From Candidatus Eiseniibacteriota bacterium (lineage in GTDB: Bacteria; Eisenbacteria; RBG-16-71-46), in contig OY970178.1 in assembly GCA_963707915.1 (NCBI GenBank), positions 288,001 through 352,000 on the forward strand: DNA of 64,000 bases, written 5' to 3'. The notes under the pieces are model-generated. The model searched no databases. It saw nothing but the letters and a program-made list of their open reading frames with translations, and had not been told where the DNA came from. How positions within the stretch are numbered: position 1 is the first letter of the stretch; each line of letters opens with the position of its first letter. Of this stretch, positions 1 through 64,000 are shown piece after piece. Made by a program: the position numbers and the translations under genes.

Positions 1-807
1 GAGGTCCGGGTCGTCTTCACCGACCTCACCGACCTCACGACCTACACCGGCGTGAACGACCAGAACGGGAACCCGCCGCCGCAGCGCTACAGCATCACCA
101 ACGTGCTGCCGAACGACGTCAACGTGAAGTTCACGATGTGCATGAGCGGCACGCCGACGACCGGCGCTCCCTGCGTCATCGGCAGCGCGGCGCAGATCGG
201 TGCCTGGGGCACGGGGGTCGCGATGACCAACGTCTCCGGCGAGCTGTGGAACGTCACCGTCACCTTCCCGGCCGGCAGCAGCCCCGCCTTCGAGTACAAG
301 TACAAGGCCGACGACTGCGTGAACTGGGAAGGCGTGGGGAACCACTCCGTCCTGCTGCCGACCAACGGCACCACGCTGGTCGAGCTGGCGCCGGACAGCT
401 ACAACAACGCCCCGCTCGGCTGCGGCCTGGCCCCGCTGAGCGCGGACAAGGTCGTCTGCTACCGGCTGTGCATGGCGGGGGTCGCCGGTCCGGACGTCTG
501 CGTGATCGGCTCCGGCCCGCAGCTCACGAACTGGAGCACGGGCGTGCCCATGACACTGATCGGCACCGACCTGTACGAGGCCTGCGTCACGTACGCGGCC
601 GGCACCCCGATCCAGAACATCGAGTTCAAGTTCAAGAAGGACGGCTGCTCGACGTGGGAGAGCGTGGGCAACCGCCTGCTGACCATCGACAACGGCAGCC
701 CGGCCTCGCAGACCCTCACCAACAGCTGGGACAACGGCGCGGCCTCGTGCTCGCCGGTCGACACCCGGCGCACCACCTGGGGCAAGGTGAAGTCGATCTA
801 CCGGTAG
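1..807 (+). CDS. Secreted protein with two tandem CBM20-like starch-binding domains and a C-terminal TWGKVKSIYR tail (5'-partial)
   Basis: Frame is open from base 1. Two repeats: CVIGSAAQIGAW...FEYKYK...WEGVGN and CVIGSGPQLTNW...IEFKFK...WESVGNR, matching the CBM20 pattern (vvGs..qLG.W, eYKy, WE...NR). Adjacent to amylolytic genes. Confidence 0.8.
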   Translation, partial: EVRVVFTDLTDLTTYTGVNDQNGNPPPQRYSITNVLPNDVNVKFTMCMSGTPTTGAPCVIGSAAQIGAWGTGVAMTNVSGELWNVTVTFPAGSSPAFEYKYKADDCVNWEGVGNHSVLLPTNGTTLVELAPDSYNNAPLGCGLAPLSADKVVCYRLCMAGVAGPDVCVIGSGPQLTNWSTGVPMTLIGTDLYEACVTYAAGTPIQNIEFKFKKDGCSTWESVGNRLLTIDNGSPASQTLTNSWDNGAASCSPVDTRRTTWGKVKSIYR

Positions 808-824
808 ACCCGGGAACGGCGACG

Positions 825-859
825 GCGAGGGGCGGGCTCTCACGGGCCCGCCCCTTCGC
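825..859. terminator. GC-rich hairpin, probable terminator between convergent units
   Basis: gcgaggggcgggc...gcccgccccttcgc inverted repeat 18 nt after the stop at 807. Confidence 0.6.
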
Positions 860-925
860 ATGGTGCGCCCGGCCAGGTGTCGGCCCGGACGCCCTGCCCC
901 CGGCCGTTCTCGAACCGAACCTAGC

Positions 926-1321
926 TGTGGAGTCTCAGGACGTTGTTCTCACCCGGGGTCGCAACCGACTGAAGGGTGGTAGGCCGTCCAGACTACCGTG
1001 TGGACGTCTCTGGTTGTAGTAGCGAAGCCAGCGGGGCAGGACGCGGGCCCGGACCTCGGAGGTCAGGTAGGCGGCCCCGTAGGCCCACTCGCGGATCAGG
1101 GTCTGGATGAAGCGCTCGGCCTTGCCGTTCGTCCTCGGGCGGTAGGGCCGCGTACGTTTGTGGACCAAGCGCAGCCGTTCCACCTCGTGAGCAAAGCAGC
1201 GCGCGAGGTAGCCCGAGCCGTTGTCACTGAGGATTCGGCGGATGCGGATGCCCAAGGTGCGGAACCAGGCCACAGCACGACGCAGGAACGCTGCCGAGGT
1301 CACGCCGGTCTCGTCCCGCAG
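926..1321 (-). mobile_element. Truncated IS481-family element (3' part of transposase plus right end)
   Basis: Translation LRDETGVTSAAFLRRAVAWF...ILSDNG...RPYRPRTNGKAERFIQTL..EWAY...YN..RPHGSL is the IS481 integrase-core C-terminus. Terminal TGT at 926 abuts CCTAGC (920-925), an NCTAGN-type target. The typical NNVLRLHS* ending lies in another frame. Confidence 0.9.
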
Positions 1322-2162
1322 AGCCCTTGACGCCGCCCAGCGACAGGCCCGAGACCAGCCAGCGGTTGAGCAGCACGAAGAGCACCATCACCGGCACGCA
1401 GACCAGCAGGCTCCCGGCGGCGTAGTTGGCCCACTCGGTCTGGAACACGCCGGCCAGGCTCTCGAGCCCCAGCGGCAGCGTGTAGAGCCCGAGGCTGCTC
1501 ACCACGATGCGCGCCACCAGGAACTCGGACCAGGCGCTCATGAACGAGAACAACGCGGTGATGGTGAGCGCCGGGGCCGCGAGCGGCAGCGTGATGCGGG
1601 TGAACGCTGTCCACGGTCCGCAGCCGTCGATCAGCGCCGCCTGCTCGAGCTCGACCGGGATGGTGTCGTAGTAGCCGCGCATGGTCCACACGCAGAAGGG
1701 CAGCGCGGTGGCGGTGTACGCGATGGTCAGCCCGGCGAACGTGTCGAGGAGGTGCAGGGCCTTCATGAGCACGTAGAGCGGCAGCATCAGCATGGTGGCG
1801 GGGAAGAGCTGGGTGAGCAGGAACGAGTAGAGCCCGAGCCGCCAGCCCAGGAAGCGGAAGCGCGAGAAGGCGTAGGCCGCGGTCGAGGCCAGCACGACGC
1901 CGAACACCGTGACCGCGAGCGAGACCAGCGCGGAGTTGCGCATCCACAGCAGGAACTGCTTCTCGAACAGGATGGCCCGGTAGGCCTGCAGCGTGGCGTG
2001 CTCCGGGATCAGCGCCAGCGAGGTCGAGTAGAGCGAGTCGGTAGGCCGCAGCGACACGGTGACGATCTGCAGGATCGGGTAGACCGTGGCCAACGAGAAG
2101 AGGACCAGGAAGGCGTGCGTGAGCACGCTCGCCGCGCGGGGCCGGCGCCGGCCGGCGCTCAC
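1224..2162 (-). CDS. malG: Maltose/maltodextrin-type ABC transporter permease (MalG-like); native stop lost, reads through into the IS remnant
   Basis: EAA loop (TIPVELEQAALIDG), FMSAWSEF, canonical end SGLSLGGVKG followed by a 32 aa tail from IS DNA. GTG start overlaps the malF TGA. Confidence 0.85.
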   Translation of the reverse strand: MSAGRRRPRAASVLTHAFLVLFSLATVYPILQIVTVSLRPTDSLYSTSLALIPEHATLQAYRAILFEKQFLLWMRNSALVSLAVTVFGVVLASTAAYAFSRFRFLGWRLGLYSFLLTQLFPATMLMLPLYVLMKALHLLDTFAGLTIAYTATALPFCVWTMRGYYDTIPVELEQAALIDGCGPWTAFTRITLPLAAPALTITALFSFMSAWSEFLVARIVVSSLGLYTLPLGLESLAGVFQTEWANYAAGSLLVCVPVMVLFVLLNRWLVSGLSLGGVKGSAGRDRRDLGSVPASCCGLVPHLGHPHPPNPQ

Positions 2163-3046
2163 GGCTTCGACTCCAGCGGGGCGGCGCGGCGCAGCGTGAA
2201 GACGACGAAGCCCAGCAGGATGAGGAACACCACCACGGAGAACGCGGCCGCGTAGGAGTAGCGGTAGTAGGTGAAGGCCGCCTTGTAGATCCAGGTGACC
2301 ATGATGTGGGTCTGGTCGGCGGGGCGCCCCTGCTGCGAGACCAGCCAGATCACCACCATGTTGTTGAAGGTCCAGACCGTTCCGAGCAGCACCGCCGGCG
2401 TGAGCACCGGCAGGATCTGCGGCCAGGTGACGTGCCGGAAGCGGTGCCAGGCGTTGGCGCCGTCCAGTTCCGCGGCCTCGTAGAGGTCGCGGGGGATGGC
2501 GGTGAGCGCGCCCAGCGACACCACCATCATGAACGGGAAGCCGAGCCAGATGTTGACGATGACCGGCGCCACGAACGCCCAGGTCGGGTCGGAGAGCCAG
2601 GGCACGGCCGGGAGATGGAGGCGCTGCAGGATCAGGTTCACCGCCCCGTATTCGTAGTTGAACATCCCGCGCCAGGTGAGGGCCGAGATGTACTGGGGCA
2701 TCGCCCAGGGCAGGATGAGCAGCGTCCGGTAGAACCCGCGCCCGCGCACCGGGCCGGCCAGCAGCACCGCCAGGAACAGGCCGATGGCCACGTGGAAGGA
2801 GACGTTCAGGACCGTCCACAGCAGCGACTTGGCGAACAGCACGTAGAGGACCGGCTGCGAGAACAGCTCCCGGAACTGCGCCAGCCCCACGAACGTGTGG
2901 TCCGTGAAATGGTAGAGGCTCATGTTCCGGAAGGCGAGGTAGAAGTTGTAGACCAGCGGGAACAGCACCACCAGCAGCATCGCCGCCATGGCCGGCAGCA
3001 GCAGCAGGTAGGGGAAGGAGCGCGGCGCGCGGATCGTGGCGTTCAC
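2159..3046 (-). CDS. malF: Carbohydrate ABC transporter permease (MalF-like)
   Basis: FVGLAQF, LLILPWAMP, WLGFPFMM, IPRDLYEAAELDGA motifs; multiple TM segments. Confidence 0.88.
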   Translation of the reverse strand: MNATIRAPRSFPYLLLLPAMAAMLLVVLFPLVYNFYLAFRNMSLYHFTDHTFVGLAQFRELFSQPVLYVLFAKSLLWTVLNVSFHVAIGLFLAVLLAGPVRGRGFYRTLLILPWAMPQYISALTWRGMFNYEYGAVNLILQRLHLPAVPWLSDPTWAFVAPVIVNIWLGFPFMMVVSLGALTAIPRDLYEAAELDGANAWHRFRHVTWPQILPVLTPAVLLGTVWTFNNMVVIWLVSQQGRPADQTHIMVTWIYKAAFTYYRYSYAAAFSVVVFLILLGFVVFTLRRAAPLESKP

Positions 3047-3050
3047 GTCG

Positions 3051-4274
3051 CTACTTCTTCATGTTCGCGATCTGGGAGACGGCGTTCAGCTGCATGTCCT
3101 TCGCCGCCTGGGCCGGCGTCTTGACGCCGTTCATCACGTTCTGCATCTCCGGCCGCATGGCGTCCCAGATCACGCGCATCTCGGGCACGACCGGCATGCG
3201 CCGGCCCCGCCCGATGGCGACCAGCGACACGGCCAGGTACGGGTCCTGCAAGAGCGTGGAATCGCGGTAGGCGGCGCGGTGGCTCGGCAGGATGGCCAGT
3301 TCCCGCACCGAGCGCAGCTCGGCCTCGGGGGAGGTGAGGAAGCTCACCAGCTCGGTCACCAGCGGCATCTTCTCCTTCGGCACGTTCACGCTGATGGAGT
3401 AGCCCTTGCTCGCCACCATGGGCTCGGCCCAGCGCCCGCCCGGGAGCCGGAAGATCGGGGCGATGCCGAGGTCCACTCCGGCCTTGCGGTAGGCGGACCA
3501 CGACCACGGGCCGTTCACGATCATCGCGGCCTTGCCCTCCTTGAACAGGGTCTCCGCGATCTGGTAGTCCGACTCCAGCGGCATCAGCCGCTGATCGCGC
3601 AGGTCCTTCACGAAGGCCAGCGCCCGGGCCATGGCGGGTGAATCGAGCGTGGGCCGGGCCTGCGCGTCCATGATCCAGCCGCCGTAGCCGCCCAGGAAGG
3701 GCACCAGCCAGTAGGGCTCCGTGACGTTCATCGCGAACCCGTAGACCCCGCCGCGACTGAGCTTCCGGGCCACCGCGACGAATTCCTCGGCGGTCTCCGG
3801 CGCCTTCGGCACCAGCTTGCGGTTGAAGCACAGCACCAGGTGGTTGCCGACCTGGTCGGGCGCGGCCCACAGGTGGCCGGCGAGCGTGTCGAGCGCGTTC
3901 GGGACGAAGCGATCGAAGAACCCCGCCGGCAGCGCCTGGTCGAGCGGCTGGATGGTCTGGAGCAGCGAGAGCGGGCCCACCTGGTCCGACGGCCCGAACA
4001 CCAGATCGGGCCCGCCGCCGCCGGAGACCGCGGTCTGGAACTGCGTGCGCAACTGCTCCGTCTCGTACGGGGTGTGCTGGATCTCGACGCCCGGATGGGT
4101 CTGCCGGAACGCCGCGAGGTTGGCCTCGAACCGAAGGCGCTCTTCGGGGTCCATCTGCTCCCAGATGACGATCGTGCGGCCGGGCTTGGCGCCCGACTTC
4201 GGTGCGCACGACAGGCTGGACAGGGCGAGCAGCGCGCACAGGGCGAGCCGGGCGGAACGCTGGACCCGCATCAT
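3051..4274 (-). CDS. malE: Maltodextrin-binding lipoprotein (MalE-like, SBP family 1)
   Basis: 3' part of the 3051..8141 frame. GGAGG RBS before ATG 4274; lipobox LSSLSC; GPDLVFG, AMIVNGPW, MPVVPEMRVIW resemble MalE. Confidence 0.85.
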   Translation of the reverse strand: MMRVQRSARLALCALLALSSLSCAPKSGAKPGRTIVIWEQMDPEERLRFEANLAAFRQTHPGVEIQHTPYETEQLRTQFQTAVSGGGGPDLVFGPSDQVGPLSLLQTIQPLDQALPAGFFDRFVPNALDTLAGHLWAAPDQVGNHLVLCFNRKLVPKAPETAEEFVAVARKLSRGGVYGFAMNVTEPYWLVPFLGGYGGWIMDAQARPTLDSPAMARALAFVKDLRDQRLMPLESDYQIAETLFKEGKAAMIVNGPWSWSAYRKAGVDLGIAPIFRLPGGRWAEPMVASKGYSISVNVPKEKMPLVTELVSFLTSPEAELRSVRELAILPSHRAAYRDSTLLQDPYLAVSLVAIGRGRRMPVVPEMRVIWDAMRPEMQNVMNGVKTPAQAAKDMQLNAVSQIANMKK

Positions 4275-4384
4275 CGGGGCCTCCCTCGGGGCGGACGTGG
4301 ACCTTGGCCGGGCCTCGCGGCACGTCCCGCCGGGTCTGCGGGTGAGGACGGGCTGCGCCGCGTTGGCCACGGAGCGCGGTTCGC

Positions 4385-4434
4385 CGACGGGCCGGACGCG
4401 CCGCACGACCGCGCGGCGCGTCCGGCAGCCGTCG
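4385..4434. terminator. Strong hairpin between GH57 gene and malE (terminator or mRNA-stability element)
   Basis: gccggacgcgccgc (4391-4404) pairs with gcggcgcgtccggc (4413-4426); no U-tract. Confidence 0.45.
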
Positions 4435-4438
4435 TGCG

Positions 4439-7400
4439 TCAGGGCAGGATGATGAGCCGCTTCACCTGCTGGCTGGCGCCGGCCGAGAGTCGCACGAAGT
4501 AGAGACCCGACGCAAGGCTCCGGCCGCCGTTGTCGCGCCCGTCGCAGGCCACGCGGTACTCGCCGGCTGGCTGCACCGCGCGCACCAGCGTGCGCACCAG
4601 CCGCCCGCCCAGGTCGTAGACCTCGAGCGAGACCGCCACCGGCCCGTGCGTGCCGGGCAGCGCGTAGGCGACGATCGAGCGGCCGCGCGTCGGGTTGGGG
4701 ACCGGCGTGGCGAGCGACAGCGCGCGCACCGCCGGCGCCCCGCGGTCCACGGCGACCGGCGGGCCCTGGAACTGGATGCTGGTCTGGGCGGCCGCGTTGT
4801 GGAAGCACGAGACGTCGGCCACGCCGCTGGCGATCGCCGTGTAGGGCACGTGGGACATGGGCGAGACCAGCAGGCGGACGCTCTGCTGGTCGGCCTGCAG
4901 CGTGGCGCTGCGCACCTCGAGCGAGGCCGAGGGGTTGCCGGTCTGGTAGATGGTGTAGCGGGTGGCCTGGTTCGCGGTGGCCGCGGTCACGGGCTCGTCG
5001 AACTGGACCGTGATGACGCTGTCCCAGCCGGTGTAGGCCGCGCCCACGAGGGTGGGGGCGGTGCGGTCGGTCGCGTCGGGCACGCCGTCGGCGTTCGCGT
5101 CCACAGTGACGAGCCGGAAGTCGTCGAGGGTCGGGGCGGTGGCAGCGAGGTTGTTCGGGGCCTGGTCGCCGCCGAGCGCGCCGCCCGGCTCGGGGTCCCA
5201 GGCCAGCGAGGCCACGAAGCCGACCGAGGCGCCGGACGGGACGCGACCGGCGCCCAGGCCGTAGAGCGTGTTCCAGGGGATGGCGATCTCGCTGCCGCCG
5301 TTGAGCCCGTGGGTGTGCATGGGGTCGAAGGCCGCGAGGATGGCCGGCGTCGAGTCGGCGGAGGTCGTGGCGCTCGTCAGCTTCCAGAACGACTGCCCGT
5401 CGTAGATGCCCTGGTGCTGGTAGGAGCCGAACTGCCAGTCCGGCTTGAACCCGGCCGCCGTGAACTGCGCTCCGCGTTCCCAGTGATCGATGGTCCGCAG
5501 GTCGGTGAATCCGTTGGGGCCGTTCGGGTCGGTGTCGAGGTAGAGCAGCCAGGAGTTGCCCGTGACCACGCCACGGATGCCCAGGTAGAGGTAGGTGCTG
5601 TCCCACTGGCAGTAGACCGCCTGGATCTCGTTGTTCGTCTGCCCCGGCGAGTTCCAGCCCGAGTCGAACGAGTCGGCGACCGCCATGGTGCAGGACGGCC
5701 ACTCGGACGGGTTGACGTAGCCGTCGAGGGTGATGAGCGTCGGCGGGCCGTAGGAGACCGGCACGTTGCCCGCGTTGGTGAGCAGGGCGCACGGGTTCGC
5801 CGCCGGATCCCGCACCGCGCCCGGCTGCAGCAGCAGGCGCATCTGGTTGTGGTCGACGCCCTGGATGGCGGTGTGGACCGCGCCCGAGACCAGGATCGTG
5901 AGGATCGCGCTGTTCGCGCCGTTCAGCACCGTGCAGCCGCCGTCGAGCGTGACCTCGGCGGTGCCGTCGTTGTTCGCGTCGACGGCGATGCCGGCCATCG
6001 TGACCTGGTCGTAGCGCACGGTCTCGTCGAAGGTGAGCGTCAACTGGTGGGTGGCGGGGAAGTAGGTCCCGCTCACCGCCTCGGGCGGGAGCCGGTCGCC
6101 GAGCGCGGCGGACAGCGCCTGCAGCTCCGCCACGTTGCCGCCGCCGTCGGGCGCGGAGGTCGGGCCGGCGTAGACGTAGAACTCGAACTTCTGCGTGCCG
6201 CGCACCTCGTCGGCCTTCATCAACGTGCCGCCGACCTCCTTCTGGAACTGGGCGCCGCCGCCGCCGAGCACGAAGGCGCCGGTCGCCCCGGTGTTCGGGT
6301 TGCGCCGGCCCATGTAGGAGATGTCGGGGGCCCAGATGCGGTCCATGCGGGCGTTGTAGAGCAGGTCCACCAGGTCGGGCGTCCAGCCGCTCTGGATGTA
6401 CTGGGTGTTGGCGCCGACGCGGTAGACGCAGTCCAGGTAGGGCTGGCCGAGCGTCAGGCGCACCACCTTCTTCACGCCGGAGTGGGCGAACGTGGCCTGG
6501 ACGGTGTTCCCCGACGAGGTGTCCACCTGCATCGCGTAGAACTCGCCCTGGTGGTCGGGGCCGACGTCCGAGAGCGCGGCGACGTGGTTGCCGTCGTTGT
6601 AGTCGCCCTCGGTGCCGTACCAGTAGGCGTTGTCCACCCCCACCACCGAGAAGCTGGCCGGGCCGCTCTTCGCGAACACCCACGGGGCCCGCCCGCCGAT
6701 CGACTCGAAGGCCGCCAGCACGCGGTCGTTGTACATCACCAGCTCGCTGTTGCCGTCGTCGTCGATGTCCGAGAAGTAGGCGCCCGTCGGATTGACGAAC
6801 TGTCCGCCGGCCCAGCGGGCCGCCTCGGCGTAGACGCTCGCGTTCTTGATGTGCGCCGAGTACTGGCGCTGCCAGCCCGAGAGCGGTCCGCCGAGGTAGT
6901 CGTGCCAGCCGGTCTCGTGCAGGTTGGTCATCATCACGTACCAGCCGGCCTCGCGGATGTTGTTGTCCGGGGCGGCCTGCAGCGCCGCGTGCGCATCGTT
7001 CCAGAGCGTGCCGTGGTCCTTGCAGTTGCCGCCCGTGCCCGCGCAGCCGCCGCTGCCGTTGCCGCCGGTGGAGTAGGGGACGTAGCCGGCCCAGTCGGCG
7101 TACCAGGCGTTGTTGTTGCCGCCGTAGCCGTTGACGTCGCCGATCCCGCCGTAGGTGCCGTTGGCCGGCGTGAAGGTGTCGCCGTTGAAGTTGGCGTTGG
7201 CCAGCGCCGGATCGAGCTTCCAGGTGTGCAGCCACGCGCTCTCGGTGGCGCACTTGTCGATCATCCACTGGTAGGTGCCGTAGGCGTAGGGGAAGTCGGT
7301 CGCCCAGTTGCCCAGCCCGGCGGCCATCTCCCAGTCGTCCGCGTAGGTGACGAGACGGTAGGTGCCCAGCCCGGAGCCTGCGAGTCCGGAGAGCACCGCG

Positions 7401-8644
7401 AGCGCCCCGGCGCCGTCGCCGGAGTGGAGCTTGCCGGTGAAATCGGAGTCGCGCGGGATCAGGCGCAGGCCGGTGCCGGACATCGTGTGGATCCGGTGGT
7501 TGTCGTGGCCTTGGAGGTGGGGCCAGTCGTCGAGGATCACGCCGTCGATGCCGTGCGACTGCCAGTGGTTCGAGGTCGCATCGATGACCCCGTCGCCGGG
7601 GTACTGGCCGGGCGTGAGCCAGACCCGCTCGGGCACCCAGGCGACATGCGGCGTGTAGCCGTAGCGCCAGGTGTCCATCGCGACCTGGCGATCGATCGCC
7701 CAGTCGTTCATCGCTCCCTGCAGGAACGGCAGGATGGGCTGGCCGTAGGCCGAGGAGACGATGCCCAGCCAGCCGGCCGTCACGCCCGCGCGCATCCACG
7801 CGTTGAAGTCCACCGGGTCGCCGTTCCTCGCGTCCCACTCGGCCGAGGACTGCAGCAGCCCGCTCAGGTGGACGTTGACCGGAACGTTCTTGTTCTGGTG
7901 GACGCGCAGGATCTCGTCGAACCCGCTGGAGGCCTCGGCGCCCGATCGGCCGTGGAAGACGTCGCTGTAGGTGAGCCCCTGGTTGCCGAAGTGCATGAAG
8001 GCGACGTTCGCCTCGTAGGCCGCAGCCTGCTGCCCGCCCAGTGGGACCACCAGGCGGTCGAGCTCGCGGCCCCGCGCCAGCGTGATGACCGCGGCCTGCC
8101 GCGGCGCGCCGGCGCCGCGCGGCAGCGAGGCGGCGAGCCACCCCTGCTCGAGGTGGAAGGCGGCGCGATCGGCCGCGAGCGGCGTGCCGGGCTCGAGCGC
8201 GGCGGCGCTCACCAGTGCCGGTCGGTCGGCGCCCGGCTCCAGGACGACCATCCGGTCCCAGGCGAAGGGCGCCCGTCCCCGCAGCGGCGCCGGCAGGTCG
8301 GTGTTGCGGCCGGTCCCCTCGTCCAGCAGGAGGAGGGCGCGGACCTGCCCGCGCTCGAAGTGGTTGACGCGGTCGCGGATTCCCAGCGGGGCCACCAGGC
8401 TCACGCGGAACGTGAGGTCATCCCCCTCATCGTAGTATAATGCAAGGATGTTGGCGGCACTCTCGAGCTCGCCGACACCGGTCCGGATGTGGCCGATGCC
8501 GACGACCGAGCCGCGCGGCCAGGCGTCGGGGCGGGCGAGCAGGGCCTCCGCCCGCCGGGGAACCGCCGCGGACGCCGAGAGGGCGATGAGCGAACCCAGG
8601 AGGATGACGAAGGTGACGAGGACGTGGGGGCGGGCAGGTCGCAT
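4439..8644 (-). CDS. Large secreted GH57-family glycoside hydrolase with Ig-like domains and C-terminal FlgD-Ig/T9SS-like domain
   Basis: Signal peptide. GH57-like motifs FMHFGNQ, SSAYGQPILP, AWVPERVW (nucleophile Glu), YADDWE (acid/base Asp). Ends PVPNP...YDLGGRLVRTL...DGRDNGG...SGLYFVRL. Confidence 0.75.
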   Translation of the reverse strand: MRPARPHVLVTFVILLGSLIALSASAAVPRRAEALLARPDAWPRGSVVGIGHIRTGVGELESAANILALYYDEGDDLTFRVSLVAPLGIRDRVNHFERGQVRALLLLDEGTGRNTDLPAPLRGRAPFAWDRMVVLEPGADRPALVSAAALEPGTPLAADRAAFHLEQGWLAASLPRGAGAPRQAAVITLARGRELDRLVVPLGGQQAAAYEANVAFMHFGNQGLTYSDVFHGRSGAEASSGFDEILRVHQNKNVPVNVHLSGLLQSSAEWDARNGDPVDFNAWMRAGVTAGWLGIVSSAYGQPILPFLQGAMNDWAIDRQVAMDTWRYGYTPHVAWVPERVWLTPGQYPGDGVIDATSNHWQSHGIDGVILDDWPHLQGHDNHRIHTMSGTGLRLIPRDSDFTGKLHSGDGAGALAVLSGLAGSGLGTYRLVTYADDWEMAAGLGNWATDFPYAYGTYQWMIDKCATESAWLHTWKLDPALANANFNGDTFTPANGTYGGIGDVNGYGGNNNAWYADWAGYVPYSTGGNGSGGCAGTGGNCKDHGTLWNDAHAALQAAPDNNIREAGWYVMMTNLHETGWHDYLGGPLSGWQRQYSAHIKNASVYAEAARWAGGQFVNPTGAYFSDIDDDGNSELVMYNDRVLAAFESIGGRAPWVFAKSGPASFSVVGVDNAYWYGTEGDYNDGNHVAALSDVGPDHQGEFYAMQVDTSSGNTVQATFAHSGVKKVVRLTLGQPYLDCVYRVGANTQYIQSGWTPDLVDLLYNARMDRIWAPDISYMGRRNPNTGATGAFVLGGGGAQFQKEVGGTLMKADEVRGTQKFEFYVYAGPTSAPDGGGNVAELQALSAALGDRLPPEAVSGTYFPATHQLTLTFDETVRYDQVTMAGIAVDANNDGTAEVTLDGGCTVLNGANSAILTILVSGAVHTAIQGVDHNQMRLLLQPGAVRDPAANPCALLTNAGNVPVSYGPPTLITLDGYVNPSEWPSCTMAVADSFDSGWNSPGQTNNEIQAVYCQWDSTYLYLGIRGVVTGNSWLLYLDTDPNGPNGFTDLRTIDHWERGAQFTAAGFKPDWQFGSYQHQGIYDGQSFWKLTSATTSADSTPAILAAFDPMHTHGLNGGSEIAIPWNTLYGLGAGRVPSGASVGFVASLAWDPEPGGALGGDQAPNNLAATAPTLDDFRLVTVDANADGVPDATDRTAPTLVGAAYTGWDSVITVQFDEPVTAATANQATRYTIYQTGNPSASLEVRSATLQADQQSVRLLVSPMSHVPYTAIASGVADVSCFHNAAAQTSIQFQGPPVAVDRGAPAVRALSLATPVPNPTRGRSIVAYALPGTHGPVAVSLEVYDLGGRLVRTLVRAVQPAGEYRVACDGRDNGGRSLASGLYFVRLSAGASQQVKRLIILP

Positions 8645-11600
8645 GGGAGGCTCCGGATCGCAGGGTCAGCCCGGTGCAGATAGCGCGGGAAGCGAGCCCT
8701 ATGATTCTAAGGTCGCCAGGTGCACCGGTCAACGGCCGCCCGCCGCGCCCGGGGGCTCCGCCCGGCGCGTCATCCTCGGCCTGGCGCTCCTCGCCGCCGG
8801 GGCCCTGGCCGGGCGGCCGGGCGTCGCCGCCACGCCATCGCCCGCGGACTGGCGCGACCTGGTCATCTACCAGGTCCTCACCGACCGCTTCTCCGACGGG
8901 AACCCGGCCAACGACTTGGTGGAGGGCAGCTACGCCCCGGCCGACGGCTACCGCATCCACGGTGGCGACTTCGCCGGCCTGACGGCGCGGCTCGACTACC
9001 TGTCGAACCTCGGGGTGGACGCCGTGTGGATCTCGCCGGTGGTGCTCAATGCCAACGCCGAGTACCACGGCTACGCGGCGCGCGACTTCTTCTCGATCGC
9101 GCCGCACTTCGGCACGCTCGCCGACCTGCGCCAGTTCATCCAGGCGGCGCACGCGCGCGGCATCCGGGTCATCATCGACATGGTCTGCAACCACATGGGC
9201 ACGCTCATCAACAGTTCGGGCTCGGGCTGGCCCGCCTACAAGTACCCGGCCGGCTACACGCTCAAGTGGGCGAATTCCGGGAAGCGCTTCGCCGGGGTGT
9301 TCGACGATCTGACCAAGTTCCATCCCTACGGCGACATCGGCAACTTCTCGGACCCCGAGCAGATCCTCGGGCAGCTCTCCGGCCTGAACGACCTCAAGAC
9401 GGAGGACCCCGCCGTCCAGCTCGCGCTCTACCAGGCCGCCCGGTTCCTCATCGACAGCACCGATTGCGACGGCTTCCGGGTGGACACCGTCAAGCACGTG
9501 GAGATGTCCTTCTGGAACACCTGGTGCGCGAACGTGCGCCTGTATGCGGCGATCGCCGGGAAGACGCACTTCCTGATGTTCGGGGAGGCCTTCGACGGCG
9601 ACGACGCCAAGGTGGGCTCCTACACCGGCACGATGGCCGGGGGCAACTACAAGTTCGACTCGATGCTCCACTACCCGATGTACTTCACCACCAACGGCGT
9701 GTTCGCCTTCAACGACGCGCCGGCTAATCTCACCAGCCGCTACGCCGCGCTCGCCAACTACGACGTCTCGACCCGCGAGCGGCTCACCACCTTCCTCGAC
9801 AACCACGACAACGCGCGCTTCCTCTCGTTCGGGCTCGCCAACCAGGACGAGAGCCGCCTGCGCGCTGCGCTGGCCTGGCTGCTCACCTCGCGTGGCGTGC
9901 CGATCCTGTATTACGGGACCGAGCAGAACTTCGACGGCGGCGGCGACCCGTGGTGCCGCGAGGACATGTGGGCCGGGCAGTGGAACTACGGTCCGTCGCT
10001 GGGCGACAACTTCGACGAGTCCCACGCACTGTTCCGCCACGTGCGCGAGATCCTGGAGGCCCGCCGGCGCCACGAGGCCCTGCGGCGCGGGGCCACGACC
10101 GAGCTGTACGCCGAGGCCACGGGACCGGGGCTCTACGTCTTCCGCCGCGAGAGCGCGACCGACAGCGTGCTGGTGGCGATCAACACATCCAACGGTCCGC
10201 TGACGCGCGAGGTGGCCACGCCGTGGCCCGCGGGCACGGGGCTGGTGGACGCGCTCGAGCCCGGGCTGACCGCGACGGTGGGCGCGGGCGGTGCGCTCGC
10301 GCTGCCGCTGCCGGCGCGGGGCGCGCGCATCTACGAGTCGGCCTCGGCGCGCGCGGCGGGGCTCGCGGCGGAGGACCGGCTTCACGTGACGGGCGTGGCG
10401 CCGGCCCACGACCGGGCCGTCAACGACCTGTGGTCCCCGTTGATCGTCGCCTTCGACCGCGAGGTGGACGGGGCGGCGTTGGCCGGCGCGTTCAGCGTCA
10501 CGCCCGCGACGGCGGGCACGTGGCAGGCGTCCGGGCGGGAGGCGCGCTTCTACCCGGGCACCCCCTGGAGCGCAGGGCAGACCTACGCCTGGGCGATCGA
10601 CACCACCCTGCGCGCGACCGACGGCGCCCGGCTCCCCGCACGTTTCGAAGCCCGCTTCCGAACGCTCGCCTACTCGACCGGCGTCACCGTGCCGGCGGGC
10701 TACGTCGCCGACCGCATCGCGCGCCAGGACCTCGAGGCGCCCGAGGGGCTGCTGCCCGCTCCCTGGCTCGGGCCCGGCGTGATGCTGCTGGCCGACGCGG
10801 GACGCGACCGGCTCTTCACGCTCACCACCGGCGGCGACCTCGGCCACTACCTCGGCGACTCGCGCTGGAGCAGGCCCGAGGGCCTGGCGCTCGCCGCCGA
10901 CGGCAGCCTCGCGGTGACCGACCCCAACGGGCTCTTCCAGGCCGACGCGCACCGCATGACCACGCTCGCGCTGGGCGGCTCGACCGCCACGGCGGCCGGG
11001 GCCCTGGCCGGCGGACCGGGCGCGTTCCTCGACCGGCTCTACCTCTGCGACCCGGCGAATGACCGCGTGGTGCGCACCACGGCCGGCGGCGCGCTCGAGA
11101 CGTTCGCCACCGGCGTGAAGGGCGGCAAGGGACTGGCGTTCGGCCCCGGCGGTGCCTGGGGCACCGATCTCTACGTCGCCGACTGCGATCTCACCTCGCT
11201 CGGCGCCACCGCCGACGGGCCCGGTCGCATCGCGCGTGTGACGCCCGCGGGCGTGGTCAGCACGGTGGCGCAGAACTCCCTCCTGCTGGGCGCCGGCGCC
11301 ATCGCGATCGACCCGTCCGGGCGGTTCGGCGGCGACCTGTTCGCGGCCGACATCCTGAACGAGCGCATCCTGCGCGTCACCGCCGCGGGCTCGGTGAGCG
11401 TCTTCGCCACCGGCTTCGCGAACCTCGCGGGCTCCGGCTGCCTGGCCTTCGGCGACGACGGCGCGCTCTACGTGGCCGACCCCGGCGCGGGCGAGTCGTT
11501 CTCGAAGCCGGGCGGGACGGTGGCGCAGGGCCAGGTCATCCGCATCGCGCCCGCGGTGCTGACCGTGGACGTCCCGCCGGGGGCGCAGGACGTCGGGCTC

Positions 11601-11870
11601 GAATTCGCGCCGCCGGCGCCCAACCCGGCGAGAGGACCGGTGGCCTTCCGCTTCGCGCTTCCGGCCGCGGGGCGCGTCCGGCTGGCGGTCTTCGACGTCA
11701 CCGGGCGCCAGGTCGCGGTGCCGGCGGATGGCGCGTTCCCCGCCGGGGTGCACACCGTGGTTTGGGGCGGAGGCGCCGGGGCCGCACCGCCCGCGGAACC
11801 GGGGCTCTACTTCGCCCGGATCGAGGCGGGCGGGAGCCGGCTCACCCGCCGGATCGTCGTGATCCCATGA
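8643..11870 (+). CDS. Secreted GH13 alpha-amylase-family protein with Ig-like, beta-propeller-like and C-terminal FlgD-Ig domains (start uncertain)
   Basis: IYQVLTDRF, GGDFAGL, YHGY, DMVCNH, DGFRVDTVKH, FGEAF, FLDNHD (catalytic D/E/D intact). Hydrophobic signal VILGLALLAAGALA. Nearest in-frame ATG is 8643; GTG 8720 is out of frame by one base. Confidence 0.9.
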   Translation: MGGSGSQGQPGADSAGSEPYDSKVARCTGQRPPAAPGGSARRVILGLALLAAGALAGRPGVAATPSPADWRDLVIYQVLTDRFSDGNPANDLVEGSYAPADGYRIHGGDFAGLTARLDYLSNLGVDAVWISPVVLNANAEYHGYAARDFFSIAPHFGTLADLRQFIQAAHARGIRVIIDMVCNHMGTLINSSGSGWPAYKYPAGYTLKWANSGKRFAGVFDDLTKFHPYGDIGNFSDPEQILGQLSGLNDLKTEDPAVQLALYQAARFLIDSTDCDGFRVDTVKHVEMSFWNTWCANVRLYAAIAGKTHFLMFGEAFDGDDAKVGSYTGTMAGGNYKFDSMLHYPMYFTTNGVFAFNDAPANLTSRYAALANYDVSTRERLTTFLDNHDNARFLSFGLANQDESRLRAALAWLLTSRGVPILYYGTEQNFDGGGDPWCREDMWAGQWNYGPSLGDNFDESHALFRHVREILEARRRHEALRRGATTELYAEATGPGLYVFRRESATDSVLVAINTSNGPLTREVATPWPAGTGLVDALEPGLTATVGAGGALALPLPARGARIYESASARAAGLAAEDRLHVTGVAPAHDRAVNDLWSPLIVAFDREVDGAALAGAFSVTPATAGTWQASGREARFYPGTPWSAGQTYAWAIDTTLRATDGARLPARFEARFRTLAYSTGVTVPAGYVADRIARQDLEAPEGLLPAPWLGPGVMLLADAGRDRLFTLTTGGDLGHYLGDSRWSRPEGLALAADGSLAVTDPNGLFQADAHRMTTLALGGSTATAAGALAGGPGAFLDRLYLCDPANDRVVRTTAGGALETFATGVKGGKGLAFGPGGAWGTDLYVADCDLTSLGATADGPGRIARVTPAGVVSTVAQNSLLLGAGAIAIDPSGRFGGDLFAADILNERILRVTAAGSVSVFATGFANLAGSGCLAFGDDGALYVADPGAGESFSKPGGTVAQGQVIRIAPAVLTVDVPPGAQDVGLEFAPPAPNPARGPVAFRFALPAAGRVRLAVFDVTGRQVAVPADGAFPAGVHTVVWGGGAGAAPPAEPGLYFARIEAGGSRLTRRIVVIP
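8704..8732 (-). promoter_or_regulatory. sigma70-type promoter for the GH57-malEFG unit
   Basis: Minus strand TTGACC (8732-8727), 17 bp spacer, TAGAAT (8709-8704), about 60 nt upstream of ATG 8644. Confidence 0.7.
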
Positions 11871-11920
11871 TGCGGCCGCATCAACGCTCCCGGGGGTGAC
11901 GCCGGCCCCGGGGTCGAACG

Positions 11921-11964
11921 GCAGCAGGAGAGCCCCGCCGGCCGCGGCGGGGCTCTCCTGTTGC
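11921..11964. terminator. Bidirectional terminator-like hairpin
   Basis: 20 bp stem gcagcaggagagccccgccg / cggcggggctctcctgttgc with 4 nt loop, between convergent genes. Confidence 0.75.
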
Positions 11965-11972
11965 CCGGGCGG

Positions 11973-12505
11973 CTACCGGGCGACGACGAACCTGGAGACG
12001 AATGTCCGGCCGCCGGTCGCCAGCCTCACGAAATAGAGCCCCGCGGGCACCGCGCGCCCGCTCTCGTCGCGTCCGTCCCAGGTGAGCGCGCTTTCTCCGG
12101 CGGGCTGGGTGCGGGAGAGCAGTCCGCGCACGCGGCACCCCTGCGGGTCGTAGAGCCCCAGGTCGACCGCCGCCGCGCGCGGCAGGCCGAATCTCAGCGT
12201 GGTGAACCCGGGCGCCGGCTTGGGGGCCGGCGCGGCGAGGCAGAGGACTCCCGGCCGCTCCCCATCCACCACCCCCGCGACCACGACCGGGTAGGTCGTG
12301 GCGTAGCCGCCGACATCGCCGTGGACGTCCACGGCGCAGAGCTTGTAGTACAGGAACGCGCCGACCGGGTCGGCGTAGCCGGTGTCGGGCAGGGTCGCGA
12401 TCAGGTTCCCGGCGCCGGGCACGAAGCGATGACGAGGGCGGCAAACATCAGGAAGGTCGGCAACGGTGCCGCGGGCAGGTGCATGGCGTGCCTCGGCTGG
12501 ATCAT
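11973..12505 (-). pseudogene. Remnant of a secreted FlgD-Ig-tailed protein (signal-like start out of frame with C-terminal domain)
   Basis: ATG 12505 gives MIQPRHAMHLPAAPLPTFLMFAALVI then stops at 12401. Another frame from ~12428 gives FVPGAGNLIATLPDTGYAD...YYKLCAVDVHG...WDGRDESGRAVPAGLYFVRL* with no good start. Confidence 0.6.
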
Positions 12506-12631
12506 GAACGGCCGTCCCCGCACCGGTGGGCGAGGGTGACTGGAGGACCGAGGAGTGCAGATCGCAACCCCGTGCGCACGCCCGCGCGCCGGCCGGCCAG
12601 CACGAGGCCGGCTCGCGCCCGTCCCCCCGGG

Positions 12632-17147
<4,516 letters not shown>

Positions 17148-17240
17148 TCATGGTACGTCCAGCGGTGGCCGGTGGATGAATGGTGTGTGGAATGGCGCCT
17201 GGGCCGTACAACATTCGGTGGGTCGGGTCTTGCGGGCGGC

Positions 17241-18128
17241 TCAGGCCCGGTCGGGCCTCCGGGCCAGCAGGCGGGCGGTCACCGGGCCGCCCGCCGGCTC
17301 GGGCTCCTCGTAGCGCACGGTCTCGAGCATCGGAAAGGCGCGCGCCAGCTCGTCGCGGGCGAGCAGGAAATGCGCGCGGATCGGCCGGCCGAATCGCTCC
17401 TGCCCTGCGCGGTACGTCTCGTAGACCAGCCAGCCGCCCGGCGCGAGCGCGCGCTCCATCCACGGGAAGAGCGGGCGATGCAGGAAGCGGAAGCAGATGA
17501 CCAGGTCGAAGAGCCGCCCCGGGGGCGGCAGGTCCGGCCGCTCGATGTCGCGCAGTTCCGTGTGCACCGTCACGCCGTGGCGCTCCGCCAGCTCGCGCGC
17601 GCGCTCGAGCGCCTCGGGGGCATGGTCCCAGCCCTCGACCTCGAAGCCGTGCTGGGCGAGGAACACCGCGTCGCGGCCGGCGCCGCAGGCCAGGTCGAGC
17701 GCGGCAGGCGGGTCGCGCAGGGGAGTGCCGCGGGCCGTTGCGGCCGCCCGTGAGCTCAGGATCCCGGGCAGCACCTCCTCGAGGAACGGCGCGGGGTGCC
17801 ACAGGCGCGCCGCGGGGGCGCGGTCGGCGAGACCACCCGCGACCGCGCCGGGCGGCGCGTCGAGCCAGGACACGGAGGAGTAACCCAGCGCCTCGATCGC
17901 GGCGGCCGCGGCCGCCGCGGCGATCGCGTCCTCCGCCACCACCAGGATGGCCGCGCCGCGCGGGGGCAGCTCGGTGCGTCGCGCGCGCAGTTCGGCGCGC
18001 GGGATGTTCCCGCTTCCCGCGAGGTGCCCGCGGGCGAACGTCTCCGTCTCGCGGGTGTCCAGCAGCACGAACCTCCCCGCGCCGGGCTGAACGGTCCGTG
18101 GATCGACGGGTCCCATCCGGCCATTCAT
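17241..18128 (-). CDS. Rhodanese-like domain fused to class I SAM methyltransferase (TehB-like)
   Basis: LLDTRETETFARGHLAGSGNIP (rhodanese signature); ALDLACGAGRDAVFLA, FDLVICFRFLHR, LAPGGWLVYET. Confidence 0.8.
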   Translation of the reverse strand: MNGRMGPVDPRTVQPGAGRFVLLDTRETETFARGHLAGSGNIPRAELRARRTELPPRGAAILVVAEDAIAAAAAAAAIEALGYSSVSWLDAPPGAVAGGLADRAPAARLWHPAPFLEEVLPGILSSRAAATARGTPLRDPPAALDLACGAGRDAVFLAQHGFEVEGWDHAPEALERARELAERHGVTVHTELRDIERPDLPPPGRLFDLVICFRFLHRPLFPWMERALAPGGWLVYETYRAGQERFGRPIRAHFLLARDELARAFPMLETVRYEEPEPAGGPVTARLLARRPDRA

Positions 18129-18218
18129 CGCACGCCAGGCCGCGGTCCGCAAGGGCGGGCCCGGGCCCCGGCGTTGACCGCCCCGGTGCGCGCGGGGATA
18201 CTGCGCGCGGCCGGGACG

Positions 18219-20135
18219 GTGACCACGACCTTGAAACGATCCAGCCTGCTCCTCCTGTTCCTCCTGATCGCCGGGCCCGCGCACGCCGCCGCCGACCCGG
18301 CCGCCTCGGCGCGCGCCCGCGGCCAGGCCGCGGCGCTCCACCAGCGCTCGCTCGGGTGGCTCGCCCGCAACACCGTGGACACGCGCCGCCAGGCGGTGCG
18401 CGCGCTGGAAGAAGCCACGCTCCTCGATCCCGACAACGCCGAATATCAGCTCGCCCTGGCCCGGGCCTACTACGCGTCGGGCTTCCTGAAGAGCGCGCGG
18501 GAGCGCTTCGAACAGGTGACGCGGCTTCAGCCCAACGAGGCGGGCGGACCCCAGGGGCTGGCCCTGGTCTGGCGGCGGGACTGGCTCAAGTACCTGGACC
18601 GCCGCTCGCTCGCGCGCGCGGTGGAGTTGCTCGCCACCGCGACCCGCCTCGACCCCGGCAACTCCGACGCGTGGCTGACGCTGGCGCCGCTGCTCGTCGA
18701 GCAGGGCGACTTGCCGGGCGCCTCGCGCGCCGCCTTCAGCGCCCTGCGCGCCGATCCGGGCCGGATCGAGGCGCACCTGGCCGTGGCGCACGCGCTGTAT
18801 CGCAGCGGGATGCTCCGCGAGGCCGACAGCGCGTACCGGGCGGTCATCCCGCGCCTGCGCGGGAAGGTGCGGGAGTGCTTCGAGGACATCGGCCCCATCG
18901 CCACCGAGGAGGACACGACCACCCTGCGTCACCTGCCCCGCGCCGACCGCCCCGCGTTCGTCGAGCGTTTCTGGCAGGAGAACGACCCCGACCTCTCGAC
19001 CCCGGAGAACGAGGCGCGTCTCGAGTACTGGGGCCGGGTCACGCAGGCCTACTTCCTCTTCTTCGACGCGCGGCGCGGCGCCTGGGACGAGCGCGGCGAG
19101 GTGTTCGTGCGCTACGGGCCGCCCGCCGAGATGCAGTACGACCCGGTGGGGCAGAGAGCGAGCTGGGCCTTCGGCACCGGGCCGGACTTCCCGGCGAACC
19201 TGATGGTGTGGAGCTACCCGGAGCTGGGCATGACCGTGGTCCTGCAGGACCGGTTGCTCTCCGAGTTCTACCTGTTTCCGCTGTCGCGCTTCTCGGACCC
19301 GGATCCGCGGCCGAATCCCGATTCGCTGGCGAGGTGCGCGGACGCGCTCGGCACGCGCGGCGGGCGCGGCGTGTTCCACCTGCTTCCGCCCGGCACGCGG
19401 CCGCTGCCGGTCGAAGGCGTGGTGGCCCGCTTCGAGGGCGCCGCCGGCCCGCGCGTGCTCGCGCAGTTCGAGGTGCCGGGGGGGGCGGCCGACAGCGTCT
19501 GGGCCGACTGGGCCGTGCTCGACTCCGCGCGGATCGTGCGATCGCGCGGCACGGTGATGCTCGGCCCGTCGGCCTGCGCGGCGGCCTCGCGTCGGGTCGG
19601 CGAGCTGGCCGCCGACCTCGAACCCGGCCCCTACGTCGTCGGCGTGACGGTGCGCGACGCCGCGGACCGGCGCGGGATCCTGCGCGTGCCGGTCCGCGTC
19701 GCGTCCGGCGGGCTCGAGCTCGCGTTGAGCGACGTGGTCATCGCGTGCGGCGCGCCGGCCGCCGGGGAAGGCCCGGTGCGCATCGAGCCCAACCCGGGGG
19801 CGCGCGTCGCCGGGGCGGGGCCGCTCACGGCGTACTTCGAGATCTACCACCTGCGGCCCGGTGACGACGGGCTCGCGCGCTTCGAGTACGTCTATGCCGT
19901 GCGATCCACCCGGCCCGACACGCGTCACTGGATGGCGAAGCTGCTGTCGCCCGCGCCGCCGCCGCCGGTCTCGGTGTCGCGCGAGGAGGTGAACCTGGGC
20001 GCGTTGCGGCGGCAGTTCATCTCCGTGCCGGTGGCCGCGCTGGAGCCCGGCCGCTACCGGCTCGAGATCACCGTGCGCGACCTGGTCGCCGGCACCTCGG
20101 TCACGAAGAAGCTGGGCTTCGTCAAGACGAGGTAG
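18219..20135 (+). CDS. Secreted TPR + GWxTD-domain protein
   Basis: Signal peptide, TPR repeats (LDPDNAEY, LQPNEA, LDPGNSDAW), FWQENDPDLSTPENEARLEYWGRV...DERGEVFVRYGPP, C-terminal Ig-like PGRYRLEITVRD. Confidence 0.8.
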   Translation: MTTTLKRSSLLLLFLLIAGPAHAAADPAASARARGQAAALHQRSLGWLARNTVDTRRQAVRALEEATLLDPDNAEYQLALARAYYASGFLKSARERFEQVTRLQPNEAGGPQGLALVWRRDWLKYLDRRSLARAVELLATATRLDPGNSDAWLTLAPLLVEQGDLPGASRAAFSALRADPGRIEAHLAVAHALYRSGMLREADSAYRAVIPRLRGKVRECFEDIGPIATEEDTTTLRHLPRADRPAFVERFWQENDPDLSTPENEARLEYWGRVTQAYFLFFDARRGAWDERGEVFVRYGPPAEMQYDPVGQRASWAFGTGPDFPANLMVWSYPELGMTVVLQDRLLSEFYLFPLSRFSDPDPRPNPDSLARCADALGTRGGRGVFHLLPPGTRPLPVEGVVARFEGAAGPRVLAQFEVPGGAADSVWADWAVLDSARIVRSRGTVMLGPSACAAASRRVGELAADLEPGPYVVGVTVRDAADRRGILRVPVRVASGGLELALSDVVIACGAPAAGEGPVRIEPNPGARVAGAGPLTAYFEIYHLRPGDDGLARFEYVYAVRSTRPDTRHWMAKLLSPAPPPPVSVSREEVNLGALRRQFISVPVAALEPGRYRLEITVRDLVAGTSVTKKLGFVKTR

Positions 20136-20166
20136 CCGGGGCCGCCGCGGGGCGCGGGCCCGGGCT

Positions 20167-20982
20167 TCAGGCTGGCCCGGCCGCTGCGGCGATGATCGCC
20201 ATCATCTCCCCGTGCAGCGCCGTGTTCGTGGCGAGGACCTGGCGGCCGTCGAGCCGGAACTCGCCGCCGTCGTAGCGGGTCACGCGCCCGCCGGCCTCCC
20301 GCACCAGCAGTGCGCCGGCCGCCATGTCCCAGGGCGAGAGCGACGCTTCCCAGAACCCGTCGAAGCGCCCGCAGGCGAGGTAGCAGAGGTTCAGCGCGGC
20401 CGAGCCGTCGCGGCGGATGGCCTGCGCGCGCACCAGGAACGCCCCGAACAGGGGCAACGAGCGCTCGGGGTTCTCGCGCACGTCGTAGGGGAAACCGGTC
20501 ACCAGCAGCGCGTCGTCGACCCGGGCCACGTCCGACACCCGGATCGCGCGGCCGTTGAGCGTCGCCCCGTGGCCCGCGGCCGCGGCGAACAGTTCGTCGC
20601 GTATCGGATCGTAGACCGCGCCCGCGGCGAGGCGTCCCCCGCTCTCGGCCGCGACGGAGACGCAGAAGAACGGGTAGTTGTGCGTGAAGTTGGTGGTGCC
20701 GTCGAGCGGGTCCACGACCCAGCGCACGGCGCCCGCCGCGTCCGCCGGCCCGCCGGCGTGCGCGCCCGACTCCTCGGCGAGGATGGTGTGGCCCGGGTAG
20801 CGCTTCCGGATGCCGTCGAGCACCAGGCGTTCCGAGCGGCGGTCGTACTCGGTGACCAGGTCGATGCGGCCCTTGTGCTCGGGGACGTGCGCGCGGCCGT
20901 GGCCCTCCCGCAGGATGGCGCCGGCCGCGACGGCCAGTTCCGCCGCGGCGTCGCGCAGCTCGCGCGGATCGGGCGCCCTCAC
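20167..20982 (-). CDS. suhB: Inositol monophosphatase family protein
   Basis: DLVTEYD, ILAEES, WVVDPLDGTTNF, RRDGSAALNL, LSPWDMAAG; GTG overlaps the helicase stop. Confidence 0.92.
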   Translation of the reverse strand: MRAPDPRELRDAAAELAVAAGAILREGHGRAHVPEHKGRIDLVTEYDRRSERLVLDGIRKRYPGHTILAEESGAHAGGPADAAGAVRWVVDPLDGTTNFTHNYPFFCVSVAAESGGRLAAGAVYDPIRDELFAAAAGHGATLNGRAIRVSDVARVDDALLVTGFPYDVRENPERSLPLFGAFLVRAQAIRRDGSAALNLCYLACGRFDGFWEASLSPWDMAAGALLVREAGGRVTRYDGGEFRLDGRQVLATNTALHGEMMAIIAAAAGPA

Positions 20983-23933
20983 GAGGGTCCCCGCGCGGCG
21001 CTGTGGATGCAGAAGCGCGAGTAGGGGCAGTAGCCACAGTTGCGCTGGTCGGGCTTCGGCGGGAACTGGGCGCTGCGGATGCCGGCCGCGGCCTTCGCGA
21101 CGCGTTCGCGCGCGCGCTCGAGGTGCTCGGGCGTCACCACGGCCGAGCCGACCGTGCCTGGTCCCACGAAGCTCAGCTCGGCGCTCGCGGGCATCACGCC
21201 GGTCGTCTCGCGGTAGGCCAGCGCGTAGAGCCCGAGCTGGCCGTCCTTCAGGTCGTTCTTCGCCCGCTCCGCCGCCTTCGCGGGGTCCCCGACCTCCGAG
21301 GTCTTGTAGTCCACCAGCACGATGCCCTCGGGCCGCTCGTCGATCCGGTCCCAGCGGCCCACGACGAGGTCGTTCCCGAGCTTGAAGCGGAACTCGAGTT
21401 CGATGGCGAGCGGCACCTGCGGCCGCGCCTCCTCGCGCGCGACGAAGCGGCGCAGCGTCCCGCGACCCTCTTCGAGCCGGCGCTCTTCGTGCTCGCGCGA
21501 GTAGAAGCCCTCGCTCGACCAGGCGCCCTCGAGCGCCGCGACCACGTCGTCCGCGGTGATCGGCAGCCGCTTCATGCGGTGCTGGTGGTAGACCTTGATG
21601 GCGTGGTGGATGGCGACGCCGTACATCACCTTGTCGTTCGAGCCGAGCGGCACCTGCGCGACGTGGGCGTAGCGGTACTTGAGCGGGCAGGTGAGGTAGT
21701 CGTCCACCTGGCCATACGAGATGCGCAGCGGCTGCTCCGGGGGCACCGGCGCGATCTCGGGCGGCGCACCCTCGGGGGCCGGCGCGTAGCGCGCGATGGA
21801 CTCCAGCGCCGAGGCCGCCGCGGCGCCCTTGGGCGGGCTCGGCAGGTCCAGCGCCTCGACCACGAAGCGGCTCGGCTTGTGCGCCCGCTTGCCGCCGTAG
21901 TCCGCGGCGTGAGTGAGCACGAGCCGGTCGCGCGCGCGGGTCATGCCGACGTAGAACAGCCGGCGCTCTTCGCGGTAGTGCTCCTCGGGGTCGTCCGCCA
22001 CGCCCTTGCGCAGCTCGGGGGGGAAGGGCAGCGGGTCGCCGGTGCGGAAGCGGGGGAAGCGGCCCTCGACCAGGTGCACCAGGTACACCACCGGGAACTC
22101 GAGGCCCTTGGCGTTGTGGACCGTCAGCAACTGCACCGCGTCCTCCTCGCCCTCGATCGCGGCGGCCGCCGGGTCGTCGCCCATCTCGATCAGCAGGTCG
22201 AGGTGCCCCATGAACTGGTCCACGCGGTCCTGCTTGAGCAGCGGGCCGACGCGGGCCACGATCGAGAAGAGCCGGTTGAGGTTCAGCACGCGCTCGGCCG
22301 CCTCCGCGCTGTCGTCGGCGGCGAGGCGGCCGAGCAGGCCGCTCTCGGTCACGAACTCGTAGAGCACCTCCGAGGTGGGCCGGGTGAGCGCGCTCGCGGC
22401 CAGGCGGCGGTGCAGCTCCGCGAAGCGGCCGACCGCCTCGCGCGTGGCGTCGGCCAGGGCGTCGTCGCCGGCCGCCGCTGCGGCCGCGAGCGCGAGCAAT
22501 CCGCGGTGCGAGCGCCGCGCGGCGGCGCCGAGCCGCGCGAGATCCACCGGGTCCGCCCCGAACAGCGGGTCCCCCAGCGCCAGGTGGACGGCCGGGCCGT
22601 CGTCCGGGTCGGCCAGCGCGCGCAGCGCGTTCAGGCACAGGTGGACCTCGGGCCGCGAGTAGAGCCCGCGCAGGCCCATGCGGCGGAATCGCACGCCGGC
22701 GGTCTTGAGCGCCAGCGCGAACGGGTCGAGGCTCGAGTGCGCGCGGGCCAGCACGGCGAAGTCCTGCGCGCGCCGTTCGCCGGACGCGACCGCGGCGGCG
22801 ATCTCGGCGGCCACGGTCTCGGCCTCGTCGCTGGCCGCGGCGAAGGCGCGGTGCTCGACCTGCGCCGCGAGTTCGCGCTGGGCCAGCAGGCGCTTGTCGT
22901 AGCCCAGCCGGGCCTCGAGGCGGGCCGGGTTGTTGGCCTGGATGAGACGGTGGGCGAGGTCGAGGATGCGCTGCCCGGAGCGGTAGTTCCGCGTCAGCAG
23001 CAGCACGCGCGCGCCGGCGAAAGCGTCGATGAAGCCGAGCAGGTTCTCGACCTTGGCGCCGCGGAAGCGGTAGATGCTCTGGTCGTCATCTCCCACGACG
23101 GTCAGGTTGCGCGACAGCCCGGCCAGCAGCTTCACCAGCTCGAACTGGACGTGGTTGGTGTCCTGGAACTCGTCCACCAGCACGTAGCGGTAGCGCTCCT
23201 GCAGCTCGCGCCGCAGGTGGGCGCGCTCGCGCAGCAGGCGCAGCGCGAGGCCGATCTGCGAACCGAAGTCCACGCGCCCGCTCGCGAGCAGCAGGTCCTG
23301 GTAGACGCCGTAGGCCCGCGCCTTCTCGCGCTCGGCGGCGGCGCGGTCCTGCAGGGCCGGGTCGTCGCCGGCGTCGGCCGCGAGGCGCGCCGCGAAGGCG
23401 GCGTACTCGGCGAGGGAGACGTCCTCGTCCCGCGCGCGGTCGAAGCAGGCGACCAGGGCCTTGAGGTGTTCGTCCGGGTTCCCCAGCGGCAGGAAGCGCT
23501 CCAGCCCCAGCTCGAAGAGCCGCTCCCGCAGGAACACCAGGATCTCGGCCGGGGTCTCCACGCGCAGCTGCGAGGTGAGCCCCAGCTCCACGGCGTGCTC
23601 GCGCACCAGCCGGTCGCAGAAGGCGTGGAAGGTGGAGAGCGTGGCGCCGACGAACCCGTAGGGCACGAGCACGTCCACGCGAGCCTCCATCTCGGCGGCG
23701 GCCTTGTCGGTGAAGGTGAGGCCGAGGATCTCCTCGGGTCGGGCCCGCTTGGTGGCGATGAGCCAGGCGATCCGGCGCGTGACGACCTGGGTCTTGCCGG
23801 TGCCCGCGCCTGCCACGATCATCAGCGGGCCGTCGCCGTGGGTCACGGCCTCGAGTTGCTCCGGGTTGAGGCCCTCGAGGATGCGATCGAGCACCGCGGT
23901 CGCAGCGGCGGGCGGAACGGCGCCCGCGCTCAT
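20979..23933 (-). CDS. UvrD/PcrA-like SF1 helicase with C-terminal PD-(D/E)XK nuclease and 4-Cys cluster (AdnAB/AddA-like)
   Basis: AGAGTGKT, LTFTDKAA, LVDEFQDTN, VGDDDQSIYRFRGA, NYRS, TVHNAKGLEF, EERRLFYVGMTRA; YLTCP, GRWDRID, LVDYKT, QLGLY, CGYCPYSRFC. Confidence 0.92.
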   Translation of the reverse strand: MSAGAVPPAAATAVLDRILEGLNPEQLEAVTHGDGPLMIVAGAGTGKTQVVTRRIAWLIATKRARPEEILGLTFTDKAAAEMEARVDVLVPYGFVGATLSTFHAFCDRLVREHAVELGLTSQLRVETPAEILVFLRERLFELGLERFLPLGNPDEHLKALVACFDRARDEDVSLAEYAAFAARLAADAGDDPALQDRAAAEREKARAYGVYQDLLLASGRVDFGSQIGLALRLLRERAHLRRELQERYRYVLVDEFQDTNHVQFELVKLLAGLSRNLTVVGDDDQSIYRFRGAKVENLLGFIDAFAGARVLLLTRNYRSGQRILDLAHRLIQANNPARLEARLGYDKRLLAQRELAAQVEHRAFAAASDEAETVAAEIAAAVASGERRAQDFAVLARAHSSLDPFALALKTAGVRFRRMGLRGLYSRPEVHLCLNALRALADPDDGPAVHLALGDPLFGADPVDLARLGAAARRSHRGLLALAAAAAAGDDALADATREAVGRFAELHRRLAASALTRPTSEVLYEFVTESGLLGRLAADDSAEAAERVLNLNRLFSIVARVGPLLKQDRVDQFMGHLDLLIEMGDDPAAAAIEGEEDAVQLLTVHNAKGLEFPVVYLVHLVEGRFPRFRTGDPLPFPPELRKGVADDPEEHYREERRLFYVGMTRARDRLVLTHAADYGGKRAHKPSRFVVEALDLPSPPKGAAAASALESIARYAPAPEGAPPEIAPVPPEQPLRISYGQVDDYLTCPLKYRYAHVAQVPLGSNDKVMYGVAIHHAIKVYHQHRMKRLPITADDVVAALEGAWSSEGFYSREHEERRLEEGRGTLRRFVAREEARPQVPLAIELEFRFKLGNDLVVGRWDRIDERPEGIVLVDYKTSEVGDPAKAAERAKNDLKDGQLGLYALAYRETTGVMPASAELSFVGPGTVGSAVVTPEHLERARERVAKAAAGIRSAQFPPKPDQRNCGYCPYSRFCIHSAARGPS

Positions 23934-24199
23934 GCTCTGGGACGCGCGATGGGGGAGGAAGGGGGCACGGCCGGACGCTAGCATGGCCTCGAGCGCACGG
24001 GCAAAGCCGCTCCCGTGGCGCGTCAGTGGCGCCCGCCGTCCCGCCGCAAGCGGGGGAAGGAAGGGACGGTGGGCGAGCGCATGGTGCTTCTGCTCGCCCG
24101 CCATCCCGTCCGCCCCCGCCCCGGATCATGCATCGGACCCGGCGCCCGCGCCCGCGCGGCTTCCGCCCGCCGCCGAAGCCGTCTAGACTGCGCGGGTCC

Positions 24200-25792
24200 A
24201 TGAACCGTCGCCCTCGTCGCCCTGCGGTCGTCGTGCTCGCCGGCCTGTCCGTCCTGGCGGTGCTGTGCTGTGCCGGGTGCGCGGGCCGCGCGCCCGCGCG
24301 CGGAACGTCCTTCGTCTGGATCGCGGGGCGGCCGCAGCCCGCCTTCGATCCCGGCGGGCCGCCCGATGCCCTGCGCTGGTCGATCGAGCGGCTGCTCTCC
24401 CGCGGCCTCGTCGAGGAGGACTCCAGCGGTGCGCTCCGGCCGGCGGCGGCCGAGCGCTGGGAATGGTCCACCGACAGTCTCACGCTCACCCTCCGCCTGC
24501 GGCCGGGGCTCGAGTTCGCCGACGGGGCCCCGTGCGGGAGCGCGGACTTCCGACGCGCGCTGCTCTGCGGACTCGGGCGCGAGGACCATGGCTCACGCGC
24601 CTGGCTGCTGGGCGCGATCTCCGGGGCCGACCGCGTGCGCGCGGGTCGGCCGCTGCCTCCGCTCGGCATCGAGACCCCCGACCCCCGCACGCTCGTGCTC
24701 CGGCTGGCGCACCGCGACCCGCAGTTGCCCGCGAAGCTCGCCTTGCCCGGGCTGAGCGCGCCGTGGTCGGTGGCGACTCCCGGCCGGTGGCGCGGCGTCG
24801 CGGGGGTGGGACCGTACCGCGTGCTGGGGGAGGAGCCCGGGCGTGCGCTCACGCTGGTGCGGCGCGCGGGCGCGGCCGGCCCCGACACCATCGTGGTGCG
24901 CTTTCAGCCCCTGGCCGGGCGGGTGCTGACGTTCATGCGGACGAACGCCGCCGACCTGGTCTGGCCGCTGCCCCCCGCGCTGGATGTCGCGGCCGCGCCG
25001 GCCGGGTTCCGGTCCGCGGCGCGGGCGGCCGCGCCCGCGCGCACGCTGCTGCTGGTCATGCGCGCCGACCTGCCGCCCACGTCACGCCTGGCGACGCGCT
25101 GCGCGCTGGCGCTGGGGGTGAACCGGGACCGCGTGCTCGAGCTGCTGGGGGCCCGCGCGCAGCGGCTGGGAAGCTGGCTGCCGGGCGCGGGCCCGTACGA
25201 CTTCCCGGCGCTGGACGAAGGACGGGCCCGCGAGTGGATGGAGCGGGGGCAGCTCGGGAAGGCCTTCCACGTGGTGATGACCTACGACGCGGACGGTGCC
25301 GGAGCCACGGTGGCAAGGGCCTTGCAAGAGGATTGGTCGAGATTGGGCATCTACGCCGAGCTCCGCCCTTCGCGCGGAGCGAAGCTGGCGCACGAGCTGC
25401 TCGCCGGCTTCTCGCATCTCGCCCTGGTCGAGGAGCAACCCTGGACGGACGACCTGCCGGGAACGCTGGCTTCGCTCGTCGTGCCGCTGCGCGGGCCGGC
25501 CGTGGGGGCCTTCCGGACCGGCTGGCGGACGCGGGAGTTCGACGGATTGCTCGGTCCGCTGCGCCGGCCGGCCCCGCCCGGACCGGACGCGGCGCAGGCC
25601 CGCCTGCAGGAGGAGCAGGTCGTGCTCCCGCTGGCGCGACTGCCGTGGGTGTGGCTGGCGCGCGAGGGCGCCACGGTCCTGTCCTTTCACCCGCGTTTCG
25701 GGCCAGGTTGCGAAGCGGGTGGGTGGCCTGCCCCGGCCGGGTCGGCGGTGGCCGGGCCTCCCGGGGGGGAGCCCCCCGCCACGGCGCGCTAG
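24200..25792 (+). CDS. ABC transporter substrate-binding lipoprotein, family 5 (OppA/DppA-like), divergent
   Basis: Lipobox-like LCCAGC; GLVEED..G.LRPAAAERW, LRPGLEFADG, PDPRTLVLRL, GVGPYRV. Confidence 0.75.
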   Translation: MNRRPRRPAVVVLAGLSVLAVLCCAGCAGRAPARGTSFVWIAGRPQPAFDPGGPPDALRWSIERLLSRGLVEEDSSGALRPAAAERWEWSTDSLTLTLRLRPGLEFADGAPCGSADFRRALLCGLGREDHGSRAWLLGAISGADRVRAGRPLPPLGIETPDPRTLVLRLAHRDPQLPAKLALPGLSAPWSVATPGRWRGVAGVGPYRVLGEEPGRALTLVRRAGAAGPDTIVVRFQPLAGRVLTFMRTNAADLVWPLPPALDVAAAPAGFRSAARAAAPARTLLLVMRADLPPTSRLATRCALALGVNRDRVLELLGARAQRLGSWLPGAGPYDFPALDEGRAREWMERGQLGKAFHVVMTYDADGAGATVARALQEDWSRLGIYAELRPSRGAKLAHELLAGFSHLALVEEQPWTDDLPGTLASLVVPLRGPAVGAFRTGWRTREFDGLLGPLRRPAPPGPDAAQARLQEEQVVLPLARLPWVWLAREGATVLSFHPRFGPGCEAGGWPAPAGSAVAGPPGGEPPATAR

Positions 25793-25971
25793 GTGGTATC
25801 CGGCCGCCGGGTTATCATCTAGGCTAGACGTACCCATTTCGAGGTCTCCGGGCCTGTTCGAGCATCCCAGGTGATCGCATCCATGCCCGTCCCCACTCCG
25901 CGAGTCGTCCCGGCAGGTCTCCCGGCCGCCCGGTCTGTCGCTGCGTTCCAACCAACTCCTCGGGAGCACCC

Positions 25972-28900
25972 ATGAAGAAGTCGCTCGTCCTGGTCCTTTC
26001 CTTCGTGCTGGGCCCCTTGTCCTGGGTGGCCATCGCCTCGGGCGCCGCTCCGGCCCCGACGGCGATCGAGCGTGAGTTCCACTACGGCCCGGGCCAGTTC
26101 ACGCTGACCCCGAACGCCGACGGCACGACCCAGGTGGAGATGGGCTCGGGGACGCGGGAGTACGCGGCCGGCCGGCCGGACCTGCCCCTGGTCGGCGAGC
26201 GAGTGGAGTTGCCCCTGGGGTCACGGCTCGCCGCGGTGGAGGTCCTCGAGCTCGAGACCGTCCCGCTCGCGCAAGGGGTGCGGCTGCCCAGCGCGATGGT
26301 CATTCGTCCCGGCGAGGAGACCGTCGAGCGCACGGTGCCGGACTCCGCGATCTTCGGCCAGGCCGGCTTCGTCCCGGAGCAGCTGGCGCAGGTCGGCGCA
26401 CAGGGATTCGAGCGCGGCGTGGTGGTGGCCTACGTCATGGTCGCCCCGGTGAGGTGGAACCCGGCGACGGGCGAACTGGAGCGCGTCGAGCGGATACGCG
26501 TGCGGCTGGTGCTCGAGGCCTCCGCCGGACGGCCGCTGGAGCGCGATCGGGTGGTGCCCGATTGGGAGGACGGCGCCGCGCGGACAGCCGCGCTGCGCTC
26601 GCCCGCGGTCCAGCCGGCGTCCCTGGTCGCCGGCACGCGGCGGGCGGAGCCCTTCAAGGCCACCCAGGTGCCCTCGCTGCTGGGCAGCCCGGTCGCCTAT
26701 GTCATCGTCACGAACGACGCGATGGCGCCGGCCTTCCAGCAGCTCGCGGACTGGAAGACGCGGAGCGGCGTGCCGGCCGTGGTCCGCACGCTCTCGTTCA
26801 TCAAGCAGCAGTACTCGCTCGGCGCCGACGACGCCGAGCGCGTCCGCCTCTTCCTGCGCGACGCCTACTCGCGCTGGGGCACGAAGTGGGTGCTGCTGGG
26901 GGGCGACACCGACGTGATCCCCACTCGCTTCGCCCGCACGACCTACTACGGCGGCGAGACGATCGCCACCGACCTCTATTTCTCCTGCCTGGACGGCAAT
27001 TGGAACGGCGACGGGGACAACGTCTACGGCGAGGGCATCTCCAGCGTCCCGCCCGCGCTGGGGGACTCCGCCGACCTCTTCCCCGAGGTCTTCGTGGGGC
27101 GCCTTCCGGCCAGCACGCTGGCCGAGGCGCAGGTGCTCGTGGACAAGGCCCTGAAGTACCAGCGGGAGCCCGTGGGCGACTACATGAAGAACCTCATCTC
27201 CTTCGCCGAGGTGCTCTTCCCGAACCCGTGGTCGGCGGGCATGTCGACCCAGCTCGACGGCGCCGAGCTCATCGACTACGACCTGCTTCCCATCCTGGAC
27301 ACCGTGCCCTGGATCCACTCCGCCCGGCTCTACGAGAACTACCCCGACACGCGCTGGCGGGCGGGCTCACTTCCCGAGACGCGGGCCGCCGTGATCGATT
27401 CGCTGAACCGGGGCTACAACGTCGCGCTCCACGTCGGCCACGGCTACCGCAACGTCATGAGCGTGGGGGACAACAGCCTCACCAACACCGACGCGACGGC
27501 GCTCACCAACGGGGACCGCCTGACGAACCTCTACGCCATCAATTGCAACTCGGCCTCGATCGACTACCCGTGCATCGCCGAGGCGTTCATGAAGGCCCCC
27601 CTCGGCGGCGCCGTCACCGTCGTCGGCTCCACGCGCTACGACTTCCCGACGTACGGCCGACAGTACAAGAAGGAGTACTTCCAGCTCCTGTACCAACGGG
27701 GCGTCTCCGCCGTCGGCGAGTTGCAGGCGCGCCAGAAGCTGCCGTTCGCCGGCTTTTCCGAGTACGACGGCGTGCACCGCTGGACGCAGATGGCGCTGAT
27801 CCTGCTGGGTGACCCCGAGCTCCACATCTACACCGACACCCCGCGCGTGCTCAGCGTCACGCATCCGTCCTCGATGCCGGTCAGCGACTCGGCGCTGGCC
27901 GTGAACGTGGCGGTGGGCGGCGTGCCGCTGGACAGCGCCCTCGTCACGGTGTACCGGGCGGGCCACGAGTACGCCAGCGCCCTCACCGACGTGGCCGGGA
28001 ACGTGACGCTGGCGGTGCGGCCCGATACGGTCGGCGCCCTGGCGCTGACCGTGACCGGGTACAACTGCCGGCCCTACCAGGCGTCGATCGACCTCGTGGC
28101 CGGCGGCTACCCCGCGCTCGCGGTGCGCGCGGTGCGCATCGAGGACGGCGGGACGGGGGGCACTTCCGGCAACGGGAACGGGCTCTGGGACGCGGGCGAG
28201 ACGGTCGCGCTGTACCCGATGCTGCGGAACAATGGCGGCTCGGCCGCGACCGCGCTGTCGGGCACGCTGCTGACCCCCGACGGGCTGGTCACCGTCCTGC
28301 AGCCGGCTGCCGGCTACGGCACGATCGCCGCGGGAGACAGCGCGAGCCCATCGGCGGGCCTGCTCGTCCGCCTTCCGTTCACGGCGGACGACCAGCGCGA
28401 GGTCCCCTTCGAGCTGCGCCTGGCGGACGGCTCGGGGCGCACCTACGTCGGGCGCTTCCAGCTGACGGTGCGGGCCCCGGAGTTGAGGCACATCGGGCAC
28501 GTCGTGACCGACGGCAACGCGAACGGGATCCCCGACGCGGGCGAGACGGTCAGCTACGCGGTCAAGCTGCGGAACCTGGGCAGCGGAGTCGCGCGGAGCG
28601 TGTCGGCCCGGCTGCGCAGTCTCGACGGGCTCGCCACGGTGACGGACAGCATCTCGGTATGGGGCGACATCCAGCCCGGCGAGGAGCGGACCGGTGACGG
28701 ATTCACGTTCACGCCGTCGAGCGCCGCCGCCACGCTCCAGCTCGTGGTGTCGGACGGTTACGGGGAACGCCTGCGGGAGACGATGGACATCCTGTACCCG
28801 GCCACGCCGACCGGCCTGGCGGCCTCCGGGTCGGCGGGCACCATCACGCTCACCTGGACGAAGTCCCCGGATGAGGACCTGGCCGGCTACAACGTCTACC

Positions 28901-30696
28901 GCGCCGCCGTGCCCGCCGGGCCGTTCGTCAAGATGACCCCGGTCCCCACCGGCCGGACGGCCTACTTCCTGGACGACGGGCTCGCGCAGCTCACCCGCTA
29001 CTACCACAAGGTCTCGTCGGTGGACATGTCCGGCAACGAGTCGGCGCTCACGTCGGCGGTATCCTCGAGCACGAACCCGCCGATGCATTCCATGTTCCCG
29101 TTCCCGACGCGACGCCTGTCACCGGCCCCGGTGGTGGTGGACCACATCTACGCCGGCTACCCGATGGACATCGTGGTCGGCGCCGACGTGCTGTACGTCT
29201 GGCACCCGGACGGCAAGACCCCGGTGGACGCCGACGGTTCCGGTTCCACTCCGGGCGATTTCACCACCCTGGGCAGCTACTACGCGGGCGGTCCCAGCGT
29301 CGCCGACCTCGACGGCGGCACCAAGGAGATCATCGGCGCCACCCAGGACAACAACAGCGTGTACGTGTTCGACCTCGCCGGCCAGAGCAAGCCGGGCTGG
29401 CCGGTCACGCTCCCCGACGCCATGTACGGGGCCGTGGCCGTCGCCGACCTGCAGGGCGACGGGCTGAAGGAACTGGTGGTGGCCTCGAACGGCTACAGCG
29501 TCTACGCGTTCCGCGCGAACGGCACCGAGCTGCTGGACGGCGACAACAATCCGGCGACCTTCGGCGTGTTCAAGCGGACGGGCGGCCTGTACAACTACGG
29601 TTCGCCGACGCTGGCGCCGCTCCAGAACGACGGCACGAACTCGATCGTCTTCGCCGGAAGGGACGCGCACCTCTACGCGTGGCGCTACGACGGCGCCGAC
29701 CTGCCCGGATTCCCCGTGCACCTCGGGGGCGGCGCGCTCGCCTCGACGGCGGTGGGGAGCCTGGACGGACCCGCGGGCCCGCTCAGCATCGTGGTGCCGG
29801 CACTGAACGACTCGGTCTACGTGATCCGTGCCGACGGTTCGCGCCGGCCCGGATTCCCGGTCCGCTGCCGCATGGAGTCGACCTACGGGCGGCACCCATC
29901 GCCCGCGCTGGCCGACATGAACGGCGACGGCTACCTGGAGATCGTCCAGGCCAGCACCGACGGCCTGCTGTACGTGTGGGACCGCAACGGCGTCGTCGTC
30001 CCGGGCTGGAACGGCGTCCGCTACAGCACGCTCACGACGCAGGCGTCCGAGTGCAGCCCGGTCGTGGCGGACATCAACGGCGACGGCCATCCCGACGTCG
30101 TCGTCGGGGATGCGAACGACGAACTGTCGGCGTTCTCGGGAGCCGACGCCAGCATGCTGCCCGGGTTCCCCATCCAGCTCGCCGGCGAGGTGGTCGCCAC
30201 CCCCGCGTTGTGCGACTGCGACGGCGACGGGAACACCGAGATCGTGGCCATGGGCCTGGACTTCAACGTCTACATGTGGGACTACGACTTCCCCTTCTCG
30301 CCCGGGCAGGTCCCGCCTTGGCCGCAGTACCACCACGACGCCGCGCGCACGGGCTACGCCGGGACCCCGATCCTGGCCGGAGCCGGGGACGAAGCCACGC
30401 TCCAGCCCCGCGCGCTCGAACTGGCGCCGCCGGCCCCCAATCCGGCGCGGAGCGCGATGCGCCTGTGGTACGGCATTCCCGCCGACCGGGTGGGGGAGGC
30501 GCTCGACCTGGCGATCTACGATCTCAGCGGGCGGCGCGTGCGCACCCTGCAGGGCGGGCGCGCCGAGGCCGGCCGCCACTCCGCGGCGTGGGACCTGCGC
30601 GACGAGTCGGGGTCGCCGGCCCGACCCGGCGTGTACTTCGCGCGTCTCGCGCTGGGCGCCGAGGCCCGCACGCGGAAGCTCGTCCTCGTCCGCTGA
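25972..30696 (+). CDS. Secreted gingipain-like peptidase C25 with propeptide, FnIII-like, FG-GAP repeats and C-terminal FlgD-Ig domain
   Basis: GRPDLP propeptide; YVIVT, LADWK, WVLLGGD, TDLYF, VGRLP, HVGHG (His), AINCNS (Cys), LLGDPEL; ADLDG/ADMNGDG/ADINGDG repeats; PAPNP...YDLSGRRVRTL...GVYFARL. Confidence 0.9.
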   Translation: MKKSLVLVLSFVLGPLSWVAIASGAAPAPTAIEREFHYGPGQFTLTPNADGTTQVEMGSGTREYAAGRPDLPLVGERVELPLGSRLAAVEVLELETVPLAQGVRLPSAMVIRPGEETVERTVPDSAIFGQAGFVPEQLAQVGAQGFERGVVVAYVMVAPVRWNPATGELERVERIRVRLVLEASAGRPLERDRVVPDWEDGAARTAALRSPAVQPASLVAGTRRAEPFKATQVPSLLGSPVAYVIVTNDAMAPAFQQLADWKTRSGVPAVVRTLSFIKQQYSLGADDAERVRLFLRDAYSRWGTKWVLLGGDTDVIPTRFARTTYYGGETIATDLYFSCLDGNWNGDGDNVYGEGISSVPPALGDSADLFPEVFVGRLPASTLAEAQVLVDKALKYQREPVGDYMKNLISFAEVLFPNPWSAGMSTQLDGAELIDYDLLPILDTVPWIHSARLYENYPDTRWRAGSLPETRAAVIDSLNRGYNVALHVGHGYRNVMSVGDNSLTNTDATALTNGDRLTNLYAINCNSASIDYPCIAEAFMKAPLGGAVTVVGSTRYDFPTYGRQYKKEYFQLLYQRGVSAVGELQARQKLPFAGFSEYDGVHRWTQMALILLGDPELHIYTDTPRVLSVTHPSSMPVSDSALAVNVAVGGVPLDSALVTVYRAGHEYASALTDVAGNVTLAVRPDTVGALALTVTGYNCRPYQASIDLVAGGYPALAVRAVRIEDGGTGGTSGNGNGLWDAGETVALYPMLRNNGGSAATALSGTLLTPDGLVTVLQPAAGYGTIAAGDSASPSAGLLVRLPFTADDQREVPFELRLADGSGRTYVGRFQLTVRAPELRHIGHVVTDGNANGIPDAGETVSYAVKLRNLGSGVARSVSARLRSLDGLATVTDSISVWGDIQPGEERTGDGFTFTPSSAAATLQLVVSDGYGERLRETMDILYPATPTGLAASGSAGTITLTWTKSPDEDLAGYNVYRAAVPAGPFVKMTPVPTGRTAYFLDDGLAQLTRYYHKVSSVDMSGNESALTSAVSSSTNPPMHSMFPFPTRRLSPAPVVVDHIYAGYPMDIVVGADVLYVWHPDGKTPVDADGSGSTPGDFTTLGSYYAGGPSVADLDGGTKEIIGATQDNNSVYVFDLAGQSKPGWPVTLPDAMYGAVAVADLQGDGLKELVVASNGYSVYAFRANGTELLDGDNNPATFGVFKRTGGLYNYGSPTLAPLQNDGTNSIVFAGRDAHLYAWRYDGADLPGFPVHLGGGALASTAVGSLDGPAGPLSIVVPALNDSVYVIRADGSRRPGFPVRCRMESTYGRHPSPALADMNGDGYLEIVQASTDGLLYVWDRNGVVVPGWNGVRYSTLTTQASECSPVVADINGDGHPDVVVGDANDELSAFSGADASMLPGFPIQLAGEVVATPALCDCDGDGNTEIVAMGLDFNVYMWDYDFPFSPGQVPPWPQYHHDAARTGYAGTPILAGAGDEATLQPRALELAPPAPNPARSAMRLWYGIPADRVGEALDLAIYDLSGRRVRTLQGGRAEAGRHSAAWDLRDESGSPARPGVYFARLALGAEARTRKLVLVR

Positions 30697-30867
30697 CCGG
30701 ACGCTGGAAGCGGAGGCCGCCCGGTAACTCCCGGGCGGCCTCCGTCGTGACCGGCGGACCGCGCCTCCGCCGGCCGCGGGCCGGGGACGGTGCGCTGTGC
30801 TAGAGTCCGGCGGATCCGCCGCGAGTCCGCGACCCGTCCCACCCACAGGCCCATTCCGGAAGCCGAC

Positions 30868-32688
30868 ATGAACCAGGACCCGTCGACGCAGGAGCACCAG
30901 GACTTCATCCGGGAGATCGTCCAGCAGGACCTGGCCGAGGGCCGCTGCCGCGGCGTGGTGACGCGCTTCCCGCCCGAGCCCAACGGCTATCTCCACATCG
31001 GGCACGCCAAGTCCATCTGCCTGAACTTCGGCATCGCGCGGCAGTTCGGCGGCCAGTGCAACCTGCGCATGGACGACACCAACCCGACCAAGGAGGACGT
31101 CGAGTACGTCGACTCCATCACGGCGGACGTGAAGTGGCTCATCGCCGGCTGGGCCGACCACTGCCTGGGCCTCAAACCGGCCGGGCGGACGGCCGAGCCC
31201 CGCGCCGTGGGGGGCCGGGACGACTTCTACCTCGCGCCGGTCATGCCGGGGCAGGGTCGCGGCGAGGCGCTCGAGCCGTTCTACGCGTCGGACTACTTCG
31301 GACCGCTCTACGAGTACGCGCTCGAGTTGATCCGCCGGGGCAAGGCCTTCGTCTGCGACCACACCGCGGAGGAGGTCGACCTGATGCGCGGCGCCCCCGA
31401 CCGGCCGGCGCAGGCGAGCGCCTACCGTGACCGTGCGGTGGCGGAGAACCTCGACCGCTTCCGGCGCATGCGCGCCGGCGAGTTCCCGGACGGCGCCTGC
31501 ACGCTGCGCGCGAAGATCGACCTGCTCGCGCCCAACGTCTGGCTGCGCGACCCCGTGCTCTACCGCATCCGCCACGCGTCGCACCATCACACCGGCGACC
31601 AGTGGTGCATCTACCCGATGTACGACTTCGCCCACGGCCTGAGCGACTACATCGAGGGCATCACCCACAGCATCTGCACCCTCGAGTTCGAGGTGCATCG
31701 CCCGCTGTACGACTGGATCCTCGAGGCGCTCGACTTGCCGCGGCCGCAACCGCACCAGTACGAGTTCGCCCGGCTCAACGTGACCTATACCGTGATGAGC
31801 AAGCGCAAGCTGCTGCGGCTCGTGCAGGAGGGGCAGGTGGGGGGCTGGGACGACCCGCGCATGCCGACCATCTCGGGCATGCGGCGGCGTGGCTACCCGG
31901 CCGAGGCGATCCGCGCGTTCTGCGAGCGCATCGGGGTCGCGAAGCGCGAGAACATGGTCGAACTGGGGCTGCTCGAGCACTTCGTGCGCGAGGACCTCAA
32001 CCGGCGCGCCCCGCGCGCCATGGCGGTGCTGCGGCCGCTCCGGGTGGTGATCGAGAACTACCCCGAGGGGCAGGTCGAGGAGATGGAGGCGATCAACAAC
32101 CCCGAGGACGCCGCGATGGGCTCGCGCCGGGTGCCGTTCTCGCGGGTGGTCTACATCGAGCAGGACGACTTCCGCGAGGTGCCGCCGCCGAAGTACCACC
32201 GCCTGAGCCCGGGCGTGGAGGTGCGGCTGCGCTACGCCTACCTGGTCACCTGCACCGGCGTGGTCAAGGACCCCGCGACCGGCGAGGTGGTCGAGGTGCG
32301 CGCCCGCTACGATCCGGCCACGCGCGGCGGCGACACGCCCGACGGGCGCAAGGTGAAGGCCACGATCCACTGGGTGTCGGCGGCCCACGCGATCGAGGGC
32401 GAGGTGCGGCTCTACGAGACGCTCTTCGGCGTGGAGGTCCCCGAGGCCGTGCCGGAGGGCCAGGACTTCACGCGCAGCCTCAACCCGCGGTCGCTGGAGA
32501 CCCTGAAGGGCTGCAAGCTCGAGCCCTCGCTGGCCATGGCGGTGCCCGGCGCGCCGTGCCAGTTCGAGCGGCTCGGCTACTTCTGCGCCGACCCGGCGGA
32601 CTCCCGCCCCGGCGCGCCGGTCTTCAACCGGACGGTCACCCTGAAGGACGCCTGGGCGAAGATCGAGAGGAAGCAGGGCCGGGGCTGA
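30868..32688 (+). CDS. glnS: Glutamine--tRNA ligase
   Basis: [65 protein letters not shown]. Confidence 0.97.
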
Positions 32689-32723
32689 CGCCCGGCCCCG
32701 CCGCCGGCCGAGGAGCCTCCACC

Positions 32724-34196
32724 GTGACCGTCCGAGTCCGCTTCGCCCCGAGCCCCACCGGCTTCCTGCACGTCGGGGGCGCGCGCACCGCGCTCTACAA
32801 CTACCTGTTCGCGCGCGTCCACGGGGGCGTCTTCGTGCTGCGCATCGAGGACACCGACGCGGCCCGTTCCACCGACGAGTCGGTGACCGCGATCCTCGAC
32901 AGCCTGCGCTGGCTCGGGCTCGCCTGGGACGAGGGCCCGGGGGCCGGCGGCGCCCACGGCCCCTACTTCCAGTCCGAGCGCCGCGAGCATTATCGGCGGC
33001 ACGCCGGGGCGCTGCGCGCGGCGGGCCGGGCCTACCCGTGCTACTGCACGCCCGCGGAACTGGAGGCGATGCGGGAGTCGCAGGCGGTCCACAAGGAGCC
33101 GCAGCGCTACGACGGGCGCTGCCGCGGCCTCGACGCGGCAGCCCGCGCCCGGCTCGAGGCCGAGGGCCGCGCCCCGGCGCTGCGCTTCGCGCTCGAGACC
33201 GGGGGGGAGACCGCGTGGCAGGACGTGGTGCGCGACCGCGTCGCCTTCCGCAACGACGTGCTCGACGATTTCGTGCTGCTGCGCGCCGACGGCCTGCCGA
33301 CCTACAACTTCGCCTGCGTGGTGGACGACCACGAGATGGAGATCAGCCACGTCATCCGCGGCGACGACCACATCTCGAACACGCCGCGCCAGGTCGCGCT
33401 CTACGCGGCGCTCGGCTGGGAGCCGCCGGTCTTCGCCCACGTCTCCATGATCCTCGGCAGCGACGGCTCGAGGCTCTCGAAGCGGCACGGCGCCACGTCG
33501 GTGGCGGCCTACCACGAGCTGGGCTACCTGCCGGCCGCGATGGTCAACTTCCTGGCGCTGCTGGGCTGGGCCTACGACGACAAGACGGAGCTGTTCACGC
33601 TCGCCGAGCTGGAGCGGGTCTTCCGGCTCGAGCGGGTGAGCCGCAACCCGGCGGTCTTCAATCTCGAGAAGCTGGACTGGCTGAACGGCCAGCACCTGAA
33701 GCGGCTCCCCGAGAGCGAGCGCACGGAGCTCGTCACGCGCTTCCTCGCGGGGCGCGGCTTCGACCTCGCGCGACATCCCGCGGAATGGTGGACGGCGCTG
33801 GTGCGCACGCTCGGCGACCGGCTCAGGACCCTGGCCGACGCGGAGAGCATCGGGGCGTTCGCGTTGCGGGAGACGCTCGAGACCGAGCCGGCGGCGTGGG
33901 CCGAGCTGCTGGGGAAGCCGGCGACCGGCCGGCGGCTCGAGCAACTGGCGGAGGCCCTAGCGGCCGACGAGGACTTCACGCTCGAGAGCCTCGAGCGAGC
34001 GACCCGCGGCCTGGCGGCCGCGCAGGGGGTGAAGCCGGGGGAGCTCATGGGCACCGCGCGAATCGCCCTGACCGGCCGCAAGACCGCGCCGGGACTGTTC
34101 GAGGTGATGTGGCTGTTGGGCCGCGAGCGGGCGGTGGGGCGGCTGCGGCACGCCGCCGCGCGCTGGAGCGCGGAGTCCGCCCTCGCCGGCGGCTGA
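32724..34196 (+). CDS. gltX: Glutamate--tRNA ligase
   Basis: RFAPSPTGFLHVGGARTAL, LRIEDTD, AYPCYC, PTYNFACVVDD, HVIRGDDH, LSKRHG; AGGAG RBS before GTG. Confidence 0.97.
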   Translation: MTVRVRFAPSPTGFLHVGGARTALYNYLFARVHGGVFVLRIEDTDAARSTDESVTAILDSLRWLGLAWDEGPGAGGAHGPYFQSERREHYRRHAGALRAAGRAYPCYCTPAELEAMRESQAVHKEPQRYDGRCRGLDAAARARLEAEGRAPALRFALETGGETAWQDVVRDRVAFRNDVLDDFVLLRADGLPTYNFACVVDDHEMEISHVIRGDDHISNTPRQVALYAALGWEPPVFAHVSMILGSDGSRLSKRHGATSVAAYHELGYLPAAMVNFLALLGWAYDDKTELFTLAELERVFRLERVSRNPAVFNLEKLDWLNGQHLKRLPESERTELVTRFLAGRGFDLARHPAEWWTALVRTLGDRLRTLADAESIGAFALRETLETEPAAWAELLGKPATGRRLEQLAEALAADEDFTLESLERATRGLAAAQGVKPGELMGTARIALTGRKTAPGLFEVMWLLGRERAVGRLRHAAARWSAESALAGG

Positions 34197-34216
34197 TCGG
34201 CGGGGCGCCGGCCGCC

Positions 34217-34246
34217 TTGTCCGGGAAGGCGCCCTTGGGTTACATT
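34217..34246 (+). promoter_or_regulatory. Possible sigma70 promoter for tRNA-Gln
   Basis: TTGTCC, 18 bp, TACATT about 20 nt upstream of the tRNA. Confidence 0.4.
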
Positions 34247-34266
34247 TCCTGCCGCATCGCCTTGAT

Positions 34267-34340
34267 TGCCCGGTGGTGTAACGGTAGCACGACTGGCTCT
34301 GGACCAGTTAGTCGAGGTTCGAATCCTTGCCGGGCAGCCA
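34267..34340 (+). tRNA. tRNA-Gln (anticodon CTG)
   Basis: Acceptor TGCCCGG/CCGGGCA, anticodon arm ACTGG-CTCTGGA-CCAGT, T-loop TTCGAAT, encoded CCA. Confidence 0.97.
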
Positions 34341-34431
34341 TCTCTTCGGTACGCGCGCCTGCGGCGTTCCCTGACGCCTGCGGCGCGAACGCCCCGGTGG
34401 CCGATGGCCGGATGCGGTCGCCGGTGGGCGC

Positions 34432-34460
34432 TTGACGCTCCCGCCACCGGTGGATAGATT
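34432..34460 (+). promoter_or_regulatory. sigma70 promoter for tRNA-Glu
   Basis: TTGACG, 17 bp, TAGATT. Confidence 0.65.
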
Positions 34461-34475
34461 CCCCGCCTTCATCGT

Positions 34476-34551
34476 GGCGCTATCGTCTAGGGGTCTAGGA
34501 CAGGTGGTTCTCAGCCATCAGACCGGGGTTCGAATCCCCGTAGCGCTACCA
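34476..34551 (+). tRNA. tRNA-Glu (anticodon CTC)
   Basis: Acceptor GGCGCTA/TAGCGCT, anticodon arm GGTGG-TTCTCAG-CCATC, GGTTCGAATCC, encoded CCA. Confidence 0.97.
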
Positions 34552-34562
34552 GCCTCGTGAAC

Positions 34563-34589
34563 GCCCGCGGAGCCGCCTCCGCGGGCTTC
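34563..34589 (+). terminator. Hairpin after tRNA-Glu
   Basis: gcccgcggag-ccgc-ctccgcgggc followed by ttc. Confidence 0.55.
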
Positions 34590-34832
34590 GTCGTCGGCCC
34601 CGGGGCGCGGCCCGGTCGCCGGGCGGGCCGTGCCCCGCGATCGCGAGCTCGCCGGCCGCGGTTCATGGCACGGGCCCGCCGGCGTGCGGTACGATCGGCC
34701 CGTCCACGCGCGGGTGGGGAAGCGGGGGGACGGCGGGCGCTTCCGCGACGCCGGGTCCCGCAGGGAGTCGGTCGCCGGGCCGGTCGCGGCCGGAGCCGGC
34801 GGACGAGGGCCCGCGGAGGCAGGAGGCAGGGC

Positions 34833-35750
34833 GTGAGCGTCGCGAAGCGCAGCTTCGGAAGCACCGGCGTCATGGTCTCGGAGATCGGGTTCGGCTGCGG
34901 CGGTTACTGGGGCTTCCCCCATTTCCCCGAGAAGCGGGCCGCCGAGATCCTCGACCTGGCGCTCGAGCACGGTGTCGACCTGGTGGACACGGGACCGAAC
35001 TACTCCGGCGGGAACGCGGAGCCGCGCCTCGGGAGGATCCTCGCGGGCCGGCGTGAGCAGGTCTTCCTGGCGACCAAGGTCGGCACGCGGGCCGAGCGGG
35101 GCCGGGTGGTGAAGGACTGGAGCGCGGGCGGCATCCGGGCCTCGGTGGAGGCCAGCCTCGGGAGGCTGCGAACCGACCGGCTCGACCTGGTCCAACTCCA
35201 CTCGCCGTCACCCGACGTCCTCGAGAACGAGGGGACCCTGGGGGCGCTCGCCGCGCTGAAGCGCGACGGCCTCGTCCGCTTCGTCGGCCTCTCCACCGAC
35301 GCGAAGCTCGCGACGCGGGCGATCGAGCTCGGGGTCTTCGACTGCGTCATGCTCACCTACAACATCCTCCACCAGCGTTCCAGCGAGCGGGTCGCGGGGA
35401 TCGCGGCAGGGGCGGGCCGGGCGGTGCTCGCCCGCTCGCCGATGGCCCACGCGGTCTACGAGGCGGCGCTCTTCCGGCCGACCTCGTGGGCGCGGGTCTG
35501 GTATCTGCTCCGGGCACTCAGGAACTTCCGCGGCGACGTCGCGAAGGGCCGTTCCCTCCGCTTCCTGCAGGGCTGGGAAGGCTGGTCCGGCCCGCGTGCG
35601 GCGCTCCGCTACGTGCTCGAGAACCCGCTCGTGACGTCGGCGGTCATCGGCACGACGGACCCCCGCCACCTGCTGGACAACCTCTCCGTCTCCGGCGGTC
35701 CGGCACTGCCCCGGGAGCTCTTCGAGCGGATCCGCGGCATCGATCCCTGA
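34833..35750 (+). CDS. Aldo/keto reductase
   Basis: VSEIGFGC, VDTGPNY, FLATKVG, SLGRLRTDRLDLVQLH, GLVRFVGLS; AGGAGG RBS. Confidence 0.92.
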   Translation: MSVAKRSFGSTGVMVSEIGFGCGGYWGFPHFPEKRAAEILDLALEHGVDLVDTGPNYSGGNAEPRLGRILAGRREQVFLATKVGTRAERGRVVKDWSAGGIRASVEASLGRLRTDRLDLVQLHSPSPDVLENEGTLGALAALKRDGLVRFVGLSTDAKLATRAIELGVFDCVMLTYNILHQRSSERVAGIAAGAGRAVLARSPMAHAVYEAALFRPTSWARVWYLLRALRNFRGDVAKGRSLRFLQGWEGWSGPRAALRYVLENPLVTSAVIGTTDPRHLLDNLSVSGGPALPRELFERIRGIDP

Positions 35751-35904
35751 TCCGGCGCCGGCTGCGGCCCGGGCGAGCCGGGCGCGATCCCGCCCGGTGC
35801 GCCCCGGGGCCGCTTCCAGGCCCGCCGATCCACCATCGGGCGAAATGCAATCCGCGCTGCACATTGCGGGGCGCGATTCGACTAACACATTACAGTCGCT
35901 ATAC

Positions 35905-35937
35905 TTGACACCCCTGTTCGGTGGCCCATAGAATGCT
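35905..35937 (+). promoter_or_regulatory. Overlapping sigma70 (TTGACA-18-TAGAAT) and sigma54-like (TGGC-N8-TGCT) promoters upstream of the EPS operon
   Basis: TTGACA 35905-35910, TAGAAT 35929-35934; TGGCCCATAGAATGCT 35922-35937 has exact GG-N10-GC spacing; locally AT-rich. Confidence 0.7.
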
Positions 35938-36194
35938 CGGGTCCGGGGTGGGTGTCAGAATCCTCGCTTCCTTGCATGATGGGTGATTCCTGGAGCGCTA
36001 CCAGCCGATTCTCCCGGTGACGGGCGGGTCGGCAGGCCGCGGGACTGGATACGCTGCCCCGCATCGGACCCAGAACGACGCGCAACCATCCCTGACCACG
36101 ACGTGCCCGGCGCCCCTCGCCGAAGACCCGCCTCCCGGGCCCGCGTCAGGCTGAGCAGTGGTCGGCAGCGACGACTCGCCGCAGGATCGAGCCC

Positions 36195-38846
36195 ATGAAG
36201 AAGACGCAGCGATACCTGATCCTCACGCTGGGCTACGCGCTGCTCCTGCAGCTGGCCTTCGCGGGAGCCCTGCTGCTGCGCTTCGAAGGTGTCGTTCCCG
36301 CCCACTTCTGGCACGGCTACCTGCTGTCCGCGCCGTGGTTCACCGGGCTCTCCCTGGCCGGGTTCTACGTGGCCGGCCTCTACCACGGGCTGTGGCGCTA
36401 CGCCAGCACGGTGACGCTCTTCCAGATCCTCAAGGGGGTCACGCTCTCGGCCCTCTCCCTCGCGATCATCAGCCTGTTCTCCTACGACCTGCTCTTCCCG
36501 CGCAGCGTCATCGTCCTGGTGTGGCTGTGGGAGATCATCTTCATGGGCGGCGTGCGCTTCGCGTGGCGGCTCTCGCGCGAGCGCGTGCTGGGGCCGACGC
36601 CGCTGCGGGCGGGCCGCGCGGTGGTCGTCGGCGCGGGGCACGCGGGCATGCACCTGATCACCGAGATGCGCCGCGGGCCGGCGGGCAACGAGGTCCTGCA
36701 GCCGGTGGGCTTCATCGACGACGACCCGCACCTGGCCGGCCACCTGCTCGAGGGCGTGAAGGTGCTCGGCAGCATCGCCGACCTGCCGCGCGTGATCGAG
36801 GAGCAGCGGGTCGAGATCGTGATCGTCTCGGACCCCGCGCTGCCGGCGAAGGTGGTGCGCGAGATCGCGCGCTTCTGTGTCGAGGCCCACGTCCGGGTGA
36901 AGACGCTCTCCGGGCTCTCCGACCTGCACCACGGCCGCTCGACGCTCTCGCAGATGCGCGACGTGAGCATCGAGGACCTGCTGGGGCGCCAGCCCGTGCA
37001 CCTGCACCTGACCGAGGTGGCCGAGTTCCTGCGCAGCCAGCGCGTGCTGGTGACCGGCGCGGGCGGCTCGATCGGTTCCGAGCTGGCGCGCCAGGTGGCG
37101 AGCTTCGGCCCGGCCTGCCTGGTCCTGCTGGACCACGCGGAGAACGGGCTCTACTACGTCCAGAACGAGCTGGTCGCCCAGTACCCGTCGTTGCCGATCC
37201 ACGGCGTGGTGGCCGACGTCCGCGACGCCGAGGCGGTCGAACTGGCCTGCCTGAAGTTCCGGCCCTCGGTGGTGTTCCACGCCGCGGCGCACAAGCACGT
37301 CCCGCTGCTCGAGACCAATCCGCGCGAGGCCGTGCTCAACAACGTGGTGGGCACGCGCAACCTGCTGGACGCCGCCGAGCGCCACGGCGTGGGCAAGTTC
37401 GTGCTCATCTCCACGGACAAGGCGGTGAACCCGAGCAGCGTGATGGGCGCGACCAAGCGGATCTGCGAGATGATGATGCAGAGTCGCTCGCACCGCAGCC
37501 ACACGCGCTTCGCGGCGGTGCGCTTCGGCAACGTGCTGGGCAGCGAAGGTTCGGTGGTCCCGCTGTTCCAGCGGCAGATCCAGCGCGGCGGGCCGCTGAC
37601 CGTGACCCATCCGGAGGCGCGCCGTTTCTTCATGACCATCCCCGAGGCGGTGCGGCTGGTGCTGCAGGCCGGATCCATGGGGCGCGGCGGCGAGGTGTTC
37701 CTGCTGGACATGGGCGAGCAGGTGCGGATCGACGACCTGGCCCGGCAGCTGATCCGCATGGCGGGCCTGCGCGAGGGCGAGGACATCGAGATCGTCTACA
37801 CCGGACTGCGCCCGGGGGAGAAGCTCTACGAGGAGCTGCACTCGGACGCCGAGCGCATGCGCATCACCCGCCACGAACGCATCATGGTGTGGGACCTGGA
37901 CGCCCCGCCGGAGTCCGAGCTGCTCCAGGACGTGGACGAGCTGGAAGCCCGCGCCCGGAACGGGGACGCGGCCGGGGTACGCCTGCAGCTGCAGCGGATC
38001 GTCCCCGAGTACCGCGAGCCGACCCCCGAGAGCCTGGCGGCGCCGCAGGGGGACTCGGACCTGGTGGAGCTGCCGGCCCTGTCGCCGGGGAACGCCGATC
38101 CCGTGCCGTTGCCCGGCCCGGAACGCGTGCGGAGCGCGGTCGACGCGCTGGTGGCGTTCGGGCTGATCGTGGTCACGGGGCCGCTCTGGGTGCTGGCCTG
38201 GCTCGAAGCGCGGAGCGCCGGCGAGCGCGATGCGTTCCGCCGCTTCGATTGCGTGGGGCGCAACCGCCGCTGGCGGCGGCGGCGCTCGTCTCCCGACGGG
38301 TCGCCCATCGACCGCCGCAGCGGCGAGCGGCGCACCCAGGACCTGTTCGGCGTCCCCCTGGTCTGCGCCCACTTCCGCGTCGACCTCGGGCCCGTCGGTC
38401 GCTGGCTGGCGCGCCGCAACCTCGACCGCCTGCCGCTGCTCCTGAACGTGCTGCGCGGCGAGCTGGCGATGGTCGGTCCGCGCCCCGAGACGCAGGACGC
38501 CGTGCTGCGCTGGCAGGGCCTCTCGCCGGAGTTCGCGCGCCGCTTCTCGGTGCTGCCCGGGGTGACCGGGCTGGCCCAGCTCTCCGGCTGCCCGGACGCG
38601 GGAGCCGAGGGCATGGCCTGCCGCATCCAGTACGACCTCTACTACATCGATCATCGCTCGCTGCTGCTCGACGTGCGGACGCTGGTCCGCACGGCCCGCG
38701 TGGTCTTCGGCGGGCCGGGCAGGCTCGCGGCGCGTCAGGGCTCCGCGGCGGTGGTCGCAGGGTGCCGGCCGGCAGGGCCGGAGACGACGGGGACCGGCGC
38801 GATCGTCGCGGCCGGCCCGACCCCGGTCAAAGGAGTGACACGATGA
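36195..38846 (+). CDS. CapD/PglF-type nucleotide-sugar 4,6-dehydratase fused to a degenerate bacterial sugar-transferase (PGT) domain
   Basis: N-terminal TM helices, VVGAGHAG, VTGAGGSIGSEL, HAAAHKHVP, ISTDKAVNP, MGATKR, VRFGNVLGS, GLRPGEKLYEEL; then NVLRGELAMVGPRPE, PGVTGLAQ, DLYYI. Confidence 0.9.
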   Translation: MKKTQRYLILTLGYALLLQLAFAGALLLRFEGVVPAHFWHGYLLSAPWFTGLSLAGFYVAGLYHGLWRYASTVTLFQILKGVTLSALSLAIISLFSYDLLFPRSVIVLVWLWEIIFMGGVRFAWRLSRERVLGPTPLRAGRAVVVGAGHAGMHLITEMRRGPAGNEVLQPVGFIDDDPHLAGHLLEGVKVLGSIADLPRVIEEQRVEIVIVSDPALPAKVVREIARFCVEAHVRVKTLSGLSDLHHGRSTLSQMRDVSIEDLLGRQPVHLHLTEVAEFLRSQRVLVTGAGGSIGSELARQVASFGPACLVLLDHAENGLYYVQNELVAQYPSLPIHGVVADVRDAEAVELACLKFRPSVVFHAAAHKHVPLLETNPREAVLNNVVGTRNLLDAAERHGVGKFVLISTDKAVNPSSVMGATKRICEMMMQSRSHRSHTRFAAVRFGNVLGSEGSVVPLFQRQIQRGGPLTVTHPEARRFFMTIPEAVRLVLQAGSMGRGGEVFLLDMGEQVRIDDLARQLIRMAGLREGEDIEIVYTGLRPGEKLYEELHSDAERMRITRHERIMVWDLDAPPESELLQDVDELEARARNGDAAGVRLQLQRIVPEYREPTPESLAAPQGDSDLVELPALSPGNADPVPLPGPERVRSAVDALVAFGLIVVTGPLWVLAWLEARSAGERDAFRRFDCVGRNRRWRRRRSSPDGSPIDRRSGERRTQDLFGVPLVCAHFRVDLGPVGRWLARRNLDRLPLLLNVLRGELAMVGPRPETQDAVLRWQGLSPEFARRFSVLPGVTGLAQLSGCPDAGAEGMACRIQYDLYYIDHRSLLLDVRTLVRTARVVFGGPGRLAARQGSAAVVAGCRPAGPETTGTGAIVAAGPTPVKGVTR

Positions 38847-39799
38847 GACGGTCCTGGCTGGCGATGATGGGGATGGCCTTCGCACTGGGGACCCTGACGG
38901 CCGCGGCGCCGGCGCGCGCCGAGGAGTACACGATCGGGCCCGAGGACGTCCTGCAGGTCTCCGTCTGGATGCACCCGGAGCTGGAGCGCACGGTCACCGT
39001 GGACGCGGACAGCAGCATCACGTTCCCGCCGGTGGGCGGCCTCAAGGCCGGCGGCCAGACCACCAGCCAGCTGGCCACGCGGCTCGCGGACCGGCTGTCG
39101 AGCTACCTGCGCCAGACCGCCACGGTGACGGTGACCGTCAGGCAGTACCTGAGCCAGAGCGTGTTCGTCTCGGGCGGTGTGGCCACGCCGGCACGGTACG
39201 GCTTCGAGCGGTTGCCCGGGCTGATCGACGTCATCAGCCGGGCGGGCGGCGCGATCGCCGGCGCGGACCTCTCCCAGGTGCAGATCATCCGGCGGGAAGG
39301 GGACCTGCGACGCCCGCAGACGGTGGACGTGGCCCGTGCGCTGCGCCAGGGCTCCGACGCGGGACTGCCGGCGCTCCGGCCGGGGGACGTGGTCGTGGTC
39401 CCGGTGGAGGCCGCCCGCGGGGCCGCGACCGGGAGCGACGTCGTCGGCGTGCTGGGCGAGGTGACGCGGCCGGGCCTGTACCCGGTCGGGTCGGGCCAGA
39501 GCCTGTGGATGGTCCTGGCCGCGGCGGGCGGAGTCACTCCGGTGGGCAAGCTGGCGGACGTGCGGGTCGTGCGCCCGAAGGACGCCGGCACGTCGGTCTT
39601 CAGCGTGAACCTCAAGCAGCAGCTGGCCAACGGCGCGCGCGAGTCGTTCGTGGTCAGCCCGGGCGACGTGGTGTTCGTCGCCGGCCGCGGCGGCCTGGCC
39701 AACACCTGGATCGCCCTGACGCAGTTCCTCTCGATCTCCCGCGACCTGGCGAACATCGTCGTGGTCGCCGACTACCTCAACCGCCAGAGCGGCAACTGA
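38843..39799 (+). CDS. wza: Polysaccharide export (OPX/Wza-like) protein with SLBB domains
   Basis: YTIGPEDVLQVSVW, ITFPPVG, LRPGDVVVVP, VLGEVTRPGLY; SPI-type signal without Cys. Confidence 0.85.
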   Translation: MRRSWLAMMGMAFALGTLTAAAPARAEEYTIGPEDVLQVSVWMHPELERTVTVDADSSITFPPVGGLKAGGQTTSQLATRLADRLSSYLRQTATVTVTVRQYLSQSVFVSGGVATPARYGFERLPGLIDVISRAGGAIAGADLSQVQIIRREGDLRRPQTVDVARALRQGSDAGLPALRPGDVVVVPVEAARGAATGSDVVGVLGEVTRPGLYPVGSGQSLWMVLAAAGGVTPVGKLADVRVVRPKDAGTSVFSVNLKQQLANGARESFVVSPGDVVFVAGRGGLANTWIALTQFLSISRDLANIVVVADYLNRQSGN

Positions 39800-42057
39800 T
39801 GTCCGTGACCCCCGAACCCGCCACGCTGGACCTGCGCCAGCTCATCCGCGTCCTGCTGCGCCGCCGGTGGCTGTTGGTCCTGCCCTGGATCGCGGCCTCG
39901 CTGGTGGGCGTGGCCGCCGCGTTCCTGCTCAAGCCGGTCTACGTCAGCCAGGTCACGCTGGTGCTGGAGCAGCCGCAGGCGCTCACCGGGCCGCTCGGCG
40001 GCATGGTGGGCGGCGGGGTGAGCGGCGACCAGCAGGCCGAGATGATGCGCGCGCACCTGCTCAGCACGCCGTTCCTGCACAGCGTGATCAGCGCGGCCGG
40101 CCTGAGGACCGACGCGGCGGCGCGGGCCTGGGCGCTGACCGGCGCGAAGCGGTATCCGGGGCTGACCCCGGACCAGCAGGTCGAGGCGTTCCTGACCGAC
40201 TACCTGCGCGGCGTCATCGAGGTGCGGCGCGAGCGGGGGGACGTGTTCGAGATCTCGGTCGGCGATTTCGAGCGCGAACGCGCCCAGCGGCTGGCCCGGT
40301 CGGTCAGCAGCCAGTTCGTGATGGTCTCGAAGGCGGCGCAGCTCGAGGCCACGCGCGGCACCCAGGTCTTCTCGGTCGAGCAGCAGGAGGTCTACCGGCG
40401 CAAGCTGGTGGAGAGCGAGGCGCGTCTCGAGGCGGCCTCGCGCGCGGCGCAGGGCAGCAGCCTGCCGCAGGTGGACGCCACCAACGCGACGCGCGCCCGC
40501 GGGCTGCTCGAGCAGGCCAACCTCGAGCTCGAGGAGCAGCGGCAGAAGGTCTCCGGGCTCCGGGCCCAGCTGCAGGACCGGGGACTGGCCGGCGACCTCG
40601 ACCTGATCTCGAGCCCGCGCACCACGGCGATGGCCGCGCAGCTCGCGCAACTCGACCGGCAGCTCTCCGCCGTCCTCCTGACCGAGGCCGCCCGGACCGA
40701 GCCGGGCGCCGACGGGGGCGCGGGCGTGCGGCTCCTGATCAGCCGCAAGTACGCCGAGCTCGAGGACGAGCTGGACCGCAACGCCGCCACGGCGCTGCCC
40801 GCGCTCCCGCCGGACGCGCACGAGTTGCTGGTGCGCACGCGCCTGGCGCAGGCCGACATGGGCGCCAAGCAGGCCGGGCACGACGAGATCGAGCGGCAGG
40901 TGTCGAGCTACCAGCGGGAGCAGTCGCTGTCGCCGGACCGCGACCTCGCCGTCCAGCGTCTCCGGCAGGAGGTCGAGGCGAACCGCACGCTGTACAACTC
41001 CTTCGTCCAGCAGGCGGCGGCCTCGCAGATCAGCGAAGCCTTCCAGAACGCGCGGGTCGGCGGGCGCTTCAGCGTACTCGAGCCGGCGACGCTCCCGCTC
41101 GCGCCCTCCAAGCCCAACCGCCCGCTCATCGTGATCCTGGCCTTCGTGCTGGGAGGGATCGTGGGCGTGGGGACCGTGCTGGTCGTGGAGCAGCACGACG
41201 ATTCCATGAAGGACGCCCAGGAGGTGGAGAGCCTGCTCGGGCTGCCCGTGCTGGGCGCCGTGCCGCGGGTCGGCGAGCTCGGGCGCTCCTCGCGGCGCAG
41301 CGCTCCCGGTCCGGCGGGCGGAGTGCCGATGCGGAAGGCGGGCGCCGCGGGCAACACCGACGGACTGATCCACCGGCTCAAGGTGGAGAGTCCGCTGGGC
41401 CTCGAGTTCCGGCGCATCTACCTGAAGCTGGCGAAGACCCACGGGCGGACGTTGCCGCGCACCCTGATGATCACGAGCGCGACGCGCGGCGAGGGGAAGA
41501 CCACGATCACCGCCTGTCTCGCGATCACGCTGGCCCGCGAGCTGCGCGAGAAGGTGCTGCTGGTGGACTTCGACCTGCGCAGCCCGTCGCTGCACCGGGC
41601 GCTGGGTCTGCCGAGCGCCAGCTGGGGGCTGGCCCAGATGCTCCAGGGACGCGCCTTCGACGAGCGCCACGTGCGCGCGACCTCGCTGCCGCACCTCGAC
41701 TTTCTGGCCGCGGGCCGCTCCGAACGGCCCGCGGGCGAACTGGTCGACACCGCGGCGTGCGAGTGGTTCTTCCAGGAGGCCCTGGCCCGCTACTCGATGG
41801 TGCTGGTGGACGCGCCCCCCAACCTGGCGGTGCCCGATCCGCTCATCCTCGGCCGGTCGGTCGAGGGCGTGCTCTACGTCATCAAGGCGGGCAGCACGGT
41901 CCGCAAGGCGGCCGAGTACGGGGTCAAGGTGCAGCGCGAGGCTCGCGAGAACGTGATCGGGATCCTGATGAACGACGCCGGGGAGGTGCTGCCCAGCTAC
42001 TACGGCTACCGCGCCGGGAGCTATGGCTACGCCCCGGAGGAGGCGGGCGGCGCCTGA
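39799..42057 (+). CDS. wzc: Polysaccharide co-polymerase / BY-kinase
   Basis: Wzz-like N-terminus, coiled coil, PSKPN + TM, LGLPVLGAVP, Walker A GEGKT, VDFDLR, VDAPP, C-terminal Tyr cluster SYYGYRAGSYGY. Confidence 0.9.
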   Translation: MSVTPEPATLDLRQLIRVLLRRRWLLVLPWIAASLVGVAAAFLLKPVYVSQVTLVLEQPQALTGPLGGMVGGGVSGDQQAEMMRAHLLSTPFLHSVISAAGLRTDAAARAWALTGAKRYPGLTPDQQVEAFLTDYLRGVIEVRRERGDVFEISVGDFERERAQRLARSVSSQFVMVSKAAQLEATRGTQVFSVEQQEVYRRKLVESEARLEAASRAAQGSSLPQVDATNATRARGLLEQANLELEEQRQKVSGLRAQLQDRGLAGDLDLISSPRTTAMAAQLAQLDRQLSAVLLTEAARTEPGADGGAGVRLLISRKYAELEDELDRNAATALPALPPDAHELLVRTRLAQADMGAKQAGHDEIERQVSSYQREQSLSPDRDLAVQRLRQEVEANRTLYNSFVQQAAASQISEAFQNARVGGRFSVLEPATLPLAPSKPNRPLIVILAFVLGGIVGVGTVLVVEQHDDSMKDAQEVESLLGLPVLGAVPRVGELGRSSRRSAPGPAGGVPMRKAGAAGNTDGLIHRLKVESPLGLEFRRIYLKLAKTHGRTLPRTLMITSATRGEGKTTITACLAITLARELREKVLLVDFDLRSPSLHRALGLPSASWGLAQMLQGRAFDERHVRATSLPHLDFLAAGRSERPAGELVDTAACEWFFQEALARYSMVLVDAPPNLAVPDPLILGRSVEGVLYVIKAGSTVRKAAEYGVKVQREARENVIGILMNDAGEVLPSYYGYRAGSYGYAPEEAGGA

Positions 42058-42275
42058 TCGCCGCCCAGGCACGGAGGCCGGTCCGGTGAAGCACGGTGGC
42101 GGGGTGGCCGCCGCGCGGAGCGCGCCGGAAGCCTTCTCGAGGAGTCGCCGTTGCGCATCGTCCGGCTGCTGAAGATCGTCGTCACCCACGTCCCCCGGCG
42201 GCTCGCGGCGCGGCGCGGCCGCCCGGGCCGCGAGCGCGGATCGCGCAGGCGGCCGCAGGGTTCGGGAGGGGGCGC

Positions 42276-43718
42276 GTGAGCGCGGGCCCCCCGAGTCTCC
42301 GGCCGGCCCCGGTCGTCGAGGCGCGCGGAGCGGCGCGGCGGCAGGCGCGGCAACTGTCCGCCGGCCTTGCGGTCGTGGTCGGCACGACGCTGGCCCTCGT
42401 GCTGGTCGTGGCCTTCGTCGCGCTCGACTACCGCTTCAACCTGGCGGCGCATCGCCTGGTGAAGCTGATGCTGGGCGGGGGCATCGCGGCCTCGATCGTG
42501 ATCTTTCCGCGCTTCGGGTTCTACCTCCTGCCCGTGGCCACGCCGTTCATGTCGTGGATGCCCCGCATCCCGTTGCCCGGCGTGAGCATCCTGAACCTGC
42601 TGTTCTTCATGGTCTTCGGGACCTGGGCCCTGGCGCGGATCTTCGCGCACGAGCCGATCGTGCGGCGCACGCGCCTGGGGAGCATCATCGTCGCCGTCCT
42701 GCTGATCTGCGGGTTCTCCATCGTGCGCGGCTCCGCGTTCCCGACCGGGTACCGTTACGACGGCGTCGAGGCGGCCTGGGGGCTGATGCGTGGCGCCATG
42801 AGCTTCGCCTACTACTTCCTCGCCTTCTGGATGGTGCGCGGCGCGAAGGACCGCCGCCGGCTGGGGTGGGCCATCGTGCTCGCACTGCTGGCCGAGGCCC
42901 TGGTGACGATCGCCTACGGGCGCAACGGGCGGAGCGGCCGCGCGATCGGTTCCTTCGGCCAGTCCAACGACCTCGGTGCCTACCTGGCGATGTTCACGGC
43001 CTTCTCGGCCGCGCTGCTGCTCGCGGCCCGCGGCTGGCTGGCGCGCATCGTGCTGGCGGCGGCGGTCGTCTCCGGGGGCGTGGGGGTCGTGCTGTCGGTC
43101 TCCCGCGGTGCGGTGGTGGCCCTGGTGGCGGCGCTGCTCCTGGTCGCGCTGCGCAGCTCCCGCGCGCTGACCCTGGTCCTGCTGGTCGTGCTCGTGACCT
43201 CGCCGCTGTGGACCCCGGACTACCTCAAGGAACGCATGATGAGCACCCAGATCGAGACCGACGCCACCGACGAGGCCGGGCTCGAGGTCTCGGCCCAGCT
43301 CCGCGTGGACACCTGGCGTGCCATCCTCAAGCTGGTGCGGGAGCACCCGCTGGACGGCGTGGGCTTCTCGGGGCTCGGCTACGTGCTGCCCGCCGCGGGC
43401 GAGGAGCTCGGGGTCAAGGTGAAGGATTCCTCGCACAACACCTACCTGCGCTTCCTGGGCGAGATGGGGGTGCTGGGCCTGGCGCTCCTCCTCCTGCTGT
43501 TCTGGCGCTGCTGGGCGCTGGCGAACGAGGGCGTGCGGCTCGCCCGCGACCGCGCCGACCGGCAGCTCGCGCTGGGGCTCGCTGCGGCCACGCTGGCGAT
43601 GGCCATCTCGTGCGCGTTCGGCGACCGCTTCTTCAGCCCGCTGATCGCGGGCAACTTCTGGATCGCCTGCGCGCTGGTGAACGACATGGTGGCCGAGCGC
43701 CGGGCGGAGCTGGCATGA
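42276..43718 (+). CDS. O-antigen ligase / Wzy polymerase family membrane protein
   Basis: Many TM helices; GSFGQSNDLG, SVSRGA, R..TW, HPLDGVG, SHNTYL; GGAGG RBS. Confidence 0.85.
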   Translation: MSAGPPSLRPAPVVEARGAARRQARQLSAGLAVVVGTTLALVLVVAFVALDYRFNLAAHRLVKLMLGGGIAASIVIFPRFGFYLLPVATPFMSWMPRIPLPGVSILNLLFFMVFGTWALARIFAHEPIVRRTRLGSIIVAVLLICGFSIVRGSAFPTGYRYDGVEAAWGLMRGAMSFAYYFLAFWMVRGAKDRRRLGWAIVLALLAEALVTIAYGRNGRSGRAIGSFGQSNDLGAYLAMFTAFSAALLLAARGWLARIVLAAAVVSGGVGVVLSVSRGAVVALVAALLLVALRSSRALTLVLLVVLVTSPLWTPDYLKERMMSTQIETDATDEAGLEVSAQLRVDTWRAILKLVREHPLDGVGFSGLGYVLPAAGEELGVKVKDSSHNTYLRFLGEMGVLGLALLLLLFWRCWALANEGVRLARDRADRQLALGLAAATLAMAISCAFGDRFFSPLIAGNFWIACALVNDMVAERRAELA

Positions 43719-44737
43719 GCGGCCGCGCGCTGCGCTGGCTCGCGAGCCTGCTGTCGCGCCCCGCCGACCGGAGCGCGGCGAGCCTGGTCATCGTCCGGCA
43801 CCACCGCGTCTTCGGCCCGGCCGAACGTCCGCTCAACCGGCTGGGCGTGGCGGAGGACGTGCTGCGCGCCCAGCTCGCCCTGCTGGCGCGGCGCGGACTG
43901 TCTCCGGTCACGGTCTCGCGGGGGCTGGCGCGGCTGGCCGGCGGCGGGCCCGGTCGCACCGTGGCGATGACCTTCGACGACGGCTATGCGGACAACGTGA
44001 GGCGCGCCCTTCCGCTGCTCGAGGCCGCGGGGGCGCGGGCCACGTTCTTCCTCACCGCCGGGCTCATCGAGGAGCGGCGCGCGCCGTGGTGGGACGCGCT
44101 CGCGCACCTGCTCGCCACCACCCGGGCGGGGCGGCTCGAGCTCGGGGGCCGCGTCCACGAGCTGGCGGACGAGGCGGGGCGGGCGCGGGCGCTGCGCGCG
44201 CTGGTGCCGGCCTTCCGCGTCGCCCCGGTGGAGCAGCGCGCGCTGCTCCAGGACCTGGCCGGGCGCCTCGGCGTCCCGGGTGGCGCTCCCTGCGAGCTGG
44301 CGACGTGGGAGGAATGCGCCGCGCTGCGGGCGGCGGGGATGGAGGTCGGGGCGCACACGCTCACCCACCCGTTCCTCTCGACCCTGTCCGCCGCGGGACA
44401 GGCCACCGAGATCGCCGGGTCCTTCGATCTCATCGAGCGCCGGCTGGGCGAGCGGCCGAGCGGGCTGGCCTACCCGGGTGGCGACTACGACGCCGCCAGC
44501 GTCGCGGCGGCGCGCGCCGCGGGCGCATCGTGGGCGGTGACCACGCGAGCGGGGGAGAACCGCGCGGGTGCCCCGGCCTTCGAACTGCTGCGGCGGGGGC
44601 TCTCCGAGGGCGCGTGCCTGGGGCCGGGCGGGCGCTTCTCCGCGCGCTTGACGCTGGCCGAGCTGGACGGCCGGTTCGAGGGACTGCGGGCGCGTCGGGG
44701 GCCGGCCGGCGCGGGCGCGGCGGGGGTCACGGGATGA
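43715..44737 (+). CDS. Polysaccharide deacetylase (CE4)
   Basis: MTFDDGYADN, ATFFL, EVGAHTLTHP, LAYPGG. Confidence 0.88.
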   Translation: MSGRALRWLASLLSRPADRSAASLVIVRHHRVFGPAERPLNRLGVAEDVLRAQLALLARRGLSPVTVSRGLARLAGGGPGRTVAMTFDDGYADNVRRALPLLEAAGARATFFLTAGLIEERRAPWWDALAHLLATTRAGRLELGGRVHELADEAGRARALRALVPAFRVAPVEQRALLQDLAGRLGVPGGAPCELATWEECAALRAAGMEVGAHTLTHPFLSTLSAAGQATEIAGSFDLIERRLGERPSGLAYPGGDYDAASVAAARAAGASWAVTTRAGENRAGAPAFELLRRGLSEGACLGPGGRFSARLTLAELDGRFEGLRARRGPAGAGAAGVTG

Positions 44738-45894
44738 GCGCGCGGATCCGGGTCCTCTTCGTGGTCGGCAACTTCGTCGCGGGCGGGGCGGAGCGCCACC
44801 TGGTCGAGCTGTGGAAGCGGATCGACCGCGACCGCTTCGAGGTCGTCATCGCATGCTTCCGCCGCGAGGGCGCGTTCCTCGCGGAGGTGGAGTCGCTGGG
44901 CTGGCCGGTGCACGATCTTCGCATCGGGCGCCGGATCTACGACTCGAGCGGGATCGCGGGGCTCGTGCGCCTCGTGCACCTCGTGCGCGACGTGCGCCCG
45001 GACGTCGTCCACGGGTACCTCTTCGGCCCGAACCTCTTCGCGGTGATCGCCGGGCGGCTGGCGGGCGTGGCCGGGGTGGTGGTGGCCAAGCGCAACGTGG
45101 ACGCCTTCGAGACGCCCCGCCAGGTGCGGGTGTCGCGGGTCGCGCATCGGCTGGCCACGCACGTGACCGCGGTGAGCGAAGCGGCCGCGGATTCGGTCGT
45201 CGCGCTCGGCGTGCCCCGCGCCCGCATCACGGTGATCCCGAACGGCGTGGACGCCGCGCGCTTCGACCCGCCGGCTCCGGCGGAGGCGGCCCGGCGCGCG
45301 CTGGGCGCGGACTCCACGCCGCTGGTGGGGAGCGTCGGTTGCCTGGCCGCGCGAAAGGACTACGGCACGCTGCTCGAGGCCCTGGGGCTGCTCGCGGGCC
45401 GCGGGCTCGCGTTCCGCGCGGCGCTGGTGGGGGACGGCCCCGAGCGCGGCGCGCTCGAGGCCCGTGCCGCCGCCCTGGGGCTCGCGGACCGCGTACGCTT
45501 CCTCGGCGAGCGCACCGACGTCGACCGGCTGCTCCCCGGCATGGACGTGTTCGTGCTGTCGTCGCGGGAGGAGGGCATCCCGAACGCGTTGCTCGAGGCG
45601 ATGGCCGCGGGACGGGCCTGCGTCGCGACCGCGGTGGGCGGTACGCCCGAGGTGCTCCACGACGGGGAGACCGGCTGGCTCGTGCCGCCCGGCGCTCCGG
45701 GAGCGCTGGCGGACGCGCTCGAGCAGGCGCTCACGCAGCCCGGCGAAGCGCGCCGCCGCAGCGAGGCGGCCTGCCGCGCGGCACGCGAGGAGATGAGCAT
45801 CGAGGCGATGGCGCGGCGGCACGAGGAGTTCTACCTGCGGGCCATCGGCCGGTCGCCGGGACCGGCGCGGCGCCGGAACGGGAGGGACGCGTGA
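44734..45894 (+). CDS. Glycosyltransferase family 4
   Basis: GGAERHL, RPDVVH, VIPNGVD, DVFVLSSREEGIPNALLEAMAAG. Confidence 0.92.
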   Translation: MSARIRVLFVVGNFVAGGAERHLVELWKRIDRDRFEVVIACFRREGAFLAEVESLGWPVHDLRIGRRIYDSSGIAGLVRLVHLVRDVRPDVVHGYLFGPNLFAVIAGRLAGVAGVVVAKRNVDAFETPRQVRVSRVAHRLATHVTAVSEAAADSVVALGVPRARITVIPNGVDAARFDPPAPAEAARRALGADSTPLVGSVGCLAARKDYGTLLEALGLLAGRGLAFRAALVGDGPERGALEARAAALGLADRVRFLGERTDVDRLLPGMDVFVLSSREEGIPNALLEAMAAGRACVATAVGGTPEVLHDGETGWLVPPGAPGALADALEQALTQPGEARRRSEAACRAAREEMSIEAMARRHEEFYLRAIGRSPGPARRRNGRDA

Positions 45895-46925
45895 GGGTCG
45901 AGACGTGGGACACGCGGCGGCCGCTCGATCCCGGGTTCGAACGGGAATGGCGGGCGTCGCTCGAGCGCTGCAGGTACGCGAACTTCTCGCTGGATCCGCG
46001 CCACCTCGCGTGGGAGGCGCAGTGCGGCCGCCACGCCCTGGCGGTGCGCGCGGTGGACGGCGGGCGCGCGGCCGTCCTGGTGATGCGCTCGCAGGGGGCG
46101 GGTCTCGTCTCGGGCTGGCCGTGGCGCTGGCAGGTGGCGGTCGAGGACCCGGCCGGCGCGGCCGGCGCCGGGCTTGCCGCGGAGGAGTGCGCCTGGCTGT
46201 TCGACCGTGCCCGGGCCGCCGCCGGGGGGCGCCGCCTGACCTGCTACCTGCCGATGACCGCGGCCGCGACCTCGACCGCGGCGGGCTTCCTCGCCGGGGC
46301 GACGCTGCTGCGCAGCCTGCAGGAGGACGACGACGGCTTCCTGCGGCACATGGACGTGAACAAGCGCCGCGCGGTGAAACGCGCCCTGCGCGAAGGCTGG
46401 GAGGTGCGCCAGGCGGCGGGCCTCGAGGAGTTGCGCAGCTTCGCGGTCATCCTGCGGGAGATGGAACTGGCGCGCGGGAAGCGCGTGCCCGAGATCCCGG
46501 CGAGCCCGCCCGGCCCGGGCGAAGGCTGGCGCATGTGGGAGCTGCCGTGGATGTGGGCGCTGGTCGCGGTCCGGGATGGCGTCATCGGGGCCGGTTCGGG
46601 CTACGGCGTGCTGGCGGGCGGGACGATGGACTACCGCTCGAACGGCTCGTCGAGCGAGGCGCGGAAGGCGGGGGTGAACACCCTGCTGGCGTGGGAGGCG
46701 ATGCGCCGGGGACGCGACCATGGTTGCCGGTGGATGAACTGGGGCGGAGTGACCGAGTTCAAGCGCGAGCTGGGAGGGGCGCGCGTCGAGATGGCCTGCC
46801 GGCTGGGGGGCGGCGCCCTCTGGGCGATCCCGAACCAGGCGGTGGTCGGGTGGCACCGGGCGCGCCGGCAGCTGGGGGCGCTCGCGCGCCGGGTGAGGCC
46901 GCACAAGGAGGGCGGAGGGGCGTGA
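45891..46925 (+). CDS. GNAT/FemAB-like acyltransferase
   Basis: NKRRAVKRALREG, NTLLAWEAMRRG...WMNWGG...FKRELGG resemble FemAB/Acetyltransf_6 proteins of EPS loci. Confidence 0.7.
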   Translation: MRVETWDTRRPLDPGFEREWRASLERCRYANFSLDPRHLAWEAQCGRHALAVRAVDGGRAAVLVMRSQGAGLVSGWPWRWQVAVEDPAGAAGAGLAAEECAWLFDRARAAAGGRRLTCYLPMTAAATSTAAGFLAGATLLRSLQEDDDGFLRHMDVNKRRAVKRALREGWEVRQAAGLEELRSFAVILREMELARGKRVPEIPASPPGPGEGWRMWELPWMWALVAVRDGVIGAGSGYGVLAGGTMDYRSNGSSSEARKAGVNTLLAWEAMRRGRDHGCRWMNWGGVTEFKRELGGARVEMACRLGGGALWAIPNQAVVGWHRARRQLGALARRVRPHKEGGGA

Positions 46926-46939
46926 GCGGAGGACGGCGG

Positions 46940-48754
46940 ATGCGCGTGTTGTTCGTGACCCAGTACTTCCCGCCCGAGACCGGGGCGGCGCCCGCGCGGG
47001 CGCTGCACTTCGCGCGGGCGCTCGAGCGGGCCGGACACGAGGTCCGCGTGGTGACGGGGCTGCCGAACCATCCGTCGGGCGAGGTGCAGCCCGCCTACCG
47101 GCAGGTGCGGCGCGCGAGCGAGCGGGTCGGGGGAGTGGCGGTCGAACGCGTGTGGCTGCACGCCACGCCACGCAAGACGCCGCTGACCCGCCTCTGGAAC
47201 CACCTCACCTTCGCGTTCTCCGCCGCCGGGCCCGCGTTCGCCGGGCCGCGGCCCGACGTGGTGCTGGCGACCATGCCGCCGCTCTTCCTGGGAGTCACCG
47301 CCTGGCTCGCGGCGTGCCGGCACGGTGTCCCGCTGGTGTTCGACTGCCGCGACGACTGGCCGGCGGCGGCGGTCGCGCTGGGCGAGATGCGCGACGGTCT
47401 CGCCACGCGCCTGCTCGGCGGGCTCGCGCGCTTCCTCCAGCGGCGCGCGGCGCGCGTGCTCGTCGTCACGCCGGGGATGCTGCGCGCCTTCGAGCGCGCC
47501 GGTCTCGACGCGGGCCGCCTGCTGCTGGTCACGAACGGCGCCGACACCGACCTGTTCCGCCCGGCCCCGGCGGGGCCGACCGCTGCGGCCGGCGGGGCGC
47601 TCACCGTGCTCTACTCGGGGACGCACGGCCTGATCCACGGCATGGAGGCCCTGCTCGACGCGGCGGAGATCCTGCGCGCCCGCCGCGACCTGCGCTTCCT
47701 CCTGGTCGGCGACGGGGTGGCCAAGCCCGCGCTCGAGGAGCGCGCGCGCGCGGCCGGGCTCGGGCAGGTCGAGTTCCGTCCCAGCGTGGCGCCCGAGCGG
47801 CTGGTCGGGGAGATCCACGCGGCCGACGTGTGCGTGGCGACGACGCGCGACCACGCGTTCTGCGGCGAGACCATCCCGGTCAAGCTCTTCGACTACCTGG
47901 CGTGCGGGCGCCCGGTGGTGGCCGCGGTGAGCGGGGACGCGGCACGCGTGGTGGAGGAATCCGGCGGGGGCGTGGTCGTGCCTCCGGGCGACGGCGCGGC
48001 GCTGGCGGAGGCGCTCGTGACGCTCGCGGCCGATCCGGCGCGGCGCGCGGCCCTGGGCGCGGCGGGTCCCGCGTTCGTCGAGGAGCGCTATTCGCGCCGC
48101 GCGGTGGGGACGAAGCTGGTGAGCCTGCTGGAGCAGGTCGTGCGCCTGGCCCGCGGCCGGGACGTGGCGCCCCTGCCGGCGGGATCCGGCGGCGCCGCCA
48201 AGCGCGCGGTGGACGCGGTCGTGGCCGGTGGCCTGCTCGTGGTCCTCTCGCCGCTGCTGGCCCTGGTCGCGCTGGCGATCCGGCTCGATTCGCCCGGGCC
48301 GGCGCTCTTCCGCCAGCGGCGGGTGGGCCGCGCCTCGCGCGAGTTCACCATCCTCAAGTTCCGCACCATGCGCGTGGGCACGCCGGACCTGGCCTCGCAC
48401 CTCGTGGGGCCGGGCTCGGCCCGGGTCACGCGCGTCGGGCGCTGGCTGCGGCGCACCAGCCTGGACGAGCTGCCGCAACTGGTGAACGTGCTGGCGGGGG
48501 ACATGTCGCTGGTCGGGCCGCGCCCCGCGCTGCACAACCAGCACGACCTGGTCGCCCTGCGCCAGCAGGCCGGCGTGGACGCGCTCAAGCCCGGCGTGAC
48601 CGGCTGGGCGCAGATCAACGGGCGCGACGACCTCCCGCTGGACCGCAAGGTGGCGTACGACCGGTGGTACCTCGAACACCTCTCGTTCGGGCTCGACCTG
48701 GGCATCGTGTTGCGCACGCCCCTCGTGCTGTTCTCCTCGCGGGGCGTGTACTGA
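46940..48754 (+). CDS. GT4 (WbuB-like) glycosyltransferase fused to an intact phosphoglycosyl transferase domain
   Basis: TQYFPPETGA, PNHPSG, PVKLFDYLACG; then KRAVD, DSPGPALFRQ.RVG, KFRTM, RRTSLDELPQL, GDMSLVGPRP, KPGVTGWAQING. Alternative GTG start at 46922. Confidence 0.9.
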   Translation: MRVLFVTQYFPPETGAAPARALHFARALERAGHEVRVVTGLPNHPSGEVQPAYRQVRRASERVGGVAVERVWLHATPRKTPLTRLWNHLTFAFSAAGPAFAGPRPDVVLATMPPLFLGVTAWLAACRHGVPLVFDCRDDWPAAAVALGEMRDGLATRLLGGLARFLQRRAARVLVVTPGMLRAFERAGLDAGRLLLVTNGADTDLFRPAPAGPTAAAGGALTVLYSGTHGLIHGMEALLDAAEILRARRDLRFLLVGDGVAKPALEERARAAGLGQVEFRPSVAPERLVGEIHAADVCVATTRDHAFCGETIPVKLFDYLACGRPVVAAVSGDAARVVEESGGGVVVPPGDGAALAEALVTLAADPARRAALGAAGPAFVEERYSRRAVGTKLVSLLEQVVRLARGRDVAPLPAGSGGAAKRAVDAVVAGGLLVVLSPLLALVALAIRLDSPGPALFRQRRVGRASREFTILKFRTMRVGTPDLASHLVGPGSARVTRVGRWLRRTSLDELPQLVNVLAGDMSLVGPRPALHNQHDLVALRQQAGVDALKPGVTGWAQINGRDDLPLDRKVAYDRWYLEHLSFGLDLGIVLRTPLVLFSSRGVY

Positions 48755-49653
48755 TGGAACGCGCGAGCCCGGCGGCGGGCACGGCGGTACCTCCGGCGAC
48801 GCGCGCGTGGACCGGACGCGCCGCCGCGTGGGCGGGCGCCGTGCTGGTGGCGGCGCTGCTCGTGCTCGTCTACCGGCGCACCGCGGCCGGGCTGTGGACC
48901 GTCTGGGTCACGAACGACAACTATTCCCACGGGCCGCTGGTGCCCCTGGTCTCCCTGGCGCTGGTCGTCTCCCGTCGCGCCCGGCTGCGGACGCTGCCGC
49001 AGGCGGGCGACTGGCGCGGGCTGGCGCTCGTGGCCCTCGCCTGCGTGCTCCAGGTGCTGGGCGCGCGCGCCGACGTCCTCACCGTGCAGGGCTGGTCGTT
49101 CGTGGTGATGCTCTTCGGGCTCGCGCTCGCGCTCCTGGGCGGACCGCTCACCCGGGCGCTCGCCCTTCCCATCGGCTACCTGGTGTTCATGCTCACCTTC
49201 CCGCCGTTCGTGATGAACCGGCTCAGCTTCGCGCTGAAGGAGGTGGCGGTCCAGCTCGCGGCGCGGGCCTCCGAGCTCCTGGGCGTGAGCCTGCTGCGCA
49301 GCGGGATGACCCTCTGGGTCGCCGGCGGCACGCTCCAGATCGAGAACCCGTGCAGCGGCCTGCGTTCGTTGCTGGCGATGCTGGCGACCGGCGTGCTGCT
49401 GGCGTCGCTGTCGTCCGCGGGCTGGTGGCGGCGCGCGCTGCTGGTGGGGCTGGCGGTGCCGATGGCCATCGCGGGGAACGCCCTGCGCCTCACGCTGCTG
49501 GTGCTGACGGCGCACTACGTCGGGATCAAGCAGGCGCTGGGGACCTTCCACGACGTGTCGGGCTACCTGACCTACGGCCTCTCGGTCGCCGGGCTGCTGG
49601 CGGCCTGGGCGCTGCTCGACCCCCGTCGTCCGCGGGAGACCCGCCGGCCATGA
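48754..49653 (+). CDS. xrt: Exosortase (EpsH family)
   Basis: DNYSHGPLVP, NPCSGLRSL (Cys), GNALR (Arg), FHDVSG (His); about 8 TM helices. Confidence 0.92.
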   Translation: MERASPAAGTAVPPATRAWTGRAAAWAGAVLVAALLVLVYRRTAAGLWTVWVTNDNYSHGPLVPLVSLALVVSRRARLRTLPQAGDWRGLALVALACVLQVLGARADVLTVQGWSFVVMLFGLALALLGGPLTRALALPIGYLVFMLTFPPFVMNRLSFALKEVAVQLAARASELLGVSLLRSGMTLWVAGGTLQIENPCSGLRSLLAMLATGVLLASLSSAGWWRRALLVGLAVPMAIAGNALRLTLLVLTAHYVGIKQALGTFHDVSGYLTYGLSVAGLLAAWALLDPRRPRETRRP

Positions 49654-50288
49654 AGCTCCTGGTCACCCTCGCGCTGCTCGCGGCCACGGCCGCGTACGTG
49701 GTGCTGCACCCGCCCCCCGACCTCGCGGTGGGACGCGGTGCGCTGGCCACCTGCCCCGTGGTCTTCGGCGGCTGGAACGGCACGGAGCTCTCGTTCGAGG
49801 ACGCGGTGCTCGAGGAGCTGAAGGCCGACGACGTGCTGGTGCGACGCTACGTCCTCGGGGACGAGGTGGCCTGGCTCACCATCGTCTATCACCGGAACCG
49901 CCGCTACGGTGCGCACGATCCCCGGGTGTGCTACGAGTCGCAGGGCTACGTCGTGGAGCCGCGGGGCCTTCGCACCATCCCGGGCGCCGGACCCGCCGGT
50001 CTGCGGGTCAGCGTGTTTCGCGCGGTCCGCCCGCGCGAGCAGCGGCTGGTGTATTACTGGTGGACGACGAGCGGCCTGGCGACGGCCGATGTCTCCGCGC
50101 TGCGGGAGCGCATGGCCCTGGCGGGCGCGCTCGACAACCGCTCGTGGGGGGCGTTCGTGAGGATCGAGATGCGGATGGGGAACCGGGGCGAGGCGGGGAG
50201 CGCGGCGGCGCTCGACGACTTCGCCGCGCGCGTCGCGCGGGCGCTGCCGGGCGTGTTCGCCGCGGCGGAACGGAGGCCGGGGCCGTGA
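49650..50288 (+). CDS. epsI: EpsI family protein
   Basis: Follows exosortase; FGGWNG, LKADD...RRY, HDPRVCYESQG, LVYYWW, AFVRI. Confidence 0.88.
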   Translation: MKLLVTLALLAATAAYVVLHPPPDLAVGRGALATCPVVFGGWNGTELSFEDAVLEELKADDVLVRRYVLGDEVAWLTIVYHRNRRYGAHDPRVCYESQGYVVEPRGLRTIPGAGPAGLRVSVFRAVRPREQRLVYYWWTTSGLATADVSALRERMALAGALDNRSWGAFVRIEMRMGNRGEAGSAAALDDFAARVARALPGVFAAAERRPGP

Positions 50289-50290
50289 GG

Positions 50291-51130
50291 ATGCTCGAGC
50301 AGTTGACGCTGGCGGGGCAGGCGCTGTGGCTCTCGTTGCGCGAGTCGCGGGCCGGCCGCCTGTGGGGCCCGTGGCTCGTGCTCGGCACGCTGCAGTGCGC
50401 GGTGCTGGCGGCGCTCCTGGGCTTCGCGCATCCCCTGCTCGCCGGGACGGTCGCCCCGTTCGTGCGGGCGGTCGCCGGCGAGCCGGCGCTCCACTACCCC
50501 GGCTTCTTCCGGGCGCTGCCGTTCCTCTACTCGCGCGTGGACCTGGTCCTCGGCTCGCTGGTCGGCGCGGTCGCGACGGGCTGGAGCACCCGGCTCTTCG
50601 CCGCGCGCTGGCGCCGGGAGACGCTGGCGGCCGGTGAAGCGTGGCGGGAGACCGCGCCGCGGGCGCTGACACTGGTGCTGGCGCAGTTGCCCTTCCAGTT
50701 GCTGGTGCTGGGCTTCACGGGCCTGCTCGACCTGGCCCTGGCCGGCCGGGGCGGGCTCGCGCGCGCCCTCGGATACGCCGTGACCATGGCGGGCACGGCC
50801 GGGCTGCAGGCGCTCTTCCTCTACCTTCCGTGCCTGATCGTGCTCGAGCGGCGCGGGCTGGGGCAGGCGCTCGCGGGCCTGCCGAGGGCGTGGGCCCGCG
50901 GCTTCTGGGCGGCCCTGCTGCTCGGGCTGGTCACCCTGCTGCCGCTCCTGCCGTTCGATGCGCTGTGGCAGAGGAGCGGCCTGCTGGTGGATCGCGGGAC
51001 CCCGGAGCTGGTCGCCTGGGTCACGGCGGTGCGGCTGTTCGTCGGTCTTGCGGTGTCGTTCCTGCTGGCCGGGAGCTCGACGCTGGCCTACCTCGGTGCG
51101 GTGGCCGACGAGCCCGGGGAGGAAGCATGA
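50291..51130 (+). CDS. Hypothetical integral membrane protein
   Basis: About 6 hydrophobic segments; coupled to neighbours on both sides. Confidence 0.7.
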   Translation: MLEQLTLAGQALWLSLRESRAGRLWGPWLVLGTLQCAVLAALLGFAHPLLAGTVAPFVRAVAGEPALHYPGFFRALPFLYSRVDLVLGSLVGAVATGWSTRLFAARWRRETLAAGEAWRETAPRALTLVLAQLPFQLLVLGFTGLLDLALAGRGGLARALGYAVTMAGTAGLQALFLYLPCLIVLERRGLGQALAGLPRAWARGFWAALLLGLVTLLPLLPFDALWQRSGLLVDRGTPELVAWVTAVRLFVGLAVSFLLAGSSTLAYLGAVADEPGEEA

Positions 51131-52656
51131 GCGCGAGGGCGTCCCGGGTGGGGGGGCGGGGCCGGCTGGCCGTCGTGATCGCCCTGGCACTGCTGGCCGC
51201 GGGCTGTGGCGAGGTCGGGCTGTGGGCGCGCTGGCGCGCGGAGCGCGGGGCCTGGCGCGCGGAACGCGCGGTCGGGAGGATCGAGATCAATCCCCAACTG
51301 GCGGCCCCCGCCGACTGGGCGCGGGCGGAAGCGGCGTGCCGCTCGGTCACGCGGCGCTTCCCGGCGGAGGCCTGGGCGGAGCGGGCGCGTGCCGGCGACC
51401 GCATGGCCTTCGACGTGCTGGAGGCGTCGGGACGCGCCGCGCTGTTGCGCGGCCGGCTGGCGGAGCTGCAGGAGCGCTTCGACCCGGCCGTGACGGAGTA
51501 CGACCGCGTGCGCCGTGACTACGCGGCGGTCCCGGCCGTCTCGCTCCGTGCGGCGGTGGCCCGGGCGGAGTTGCTGGCGGGCTCGGGACGTGCGGCGGAC
51601 GCGGAGGCGGCCTGGGTCGCCATCGCTCGGGACTACCCGGCGGCCGATCCGCGCGCCGGCACGGTCTTCGACGCGGTGCTGGACGCGCCGATGCGCGTGG
51701 CCCGCGAACGGCGCGCGCGCGGCGACGCGGGCGGCGCGGACTCGCTGTCGCGCGCGGCCGAGGCCGCCTGCCTGCGCTTGTTGGCCACGCGCCGCGGACA
51801 ACCGGCGGCACCGGCGCTCTGGGTGCGGGTCAGCGAGGCCCGCTCGGCCCGCGGGGACGCGCCGGGCGCGCGCGCCGCGCTCCGGAACGCGCTCGCCGGC
51901 CCGGCGACCGCGCTGACCCCGCGGCTGGTGCTGGCGCTGGCCCGCCAGGCGCTCTCGAGTGCGCTGCCCGACACGGCGCTGGCCTACGCGGCGTGGGCGG
52001 CGCGCGACTTCGCCGGCGTCGAGCGCCCGGCGTCCCTGCTGGTGGCCGCCGAGGCCTGGCGGGCGCGCGGCGTCCCGGACTCGGCGCTGCGGACCTACGA
52101 GGCACTGCTCCAGGAGGCGCCCGACGCGCCGGACGCGTTGGCGGAGGCCCGCTTCGGCCGCGCGCGACTCCTCGAGGACCTGGGCCGTTGGGACCAGGCC
52201 CGCGGGGAGTATCATGCGCTGATCAGCGCCATGCCGACACATCCGCGGGCCTTCGAGTCCATGGTGCGCGTGGTCCGCTACCACCTCGGGCAGGGGGAGC
52301 GCGAACTGGGACTCACGGAAGCGCGGCACGCGCTGGCCACGCTGGACGCGTTGATCGCCAGCCATCAGGATGACGACGTGCAGGTCCGGGCGGGCGAGGT
52401 CCGCGCGCGCCTGCTGTTCGAGACCGGCGACACCCGCGGCGGCTGCGGCGCGCTCGGCGCGCTCCTGCGGCGGTACCCGGAAGCGGAGCTCGACGCCGGG
52501 TTGCTGGCGAGAGCGGGAGAGGATGCGGAGACGAAATTGAACGACGCCGACCTGGCGACGGCGCTGTACCGGGCGGCCGCCGCCCGGTCGGTGGACCCCG
52601 GCCTGCGCCGCCGGGTCCTCGACGCCGTGGATCGCCGGGCCGGCGCGCACCGATAG
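51127..52656 (+). CDS. TPR-repeat putative lipoprotein
   Basis: Lipobox LLAAGC; helical repeats (AEARFGRARLLEDLGRWDQARGEY); directly upstream of prsK. Confidence 0.7.
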   Translation: MSARASRVGGRGRLAVVIALALLAAGCGEVGLWARWRAERGAWRAERAVGRIEINPQLAAPADWARAEAACRSVTRRFPAEAWAERARAGDRMAFDVLEASGRAALLRGRLAELQERFDPAVTEYDRVRRDYAAVPAVSLRAAVARAELLAGSGRAADAEAAWVAIARDYPAADPRAGTVFDAVLDAPMRVARERRARGDAGGADSLSRAAEAACLRLLATRRGQPAAPALWVRVSEARSARGDAPGARAALRNALAGPATALTPRLVLALARQALSSALPDTALAYAAWAARDFAGVERPASLLVAAEAWRARGVPDSALRTYEALLQEAPDAPDALAEARFGRARLLEDLGRWDQARGEYHALISAMPTHPRAFESMVRVVRYHLGQGERELGLTEARHALATLDALIASHQDDDVQVRAGEVRARLLFETGDTRGGCGALGALLRRYPEAELDAGLLARAGEDAETKLNDADLATALYRAAAARSVDPGLRRRVLDAVDRRAGAHR

Positions 52657-52667
52657 GAGGACACGAC

Positions 52668-54844
52668 TTGGACCTGACGTACCTGCCGCTCCAGAGCAGC
52701 CTCGTCACCGCGAGCGCGCTGCTCGCCGCGATGATCGGGTTGCTCGCCCTGTTGCGACGCGGGCACTGGCTGGTCACCCTGCTCTTCTCGTCGGCGTTCC
52801 TCAGCATGGCGGCGTTCCAGGCCGGCACGCTCGGCATCGTGCACTCCGACTCCGCCCTCGGGGCGCGCACCTGGGCCACCTACCTGGCGCAGGTCTCGGC
52901 GCTGGCGTCCTGGCTCTGGCTCGCGCTCAGCGTGGTGCTGGCCCGGCCCGACCCGTGGAAGCAGGTCCGCCAGGCGGGGGCCTACCTAACGCTCGCGCTG
53001 GTGGGCTGCGCGATCCTGTGGGCCGTCGCCGGCACGCCCTGGGTGGTCCGCGACGTGATCGGTGCGCGCGGCGAAGCGGTGATCCGTTTCGGCCCGATGG
53101 GCAAGATCTACCTCATGTACCTGGTGGTCGTGATGGTGGCGGTGCTCATGAACCTCGAGCGCATGCTGCGCATCGCCCCGGCCACCGTGCAGTCGTGGCT
53201 GCGTCCGCTGTTCGTCGCGTTCCTGGTGGGCATCCTGAGCGAGGTGCTGCTGGTCTCGGGCGGGTTGCTGTTCAGCGGCCTGTGGGTGTCGTGGCTGGCG
53301 GCGAGCGCGATGCCCATGTTCGTGGCGGGAACGGTCACCGCCCTGGCGCTGGCGCGGCGGCGCCTCTCGGACATGAGCGTGCCGGTGGCGCGGCCGGTGA
53401 TCTACTACTCCTCGGTCTCGCTCACCCTGGCCGGCTCCTTCCTCCTGCTGATGGCGGTGCTGGCCAACGTCGTCCCGGTGCTCTCGCCGGACGCCAAGCG
53501 CGGCGTGAGCCTCGCCTTCTACCTGCTGGCCGGCGGCGGCGGACTGTTGCTGACGCTGAGCCCGCGCGCCAACCGCGCGGTGAAGCGCTTCGTCGACCGC
53601 AACTTCTACGCCAACCGGTACGACTACCGGCGCGAGTGGGAGCGCGTGAGCGCGGGCATCGTGCCGACCGCCCGGCCGGACGACGTCGCGCGCCAGATGG
53701 AGGTGATGGTGTGCTCCATCTTCGGGGCCGAGCGGGCCGCGGTCTACGTGCGCGACGAGCGCATGGCCGGGCGGCCCGGCGCCGCCGCCCCGTTCCGCCG
53801 GCTGCACGGCCCGGCCGCCATGCCGGCGGTGATCGATCCCGGCAACGCGTTGGTGTGCGAGCTGGAGCGCACGGGCCGGCCGGTGGTGTTCCGCGAGGTG
53901 CGGCGGGACCTGGACCTCATCCCCATCGCGGTCGAGAACCGCCCGGCCATCCAGGTGATGGCGGCCGCGGTGTGTGCCCCGCTGCGGGCCGGCGAGAACA
54001 TCGTGGGGCTCCTGTGGCTCTCCGAGAAGCGCGATCACGAGGCGTACAGCTACGAGGACGCCGAGTTCCTCGGCGCGCTGACCCGCCAGCTGGGCGCGGC
54101 CCTGTGGTTCGCGCGGCTGGCGGAGCAGCTGGCCGAGACGCGGCAGCTCGAGTCGCTGAACCGGCTCTCGAGCTATGTGCTCCACGACATCAAGAACCAG
54201 GTCTCGGGCCTCTCGCTCGTGGTGCAGAACGCGCGCCGCTTCATGGACAACGCGGAGTTCCAGCGCGACGTGCTGAAGACCGTCGAGGGGACCGTGACGA
54301 GCCTCACGCAGCTCATGAACCAGGTGGCGGGGATGGCGCGCCCCGGCGAGCTGACGCTGGCGCCCTGCGACCTCAAGGGCCTGCTGGAGGAGGCGGTCGC
54401 GGCGAGCGGGTTGAGCGGGGCCGGGTCGACCGCAGCGGACGTGCGGTTCCGGCTCCACTGCGGCGGGCCCGGGACGGTCGCACTCGACCGCCGGCTCACG
54501 TTGCGCGTGCTCGTCAACCTGCTCACCAACGCGCGCGAGTCGCTCGGCGGGCCCGGCGAGATCGAGCTGACCTCCGCGCTCGAGTCGGACGGTGCCGGCG
54601 CGCCGAGCCTCCTGCTCCGCGTGCGCGACACCGGGCGCGGGATGAGCGAGGAATTCGTCCGCACGTCCCTGTTCCGCCCGTTCGCCACCACCAAGTCCGC
54701 CGGGCTGGGCGTGGGTCTCAGCCAGTGCCGGAACATCGTCGAGGCCCTGGGAGGGACCATCACGGTCGAGAGCCGCCCGGGCGCGGGCACGACGTTCGAC
54801 GTGCACCTGCCGCTCCCCGCCGCGGAGAGCGCGGAGACGCCCGT

Positions 54845-54848
<4 letters not shown>
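52668..54848 (+). CDS. prsK: PEP-CTERM/exosortase-system histidine kinase PrsK
   Basis: Multi-TM N-terminus, MNLERM, FYANRYDYRREW, GAF, VLHDIKN (H-box), NLLTNA, DTGRGM, LFRPFATTK..GLGVGL; AGGAGG before TTG. Confidence 0.88.
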
Positions 54849-56283
<1,435 letters not shown>

Positions 56284-56287
<4 letters not shown>

Positions 56288-56931
56288 GCCCGGGCTACTT
56301 CCTCGCCATCGCCGGGAACATCGGGGTCGGCAAGACCGAGCTCACCACGCGGCTCAGCGCGGAGCTGGGCTGGATGGCGTACTACGAGCCGGTCATCCAG
56401 AACCCCTACCTCGACGACTTCTACGCCGACATGTCGCGCTGGAGCTTCCACCTGCAGATCTACTTCCTGAGCGAGCGCTTCAAGGCCCAGGTGCAGATCG
56501 GCGCCAGCCCGCTGCCGTTCATCCAGGACCGCACCATCTACGAGGACGCCGAGATCTTCGCCCGGGTGCTGCACGACCAGGGCTCGATGACGGCGGTGGA
56601 CTACCGCAACTACACGTCGCTGTTCCACGTGCTGGTGGGCTTCCTGCGCAAGCCGGACCTCATCGTCTACCTGAAGGCGAGCCCCGAGGTGCTGATGGGA
56701 CGCATCGCGCGCCGCGGGCGTGCCAGCGAACAGAGCATCGGCATCGACTACATCGCCCGGTTGAACGACGCCTACGACGACTGGATGCGGCGCGCCCGCG
56801 CCGAGACGGAGGTGCTGGAGATCGACACCGACAGCGTGCCGCTCCAGGGCGAGACCGAGGCCTTCGAACAGCTGGTGAACGCCCTGAAGGCCCGCTACCC
56901 GCGCCAGGCCATGCTGGACCTGGGGGAGTAG
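56284..56931 (+). CDS. Deoxynucleoside kinase
   Basis: IAGNIGVGKT, NPYLDDFY, LQIYFL, QDRTIYED, PDLIVYL, RIARRGR. Confidence 0.92.
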
Positions 56932-56972
56932 CGGGGGGTGGGAGCGGCGAGCGCCCCGAGCGCCGCCTTCGA

Positions 56973-59846
56973 TCAGCCGCCCGGCCGCTTCCCCGTCGCC
57001 TCCAGCGCCGCCACGCACCGCCCGCACAGGCCGGCGCGCTCGCCCTCGGCCGCGACGTCCGCCCGGCGCATCCAGCAGCGCTCGCACTTCGCGAGCCCGG
57101 TCTGGCGCACGGCGACCTCGAGCTCGAGGCCGGCTCCGTCACCGCCCGCGGCGGCGGCCGCCGCCGGTCCTTCCGCCAGCTCGGCCCGCGCCACGATCAG
57201 GAACGCGGCCAGCTCGGCATCGTAACCGCGCAGCCGGGCGATCACCCCGGGCGCGGCGGTGAGCGTCACCTCGGCATCCGCCGGCGAGGCCAGCGTCTTC
57301 GCCGCGCGCAGCGGCTCGAGCGCGGCGTTCACCGCGTCGCGCACCGCGTGCAGGAATTCCCACTCCTCGTCGGAGGCCGCGGGCGGCTCCGGCCAGCGCG
57401 CGAGATGTACGCTCTCGCACTCGGCCAGCAGGGCGGGGTGGTGCTGCCAGACCTCCTCGGCGGTGAAGGCGAGCGCCGGGGAGGCGGCGATGGCCAGGTC
57501 GTGCAGCGCCTGCCAGAGCACGGTCTGCGCCGAGCGCCGTTTCGGATCGTCCGGCGCCAGGGTGTAGAGGCGGTCCTTCGCCACGTCGAGGAAGACCGCG
57601 GAGAGGTCCACCGTGCAGAACCCGAGCAGCAGGTCGAGCGCGCGGTGGAACTGCAGCGCCTGCCAGGCCTCGCGCACCCGCCCCAGCCGCGCGGTGAGCG
57701 CGTCGCTGAAGGCCCGGTCCACGGCGGTGAGGCGCTCGCGCGGCAGGGCCTGCGCGGGGGAGAAGTCCCCGAGGTTGCCGAGCAGGAAGCGGAAGGTGTT
57801 CCGCACCTTCCGGTAGGCGTCGGCGGCGCGCTCGAGGATCTCGTCGCTGACCCGCACGTCGGTGCGCCAGTCCGTGGCCAGTGCCCACCAGCGCACGATC
57901 TCGGCGCCGTGCTTCTTCACCACTTCGCGGGGCAGGATGACGTTGCCCAGCGACTTGTGCATGGCGCGGCCCTCGCCGTCCAGCACCCAGCCGTGGGTGC
58001 ACACGTCGGTGTAGGGCGGCAGGCCGGTGGTGCCGACGGCAACCATCAACGAGGAGTTGAACCAGCCGCGGTGCTGGTCGGGTCCCTCGAAGAACACGAT
58101 CCGATCGTCGGGTCCTTTCCGGTCTAGCCGCACCGCTTGGCTTGCACGAGTCCACGCCGCATCGAGCGCGGGGTGCGTGGCGCGTGCCGCGCGGTGGGTC
58201 GAGCCCGAGTCGAACCACACATCGAGGATGTCGGTCTCGCGGCGGAACGGGCCGGTTGCGCCGCACTTCGGGCACTTGAGGGCGGGCGGCAGGAACTCCT
58301 CGACCGGGCGCTCGTACCAGGCGTCCGAGCCGTGCGCGCGGGTCTGTTCGACCGCGCGGCGCATCACGCCCTCGTCGAGGATGGGCTCGCCGCAGGCCTC
58401 GCAGTAGACGGCGGGGATGCCCACGCCCCAGGAGCGCTGGCGCGATAGGCACCAGTCGGGCCGACCGCGCACGGACTCGCGGATGCGGTTCTGCGATGAC
58501 GGCGGGTCCCAGTTCACGAACTCAATTGCCACCAGTGACCGTTCGCGATGAGACGGATGGGGAGGCGGCCCGGTGGGGTCCCGATGGTCGATGATCATGA
58601 ACCACTGGTCGGTGGCGCGGAAGATCACCGGCTGGCGGCAGCGCCAGCAGTGCGGGTAGGAGTGGACGAACGAAGCGGCGGCGAGCAGCCGGCCGCGGTC
58701 CTTCAGCCACGCGATGATGTCGGCGTTCACGTCGAGCACGCTGCGGCCCACGAAGGGCTCCGCTCCCTCGAGGAAGCGGCCGCCTTCGTCCACCGGGCAG
58801 GCCACCTCGAGGCCCTCGCGCTGGCCGACGGCGAAGTCCTCCTTGCCGTGGCCGGGCGCGGTGTGCACCAGCCCGGTACCGTCCTCGAGGTTGACGAACG
58901 GCATCCCGTCGACGACGCGGGAATCGCGCCCCCAGGGGTTCTCGAAGATGCCGCCCACCAGGTCGCGCCCGCGCACCCGCCCGTCGACCTGCGGGTCGTC
59001 CCAGCCCACGGCCTTCGCCACCGCCTCGAGCCGGGCGGCGGCCAGCAGCCAGTGACGGTCCGCCGCACGGACCACGGCGTAGTCGGCGTCGGGGTCCACC
59101 ATGAGGCCCACGTTCGCGGGCAGGGTCCAGGGAGTGGTGGTCCATGCCACGGCCGCGATCCCGGGCCACGCGGCGAGCGCGCCGCGCGGGTCGGAGCGCA
59201 GGGGGAACGGCACGTAGATCGAGGGCGACGGATCGTCCTGGTACTCGATCTCGGCCTCGGCCAGCGCGGTCTTGTCGGTCGGGCACCAGTGGATCGAACG
59301 CAGGCCGCGCTGGATGAAGCCGCGCGCCGCGAGGCCGGCGAAGGCCTCGAGGATCGCGGCCTCGAAGTTGGTGTCCATGGTCAGGTAGGGGTGCTCCCAT
59401 TCCCCCCAGCCACCGAGGCGTTCGAACTCCTCGCGCTGCACGCCGACCCACTCTGCGGCGTACTCGCGGCAGCGGCGCCGCAGCGCGATGCGGTCGGGCT
59501 GGAGCCGTTTCTCGCGGAACTCGCTCGCCACGCGCGTCTCGATCGGCATGCCATGGTTGTCCCAGCCGGGCACGTAGGGCGAGTCCCAGCCCATGAGCGA
59601 CGCCTGGCGCACCGCGGCGTCCTTCCAGATCTTGTTGGCGGCCGTCCCCATGTGGAGGTGGCCGTTGGAGTACGGGGGGCCGTCGTGCAGCAGCCACACG
59701 GGCCGCCCGGCCCGCGCCGCGCGCAGCTTGCGGTAGAGGTCGCGTTCCTTCCACCAGGCCAGGCGCTCCGGTTCGCGCTTGAGCAGGTCGGCCTTCATCG
59801 GGAAGTCCGTCCGCGGCAGGTTCAGCGTGTCGCGATAGCCGGCCAT
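56973..59846 (-). CDS. ileS: Isoleucine--tRNA ligase (type 1)
   Basis: TLNLPRTDFPM, LHDGPPY, WTTTPWTLPAN, GTGLVHTAPGHG, DWCLSRQR, DVWFDSG, DQHRGWF, C-terminal CERCW...CGRC; GGAGG RBS. Confidence 0.97.
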   Translation of the reverse strand: MAGYRDTLNLPRTDFPMKADLLKREPERLAWWKERDLYRKLRAARAGRPVWLLHDGPPYSNGHLHMGTAANKIWKDAAVRQASLMGWDSPYVPGWDNHGMPIETRVASEFREKRLQPDRIALRRRCREYAAEWVGVQREEFERLGGWGEWEHPYLTMDTNFEAAILEAFAGLAARGFIQRGLRSIHWCPTDKTALAEAEIEYQDDPSPSIYVPFPLRSDPRGALAAWPGIAAVAWTTTPWTLPANVGLMVDPDADYAVVRAADRHWLLAAARLEAVAKAVGWDDPQVDGRVRGRDLVGGIFENPWGRDSRVVDGMPFVNLEDGTGLVHTAPGHGKEDFAVGQREGLEVACPVDEGGRFLEGAEPFVGRSVLDVNADIIAWLKDRGRLLAAASFVHSYPHCWRCRQPVIFRATDQWFMIIDHRDPTGPPPHPSHRERSLVAIEFVNWDPPSSQNRIRESVRGRPDWCLSRQRSWGVGIPAVYCEACGEPILDEGVMRRAVEQTRAHGSDAWYERPVEEFLPPALKCPKCGATGPFRRETDILDVWFDSGSTHRAARATHPALDAAWTRASQAVRLDRKGPDDRIVFFEGPDQHRGWFNSSLMVAVGTTGLPPYTDVCTHGWVLDGEGRAMHKSLGNVILPREVVKKHGAEIVRWWALATDWRTDVRVSDEILERAADAYRKVRNTFRFLLGNLGDFSPAQALPRERLTAVDRAFSDALTARLGRVREAWQALQFHRALDLLLGFCTVDLSAVFLDVAKDRLYTLAPDDPKRRSAQTVLWQALHDLAIAASPALAFTAEEVWQHHPALLAECESVHLARWPEPPAASDEEWEFLHAVRDAVNAALEPLRAAKTLASPADAEVTLTAAPGVIARLRGYDAELAAFLIVARAELAEGPAAAAAAGGDGAGLELEVAVRQTGLAKCERCWMRRADVAAEGERAGLCGRCVAALEATGKRPGG

Positions 59847-59875
59847 CGATTCCTCCAACGTGACGAACGGACTGC

Positions 59876-59910
59876 AAAAGCAAGCGCCCCGACGCCTGGG
59901 CGTCGGGGCG
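59876..59910 (-). terminator. Intrinsic terminator of the ileS T-box leader
   Basis: cgccccgacgc-ccag-gcgtcggggcg followed by cttgctttt on the minus strand. Confidence 0.85.
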
Positions 59911-60164
59911 GACGGGGCCGCGGTGCCACCCGACTTCGCGCGGGCCTCGCAGCCGGCGCCTCGGGAGCCATCGTGGATGGCTCCAGCCCACTGACGCGGG
60001 GCAGGCGGCCGAGCCTAGCGGGGGGCGCCGCTGGGATCCCGCGGTGGCGCCCGCCGTTCGGTCGGCGGCTCGGGGGTGATCTTCGACGCGCGCGTGGGTG
60101 CCGGGCTCACACCGTCCCCGACTCGCTGGTACGCGCCGCGCGCCTACTCGTCCCCGTCATGGCC
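59876..60164 (-). ncRNA. T-box riboswitch leader, Ile (AUC) specifier
   Basis: Minus strand: GCCATGACGGGGACGAGTAG stem I start, CAGCGAG bulge, GGTGTGAG apical loop, specifier loop GAAG-ATC-A (60080-60078), T-box AAGTCGGGTGGCACCGCG (~59936-59919), overlapping terminator. Confidence 0.9.
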
Positions 60165-60243
60165 TCTGACGTCGGGACGTTGACATGGCCGCCGCCCGGG
60201 GTCAAGCGCGGGGCGCCGGCGCGCGGGACCGGCGCCCGCGCGT

Positions 60244-61425
60244 TCAGCGCGGCCGTTCCCCGGGCGCGGAAGCCGGTGGCGGAACGCTCGCCGAGAGGTC
60301 GGCCAGCAGCAGGCAGGCGTCCGCCAGCGTGGGCGGATCCTTGCTGTACAGGCCGTCGAGATCCTTCGCGGGGTTCTCGAGGCCGAACCGCTGCCGGCAG
60401 GCCCGGCGATGGAGCGCCGCCTCGAGCGGGGCGGGGGGCAGGTTGGCGCCGAACGCGGCCAGCGCCACGAGGTCGCGGCGCAGGTCGCGCCAGGTGGCGG
60501 GCCGACGCAGCGCGGCGTGCTCGCGCATGGGTAGCAGGCCCGCGTCCACCAGCGTCTCGCGCAGCGAGCCGGCGTCGGCGGGGAGGTCCGGCAGCGGAAG
60601 CCGCGCCGCGCGTGCCAGGAGGAGTTGCCAGGTCGCGCGCTCCAGCGGCTCGTCCCCCCGGGACTCGCGCCCGATCAGGCCGGCGCGTTCGGCCCACTCG
60701 AGGTAGGGCCCGGTCGTGCCGGTGTCGGCGCGATGGGCCGGCAGCCGCTGCTCCAGGAAGGGCAGCGGGTCCATGGCAGCCTCGTTCTCCCAGCGCGCGG
60801 CGGGGTCACGGGTCTGGCGCACCTCGAAATGCAGGTGGTCGGTGGTGGCGCGCCCGCTGTGGCCGACCTCGCCCAGCGGTTCGCCGGCCCACACGGCCTG
60901 GCTCTGCCGGACGCGGGTCGAGCTGTTGCGCAGGTGCGCATACACGCTGTAGGCGATGTCGCCGTCGGGGGTGCGGTGGGCCAGCACGACGTGGCAGCCG
61001 AAGCCGCTGCCGTCCGGGCGATCGTGGACGACCACCACGAGACCGTTGGCCGCGGCGCGCACGACGTCGCCCCCGCGGCCGTTGGCCAGGTCGGCGCCGA
61101 AGTGGACGTCGCCGGTGATCGCGAAGCCGCGCAACAGTTGCCACGCCGGCTCGCCGGCGGGAGAGGGCTGGGTGAAGTCGCTGGCGGCCCCGAGCGGCCA
61201 CGTCCACGCGCCGGCCCACGGCCAGCGCGAGATCGTGCCGTCATCGAGCGGAAGCAACCCGCCGAGCAGCACCGGGGGCTCCTGGGAGGATGGGTCGGGC
61301 AGGGCACGCTCCCTGGCGGCCGGCCCCGCGTGGGCCGCCAGCGCCACCAGCGCCGCCAGCGCCGCGAGCCCCAGGAGGGTCGCACCGGCGCGGCGGTGGA
61401 GGCGGGACGACCGGGGGGGCTTCAG
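60244..61425 (-). CDS. M23 family metallopeptidase, secreted (start uncertain)
   Basis: HFGAD (HxxxD), VRAAANG.V, SVYAHL, GEVGHSG, HLHFEVR; hydrophobic signal. No in-frame ATG: CTG 61425 overlaps the upstream stop, or GTG 61347. Confidence 0.85.
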   Translation of the reverse strand: MKPPRSSRLHRRAGATLLGLAALAALVALAAHAGPAARERALPDPSSQEPPVLLGGLLPLDDGTISRWPWAGAWTWPLGAASDFTQPSPAGEPAWQLLRGFAITGDVHFGADLANGRGGDVVRAAANGLVVVVHDRPDGSGFGCHVVLAHRTPDGDIAYSVYAHLRNSSTRVRQSQAVWAGEPLGEVGHSGRATTDHLHFEVRQTRDPAARWENEAAMDPLPFLEQRLPAHRADTGTTGPYLEWAERAGLIGRESRGDEPLERATWQLLLARAARLPLPDLPADAGSLRETLVDAGLLPMREHAALRRPATWRDLRRDLVALAAFGANLPPAPLEAALHRRACRQRFGLENPAKDLDGLYSKDPPTLADACLLLADLSASVPPPASAPGERPR

Positions 61426-64000
61426 CGGAGGACCACGAGGCGTTGCGCCGGGCCATGGGCCCCGCGGGGGAGCACGAAGTACACGCCGGCCACCCAGGGC
61501 CGCGTCTGGCCGCTCGCCAGGCGACCCCGCGACTCCGGGCCCCGGGGCAGCAGTTCCACCACGGCCACCCGCCGCCCGGCCAGGTCGTAGATTTCGAGCG
61601 CTTCCGCGGCCGTCCCCCCGGGTGCAGCTGCCCAGCGGAACTCGACCTCCCGGCCCGCGAGCGCCGGATTGGGCCGGATCGAGATCGGCGACGGCACGGC
61701 GAGCGCGGCGGTGAGCGGGACGGCGAGCGGCGGGCGCCAGTCGGTGAGCCGGCGGCGTTCCATGAAGTGGGCCGTTCCCCCCTGATAGCTCCGGAAGAGC
61801 ACGGTCACGTTCCCCGGCGAGGAGGCGAGCACGGCGGGTTGCACGGCCGCTTCCGCCGTGGCCTGGGTGATGTCCGTGCTGTTGGCGTCCCAGCCGAGCC
61901 TGGGATGCCGGCGGCGGTAGCGAATGTGCGTGACTCCGCTCACCGAGCGCTCGAACACCACGTGCAGGCCGCCTTCGGCGTCGCGCGCGAGCCGCGCCCC
62001 GGCGAGCGTGCTGTTGCTGGTTTCGATCACGGTGTCCGCGGGCGCGAATCCCCCCAGGGCCAGGCGCCGCTGGTAGTGCAGCTCGCTCCCGGTCGCGCCG
62101 CTCTCGATCCACAGGCTGTGCAGCGTGCCACTCGACTCGGCCAGCGCCGAGACCCACGTCTGGGACAGCCCGTTCTGGGGAGTCAGCCGCAGGCCCGTTC
62201 CGGGGAGGGAGTCGAGACCGCAGCGCGAGAACCACAGGGTGGTCGGCCAGTTCGCATTGTTCGCCCAGATCACGACGGCGCCCCCCGATGGCAGGACCGT
62301 GACCAGCGGGTTCGCGGCCGACTCGCTGACGCCCGACAACGTGAACGACTGCCCGAAGGGTGACAGGTAGGGGAACCTCAGGTACTGGATGTTCGGCAGG
62401 TCCTGCCCGATCAGGACCCAGGCGACGTGGACGCCGCCCTTGCGATCGGCCCCGACGGAGGGGGCCCGGTGCTCGCCCGAAAGGGTGCTGAGGACCTGCT
62501 CCGACGTCCACACGCCACCGACCCGGGCGCGGTAGAAGATGCGGATCGGCCCGAGTCGCGTGTCGCACCACACGAGCGCGAGGTCGTCGGTGCCGAGCAC
62601 GGCCAGGGCGGGCTCGAAGGCGTCGCCCGAGGACTGCGAGACGACGACGCCCTCGCCCCACTCGCCTGCGCGCCGCGAGCGCAGGACGATCTGGAGATGG
62701 CCGAGGCGCGTCTCGCTCGCGACCGAGTAACCGGTCCCGCTGGGCGCCAGCGCCGCCCTGGCTGCGGTGGTCGGCGTCTCGGACGGGGTGTACTCGCCGA
62801 CCGTGCGGTCGGCGGCCGGCTCCCAGCCGGTCGCGCGGACCTGCGCGAGGAAGCTCATCCCGTCCGCCATCGGGGCGATGTCGTAGAGGCCCACGCCCGT
62901 CGGGGCGCCCAGGAAGGTGAGGGTGTTGGGTGGCGGCGTGTCGTCGAACAGCGCGGCCCGGCCGCTCGCGCCCGGGTAGACGTCGCCCGCATCACCGCGG
63001 TTGACGCCACTGGTGAGATCGGTGGTCCCGGCCGCCTCTTCGACGACGAGTCCCGGGACCGCTCCCGAGTTGACCGAGTTGGATTGGATGCCCTGGCCGA
63101 TCACCGCGTCGTTGACGTGGTAGACGACGAGTCCGCCCGCGGGCAGATTGCGGTCGAAGCCCGCCTGCCGGCGGGCCTCGACCAGGAAGTGCTCCGGGTT
63201 GGCCTCGCCCTGGAAGGAGAGTTGCAGGACCTGGTTCCCGATGCCGAGCGGGGGCAGCACGACCGGCGTGTCCTCCGTGGGCGCGAGCACCTGCGTCCAG
63301 CCCAGGAAGAGCGTGGGCCAGGCCCCGAGGTGGGCCGGGTACTCGGGCGAGTGGCCGTCGCCTCCATAGGCGCCGGTCCCCATCAGCGACCAGTTGCCGG
63401 GGCCCGAATTGGTCGTCCCGCCGTCCCGGGTGTCGTAGAGGTCCGGCAGGCCCAGGGCGTGGCCGAACTCGTGGCAGTAGACGCCGATCTCCGAGCGCTG
63501 TCCGGGGGCGAAGTAGGAGAGCTCCGGCAGGATGGTGAAACGGTCGATTCGCATGTGCTGGGTGAGTGAGCCCGGGACGTGCTCGGGGGTCTGGTAGGCG
63601 CCGGTGCCGCTCCAGAAGGTGGAGAGCCGGGAGGTGATGGACCACAGGTCGTTGTTGAAACGGTCCGGGGCGGCCTCCCCGGGGAGGCCGGCGTGGACCA
63701 CCCAGAGCATGTCCACGAAGCCGTCCCGGTCGAGGTCGAAGTCGGACCACTGGACTTGCGCGGCGCAGGCGTTCAGGGCGTCGATGACCAGCCCGGCGGA
63801 GTTGTGCGGGGTGGACGTGCGGGACAGTCCAAAGCTGTTGTAACCGTAGTAGAGCTTGTCGTGCGGCAACGCCACCGTCGCCACCACCCGCCCGACCACG
63901 CTGATGCGATTGCTCGAGACCCAGTCGTAGTAGTCGTGGACCGACCCCGTGGGAGTGGCCTGGGTCGTGTCGAAGAGGGCGAGGTCGAAGTCGGCGCCGG
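61422..64000 (-). CDS. M6 (immune inhibitor A) metalloprotease with repeat domain and C-terminal FlgD-Ig/T9SS-like domain (5'-partial)
   Basis: GSVHDYY, FDLDRDGFVD...VHAG, IGVYCHEFGHALGLPDLYD, WSLMGTG, EHFLVE.R...FD; ends IRPNP...IYDLAGRRV...AGVYFV. Confidence 0.9.
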   Translation of the reverse strand, partial: GADFDLALFDTTQATPTGSVHDYYDWVSSNRISVVGRVVATVALPHDKLYYGYNSFGLSRTSTPHNSAGLVIDALNACAAQVQWSDFDLDRDGFVDMLWVVHAGLPGEAAPDRFNNDLWSITSRLSTFWSGTGAYQTPEHVPGSLTQHMRIDRFTILPELSYFAPGQRSEIGVYCHEFGHALGLPDLYDTRDGGTTNSGPGNWSLMGTGAYGGDGHSPEYPAHLGAWPTLFLGWTQVLAPTEDTPVVLPPLGIGNQVLQLSFQGEANPEHFLVEARRQAGFDRNLPAGGLVVYHVNDAVIGQGIQSNSVNSGAVPGLVVEEAAGTTDLTSGVNRGDAGDVYPGASGRAALFDDTPPPNTLTFLGAPTGVGLYDIAPMADGMSFLAQVRATGWEPAADRTVGEYTPSETPTTAARAALAPSGTGYSVASETRLGHLQIVLRSRRAGEWGEGVVVSQSSGDAFEPALAVLGTDDLALVWCDTRLGPIRIFYRARVGGVWTSEQVLSTLSGEHRAPSVGADRKGGVHVAWVLIGQDLPNIQYLRFPYLSPFGQSFTLSGVSESAANPLVTVLPSGGAVVIWANNANWPTTLWFSRCGLDSLPGTGLRLTPQNGLSQTWVSALAESSGTLHSLWIESGATGSELHYQRRLALGGFAPADTVIETSNSTLAGARLARDAEGGLHVVFERSVSGVTHIRYRRRHPRLGWDANSTDITQATAEAAVQPAVLASSPGNVTVLFRSYQGGTAHFMERRRLTDWRPPLAVPLTAALAVPSPISIRPNPALAGREVEFRWAAAPGGTAAEALEIYDLAGRRVAVVELLPRGPESRGRLASGQTRPWVAGVYFVLPRGAHGPAQRLVVLR

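What the first reader, a model, noticed from the sequence alone, without database searches (positions are those of the whole stretch)
751..807. Short C-terminal tail SPVDTRRTTWGKVKSIYR*: candidate undescribed protein-sorting signal
Seen: the CBM20 protein ends with an 18 aa appendix that is not part of CBM20 (PV linker, basic residues, amphipathic TWGxxKxxYR at the very end). It has no TM helix, so it is not PEP-CTERM or LPXTG. Inference: from memory, similar WGxxKxxY[R] tails end many unrelated secreted proteins in Eisenbacteria/Krumholzibacteria/Latescibacteria-like genomes, and I know of no assigned machinery. It occupies the same position as the FlgD-Ig tails of neighbouring enzymes and follows a similar linker, suggesting an alternative export or anchoring tag.
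Basis: partly seen in the sequence, partly recalled or inferred. Interest (0 to 1): 0.72.

Follow-up and report, generated by a model that had tools for sequence, protein, structure and literature searches.

The report
TWG tail docks into lipoprotein pocket
About thirty unrelated small proteins of this uncultured bacterium, and thousands across its phylum and Poribacteria, begin with a likely export signal and end in the same uncatalogued ten-residue tail, which is predicted to plug into the pocket of a conserved envelope lipoprotein and so would act as a new kind of address label for the cell envelope.

Summary
The tail is real. T-W-G-x-[ILV]-K-x-x-Y-R ends 27-31 unrelated small proteins of this genome: 24 terminal and 0 internal core matches, and 27 of 27 have signal-peptide-like starts. 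It occurs in all 121 sampled genomes of the phylum and in Poribacteria. Pfam and NCBIfam have no model for it. This scan had found the tail before, here and in other genomes, without a reader.

New here is a candidate receptor. The same motif is the C-terminal helix of a SnoaL/NTF2-like lipoprotein family. A model places the window's tail in that domain's pocket (ipSAE 0.92, best control 0.02). The tail Lys meets a pocket Glu, and the two positions covary. Tail-less members keep the pocket residues and occur in both phyla. In this phylum the lipoproteins follow an uncatalogued ~690-residue beta-barrel gene (15 of 15 loci), 3.4 kb beyond the window.

Exosortase and obligatory cleavage after Lys are ruled out. 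Type IX secretion stays a rival: tested carriers have SprA, PorU and PorV, and Poribacteria fuse the motif to the type IX signal. Binding in trans and export are untested. The model partly restores a contact the lipoprotein makes with its own tail.

The parts
751..807 (+). C-terminal appendix SPVDTRRTTWGKVKSIYR plus stop: hinge (P-V-D-T), spacer and TWG helix
   Evidence: no family model
775..804 (+). Core TWG docking motif T-W-G-K-V-K-S-I-Y-R. W (778-780), the invariant K (790-792) and Y (799-801) are predicted to contact the pocket of a SnoaL/NTF2-like lipoprotein encoded outside the window: genome G000:C1 355448-356242 (lipoprotein A), 356239-356907 (lipoprotein B) and 356904-358973 (barrel), all minus strand, starting 3.4 kb beyond the window's end
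   Evidence: conservation; interface; operon
1..807 (+). 3' part of the host gene (382 aa, starts 342 bases upstream of the window): signal peptide, unnamed N-domain, two CBM20 starch-binding domains, TWG tail; it lies beside a maltose-type ABC transporter and CTD-bearing glycoside hydrolases
118..375 (+). First CBM20 domain (best Pfam stretch); the second matched stretch follows before the tail
4439..8644 (-). Neighbour with the alternative end-domain (FlgD-Ig / T9SS type A-like CTD), no TWG tail
8448..11870 (-). Second neighbour (alpha-amylase-like by eye) ending in the CTD, no TWG tail

Best explanation
The tail is a ten-residue motif, predicted to form an amphipathic helix, that ends many small proteins with likely Sec signal peptides and is predicted to plug into the pocket of a SnoaL/NTF2-like lipoprotein, which would hold these proteins at the cell envelope without a membrane anchor of their own. 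Steps: (1) export by the signal peptide (inferred from sequence). (2) Trp, the aliphatic residue and Tyr fill the hydrophobic groove, Gly lets the helix lie close, a pocket Asp meets the helix start, and the invariant Lys pairs with a conserved pocket Glu (modelled; the Lys-Glu pair is backed by covariation). (3) The receptor is a tail-less family member with an open pocket. In this genome's family it would be a member whose own Lys-less tail on a floppy linker is displaced (inferred). (4) The lipid-anchored receptor keeps the cargo at the outer membrane, and may pass it to the beta-barrel encoded in the same operon (inferred, least certain). The tag likely arose by copying the lipoprotein's own C-terminal helix onto other genes.
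For: The same motif is the C-terminal helix of the lipoprotein family. It occurs in compact form, on linkers, and internally between tandem SnoaL domains. AlphaFold2 gives a confident helix (residues 252-260, pLDDT 94) behind a linker with pLDDT below 50; the fold is NTF2-like. Complex of the lipoprotein domain (own tail removed) with this window's tail: ipSAE 0.92/0.89/0.92, best of 3 controls 0.02; runs agree in at least 89% of contacts; partner pLDDT at least 66. The mark was reached by 116 of 157 solved and 2 of 215 mismatched pairs, and these counts hold only roughly for my own alignments. Contacts include K-E99, W-I163/L151/V149/D199 and Y-N105/L106. In 120 family members, pocket residue 99 and the own-tail residue at the Lys position covary: acidic/polar 61, non-acidic/hydrophobic 54, acidic/hydrophobic 3, non-acidic/polar 0, gap 2; Lys always faces Glu, 19 of 19. 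Members without a recognised tail keep the acidic pocket residue in 53 of 59 cases. The family was found in 19 of 20 own-phylum genomes and 14 of 24 Poribacteria, and also in a prefilter-missed Poribacteria genome by full HMM search. The barrel lies directly upstream in 15 of 15 own-phylum loci. The tail can end at the Lys (31 true stops among 56 matches; 7 coding examples), which fits a binding motif rather than a cleavage site.
Against: The complex model removed the lipoprotein's own tail, so it partly restores a cis contact. It shows fit, not binding in trans in a cell. All three family members of this genome carry their own tail-like ends, so clients would have to compete. One to a few receptors face about 30 clients. 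The covariation rests on about two changes on the tree, and one origin is not excluded. The family was not found in 1 of 20 own-phylum and 10 of 24 Poribacteria genomes by the fast search, nor in G127. The barrel is not next to the Poribacteria receptor and was not found in the 40% of one Poribacteria genome I could read. In Poribacteria the motif also sits inside CTD-bearing proteins, which this model explains only as a second, tethering signal.
Confidence: 0.55

Rival explanations
1. The tail is a minimal signal of the reduced type IX system (SprA, PorU, PorV) of these phyla. It is exported through SprA and cut by PorU at the P-V/G-V-E-like hinge; the lipoproteins are merely cargo or adaptors.
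For: Own genome has SprA, PorU and three PorV/PorQ-family proteins over cut-off. SprA matches in 22 of 25 genomes (19 over cut-off; the three Poribacteria hits are weak but lie in 2,232-2,246-aa frames). C25 and PorV match in 5 of 5. Tail and CTD swap on cohesin, lamin-tail and other domains. In 79 of 81 Poribacteria a TWG-like motif precedes a TIGR04183 CTD (490 matches, 2 in the control). The hinge resembles the published cleavage consensus PT/GI (PMC11969387, passages seen).
Against: The tail lacks motifs B, D and E and the beta-sheet that even 40-55-aa CTDs keep for PorV binding (PMC11969387, PMC10202324). Tail number varies from 1 to more than 80 while CTD number stays high. No fusion was seen in the own phylum. 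The hinge test was weak: 25 of 74 CTD linkers against 10-19 in upstream windows; 14 of 119 tails against 2-8. The co-occurrence has no SprA-negative carrier to test it. Tail against PorV was not modelled.
Confidence: 0.22
2. The tail is a self-sufficient amphipathic helix that sticks to a membrane or to LPS, and the fit to the lipoprotein reflects only the tail's origin.
For: Basic and amphipathic: mean hydrophobic moment 0.62 at 110 degrees over 23 tails. No linked machinery appears beside the cargo genes.
Against: Gly and Lys (never Arg in 108 orthologs) are fixed more tightly than lipid binding needs. The moment is just as high at 180 degrees, so it does not prove a helix. The pocket residues are kept in tail-less lipoproteins.
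Confidence: 0.1
3. The invariant Lys is the site of a covalent step: cleavage after it by a C25 enzyme, or linkage of its side chain to peptidoglycan as in Braun's lipoprotein (recalled).
For: Lys is invariant, and C25 peptidases are present in all 5 genomes tested. In the Poribacteria fusions a cut after Lys would free the CTD cleanly.
Against: Tails end at the Lys itself, so a scissile bond after it is not needed. The Lys-Glu covariation explains the invariance. Loss of Lys in lipid-anchored carriers holds only in this family; distant lipoproteins keep it.
Confidence: 0.08
4. The tail is a degenerate PEP-CTERM signal handled by the exosortase encoded in this window.
For: Cargo domains are typical of PEP-CTERM and choice-of-anchor proteins, and the hinge can read V-E-P-S-T. 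The window holds an exosortase with EpsI, PrsK and PrsR.
Against: No transmembrane segment. Exosortase was not found in 19 of 57 genomes, among them tail-rich ones that are 92-99% complete and three Poribacteria. Its presence follows PEP-CTERM instead.
Confidence: 0.02

Closest known systems
T9SS type A C-terminal domain (TIGR04183 / PF18962; here nearer PF13860 FlgD_ig), including the 40-55-aa short CTDs of Prevotella intermedia (PMC11969387)
   Same: C-terminal position after a small-residue/Val hinge, on Sec-type proteins; swaps with it on the same domains; same genomes carry SprA, PorU and PorV; fused to it in Poribacteria.
   Different: About 10 residues against 40-80; predicted helix, not beta-sheet; no motifs B, D, E; marks small proteins (median about 240 aa against about 680 aa); predicted partner is an NTF2-like lipoprotein, not PorV.
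Tripartite sorting signals: LPXTG/sortase, PEP-CTERM/exosortase, GlyGly-CTERM/rhombosortase, MYXO-CTERM/myxosortase (10.1101/2023.06.07.544157)
   Same: Short C-terminal tag on dozens of unrelated proteins per genome, shared cargo domains (choice-of-anchor V, DUF4114, ScyF-like NHL, lamin tail), basic end.
   Different: No transmembrane segment, no co-occurring sorting protease found, no sign that cleavage is needed.
Non-covalent tether pairs such as dockerin-cohesin, and peptide receptors with a partner barrel such as BamD/BamA or LptE/LptD (recalled, not tested)
   Same: Works like a small appended module that binds a dedicated envelope receptor; lipoprotein and barrel genes lie together.
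   Different: Different fold and sequence. The barrel has no match in Pfam, NCBIfam or PDB sequences, and the lipoproteins give only sub-threshold SnoaL hits.
SnoaL/NTF2-like superfamily (PF13577, PF13474; Foldseek hits 3gzr, 3rob, limonene epoxide hydrolases)
   Same: Fold of the candidate receptor.
   Different: The listed structures are enzymes or uncharacterised proteins at 8-18% identity; none of the titles listed describes a lipoprotein binding a C-terminal peptide.

Membership tests
T9SS type A CTD | Match to TIGR04183/PF18962 and beta-sandwich with motifs B, D, E | tested here: not met
   No hit for the tail or for 27 tail proteins. The fused Poribacteria domains match only through the Ig part.
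T9SS type A CTD | N-terminal signal peptide on cargo | tested here: met
   27 of 27 by a lenient heuristic, background 37%; 65 of 73 complete frames from other genomes.
T9SS type A CTD | Genome encodes SprA, PorU, PorV | tested here: met
T9SS type A CTD | Genome encodes the PorL/PorM motor | tested here: not met
   PF12081 not found in 5 of 5 genomes; PorK, PorL and PorN were not searched.
T9SS type A CTD | Cleavage by PorU at the hinge and binding to PorV | not testable with these tools
   Hinge likeness is weak; the single complex job went to the lipoprotein.
Tripartite sorting signals (PEP-CTERM, LPXTG, GlyGly-, MYXO-CTERM) | Hydrophobic transmembrane segment before a basic cluster | tested here: not met
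   alignments
Tripartite sorting signals (PEP-CTERM) | Co-occurrence with exosortase | tested here: not met
   Not found in 19 of 57 genomes, many tail-rich; tracks PF07589 instead.
Sortase-like pentapeptide cut after Lys | A residue after the P1 position in every member | tested here: not met
   31 true stops directly after Lys; 7 coding examples.
SnoaL/NTF2-like fold (receptor) | Curved beta-sheet wrapped round helices | tested here: met
   AF2 model pLDDT 83; 57 PDB matches at E up to 0.001, those listed are NTF2-like.
Peptide-receptor tether (proposed) | Tail fits the receptor pocket | tested here: met
   (model only); covariation
Peptide-receptor tether (proposed) | Binding in trans in the cell; cargo location | not testable with these tools
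   needs binding assays and localisation

The most novel reading that the evidence does not exclude
An undescribed outer-membrane export or display system: a ~690-aa beta-barrel with two NTF2-like lipoproteins that recognise a ten-residue C-terminal helix. It would move or display dozens of small proteins per cell beside a motor-less type IX module that handles the large ones. In Poribacteria the two signals are used in series.
Probability: 0.3. Interest if true: 0.92.

Novelty: categorically new. Interest (0 to 1): 0.8.

Why it matters
The tag marks the envelope-bound small proteins of abundant uncultured phyla (soil and sediment Eisenbacteria/Krumholzibacteria, sponge Poribacteria), and annotation misses it completely. 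A named receptor, with a predicted Lys-Glu pair and a linked barrel, turns a motif into a system that can be tested with purified proteins and no cultured host. If it holds, it is a third design of C-terminal sorting, helix into lipoprotein pocket, beside membrane-anchor tags and the type IX beta-sandwich. It would also offer a very small peptide-protein docking pair.

Tried and rejected
Exosortase as reader: rejected. The genome has one PEP-CTERM protein.

Cleavage after Lys: rejected as a requirement.

'Lipoproteins drop the Lys because they have a lipid anchor': true for this family (15 of 95 keep it) but not for distant members.

The idea that the TWG motif packs on the CTD Ig domain: the AF2 model of the Poribacteria fusion gave pLDDT 55-67 and no helix there, so it is inconclusive. 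Profile comparison links fused to terminal Poribacteria tails (95.8%) and those to this genome's tails (96.7%), but the direct link is weak (38.6%).

Natural 'knock-outs': the four genomes without a hit all carry 1-2 tails, so no tail-free genome was available for subtraction.

Gene neighbours of cargo genes: no recurrent machinery.

Shared hinge with CTD proteins: weak.

The narrow lipoprotein profile missed all 9 Poribacteria tested; the broad one found them.

The ESM Atlas gave no result.

Literature: 10 searches found no paper on the motif. PMC11285876 and the myxosortase preprint have 0 mentions of TWG, Eisenbacteria or Poribacteria; PMC11969387 has 0 of TWG. Subscription journals and bioRxiv supplements were not covered.

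Full report
Observation. Window 751-807 encodes SPVDTRRTTWGKVKSIYR and a stop. It ends a 382-aa protein that begins just before the window and has a signal peptide and two CBM20 stretches. Neither Pfam nor NCBIfam has a model for the tail.

The tail in this genome. The core WG.[ILV]K..Y is terminal 24 times and internal 0 times among 2,778 genes called by my codon model. The 31 best hits of a tail HMM all end within two residues of a stop. The carriers are unrelated: CBM20, NHL propellers, lamin-tail domains, cohesin, DUF4114, choice-of-anchor V over cut-off, and many unnamed domains. All 27 tested have a signal-peptide-like start, against 1,015 of 2,751 other genes; the heuristic is lenient and lets the start float. 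They are small (178-394 aa by that heuristic), whereas 74 proteins ending in the FlgD-Ig/T9SS-type domain have a median of 678 aa (61 Pfam matches). No CTD protein has the motif near its end. The two ends swap on paralogues: cohesin with the tail at genome 1372693 and with a CTD at 1373248 and 1357916; lamin-tail and other domains likewise.

Distribution. A profile of 24 tails hits 117 of 121 genomes of the phylum, 3,138 matches, a lower bound because only 67 candidates per genome were scored. The four misses carry one or two tails each. A DNA-pattern scan of GTDB stopped at 128 loci. Titles name Eisenbacteria, Krumholzibacteria, Latescibacterota and Poribacteria, plus many unnamed bins. Single hits on short contigs of other phyla are probably misbinned, since two such genomes had one match each; one hit was chance. 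Three Poribacteria genomes gave 67, 45 and 41 matches against 5, 6 and 9 for the control; 29 of 30 loci read were terminal tails of the form V-E-P-x-x-K-L-x-T-T-W-[GA]-x-[ILV]-K. The 50%-cluster library gave 1,540 hits, and in the best 150 the motif ends within five residues of the C-terminus. Among 108 orthologs of the host protein Lys+4 is invariant.

Readers excluded. Exosortase was not found in 19 of 57 genomes, including tail-rich ones (88, 58, 54, 53 and 29 matches; 92-99% complete) and three Poribacteria, and it follows PEP-CTERM instead. A required cut after Lys fails because 31 of 56 matches in 81 Poribacteria have a stop right after it, and 7 were confirmed as coding; the Lys-x-stop pattern gave 575 matches.

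The type IX link. This genome has SprA, PorU and three PorV/PorQ-family proteins over cut-off. SprA matched in 22 of 25 genomes, and C25 and PorV in 5 of 5, while PorM was not found in 5 of 5. In 79 of 81 Poribacteria a G-x-[ILV]-K motif lies just before N-[YF]-P-N-P (490 matches, control 2). In 26 of 30 loci read it is a TWG-like segment with its V-E-P hinge and W often relaxed to L or F, followed by a TIGR04183 domain. Gly and Lys there were fixed by my pattern. The own phylum shows no such fusion in 30 loci read. The AF2 model of the fusion leaves the motif unresolved. Published short CTDs keep three strands and motifs B, D and E for PorV binding, and are cut at PT/GI (PMC11969387, passages; PMC10202324, passages and section 12; PMC12618676, abstract only). 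The tail has the hinge-like part but not the strands.

The candidate receptor. Two lipoproteins of this genome end in Lys-less versions of the tail. In their family W, G and Y are kept (90, 93 and 84 of 95) but Lys only 15 times. The domain is SnoaL/NTF2-like, and its tail is a confident helix behind a disordered linker. Distant members come tail-less, with a compact built-in helix, with a linker and tail, or with the motif between tandem domains. I folded the domain without its own tail together with the last 30 residues of the window's protein: ipSAE 0.92, 0.89 and 0.92; best of three controls 0.02; contacts agree at 89% or more; partner pLDDT at least 66. The mark was reached by 116 of 157 solved and 2 of 215 mismatched pairs, only roughly valid for my alignments. 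Tail residues 16-30 bind, with Lys near Glu99, Trp near Ile163, Leu151, Val149 and Asp199, and Tyr near Asn105 and Leu106. The alignment supports the Lys-Glu pair without the model: across 120 members, position 99 and the own-tail residue change together (61 acidic/polar, 54 non-acidic/hydrophobic, 3 and 0 discordant, 2 gaps), though on only about two branches. Members without a recognised tail keep the acid in 53 of 59 cases. A broad profile finds the family in 19 of 20 own-phylum genomes and 14 of 24 Poribacteria. In Poribacteria it comes both tail-less and with a local-style tail, and a full HMM search found it in a genome the fast search had missed. In 15 of 15 own-phylum loci, picked for the lipoproteins, a ~690-aa gene with barrel features lies directly upstream, in most cases downstream of the metG-tatD-ksgA-like housekeeping run (names from my reading of the homologues). 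It has no family or PDB-sequence match. In this genome the operon lies outside the window, at G000:C1 355448-358973 on the minus strand (lipoprotein A 355448-356242, lipoprotein B 356239-356907, barrel 356904-358973), 3.4 kb beyond the window's end. The barrel was not seen beside the Poribacteria receptor or in the 40% of one genome read.

Reading. Shown: a real, terminal, conserved tag on unrelated proteins in two phyla, identical in pattern to the C-terminal helix of one lipoprotein family. Modelled: its fit in that family's pocket. Inferred: docking in trans on an open or self-plugged receptor, tethering at the outer membrane, and possibly hand-over to the barrel. The main weakness is that the model restores a contact the lipoprotein makes with its own tail, and here all three members carry such tails. 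I give the docking model 0.55, direct type IX reading 0.22, membrane binding 0.10, covalent use of the Lys 0.08 and exosortase 0.02.

Prior knowledge. Ten literature searches found no description of the motif (listed under Tried and rejected). Four earlier notes of this scan describe the tail, one in this genome. Three further look-ups for a receptor or the lipoprotein returned nothing. The comparisons with Braun's lipoprotein, dockerin-cohesin, BamD and LptE are recalled, not tested.

Verdict. A real, uncatalogued C-terminal tag with a specific, testable candidate receptor. It failed a defining feature of each sorting family tested. Interest 0.8.

Noticed in passing
Poribacteria genomes G121-G123, G138-G216 (e.g. 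L310, L311, L318): Poribacteria carry SprA-like, C25/PorU-like and PorV-like genes and dozens of type A CTDs, many preceded by a TWG-like motif. PMC11285876 (passage seen) lists T9SS only for FCB phyla and does not name Poribacteria.
   Followed up: partly
G000, G082, G007, G121, G157: The outer-membrane part of type IX secretion is present (checked in G000, G082 and G121) but PorM was not found in 5 of 5 genomes, so the energy source for SprA is unexplained.
   Followed up: partly
L483:14465-18993 and L484:3-4971 (G122); L460, L461, L464: Poribacteria receptor context: ~560-aa unnamed protein, DUF5683, receptor, a Wzc-like gene in some, a ~1,050-aa protein with a Cys-type signal and barrel-like end and no Pfam hit, then an ExbB/TolQ-like gene (by eye). 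A DUF5683-like gene (below cut-off) also lies in this genome's PorU-PorV locus.
   Followed up: partly
window 38864-56287: Exopolysaccharide locus with exosortase, EpsI, PrsK and PrsR, yet the genome has a single PEP-CTERM protein of about 109 aa (genome 2596448-2596819, minus strand).
   Followed up: partly
window 935-1303 (-): Truncated transposase-like frame (integrase core, IS481-like by eye) overlapping the end of the ABC permease gene; a longer copy lies at genome 3126717-3127577.
   Followed up: no
window 11973-12420 (-): A CTD with a short upstream piece and no signal peptide, apparently a gene remnant at the end of a long spurious frame.
   Followed up: no
window 820-860: G+C-rich inverted repeat right after the host gene's stop, terminator-like but without a T run.
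   Followed up: no
window 25972-30696 (+): 1,574-aa C25 peptidase with FG-GAP repeats and a CTD; one of four C25 proteins, not the PorU orthologue.
   Followed up: partly
genome 453856-454359 (+) and 212825-213793 (-): Two related short proteins end in a variant tail with Ile in place of Trp (S-I-G-x-L-K-A-K-Y).
   Followed up: no
genome 1261577, 1951618, 2445016, 2447322, 2965259: Membrane proteins resembling GT-C/TMTC-like glycosyltransferases (by eye) lie next to several tail genes; this did not recur in loci of other genomes.
   Followed up: partly
family f7 of the phylum sample (L149-L164, L202, L206, L213): This family has cut its tail proteins to 1-6 but keeps a lamin-tail-domain and a choice-of-anchor V protein with the tail.
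   Followed up: partly

Follow-up and report, generated by a model that had tools for sequence, protein, structure and literature searches.

A predicted transcription-attenuating isoleucine T-box accompanies a type-1 ileS in the diderm candidate phylum Eisenbacteria

Class I T-boxes are transcription attenuators that are opened by uncharged tRNA, as set out in PMC7583486. By 2008, T-boxes had already been reported from Deinococcus (ile and gly), Geobacter, Pelobacter and Chloroflexi, and the same survey records none in 7 Bacteroidetes/Chlorobi genomes (PMC2494555). The TBDB preprint names Actinobacteria, Chloroflexi and Deinococcus-Thermus as hosts and invokes transfer for other phyla. A preliminary description of the window (the whole 64,000-nt stretch of Candidatus Eisenbacteria DNA analysed here) placed a complete Ile T-box at 59876..60164, upstream of ileS, and saw in it an extension of the known range. 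Our analysis upholds the element and not an extension in kind: besides the Deinococcus, Geobacter and Pelobacter T-boxes listed in PMC2494555, we found full-length T-boxes in Armatimonadota and, closely resembling this one, Ile T-boxes on contigs with a Trueperaceae-like isoleucyl-tRNA synthetase. Judging from sequence, it is probable that this ileS is preceded by a complete class I T-box that likely attenuates transcription, that uncharged tRNA-Ile(GAU) would permit read-through, and that leader and type-1 ileS were gained together.

The leader lies on the minus strand (60163-59875), with all elements present and in order: a promoter-like site, Stem I, Stem II, Stem IIA/B, an extra hairpin, Stem III, antiterminator, terminator, U tract and Shine-Dalgarno (SD) sequence (Table 1). 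The promoter pattern, which was fixed after viewing the leaders concerned, recurs in 20/31 related ileS leaders, where shuffles predict 0.04; a generic scan did not call the site, and the preliminary description does not mention it. The genome has a single tRNA-Ile(GAU) gene, which matches the AUC specifier, and the downstream gene is ileS by TIGR00392, so specifier and synthetase agree as first described. Its product is a type-1 isoleucyl-tRNA synthetase (IleRS) of 957 aa with a C-terminal Cys4 motif and AMHKS replacing KMSKS. The same replacement is common to many of the sampled type-1 IleRS (IleRS1) sequences from WOR-3, TA06, Armatimonadota and Gemmatimonadota-labelled records. ileS is the last gene of its unit and converges on a deoxynucleoside kinase gene; upstream of the promoter, M23 and M6 peptidase genes occupy 60244-64000 (minus strand).

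Table 1. Features of the ileS locus (window coordinates)
Feature	Position	Strand	Details
Predicted sigma-70-type promoter	60177..60205	-	-35 TTGACC 60205-60200, 17-nt spacer, -10 CAACGT 60182-60177
Long Stem I with K-turn (GA motif) and AGUA/GAA loop E	60068..60163	-	RF00230 positions 7-103, 36.8 bits, E 1.2e-6
Stem I AGCGA bulge	60127-60123	-	
Stem I apical GGUGUGA loop	60113-60107	-	
Specifier codon AUC (Ile), then A	60080-60078	-	AUC in 35/36 aligned leaders
Stem II	60009..60065	-	Compensatory changes in helices 6-7 across relatives
Stem IIA/B, predicted pseudoknot	59986..60008	-	89.8% pairing in the pseudoknot helix, where one pair covaries, and 88.9% in helix IIA
Extra hairpin between Stem IIA/B and Stem III	59964..59984	-	Two-sided changes in 4/4 counted pairs across relatives
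Stem III, 5' GAG purines and 3' AA	59935..59962	-	AG 36/36; AA 35 and 36 of 36; covarying stem
Antiterminator	59902..59934	-	6-bp helix A1, 7-nt bulge UGGCACC 59928-59922, helix A2
Intrinsic terminator	59875..59910	-	11-bp hairpin 59910-59885 and imperfect U tract
Shine-Dalgarno GGAGGA	59851..59856	-	Sequence; 29 nt past terminator hairpin
ileS	56973..59846	-	TIGR00392 764.9 bits, cut-off 621.4; ATG at 59846

The host genome (3.62 Mb, 72% GC) encodes BamA and LpxC, both above their cut-offs, and is therefore diderm. This agrees with the Gram-negative host that had been deduced from exosortase, polysaccharide export and FlgD-tailed proteins, all of which are indeed encoded in the window. Nor is the host a Firmicute: in trees its IleRS falls inside a clade with support of 100, in which the relatives of the host genome sit together with records named Ca. 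Eisenbacteria. That is also the title of most of the nearest IleRS records (64-79% in the best segment). Eisenbacteria are placed near the FCB group. A C25 peptidase with FG-GAP repeats and a FlgD tail is encoded at 25972-30696 (plus strand), and the genome has a tRNA-Sec gene (G000:C1:535918-536015).

Standard annotation passes over this leader. At its gathering score of 93 bits the T-box model RF00230 has no match in the window, where Rfam gives only two tRNAs. In E-value mode it matched in two pieces, namely Stem I (Table 1) and the antiterminator (59936-59904, 16.7 bits, E 0.17). Thus the covariance-model check suggested at the outset gave a significant Stem I match, with neither piece reaching the gathering score. 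That score is an annotation threshold and not a structural feature, and only 2/5 control genomes with matches exceed it. The best relative reached 73.8 bits over its full length, and 44 of the 151 genomes examined from the phylum had RF00230 matches, with 0/151 above the cut-off; the finding adds a T-box host clade that threshold-based annotation misses. In the 3.62-Mb genome, the only site with the strict antiterminator geometry is the ileS leader. The glnS-like and gltX-like genes named in the preliminary description are in the window (two tRNA-synt_1c), and neither RF00230 nor a lineage-specific Stem I model found a second T-box in the genome, as that description would lead one to expect. 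Another bulge-like motif elsewhere in the genome was dismissed as a T-box, there being no Stem I there.

Folding set only the terminator apart from chance. Its stem had a z-score of -4.96, with 0/200 shuffles equally stable, and a terminator scan returned 1 terminator-like site versus 0.1 expected. Stem I, Stem II and the leader taken as one piece folded no better than shuffles at this high GC (z -0.07, -0.69 and -0.53), so the evidence for them is motif order and covariation, not stability. We therefore relied on an alignment of 36 distinct full-length leaders, each either taken from upstream of ileS or verified to lie there: 34 were chosen by motif, with motif-less leaders excluded, and two (L007 and L009) came from ileS loci. 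Run without constraint, RNAalifold returned the antiterminator, 7-nt bulge included. In a hand-set 59-pair structure, 89.6% of cells paired and 32/59 pairs showed two-sided changes; 0/500 shuffles reached the observed values and slid structures were 37-44% paired, in controls that leave relatedness uncontrolled. Antiterminator helices were 99.1% (A1) and 100% (A2) paired, with UA/CG covariation, and the competing terminator helix also covaried across relatives, with 2/5 measures failing to beat shuffles. Covariation in the 36 relatives, together with the order of the elements, confirms the complete T-box first proposed.

The 5′ arm of the terminator is the 3′ arm of the antiterminator, so the two folds are mutually exclusive. 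The overlap that had been described holds; the U tail is imperfect and interrupted (6 U in 9 nt). Of the two folds, the terminator is more stable by 13 kcal/mol, and the SD sequence is about equally accessible in both (unpaired probability 0.31 versus 0.33), as would suit a transcription attenuator that is off by default and opens with uncharged tRNA-Ile. By analogy with class I T-boxes, transcription would start near 60170, the tRNA-Ile anticodon would pair with AUC, and the tRNA elbow would stack on the distal Stem I platform. If uncharged, the tRNA would pair its CCA end with the UGG of the bulge (three pairs and a C.A mismatch at A73), stabilising the antiterminator and allowing polymerase to proceed into ileS. 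A charged tRNA, as when isoleucine is plentiful, would be unable to dock, in which case the more stable hairpin would form and transcription would stop near 59876. We infer tRNA binding and read-through by this leader from that analogy.

Most actinobacterial ileS T-boxes control translation initiation, and the closest-looking RNAs to ours include actinomycete ileS leaders; in addition, the U tract is poor in some relatives, L007, L012, L111 and L126 among them, with 3-4 U in 9 nt. Yet it is extremely unlikely that the switch works in this way here, because the hairpin stops short of the SD, whose accessibility does not change between the folds, most relatives keep the U-rich tail, and Stem I is long. 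Indeed, the sequestrator helix over the SD that marks class II (translational) T-boxes was not found. The long Stem I, the terminator and the equal SD accessibility are those of a predicted full-length, transcription-type T-box, as the preliminary description had it.

To place the leader within its phylum, we sampled 150 genomes besides that of the window: 59 from family f1, 6 from f3 and 85 from others. RF00230 matches occurred in 40/59, 3/6 and 0/85, respectively, with none above the gathering score. The Stem I model, partly built from these genomes, found 43/59, 3/6 and 0/85, placing a T-box in 46/65 genomes of two sister families. Type-1 IleRS followed the same boundary (54/59 in f1 and 5/6 in f3, together 59/65, and 0/85 in others), and type-2-like IleRS had the opposite distribution, with 1/65 in f1 and f3 versus 73/85 elsewhere. 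In an RpoB tree (28 rows), f1 and f3 formed one clade (SH-aLRT 100) nested in the phylum among type-2 families, although this is a single marker with weak deeper nodes (80-96) and long outgroup branches. Given this clade and the co-distribution of T-box and IleRS1, a single joint gain is the simplest reading. By parsimony over incomplete genomes and a single-marker tree, leader and type-1 ileS most likely entered once, on the stem of the two sister families, and displaced the type-2 ileS. An IleRS phylogeny had been suggested at the outset as a check for transfer; recent ileS transfer from the sampled Bacillota was rejected (AU p 0.011, with 7 rows treated as Bacillota in a quick LG+G4 tree).

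The bulge of the antiterminator reads UGGC, and the tRNA-Ile(GAU) of this genome has A73, so the C.A mismatch with the discriminator that had been suspected is real. All four bases occur at this bulge position among 46 distinct related antiterminators (31 U, 11 C, 2 A and 2 G). A mismatch with A73 is present in 15/46, against 0/55 comparison leaders. A73 was present in 19/19 complete tRNA-Ile genes from 81 genomes searched, none of these genes coming from f3, the home of two A-bulge cases. On a 34-row IleRS tree with 28 scored rows, we counted at least 7 changes between U and non-U. UGGU was kept in 37/37 leaders linked to type-2 IleRS (IleRS2) on GC-rich contigs and in 18/18 named non-Eisenbacteria ileS leaders, sets that are internally related and unevenly sampled. 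High GC was ruled out as the cause of UGGC, since the IleRS2-linked leaders keep UGGU at 61-75% GC. By the account of TBDB, the variable bulge base is paired to the tRNA discriminator in 'a majority of the cases'. In the Eisenbacterial lineage this fourth bulge-tRNA pair appears to be dispensable.

A UGGC bulge might instead serve a second tRNA with G73, read through a shifted specifier frame (GAU for Asp or UCA for Ser) in a switch of dual specificity. The tRNA-Asp and tRNA-Ser genes here do end in G-CCA, and TBDB considers shifted specifier frames. We regard this as very unlikely, however: AUC sits at the canonical position in 35/36 leaders, the base preceding it is not fixed (G 30, C 6), the gene that follows is ileS, and a bulge base that takes all four values fits tolerance and not a second partner.

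Helix A2 is also unusual at its base, where a G59921-C59908 pair replaces the usual G.U; G-C closure was found in 46/46 distinct related antiterminators. A G-C pair at this position is described as a steric filter and as a less common functional variant (PMC11404447, citing Li et al. 2019). As a novel feature it was rejected, being published for streptococcal glyQS T-boxes and found in 4/37 and 1/18 comparison leaders. We found no support for G-C closure as compensation for the mismatch, as four comparison leaders with G-C keep UGGU.

Three features weaken the window's copy: the C.A mismatch, the interrupted U tract and a degenerate 3′ S-turn strand in Stem II, which reads GCUAG here and AGUAG in most relatives, with C where 31/36 have G. 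Several relatives have lost parts of the leader or all of it. In the same-genus relative L083 an internal deletion removes the specifier; in L019, L095 and L246 the leader is reduced to a stub and terminator; and in L091, L101 and L245 it is absent with the promoter kept, the -10 box of L245 ending about 12 nt before the ATG (the leader survey covered loci other than L244 and L247). These losses, together with the mismatch, the S-turn strand and the repeated switching of the bulge base between matching and non-matching states, would suit a decaying relic that folds with weak or no tRNA response, ileS being expressed by leaky read-through of the imperfect terminator. Such a relic is unlikely all the same. 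The AG bulge and GGUG of Stem I, the UGG and the Stem III purines are invariant in 36/36 aligned leaders and all kept in the window's copy (Stem III AGGCG...AA), despite linked IleRS sequences that are only 53-85% identical to the window's. Taken together, the G-C closure, the variable bulge base, the degenerate S-turn strand and the lost or truncated leaders of relatives point to selection that is relaxed but not absent.

Other leaders vary in their own ways. In L242 (G060), Stem I is a small hairpin above the AUC loop, without the AG bulge or apical loop, and the bulge is UGGUCAC; the U-tailed terminator is kept. The distal Stem I platform is described as generally required for transcriptional T-boxes (PMC7583486). 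The short Stem I of L242, seen in one genome, may represent decay. A subgroup (L007, L009, L012, L014 and L138) has UGGNAAC bulges and a long extra helix within the terminator (a 58-60 nt hairpin), with poor U tracts in several members. L007 and L312 carry an insertion at the base of Stem I. L100 (G010) has AAC at the specifier position and a disrupted Stem I base, with the antiterminator intact. Two ileS copies, each with a T-box, occur in one assembly with 3% contamination reported (L126 and L221, G103).

The gene and the RNA may have separate origins. In the IleRS tree, from a biased sample drawn from patterns of the query, the sister was Gemmatimonadota-labelled IleRS (support 97-99), within a group that includes Armatimonadota, WOR-3 and TA06. 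A search of 121 genomes from G186's phylum, to which the IleRS sister lineage belongs, yielded no T-box, and neither did the named genomes of TA06 (2), WOR-3 (5) and Gemmatimonadota (3); one Armatimonadota ileS (L026) has an antiterminator directly upstream. Among named loci, clostridial ileS leaders scored best with the Stem I model (57-64 bits). When metagenomes were scanned with a 27-nt motif of the distal Stem I, the 120 stretches obtained (80 of them with flanks) were mostly Ile T-boxes that precede a type-2 IleRS. The contigs scoring best from Stem II to the terminator are similar to the Actinomycetota-like L322, and four contigs (L305, L308, L331 and L352) have the Eisenbacterial antiterminator type with G-C closure, the IleRS of L331 being Deinococcales/Trueperaceae-like. 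On this sequence evidence, separate sources for RNA and gene are possible.

Several records in these samples stood out. The titles of L016 (Limnocylindria) and L020 (Saccharimonadaceae) disagree with their IleRS placement in the Eisenbacteria clade, and L052, titled Methylocystaceae, has a Syntrophomonadaceae-like IleRS in a genome with 10 T-box matches; all three are probably mislabelled. A recurring T-box with an AAC-like specifier region precedes a gene starting MCAIMGF, presumably asparagine synthetase B (L299, L306, L315, L328, L334, L338, L348 and L353).

A bolder reading, which we hold tentatively and think rather less likely than its negation, is that this is a lineage of discriminator-blind T-boxes that sense the CCA end alone and leave base 73 unread, having entered the phylum a single time along with a type-1 ileS in place of type 2, and that the RNA may have been grafted from an ileS2 leader of Deinococcota or Actinomycetota type onto a gene of other ancestry. 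If so, the clade would be a natural variant series, comprising four different bulge bases, a shortened Stem I that keeps its terminator, and successive deletions, and informing what a T-box minimally needs and how it is gained and lost. In any case, with a bulge base that varies freely, natural variants are at hand for testing how much the discriminator pair contributes. The attenuator proposed here also links a riboswitch with the replacement of a synthetase, sharply delimited inside one phylum, a usable case for T-box spread outside the Firmicutes. What appears to be new is the host clade, Ca. Eisenbacteria; the mechanism is standard, diderm hosts were already known, and the finding changes neither. 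Armatimonadota, a diderm phylum, had RF00230 matches in 9/20 named genomes, 6 above the gathering score, including full-length T-boxes. We found no paper connecting Eisenbacteria with a T-box or riboswitch in a search outside which most subscription journals lie, and the TBDB phylum listing might include the phylum.

Compared with the class I T-boxes of RF00230 (the B. subtilis tyrS type as described in PMC7583486), the Eisenbacterial leader has the long Stem I with K-turn, loop E, AG bulge and apical loop, a matching specifier that ends in C, Stem II, Stem IIA/B, Stem III with purine flanks, a 7-nt UGGNACC bulge flanked by helices A1 and A2, a mutually exclusive, overlapping terminator and an aminoacyl-tRNA synthetase target. 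The optional Stem II S-turn and IIA/B pseudoknot are present and covary in the lineage, the S-turn strand being degenerate in the window's copy. Unlike those T-boxes, the window's leader scores under the gathering threshold, A2 closes with G-C throughout in place of the usual wobble, and the bulge is often non-complementary to A73, a pairing that is usual and not universal. Eisenbacterial leaders also have one extra hairpin, and each genome has just one T-box, apart from one genome with two, each ahead of an ileS copy.

The full-length ileS T-boxes of GC-rich, Trueperaceae-like Deinococcota and uncultured Actinomycetota on metagenome contigs share the 27-nt distal Stem I motif, which was the scan pattern, and actinomycete-type leaders (L322) have the same layout of Stem II, IIA/B, extra hairpin and Stem III; this affinity may be inflated by high GC and the search pattern. 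In contrast to the Eisenbacterial leaders, these precede type-2 IleRS and keep UGGU throughout. Streptococcal glyQS T-boxes likewise have G-C in place of G.U at the base of A2, but with a glycine specifier, Firmicutes hosts and a different middle domain in the published descriptions. Finally, the ileS T-boxes that act on translation in Nocardia farcinica and Mycobacterium tuberculosis share the AUC specifier, ileS target, Stem II and pseudoknot; there Stem I is short and the SD is sequestered (PMC7583486), whereas the Eisenbacterial leader combines a long Stem I with a terminator.
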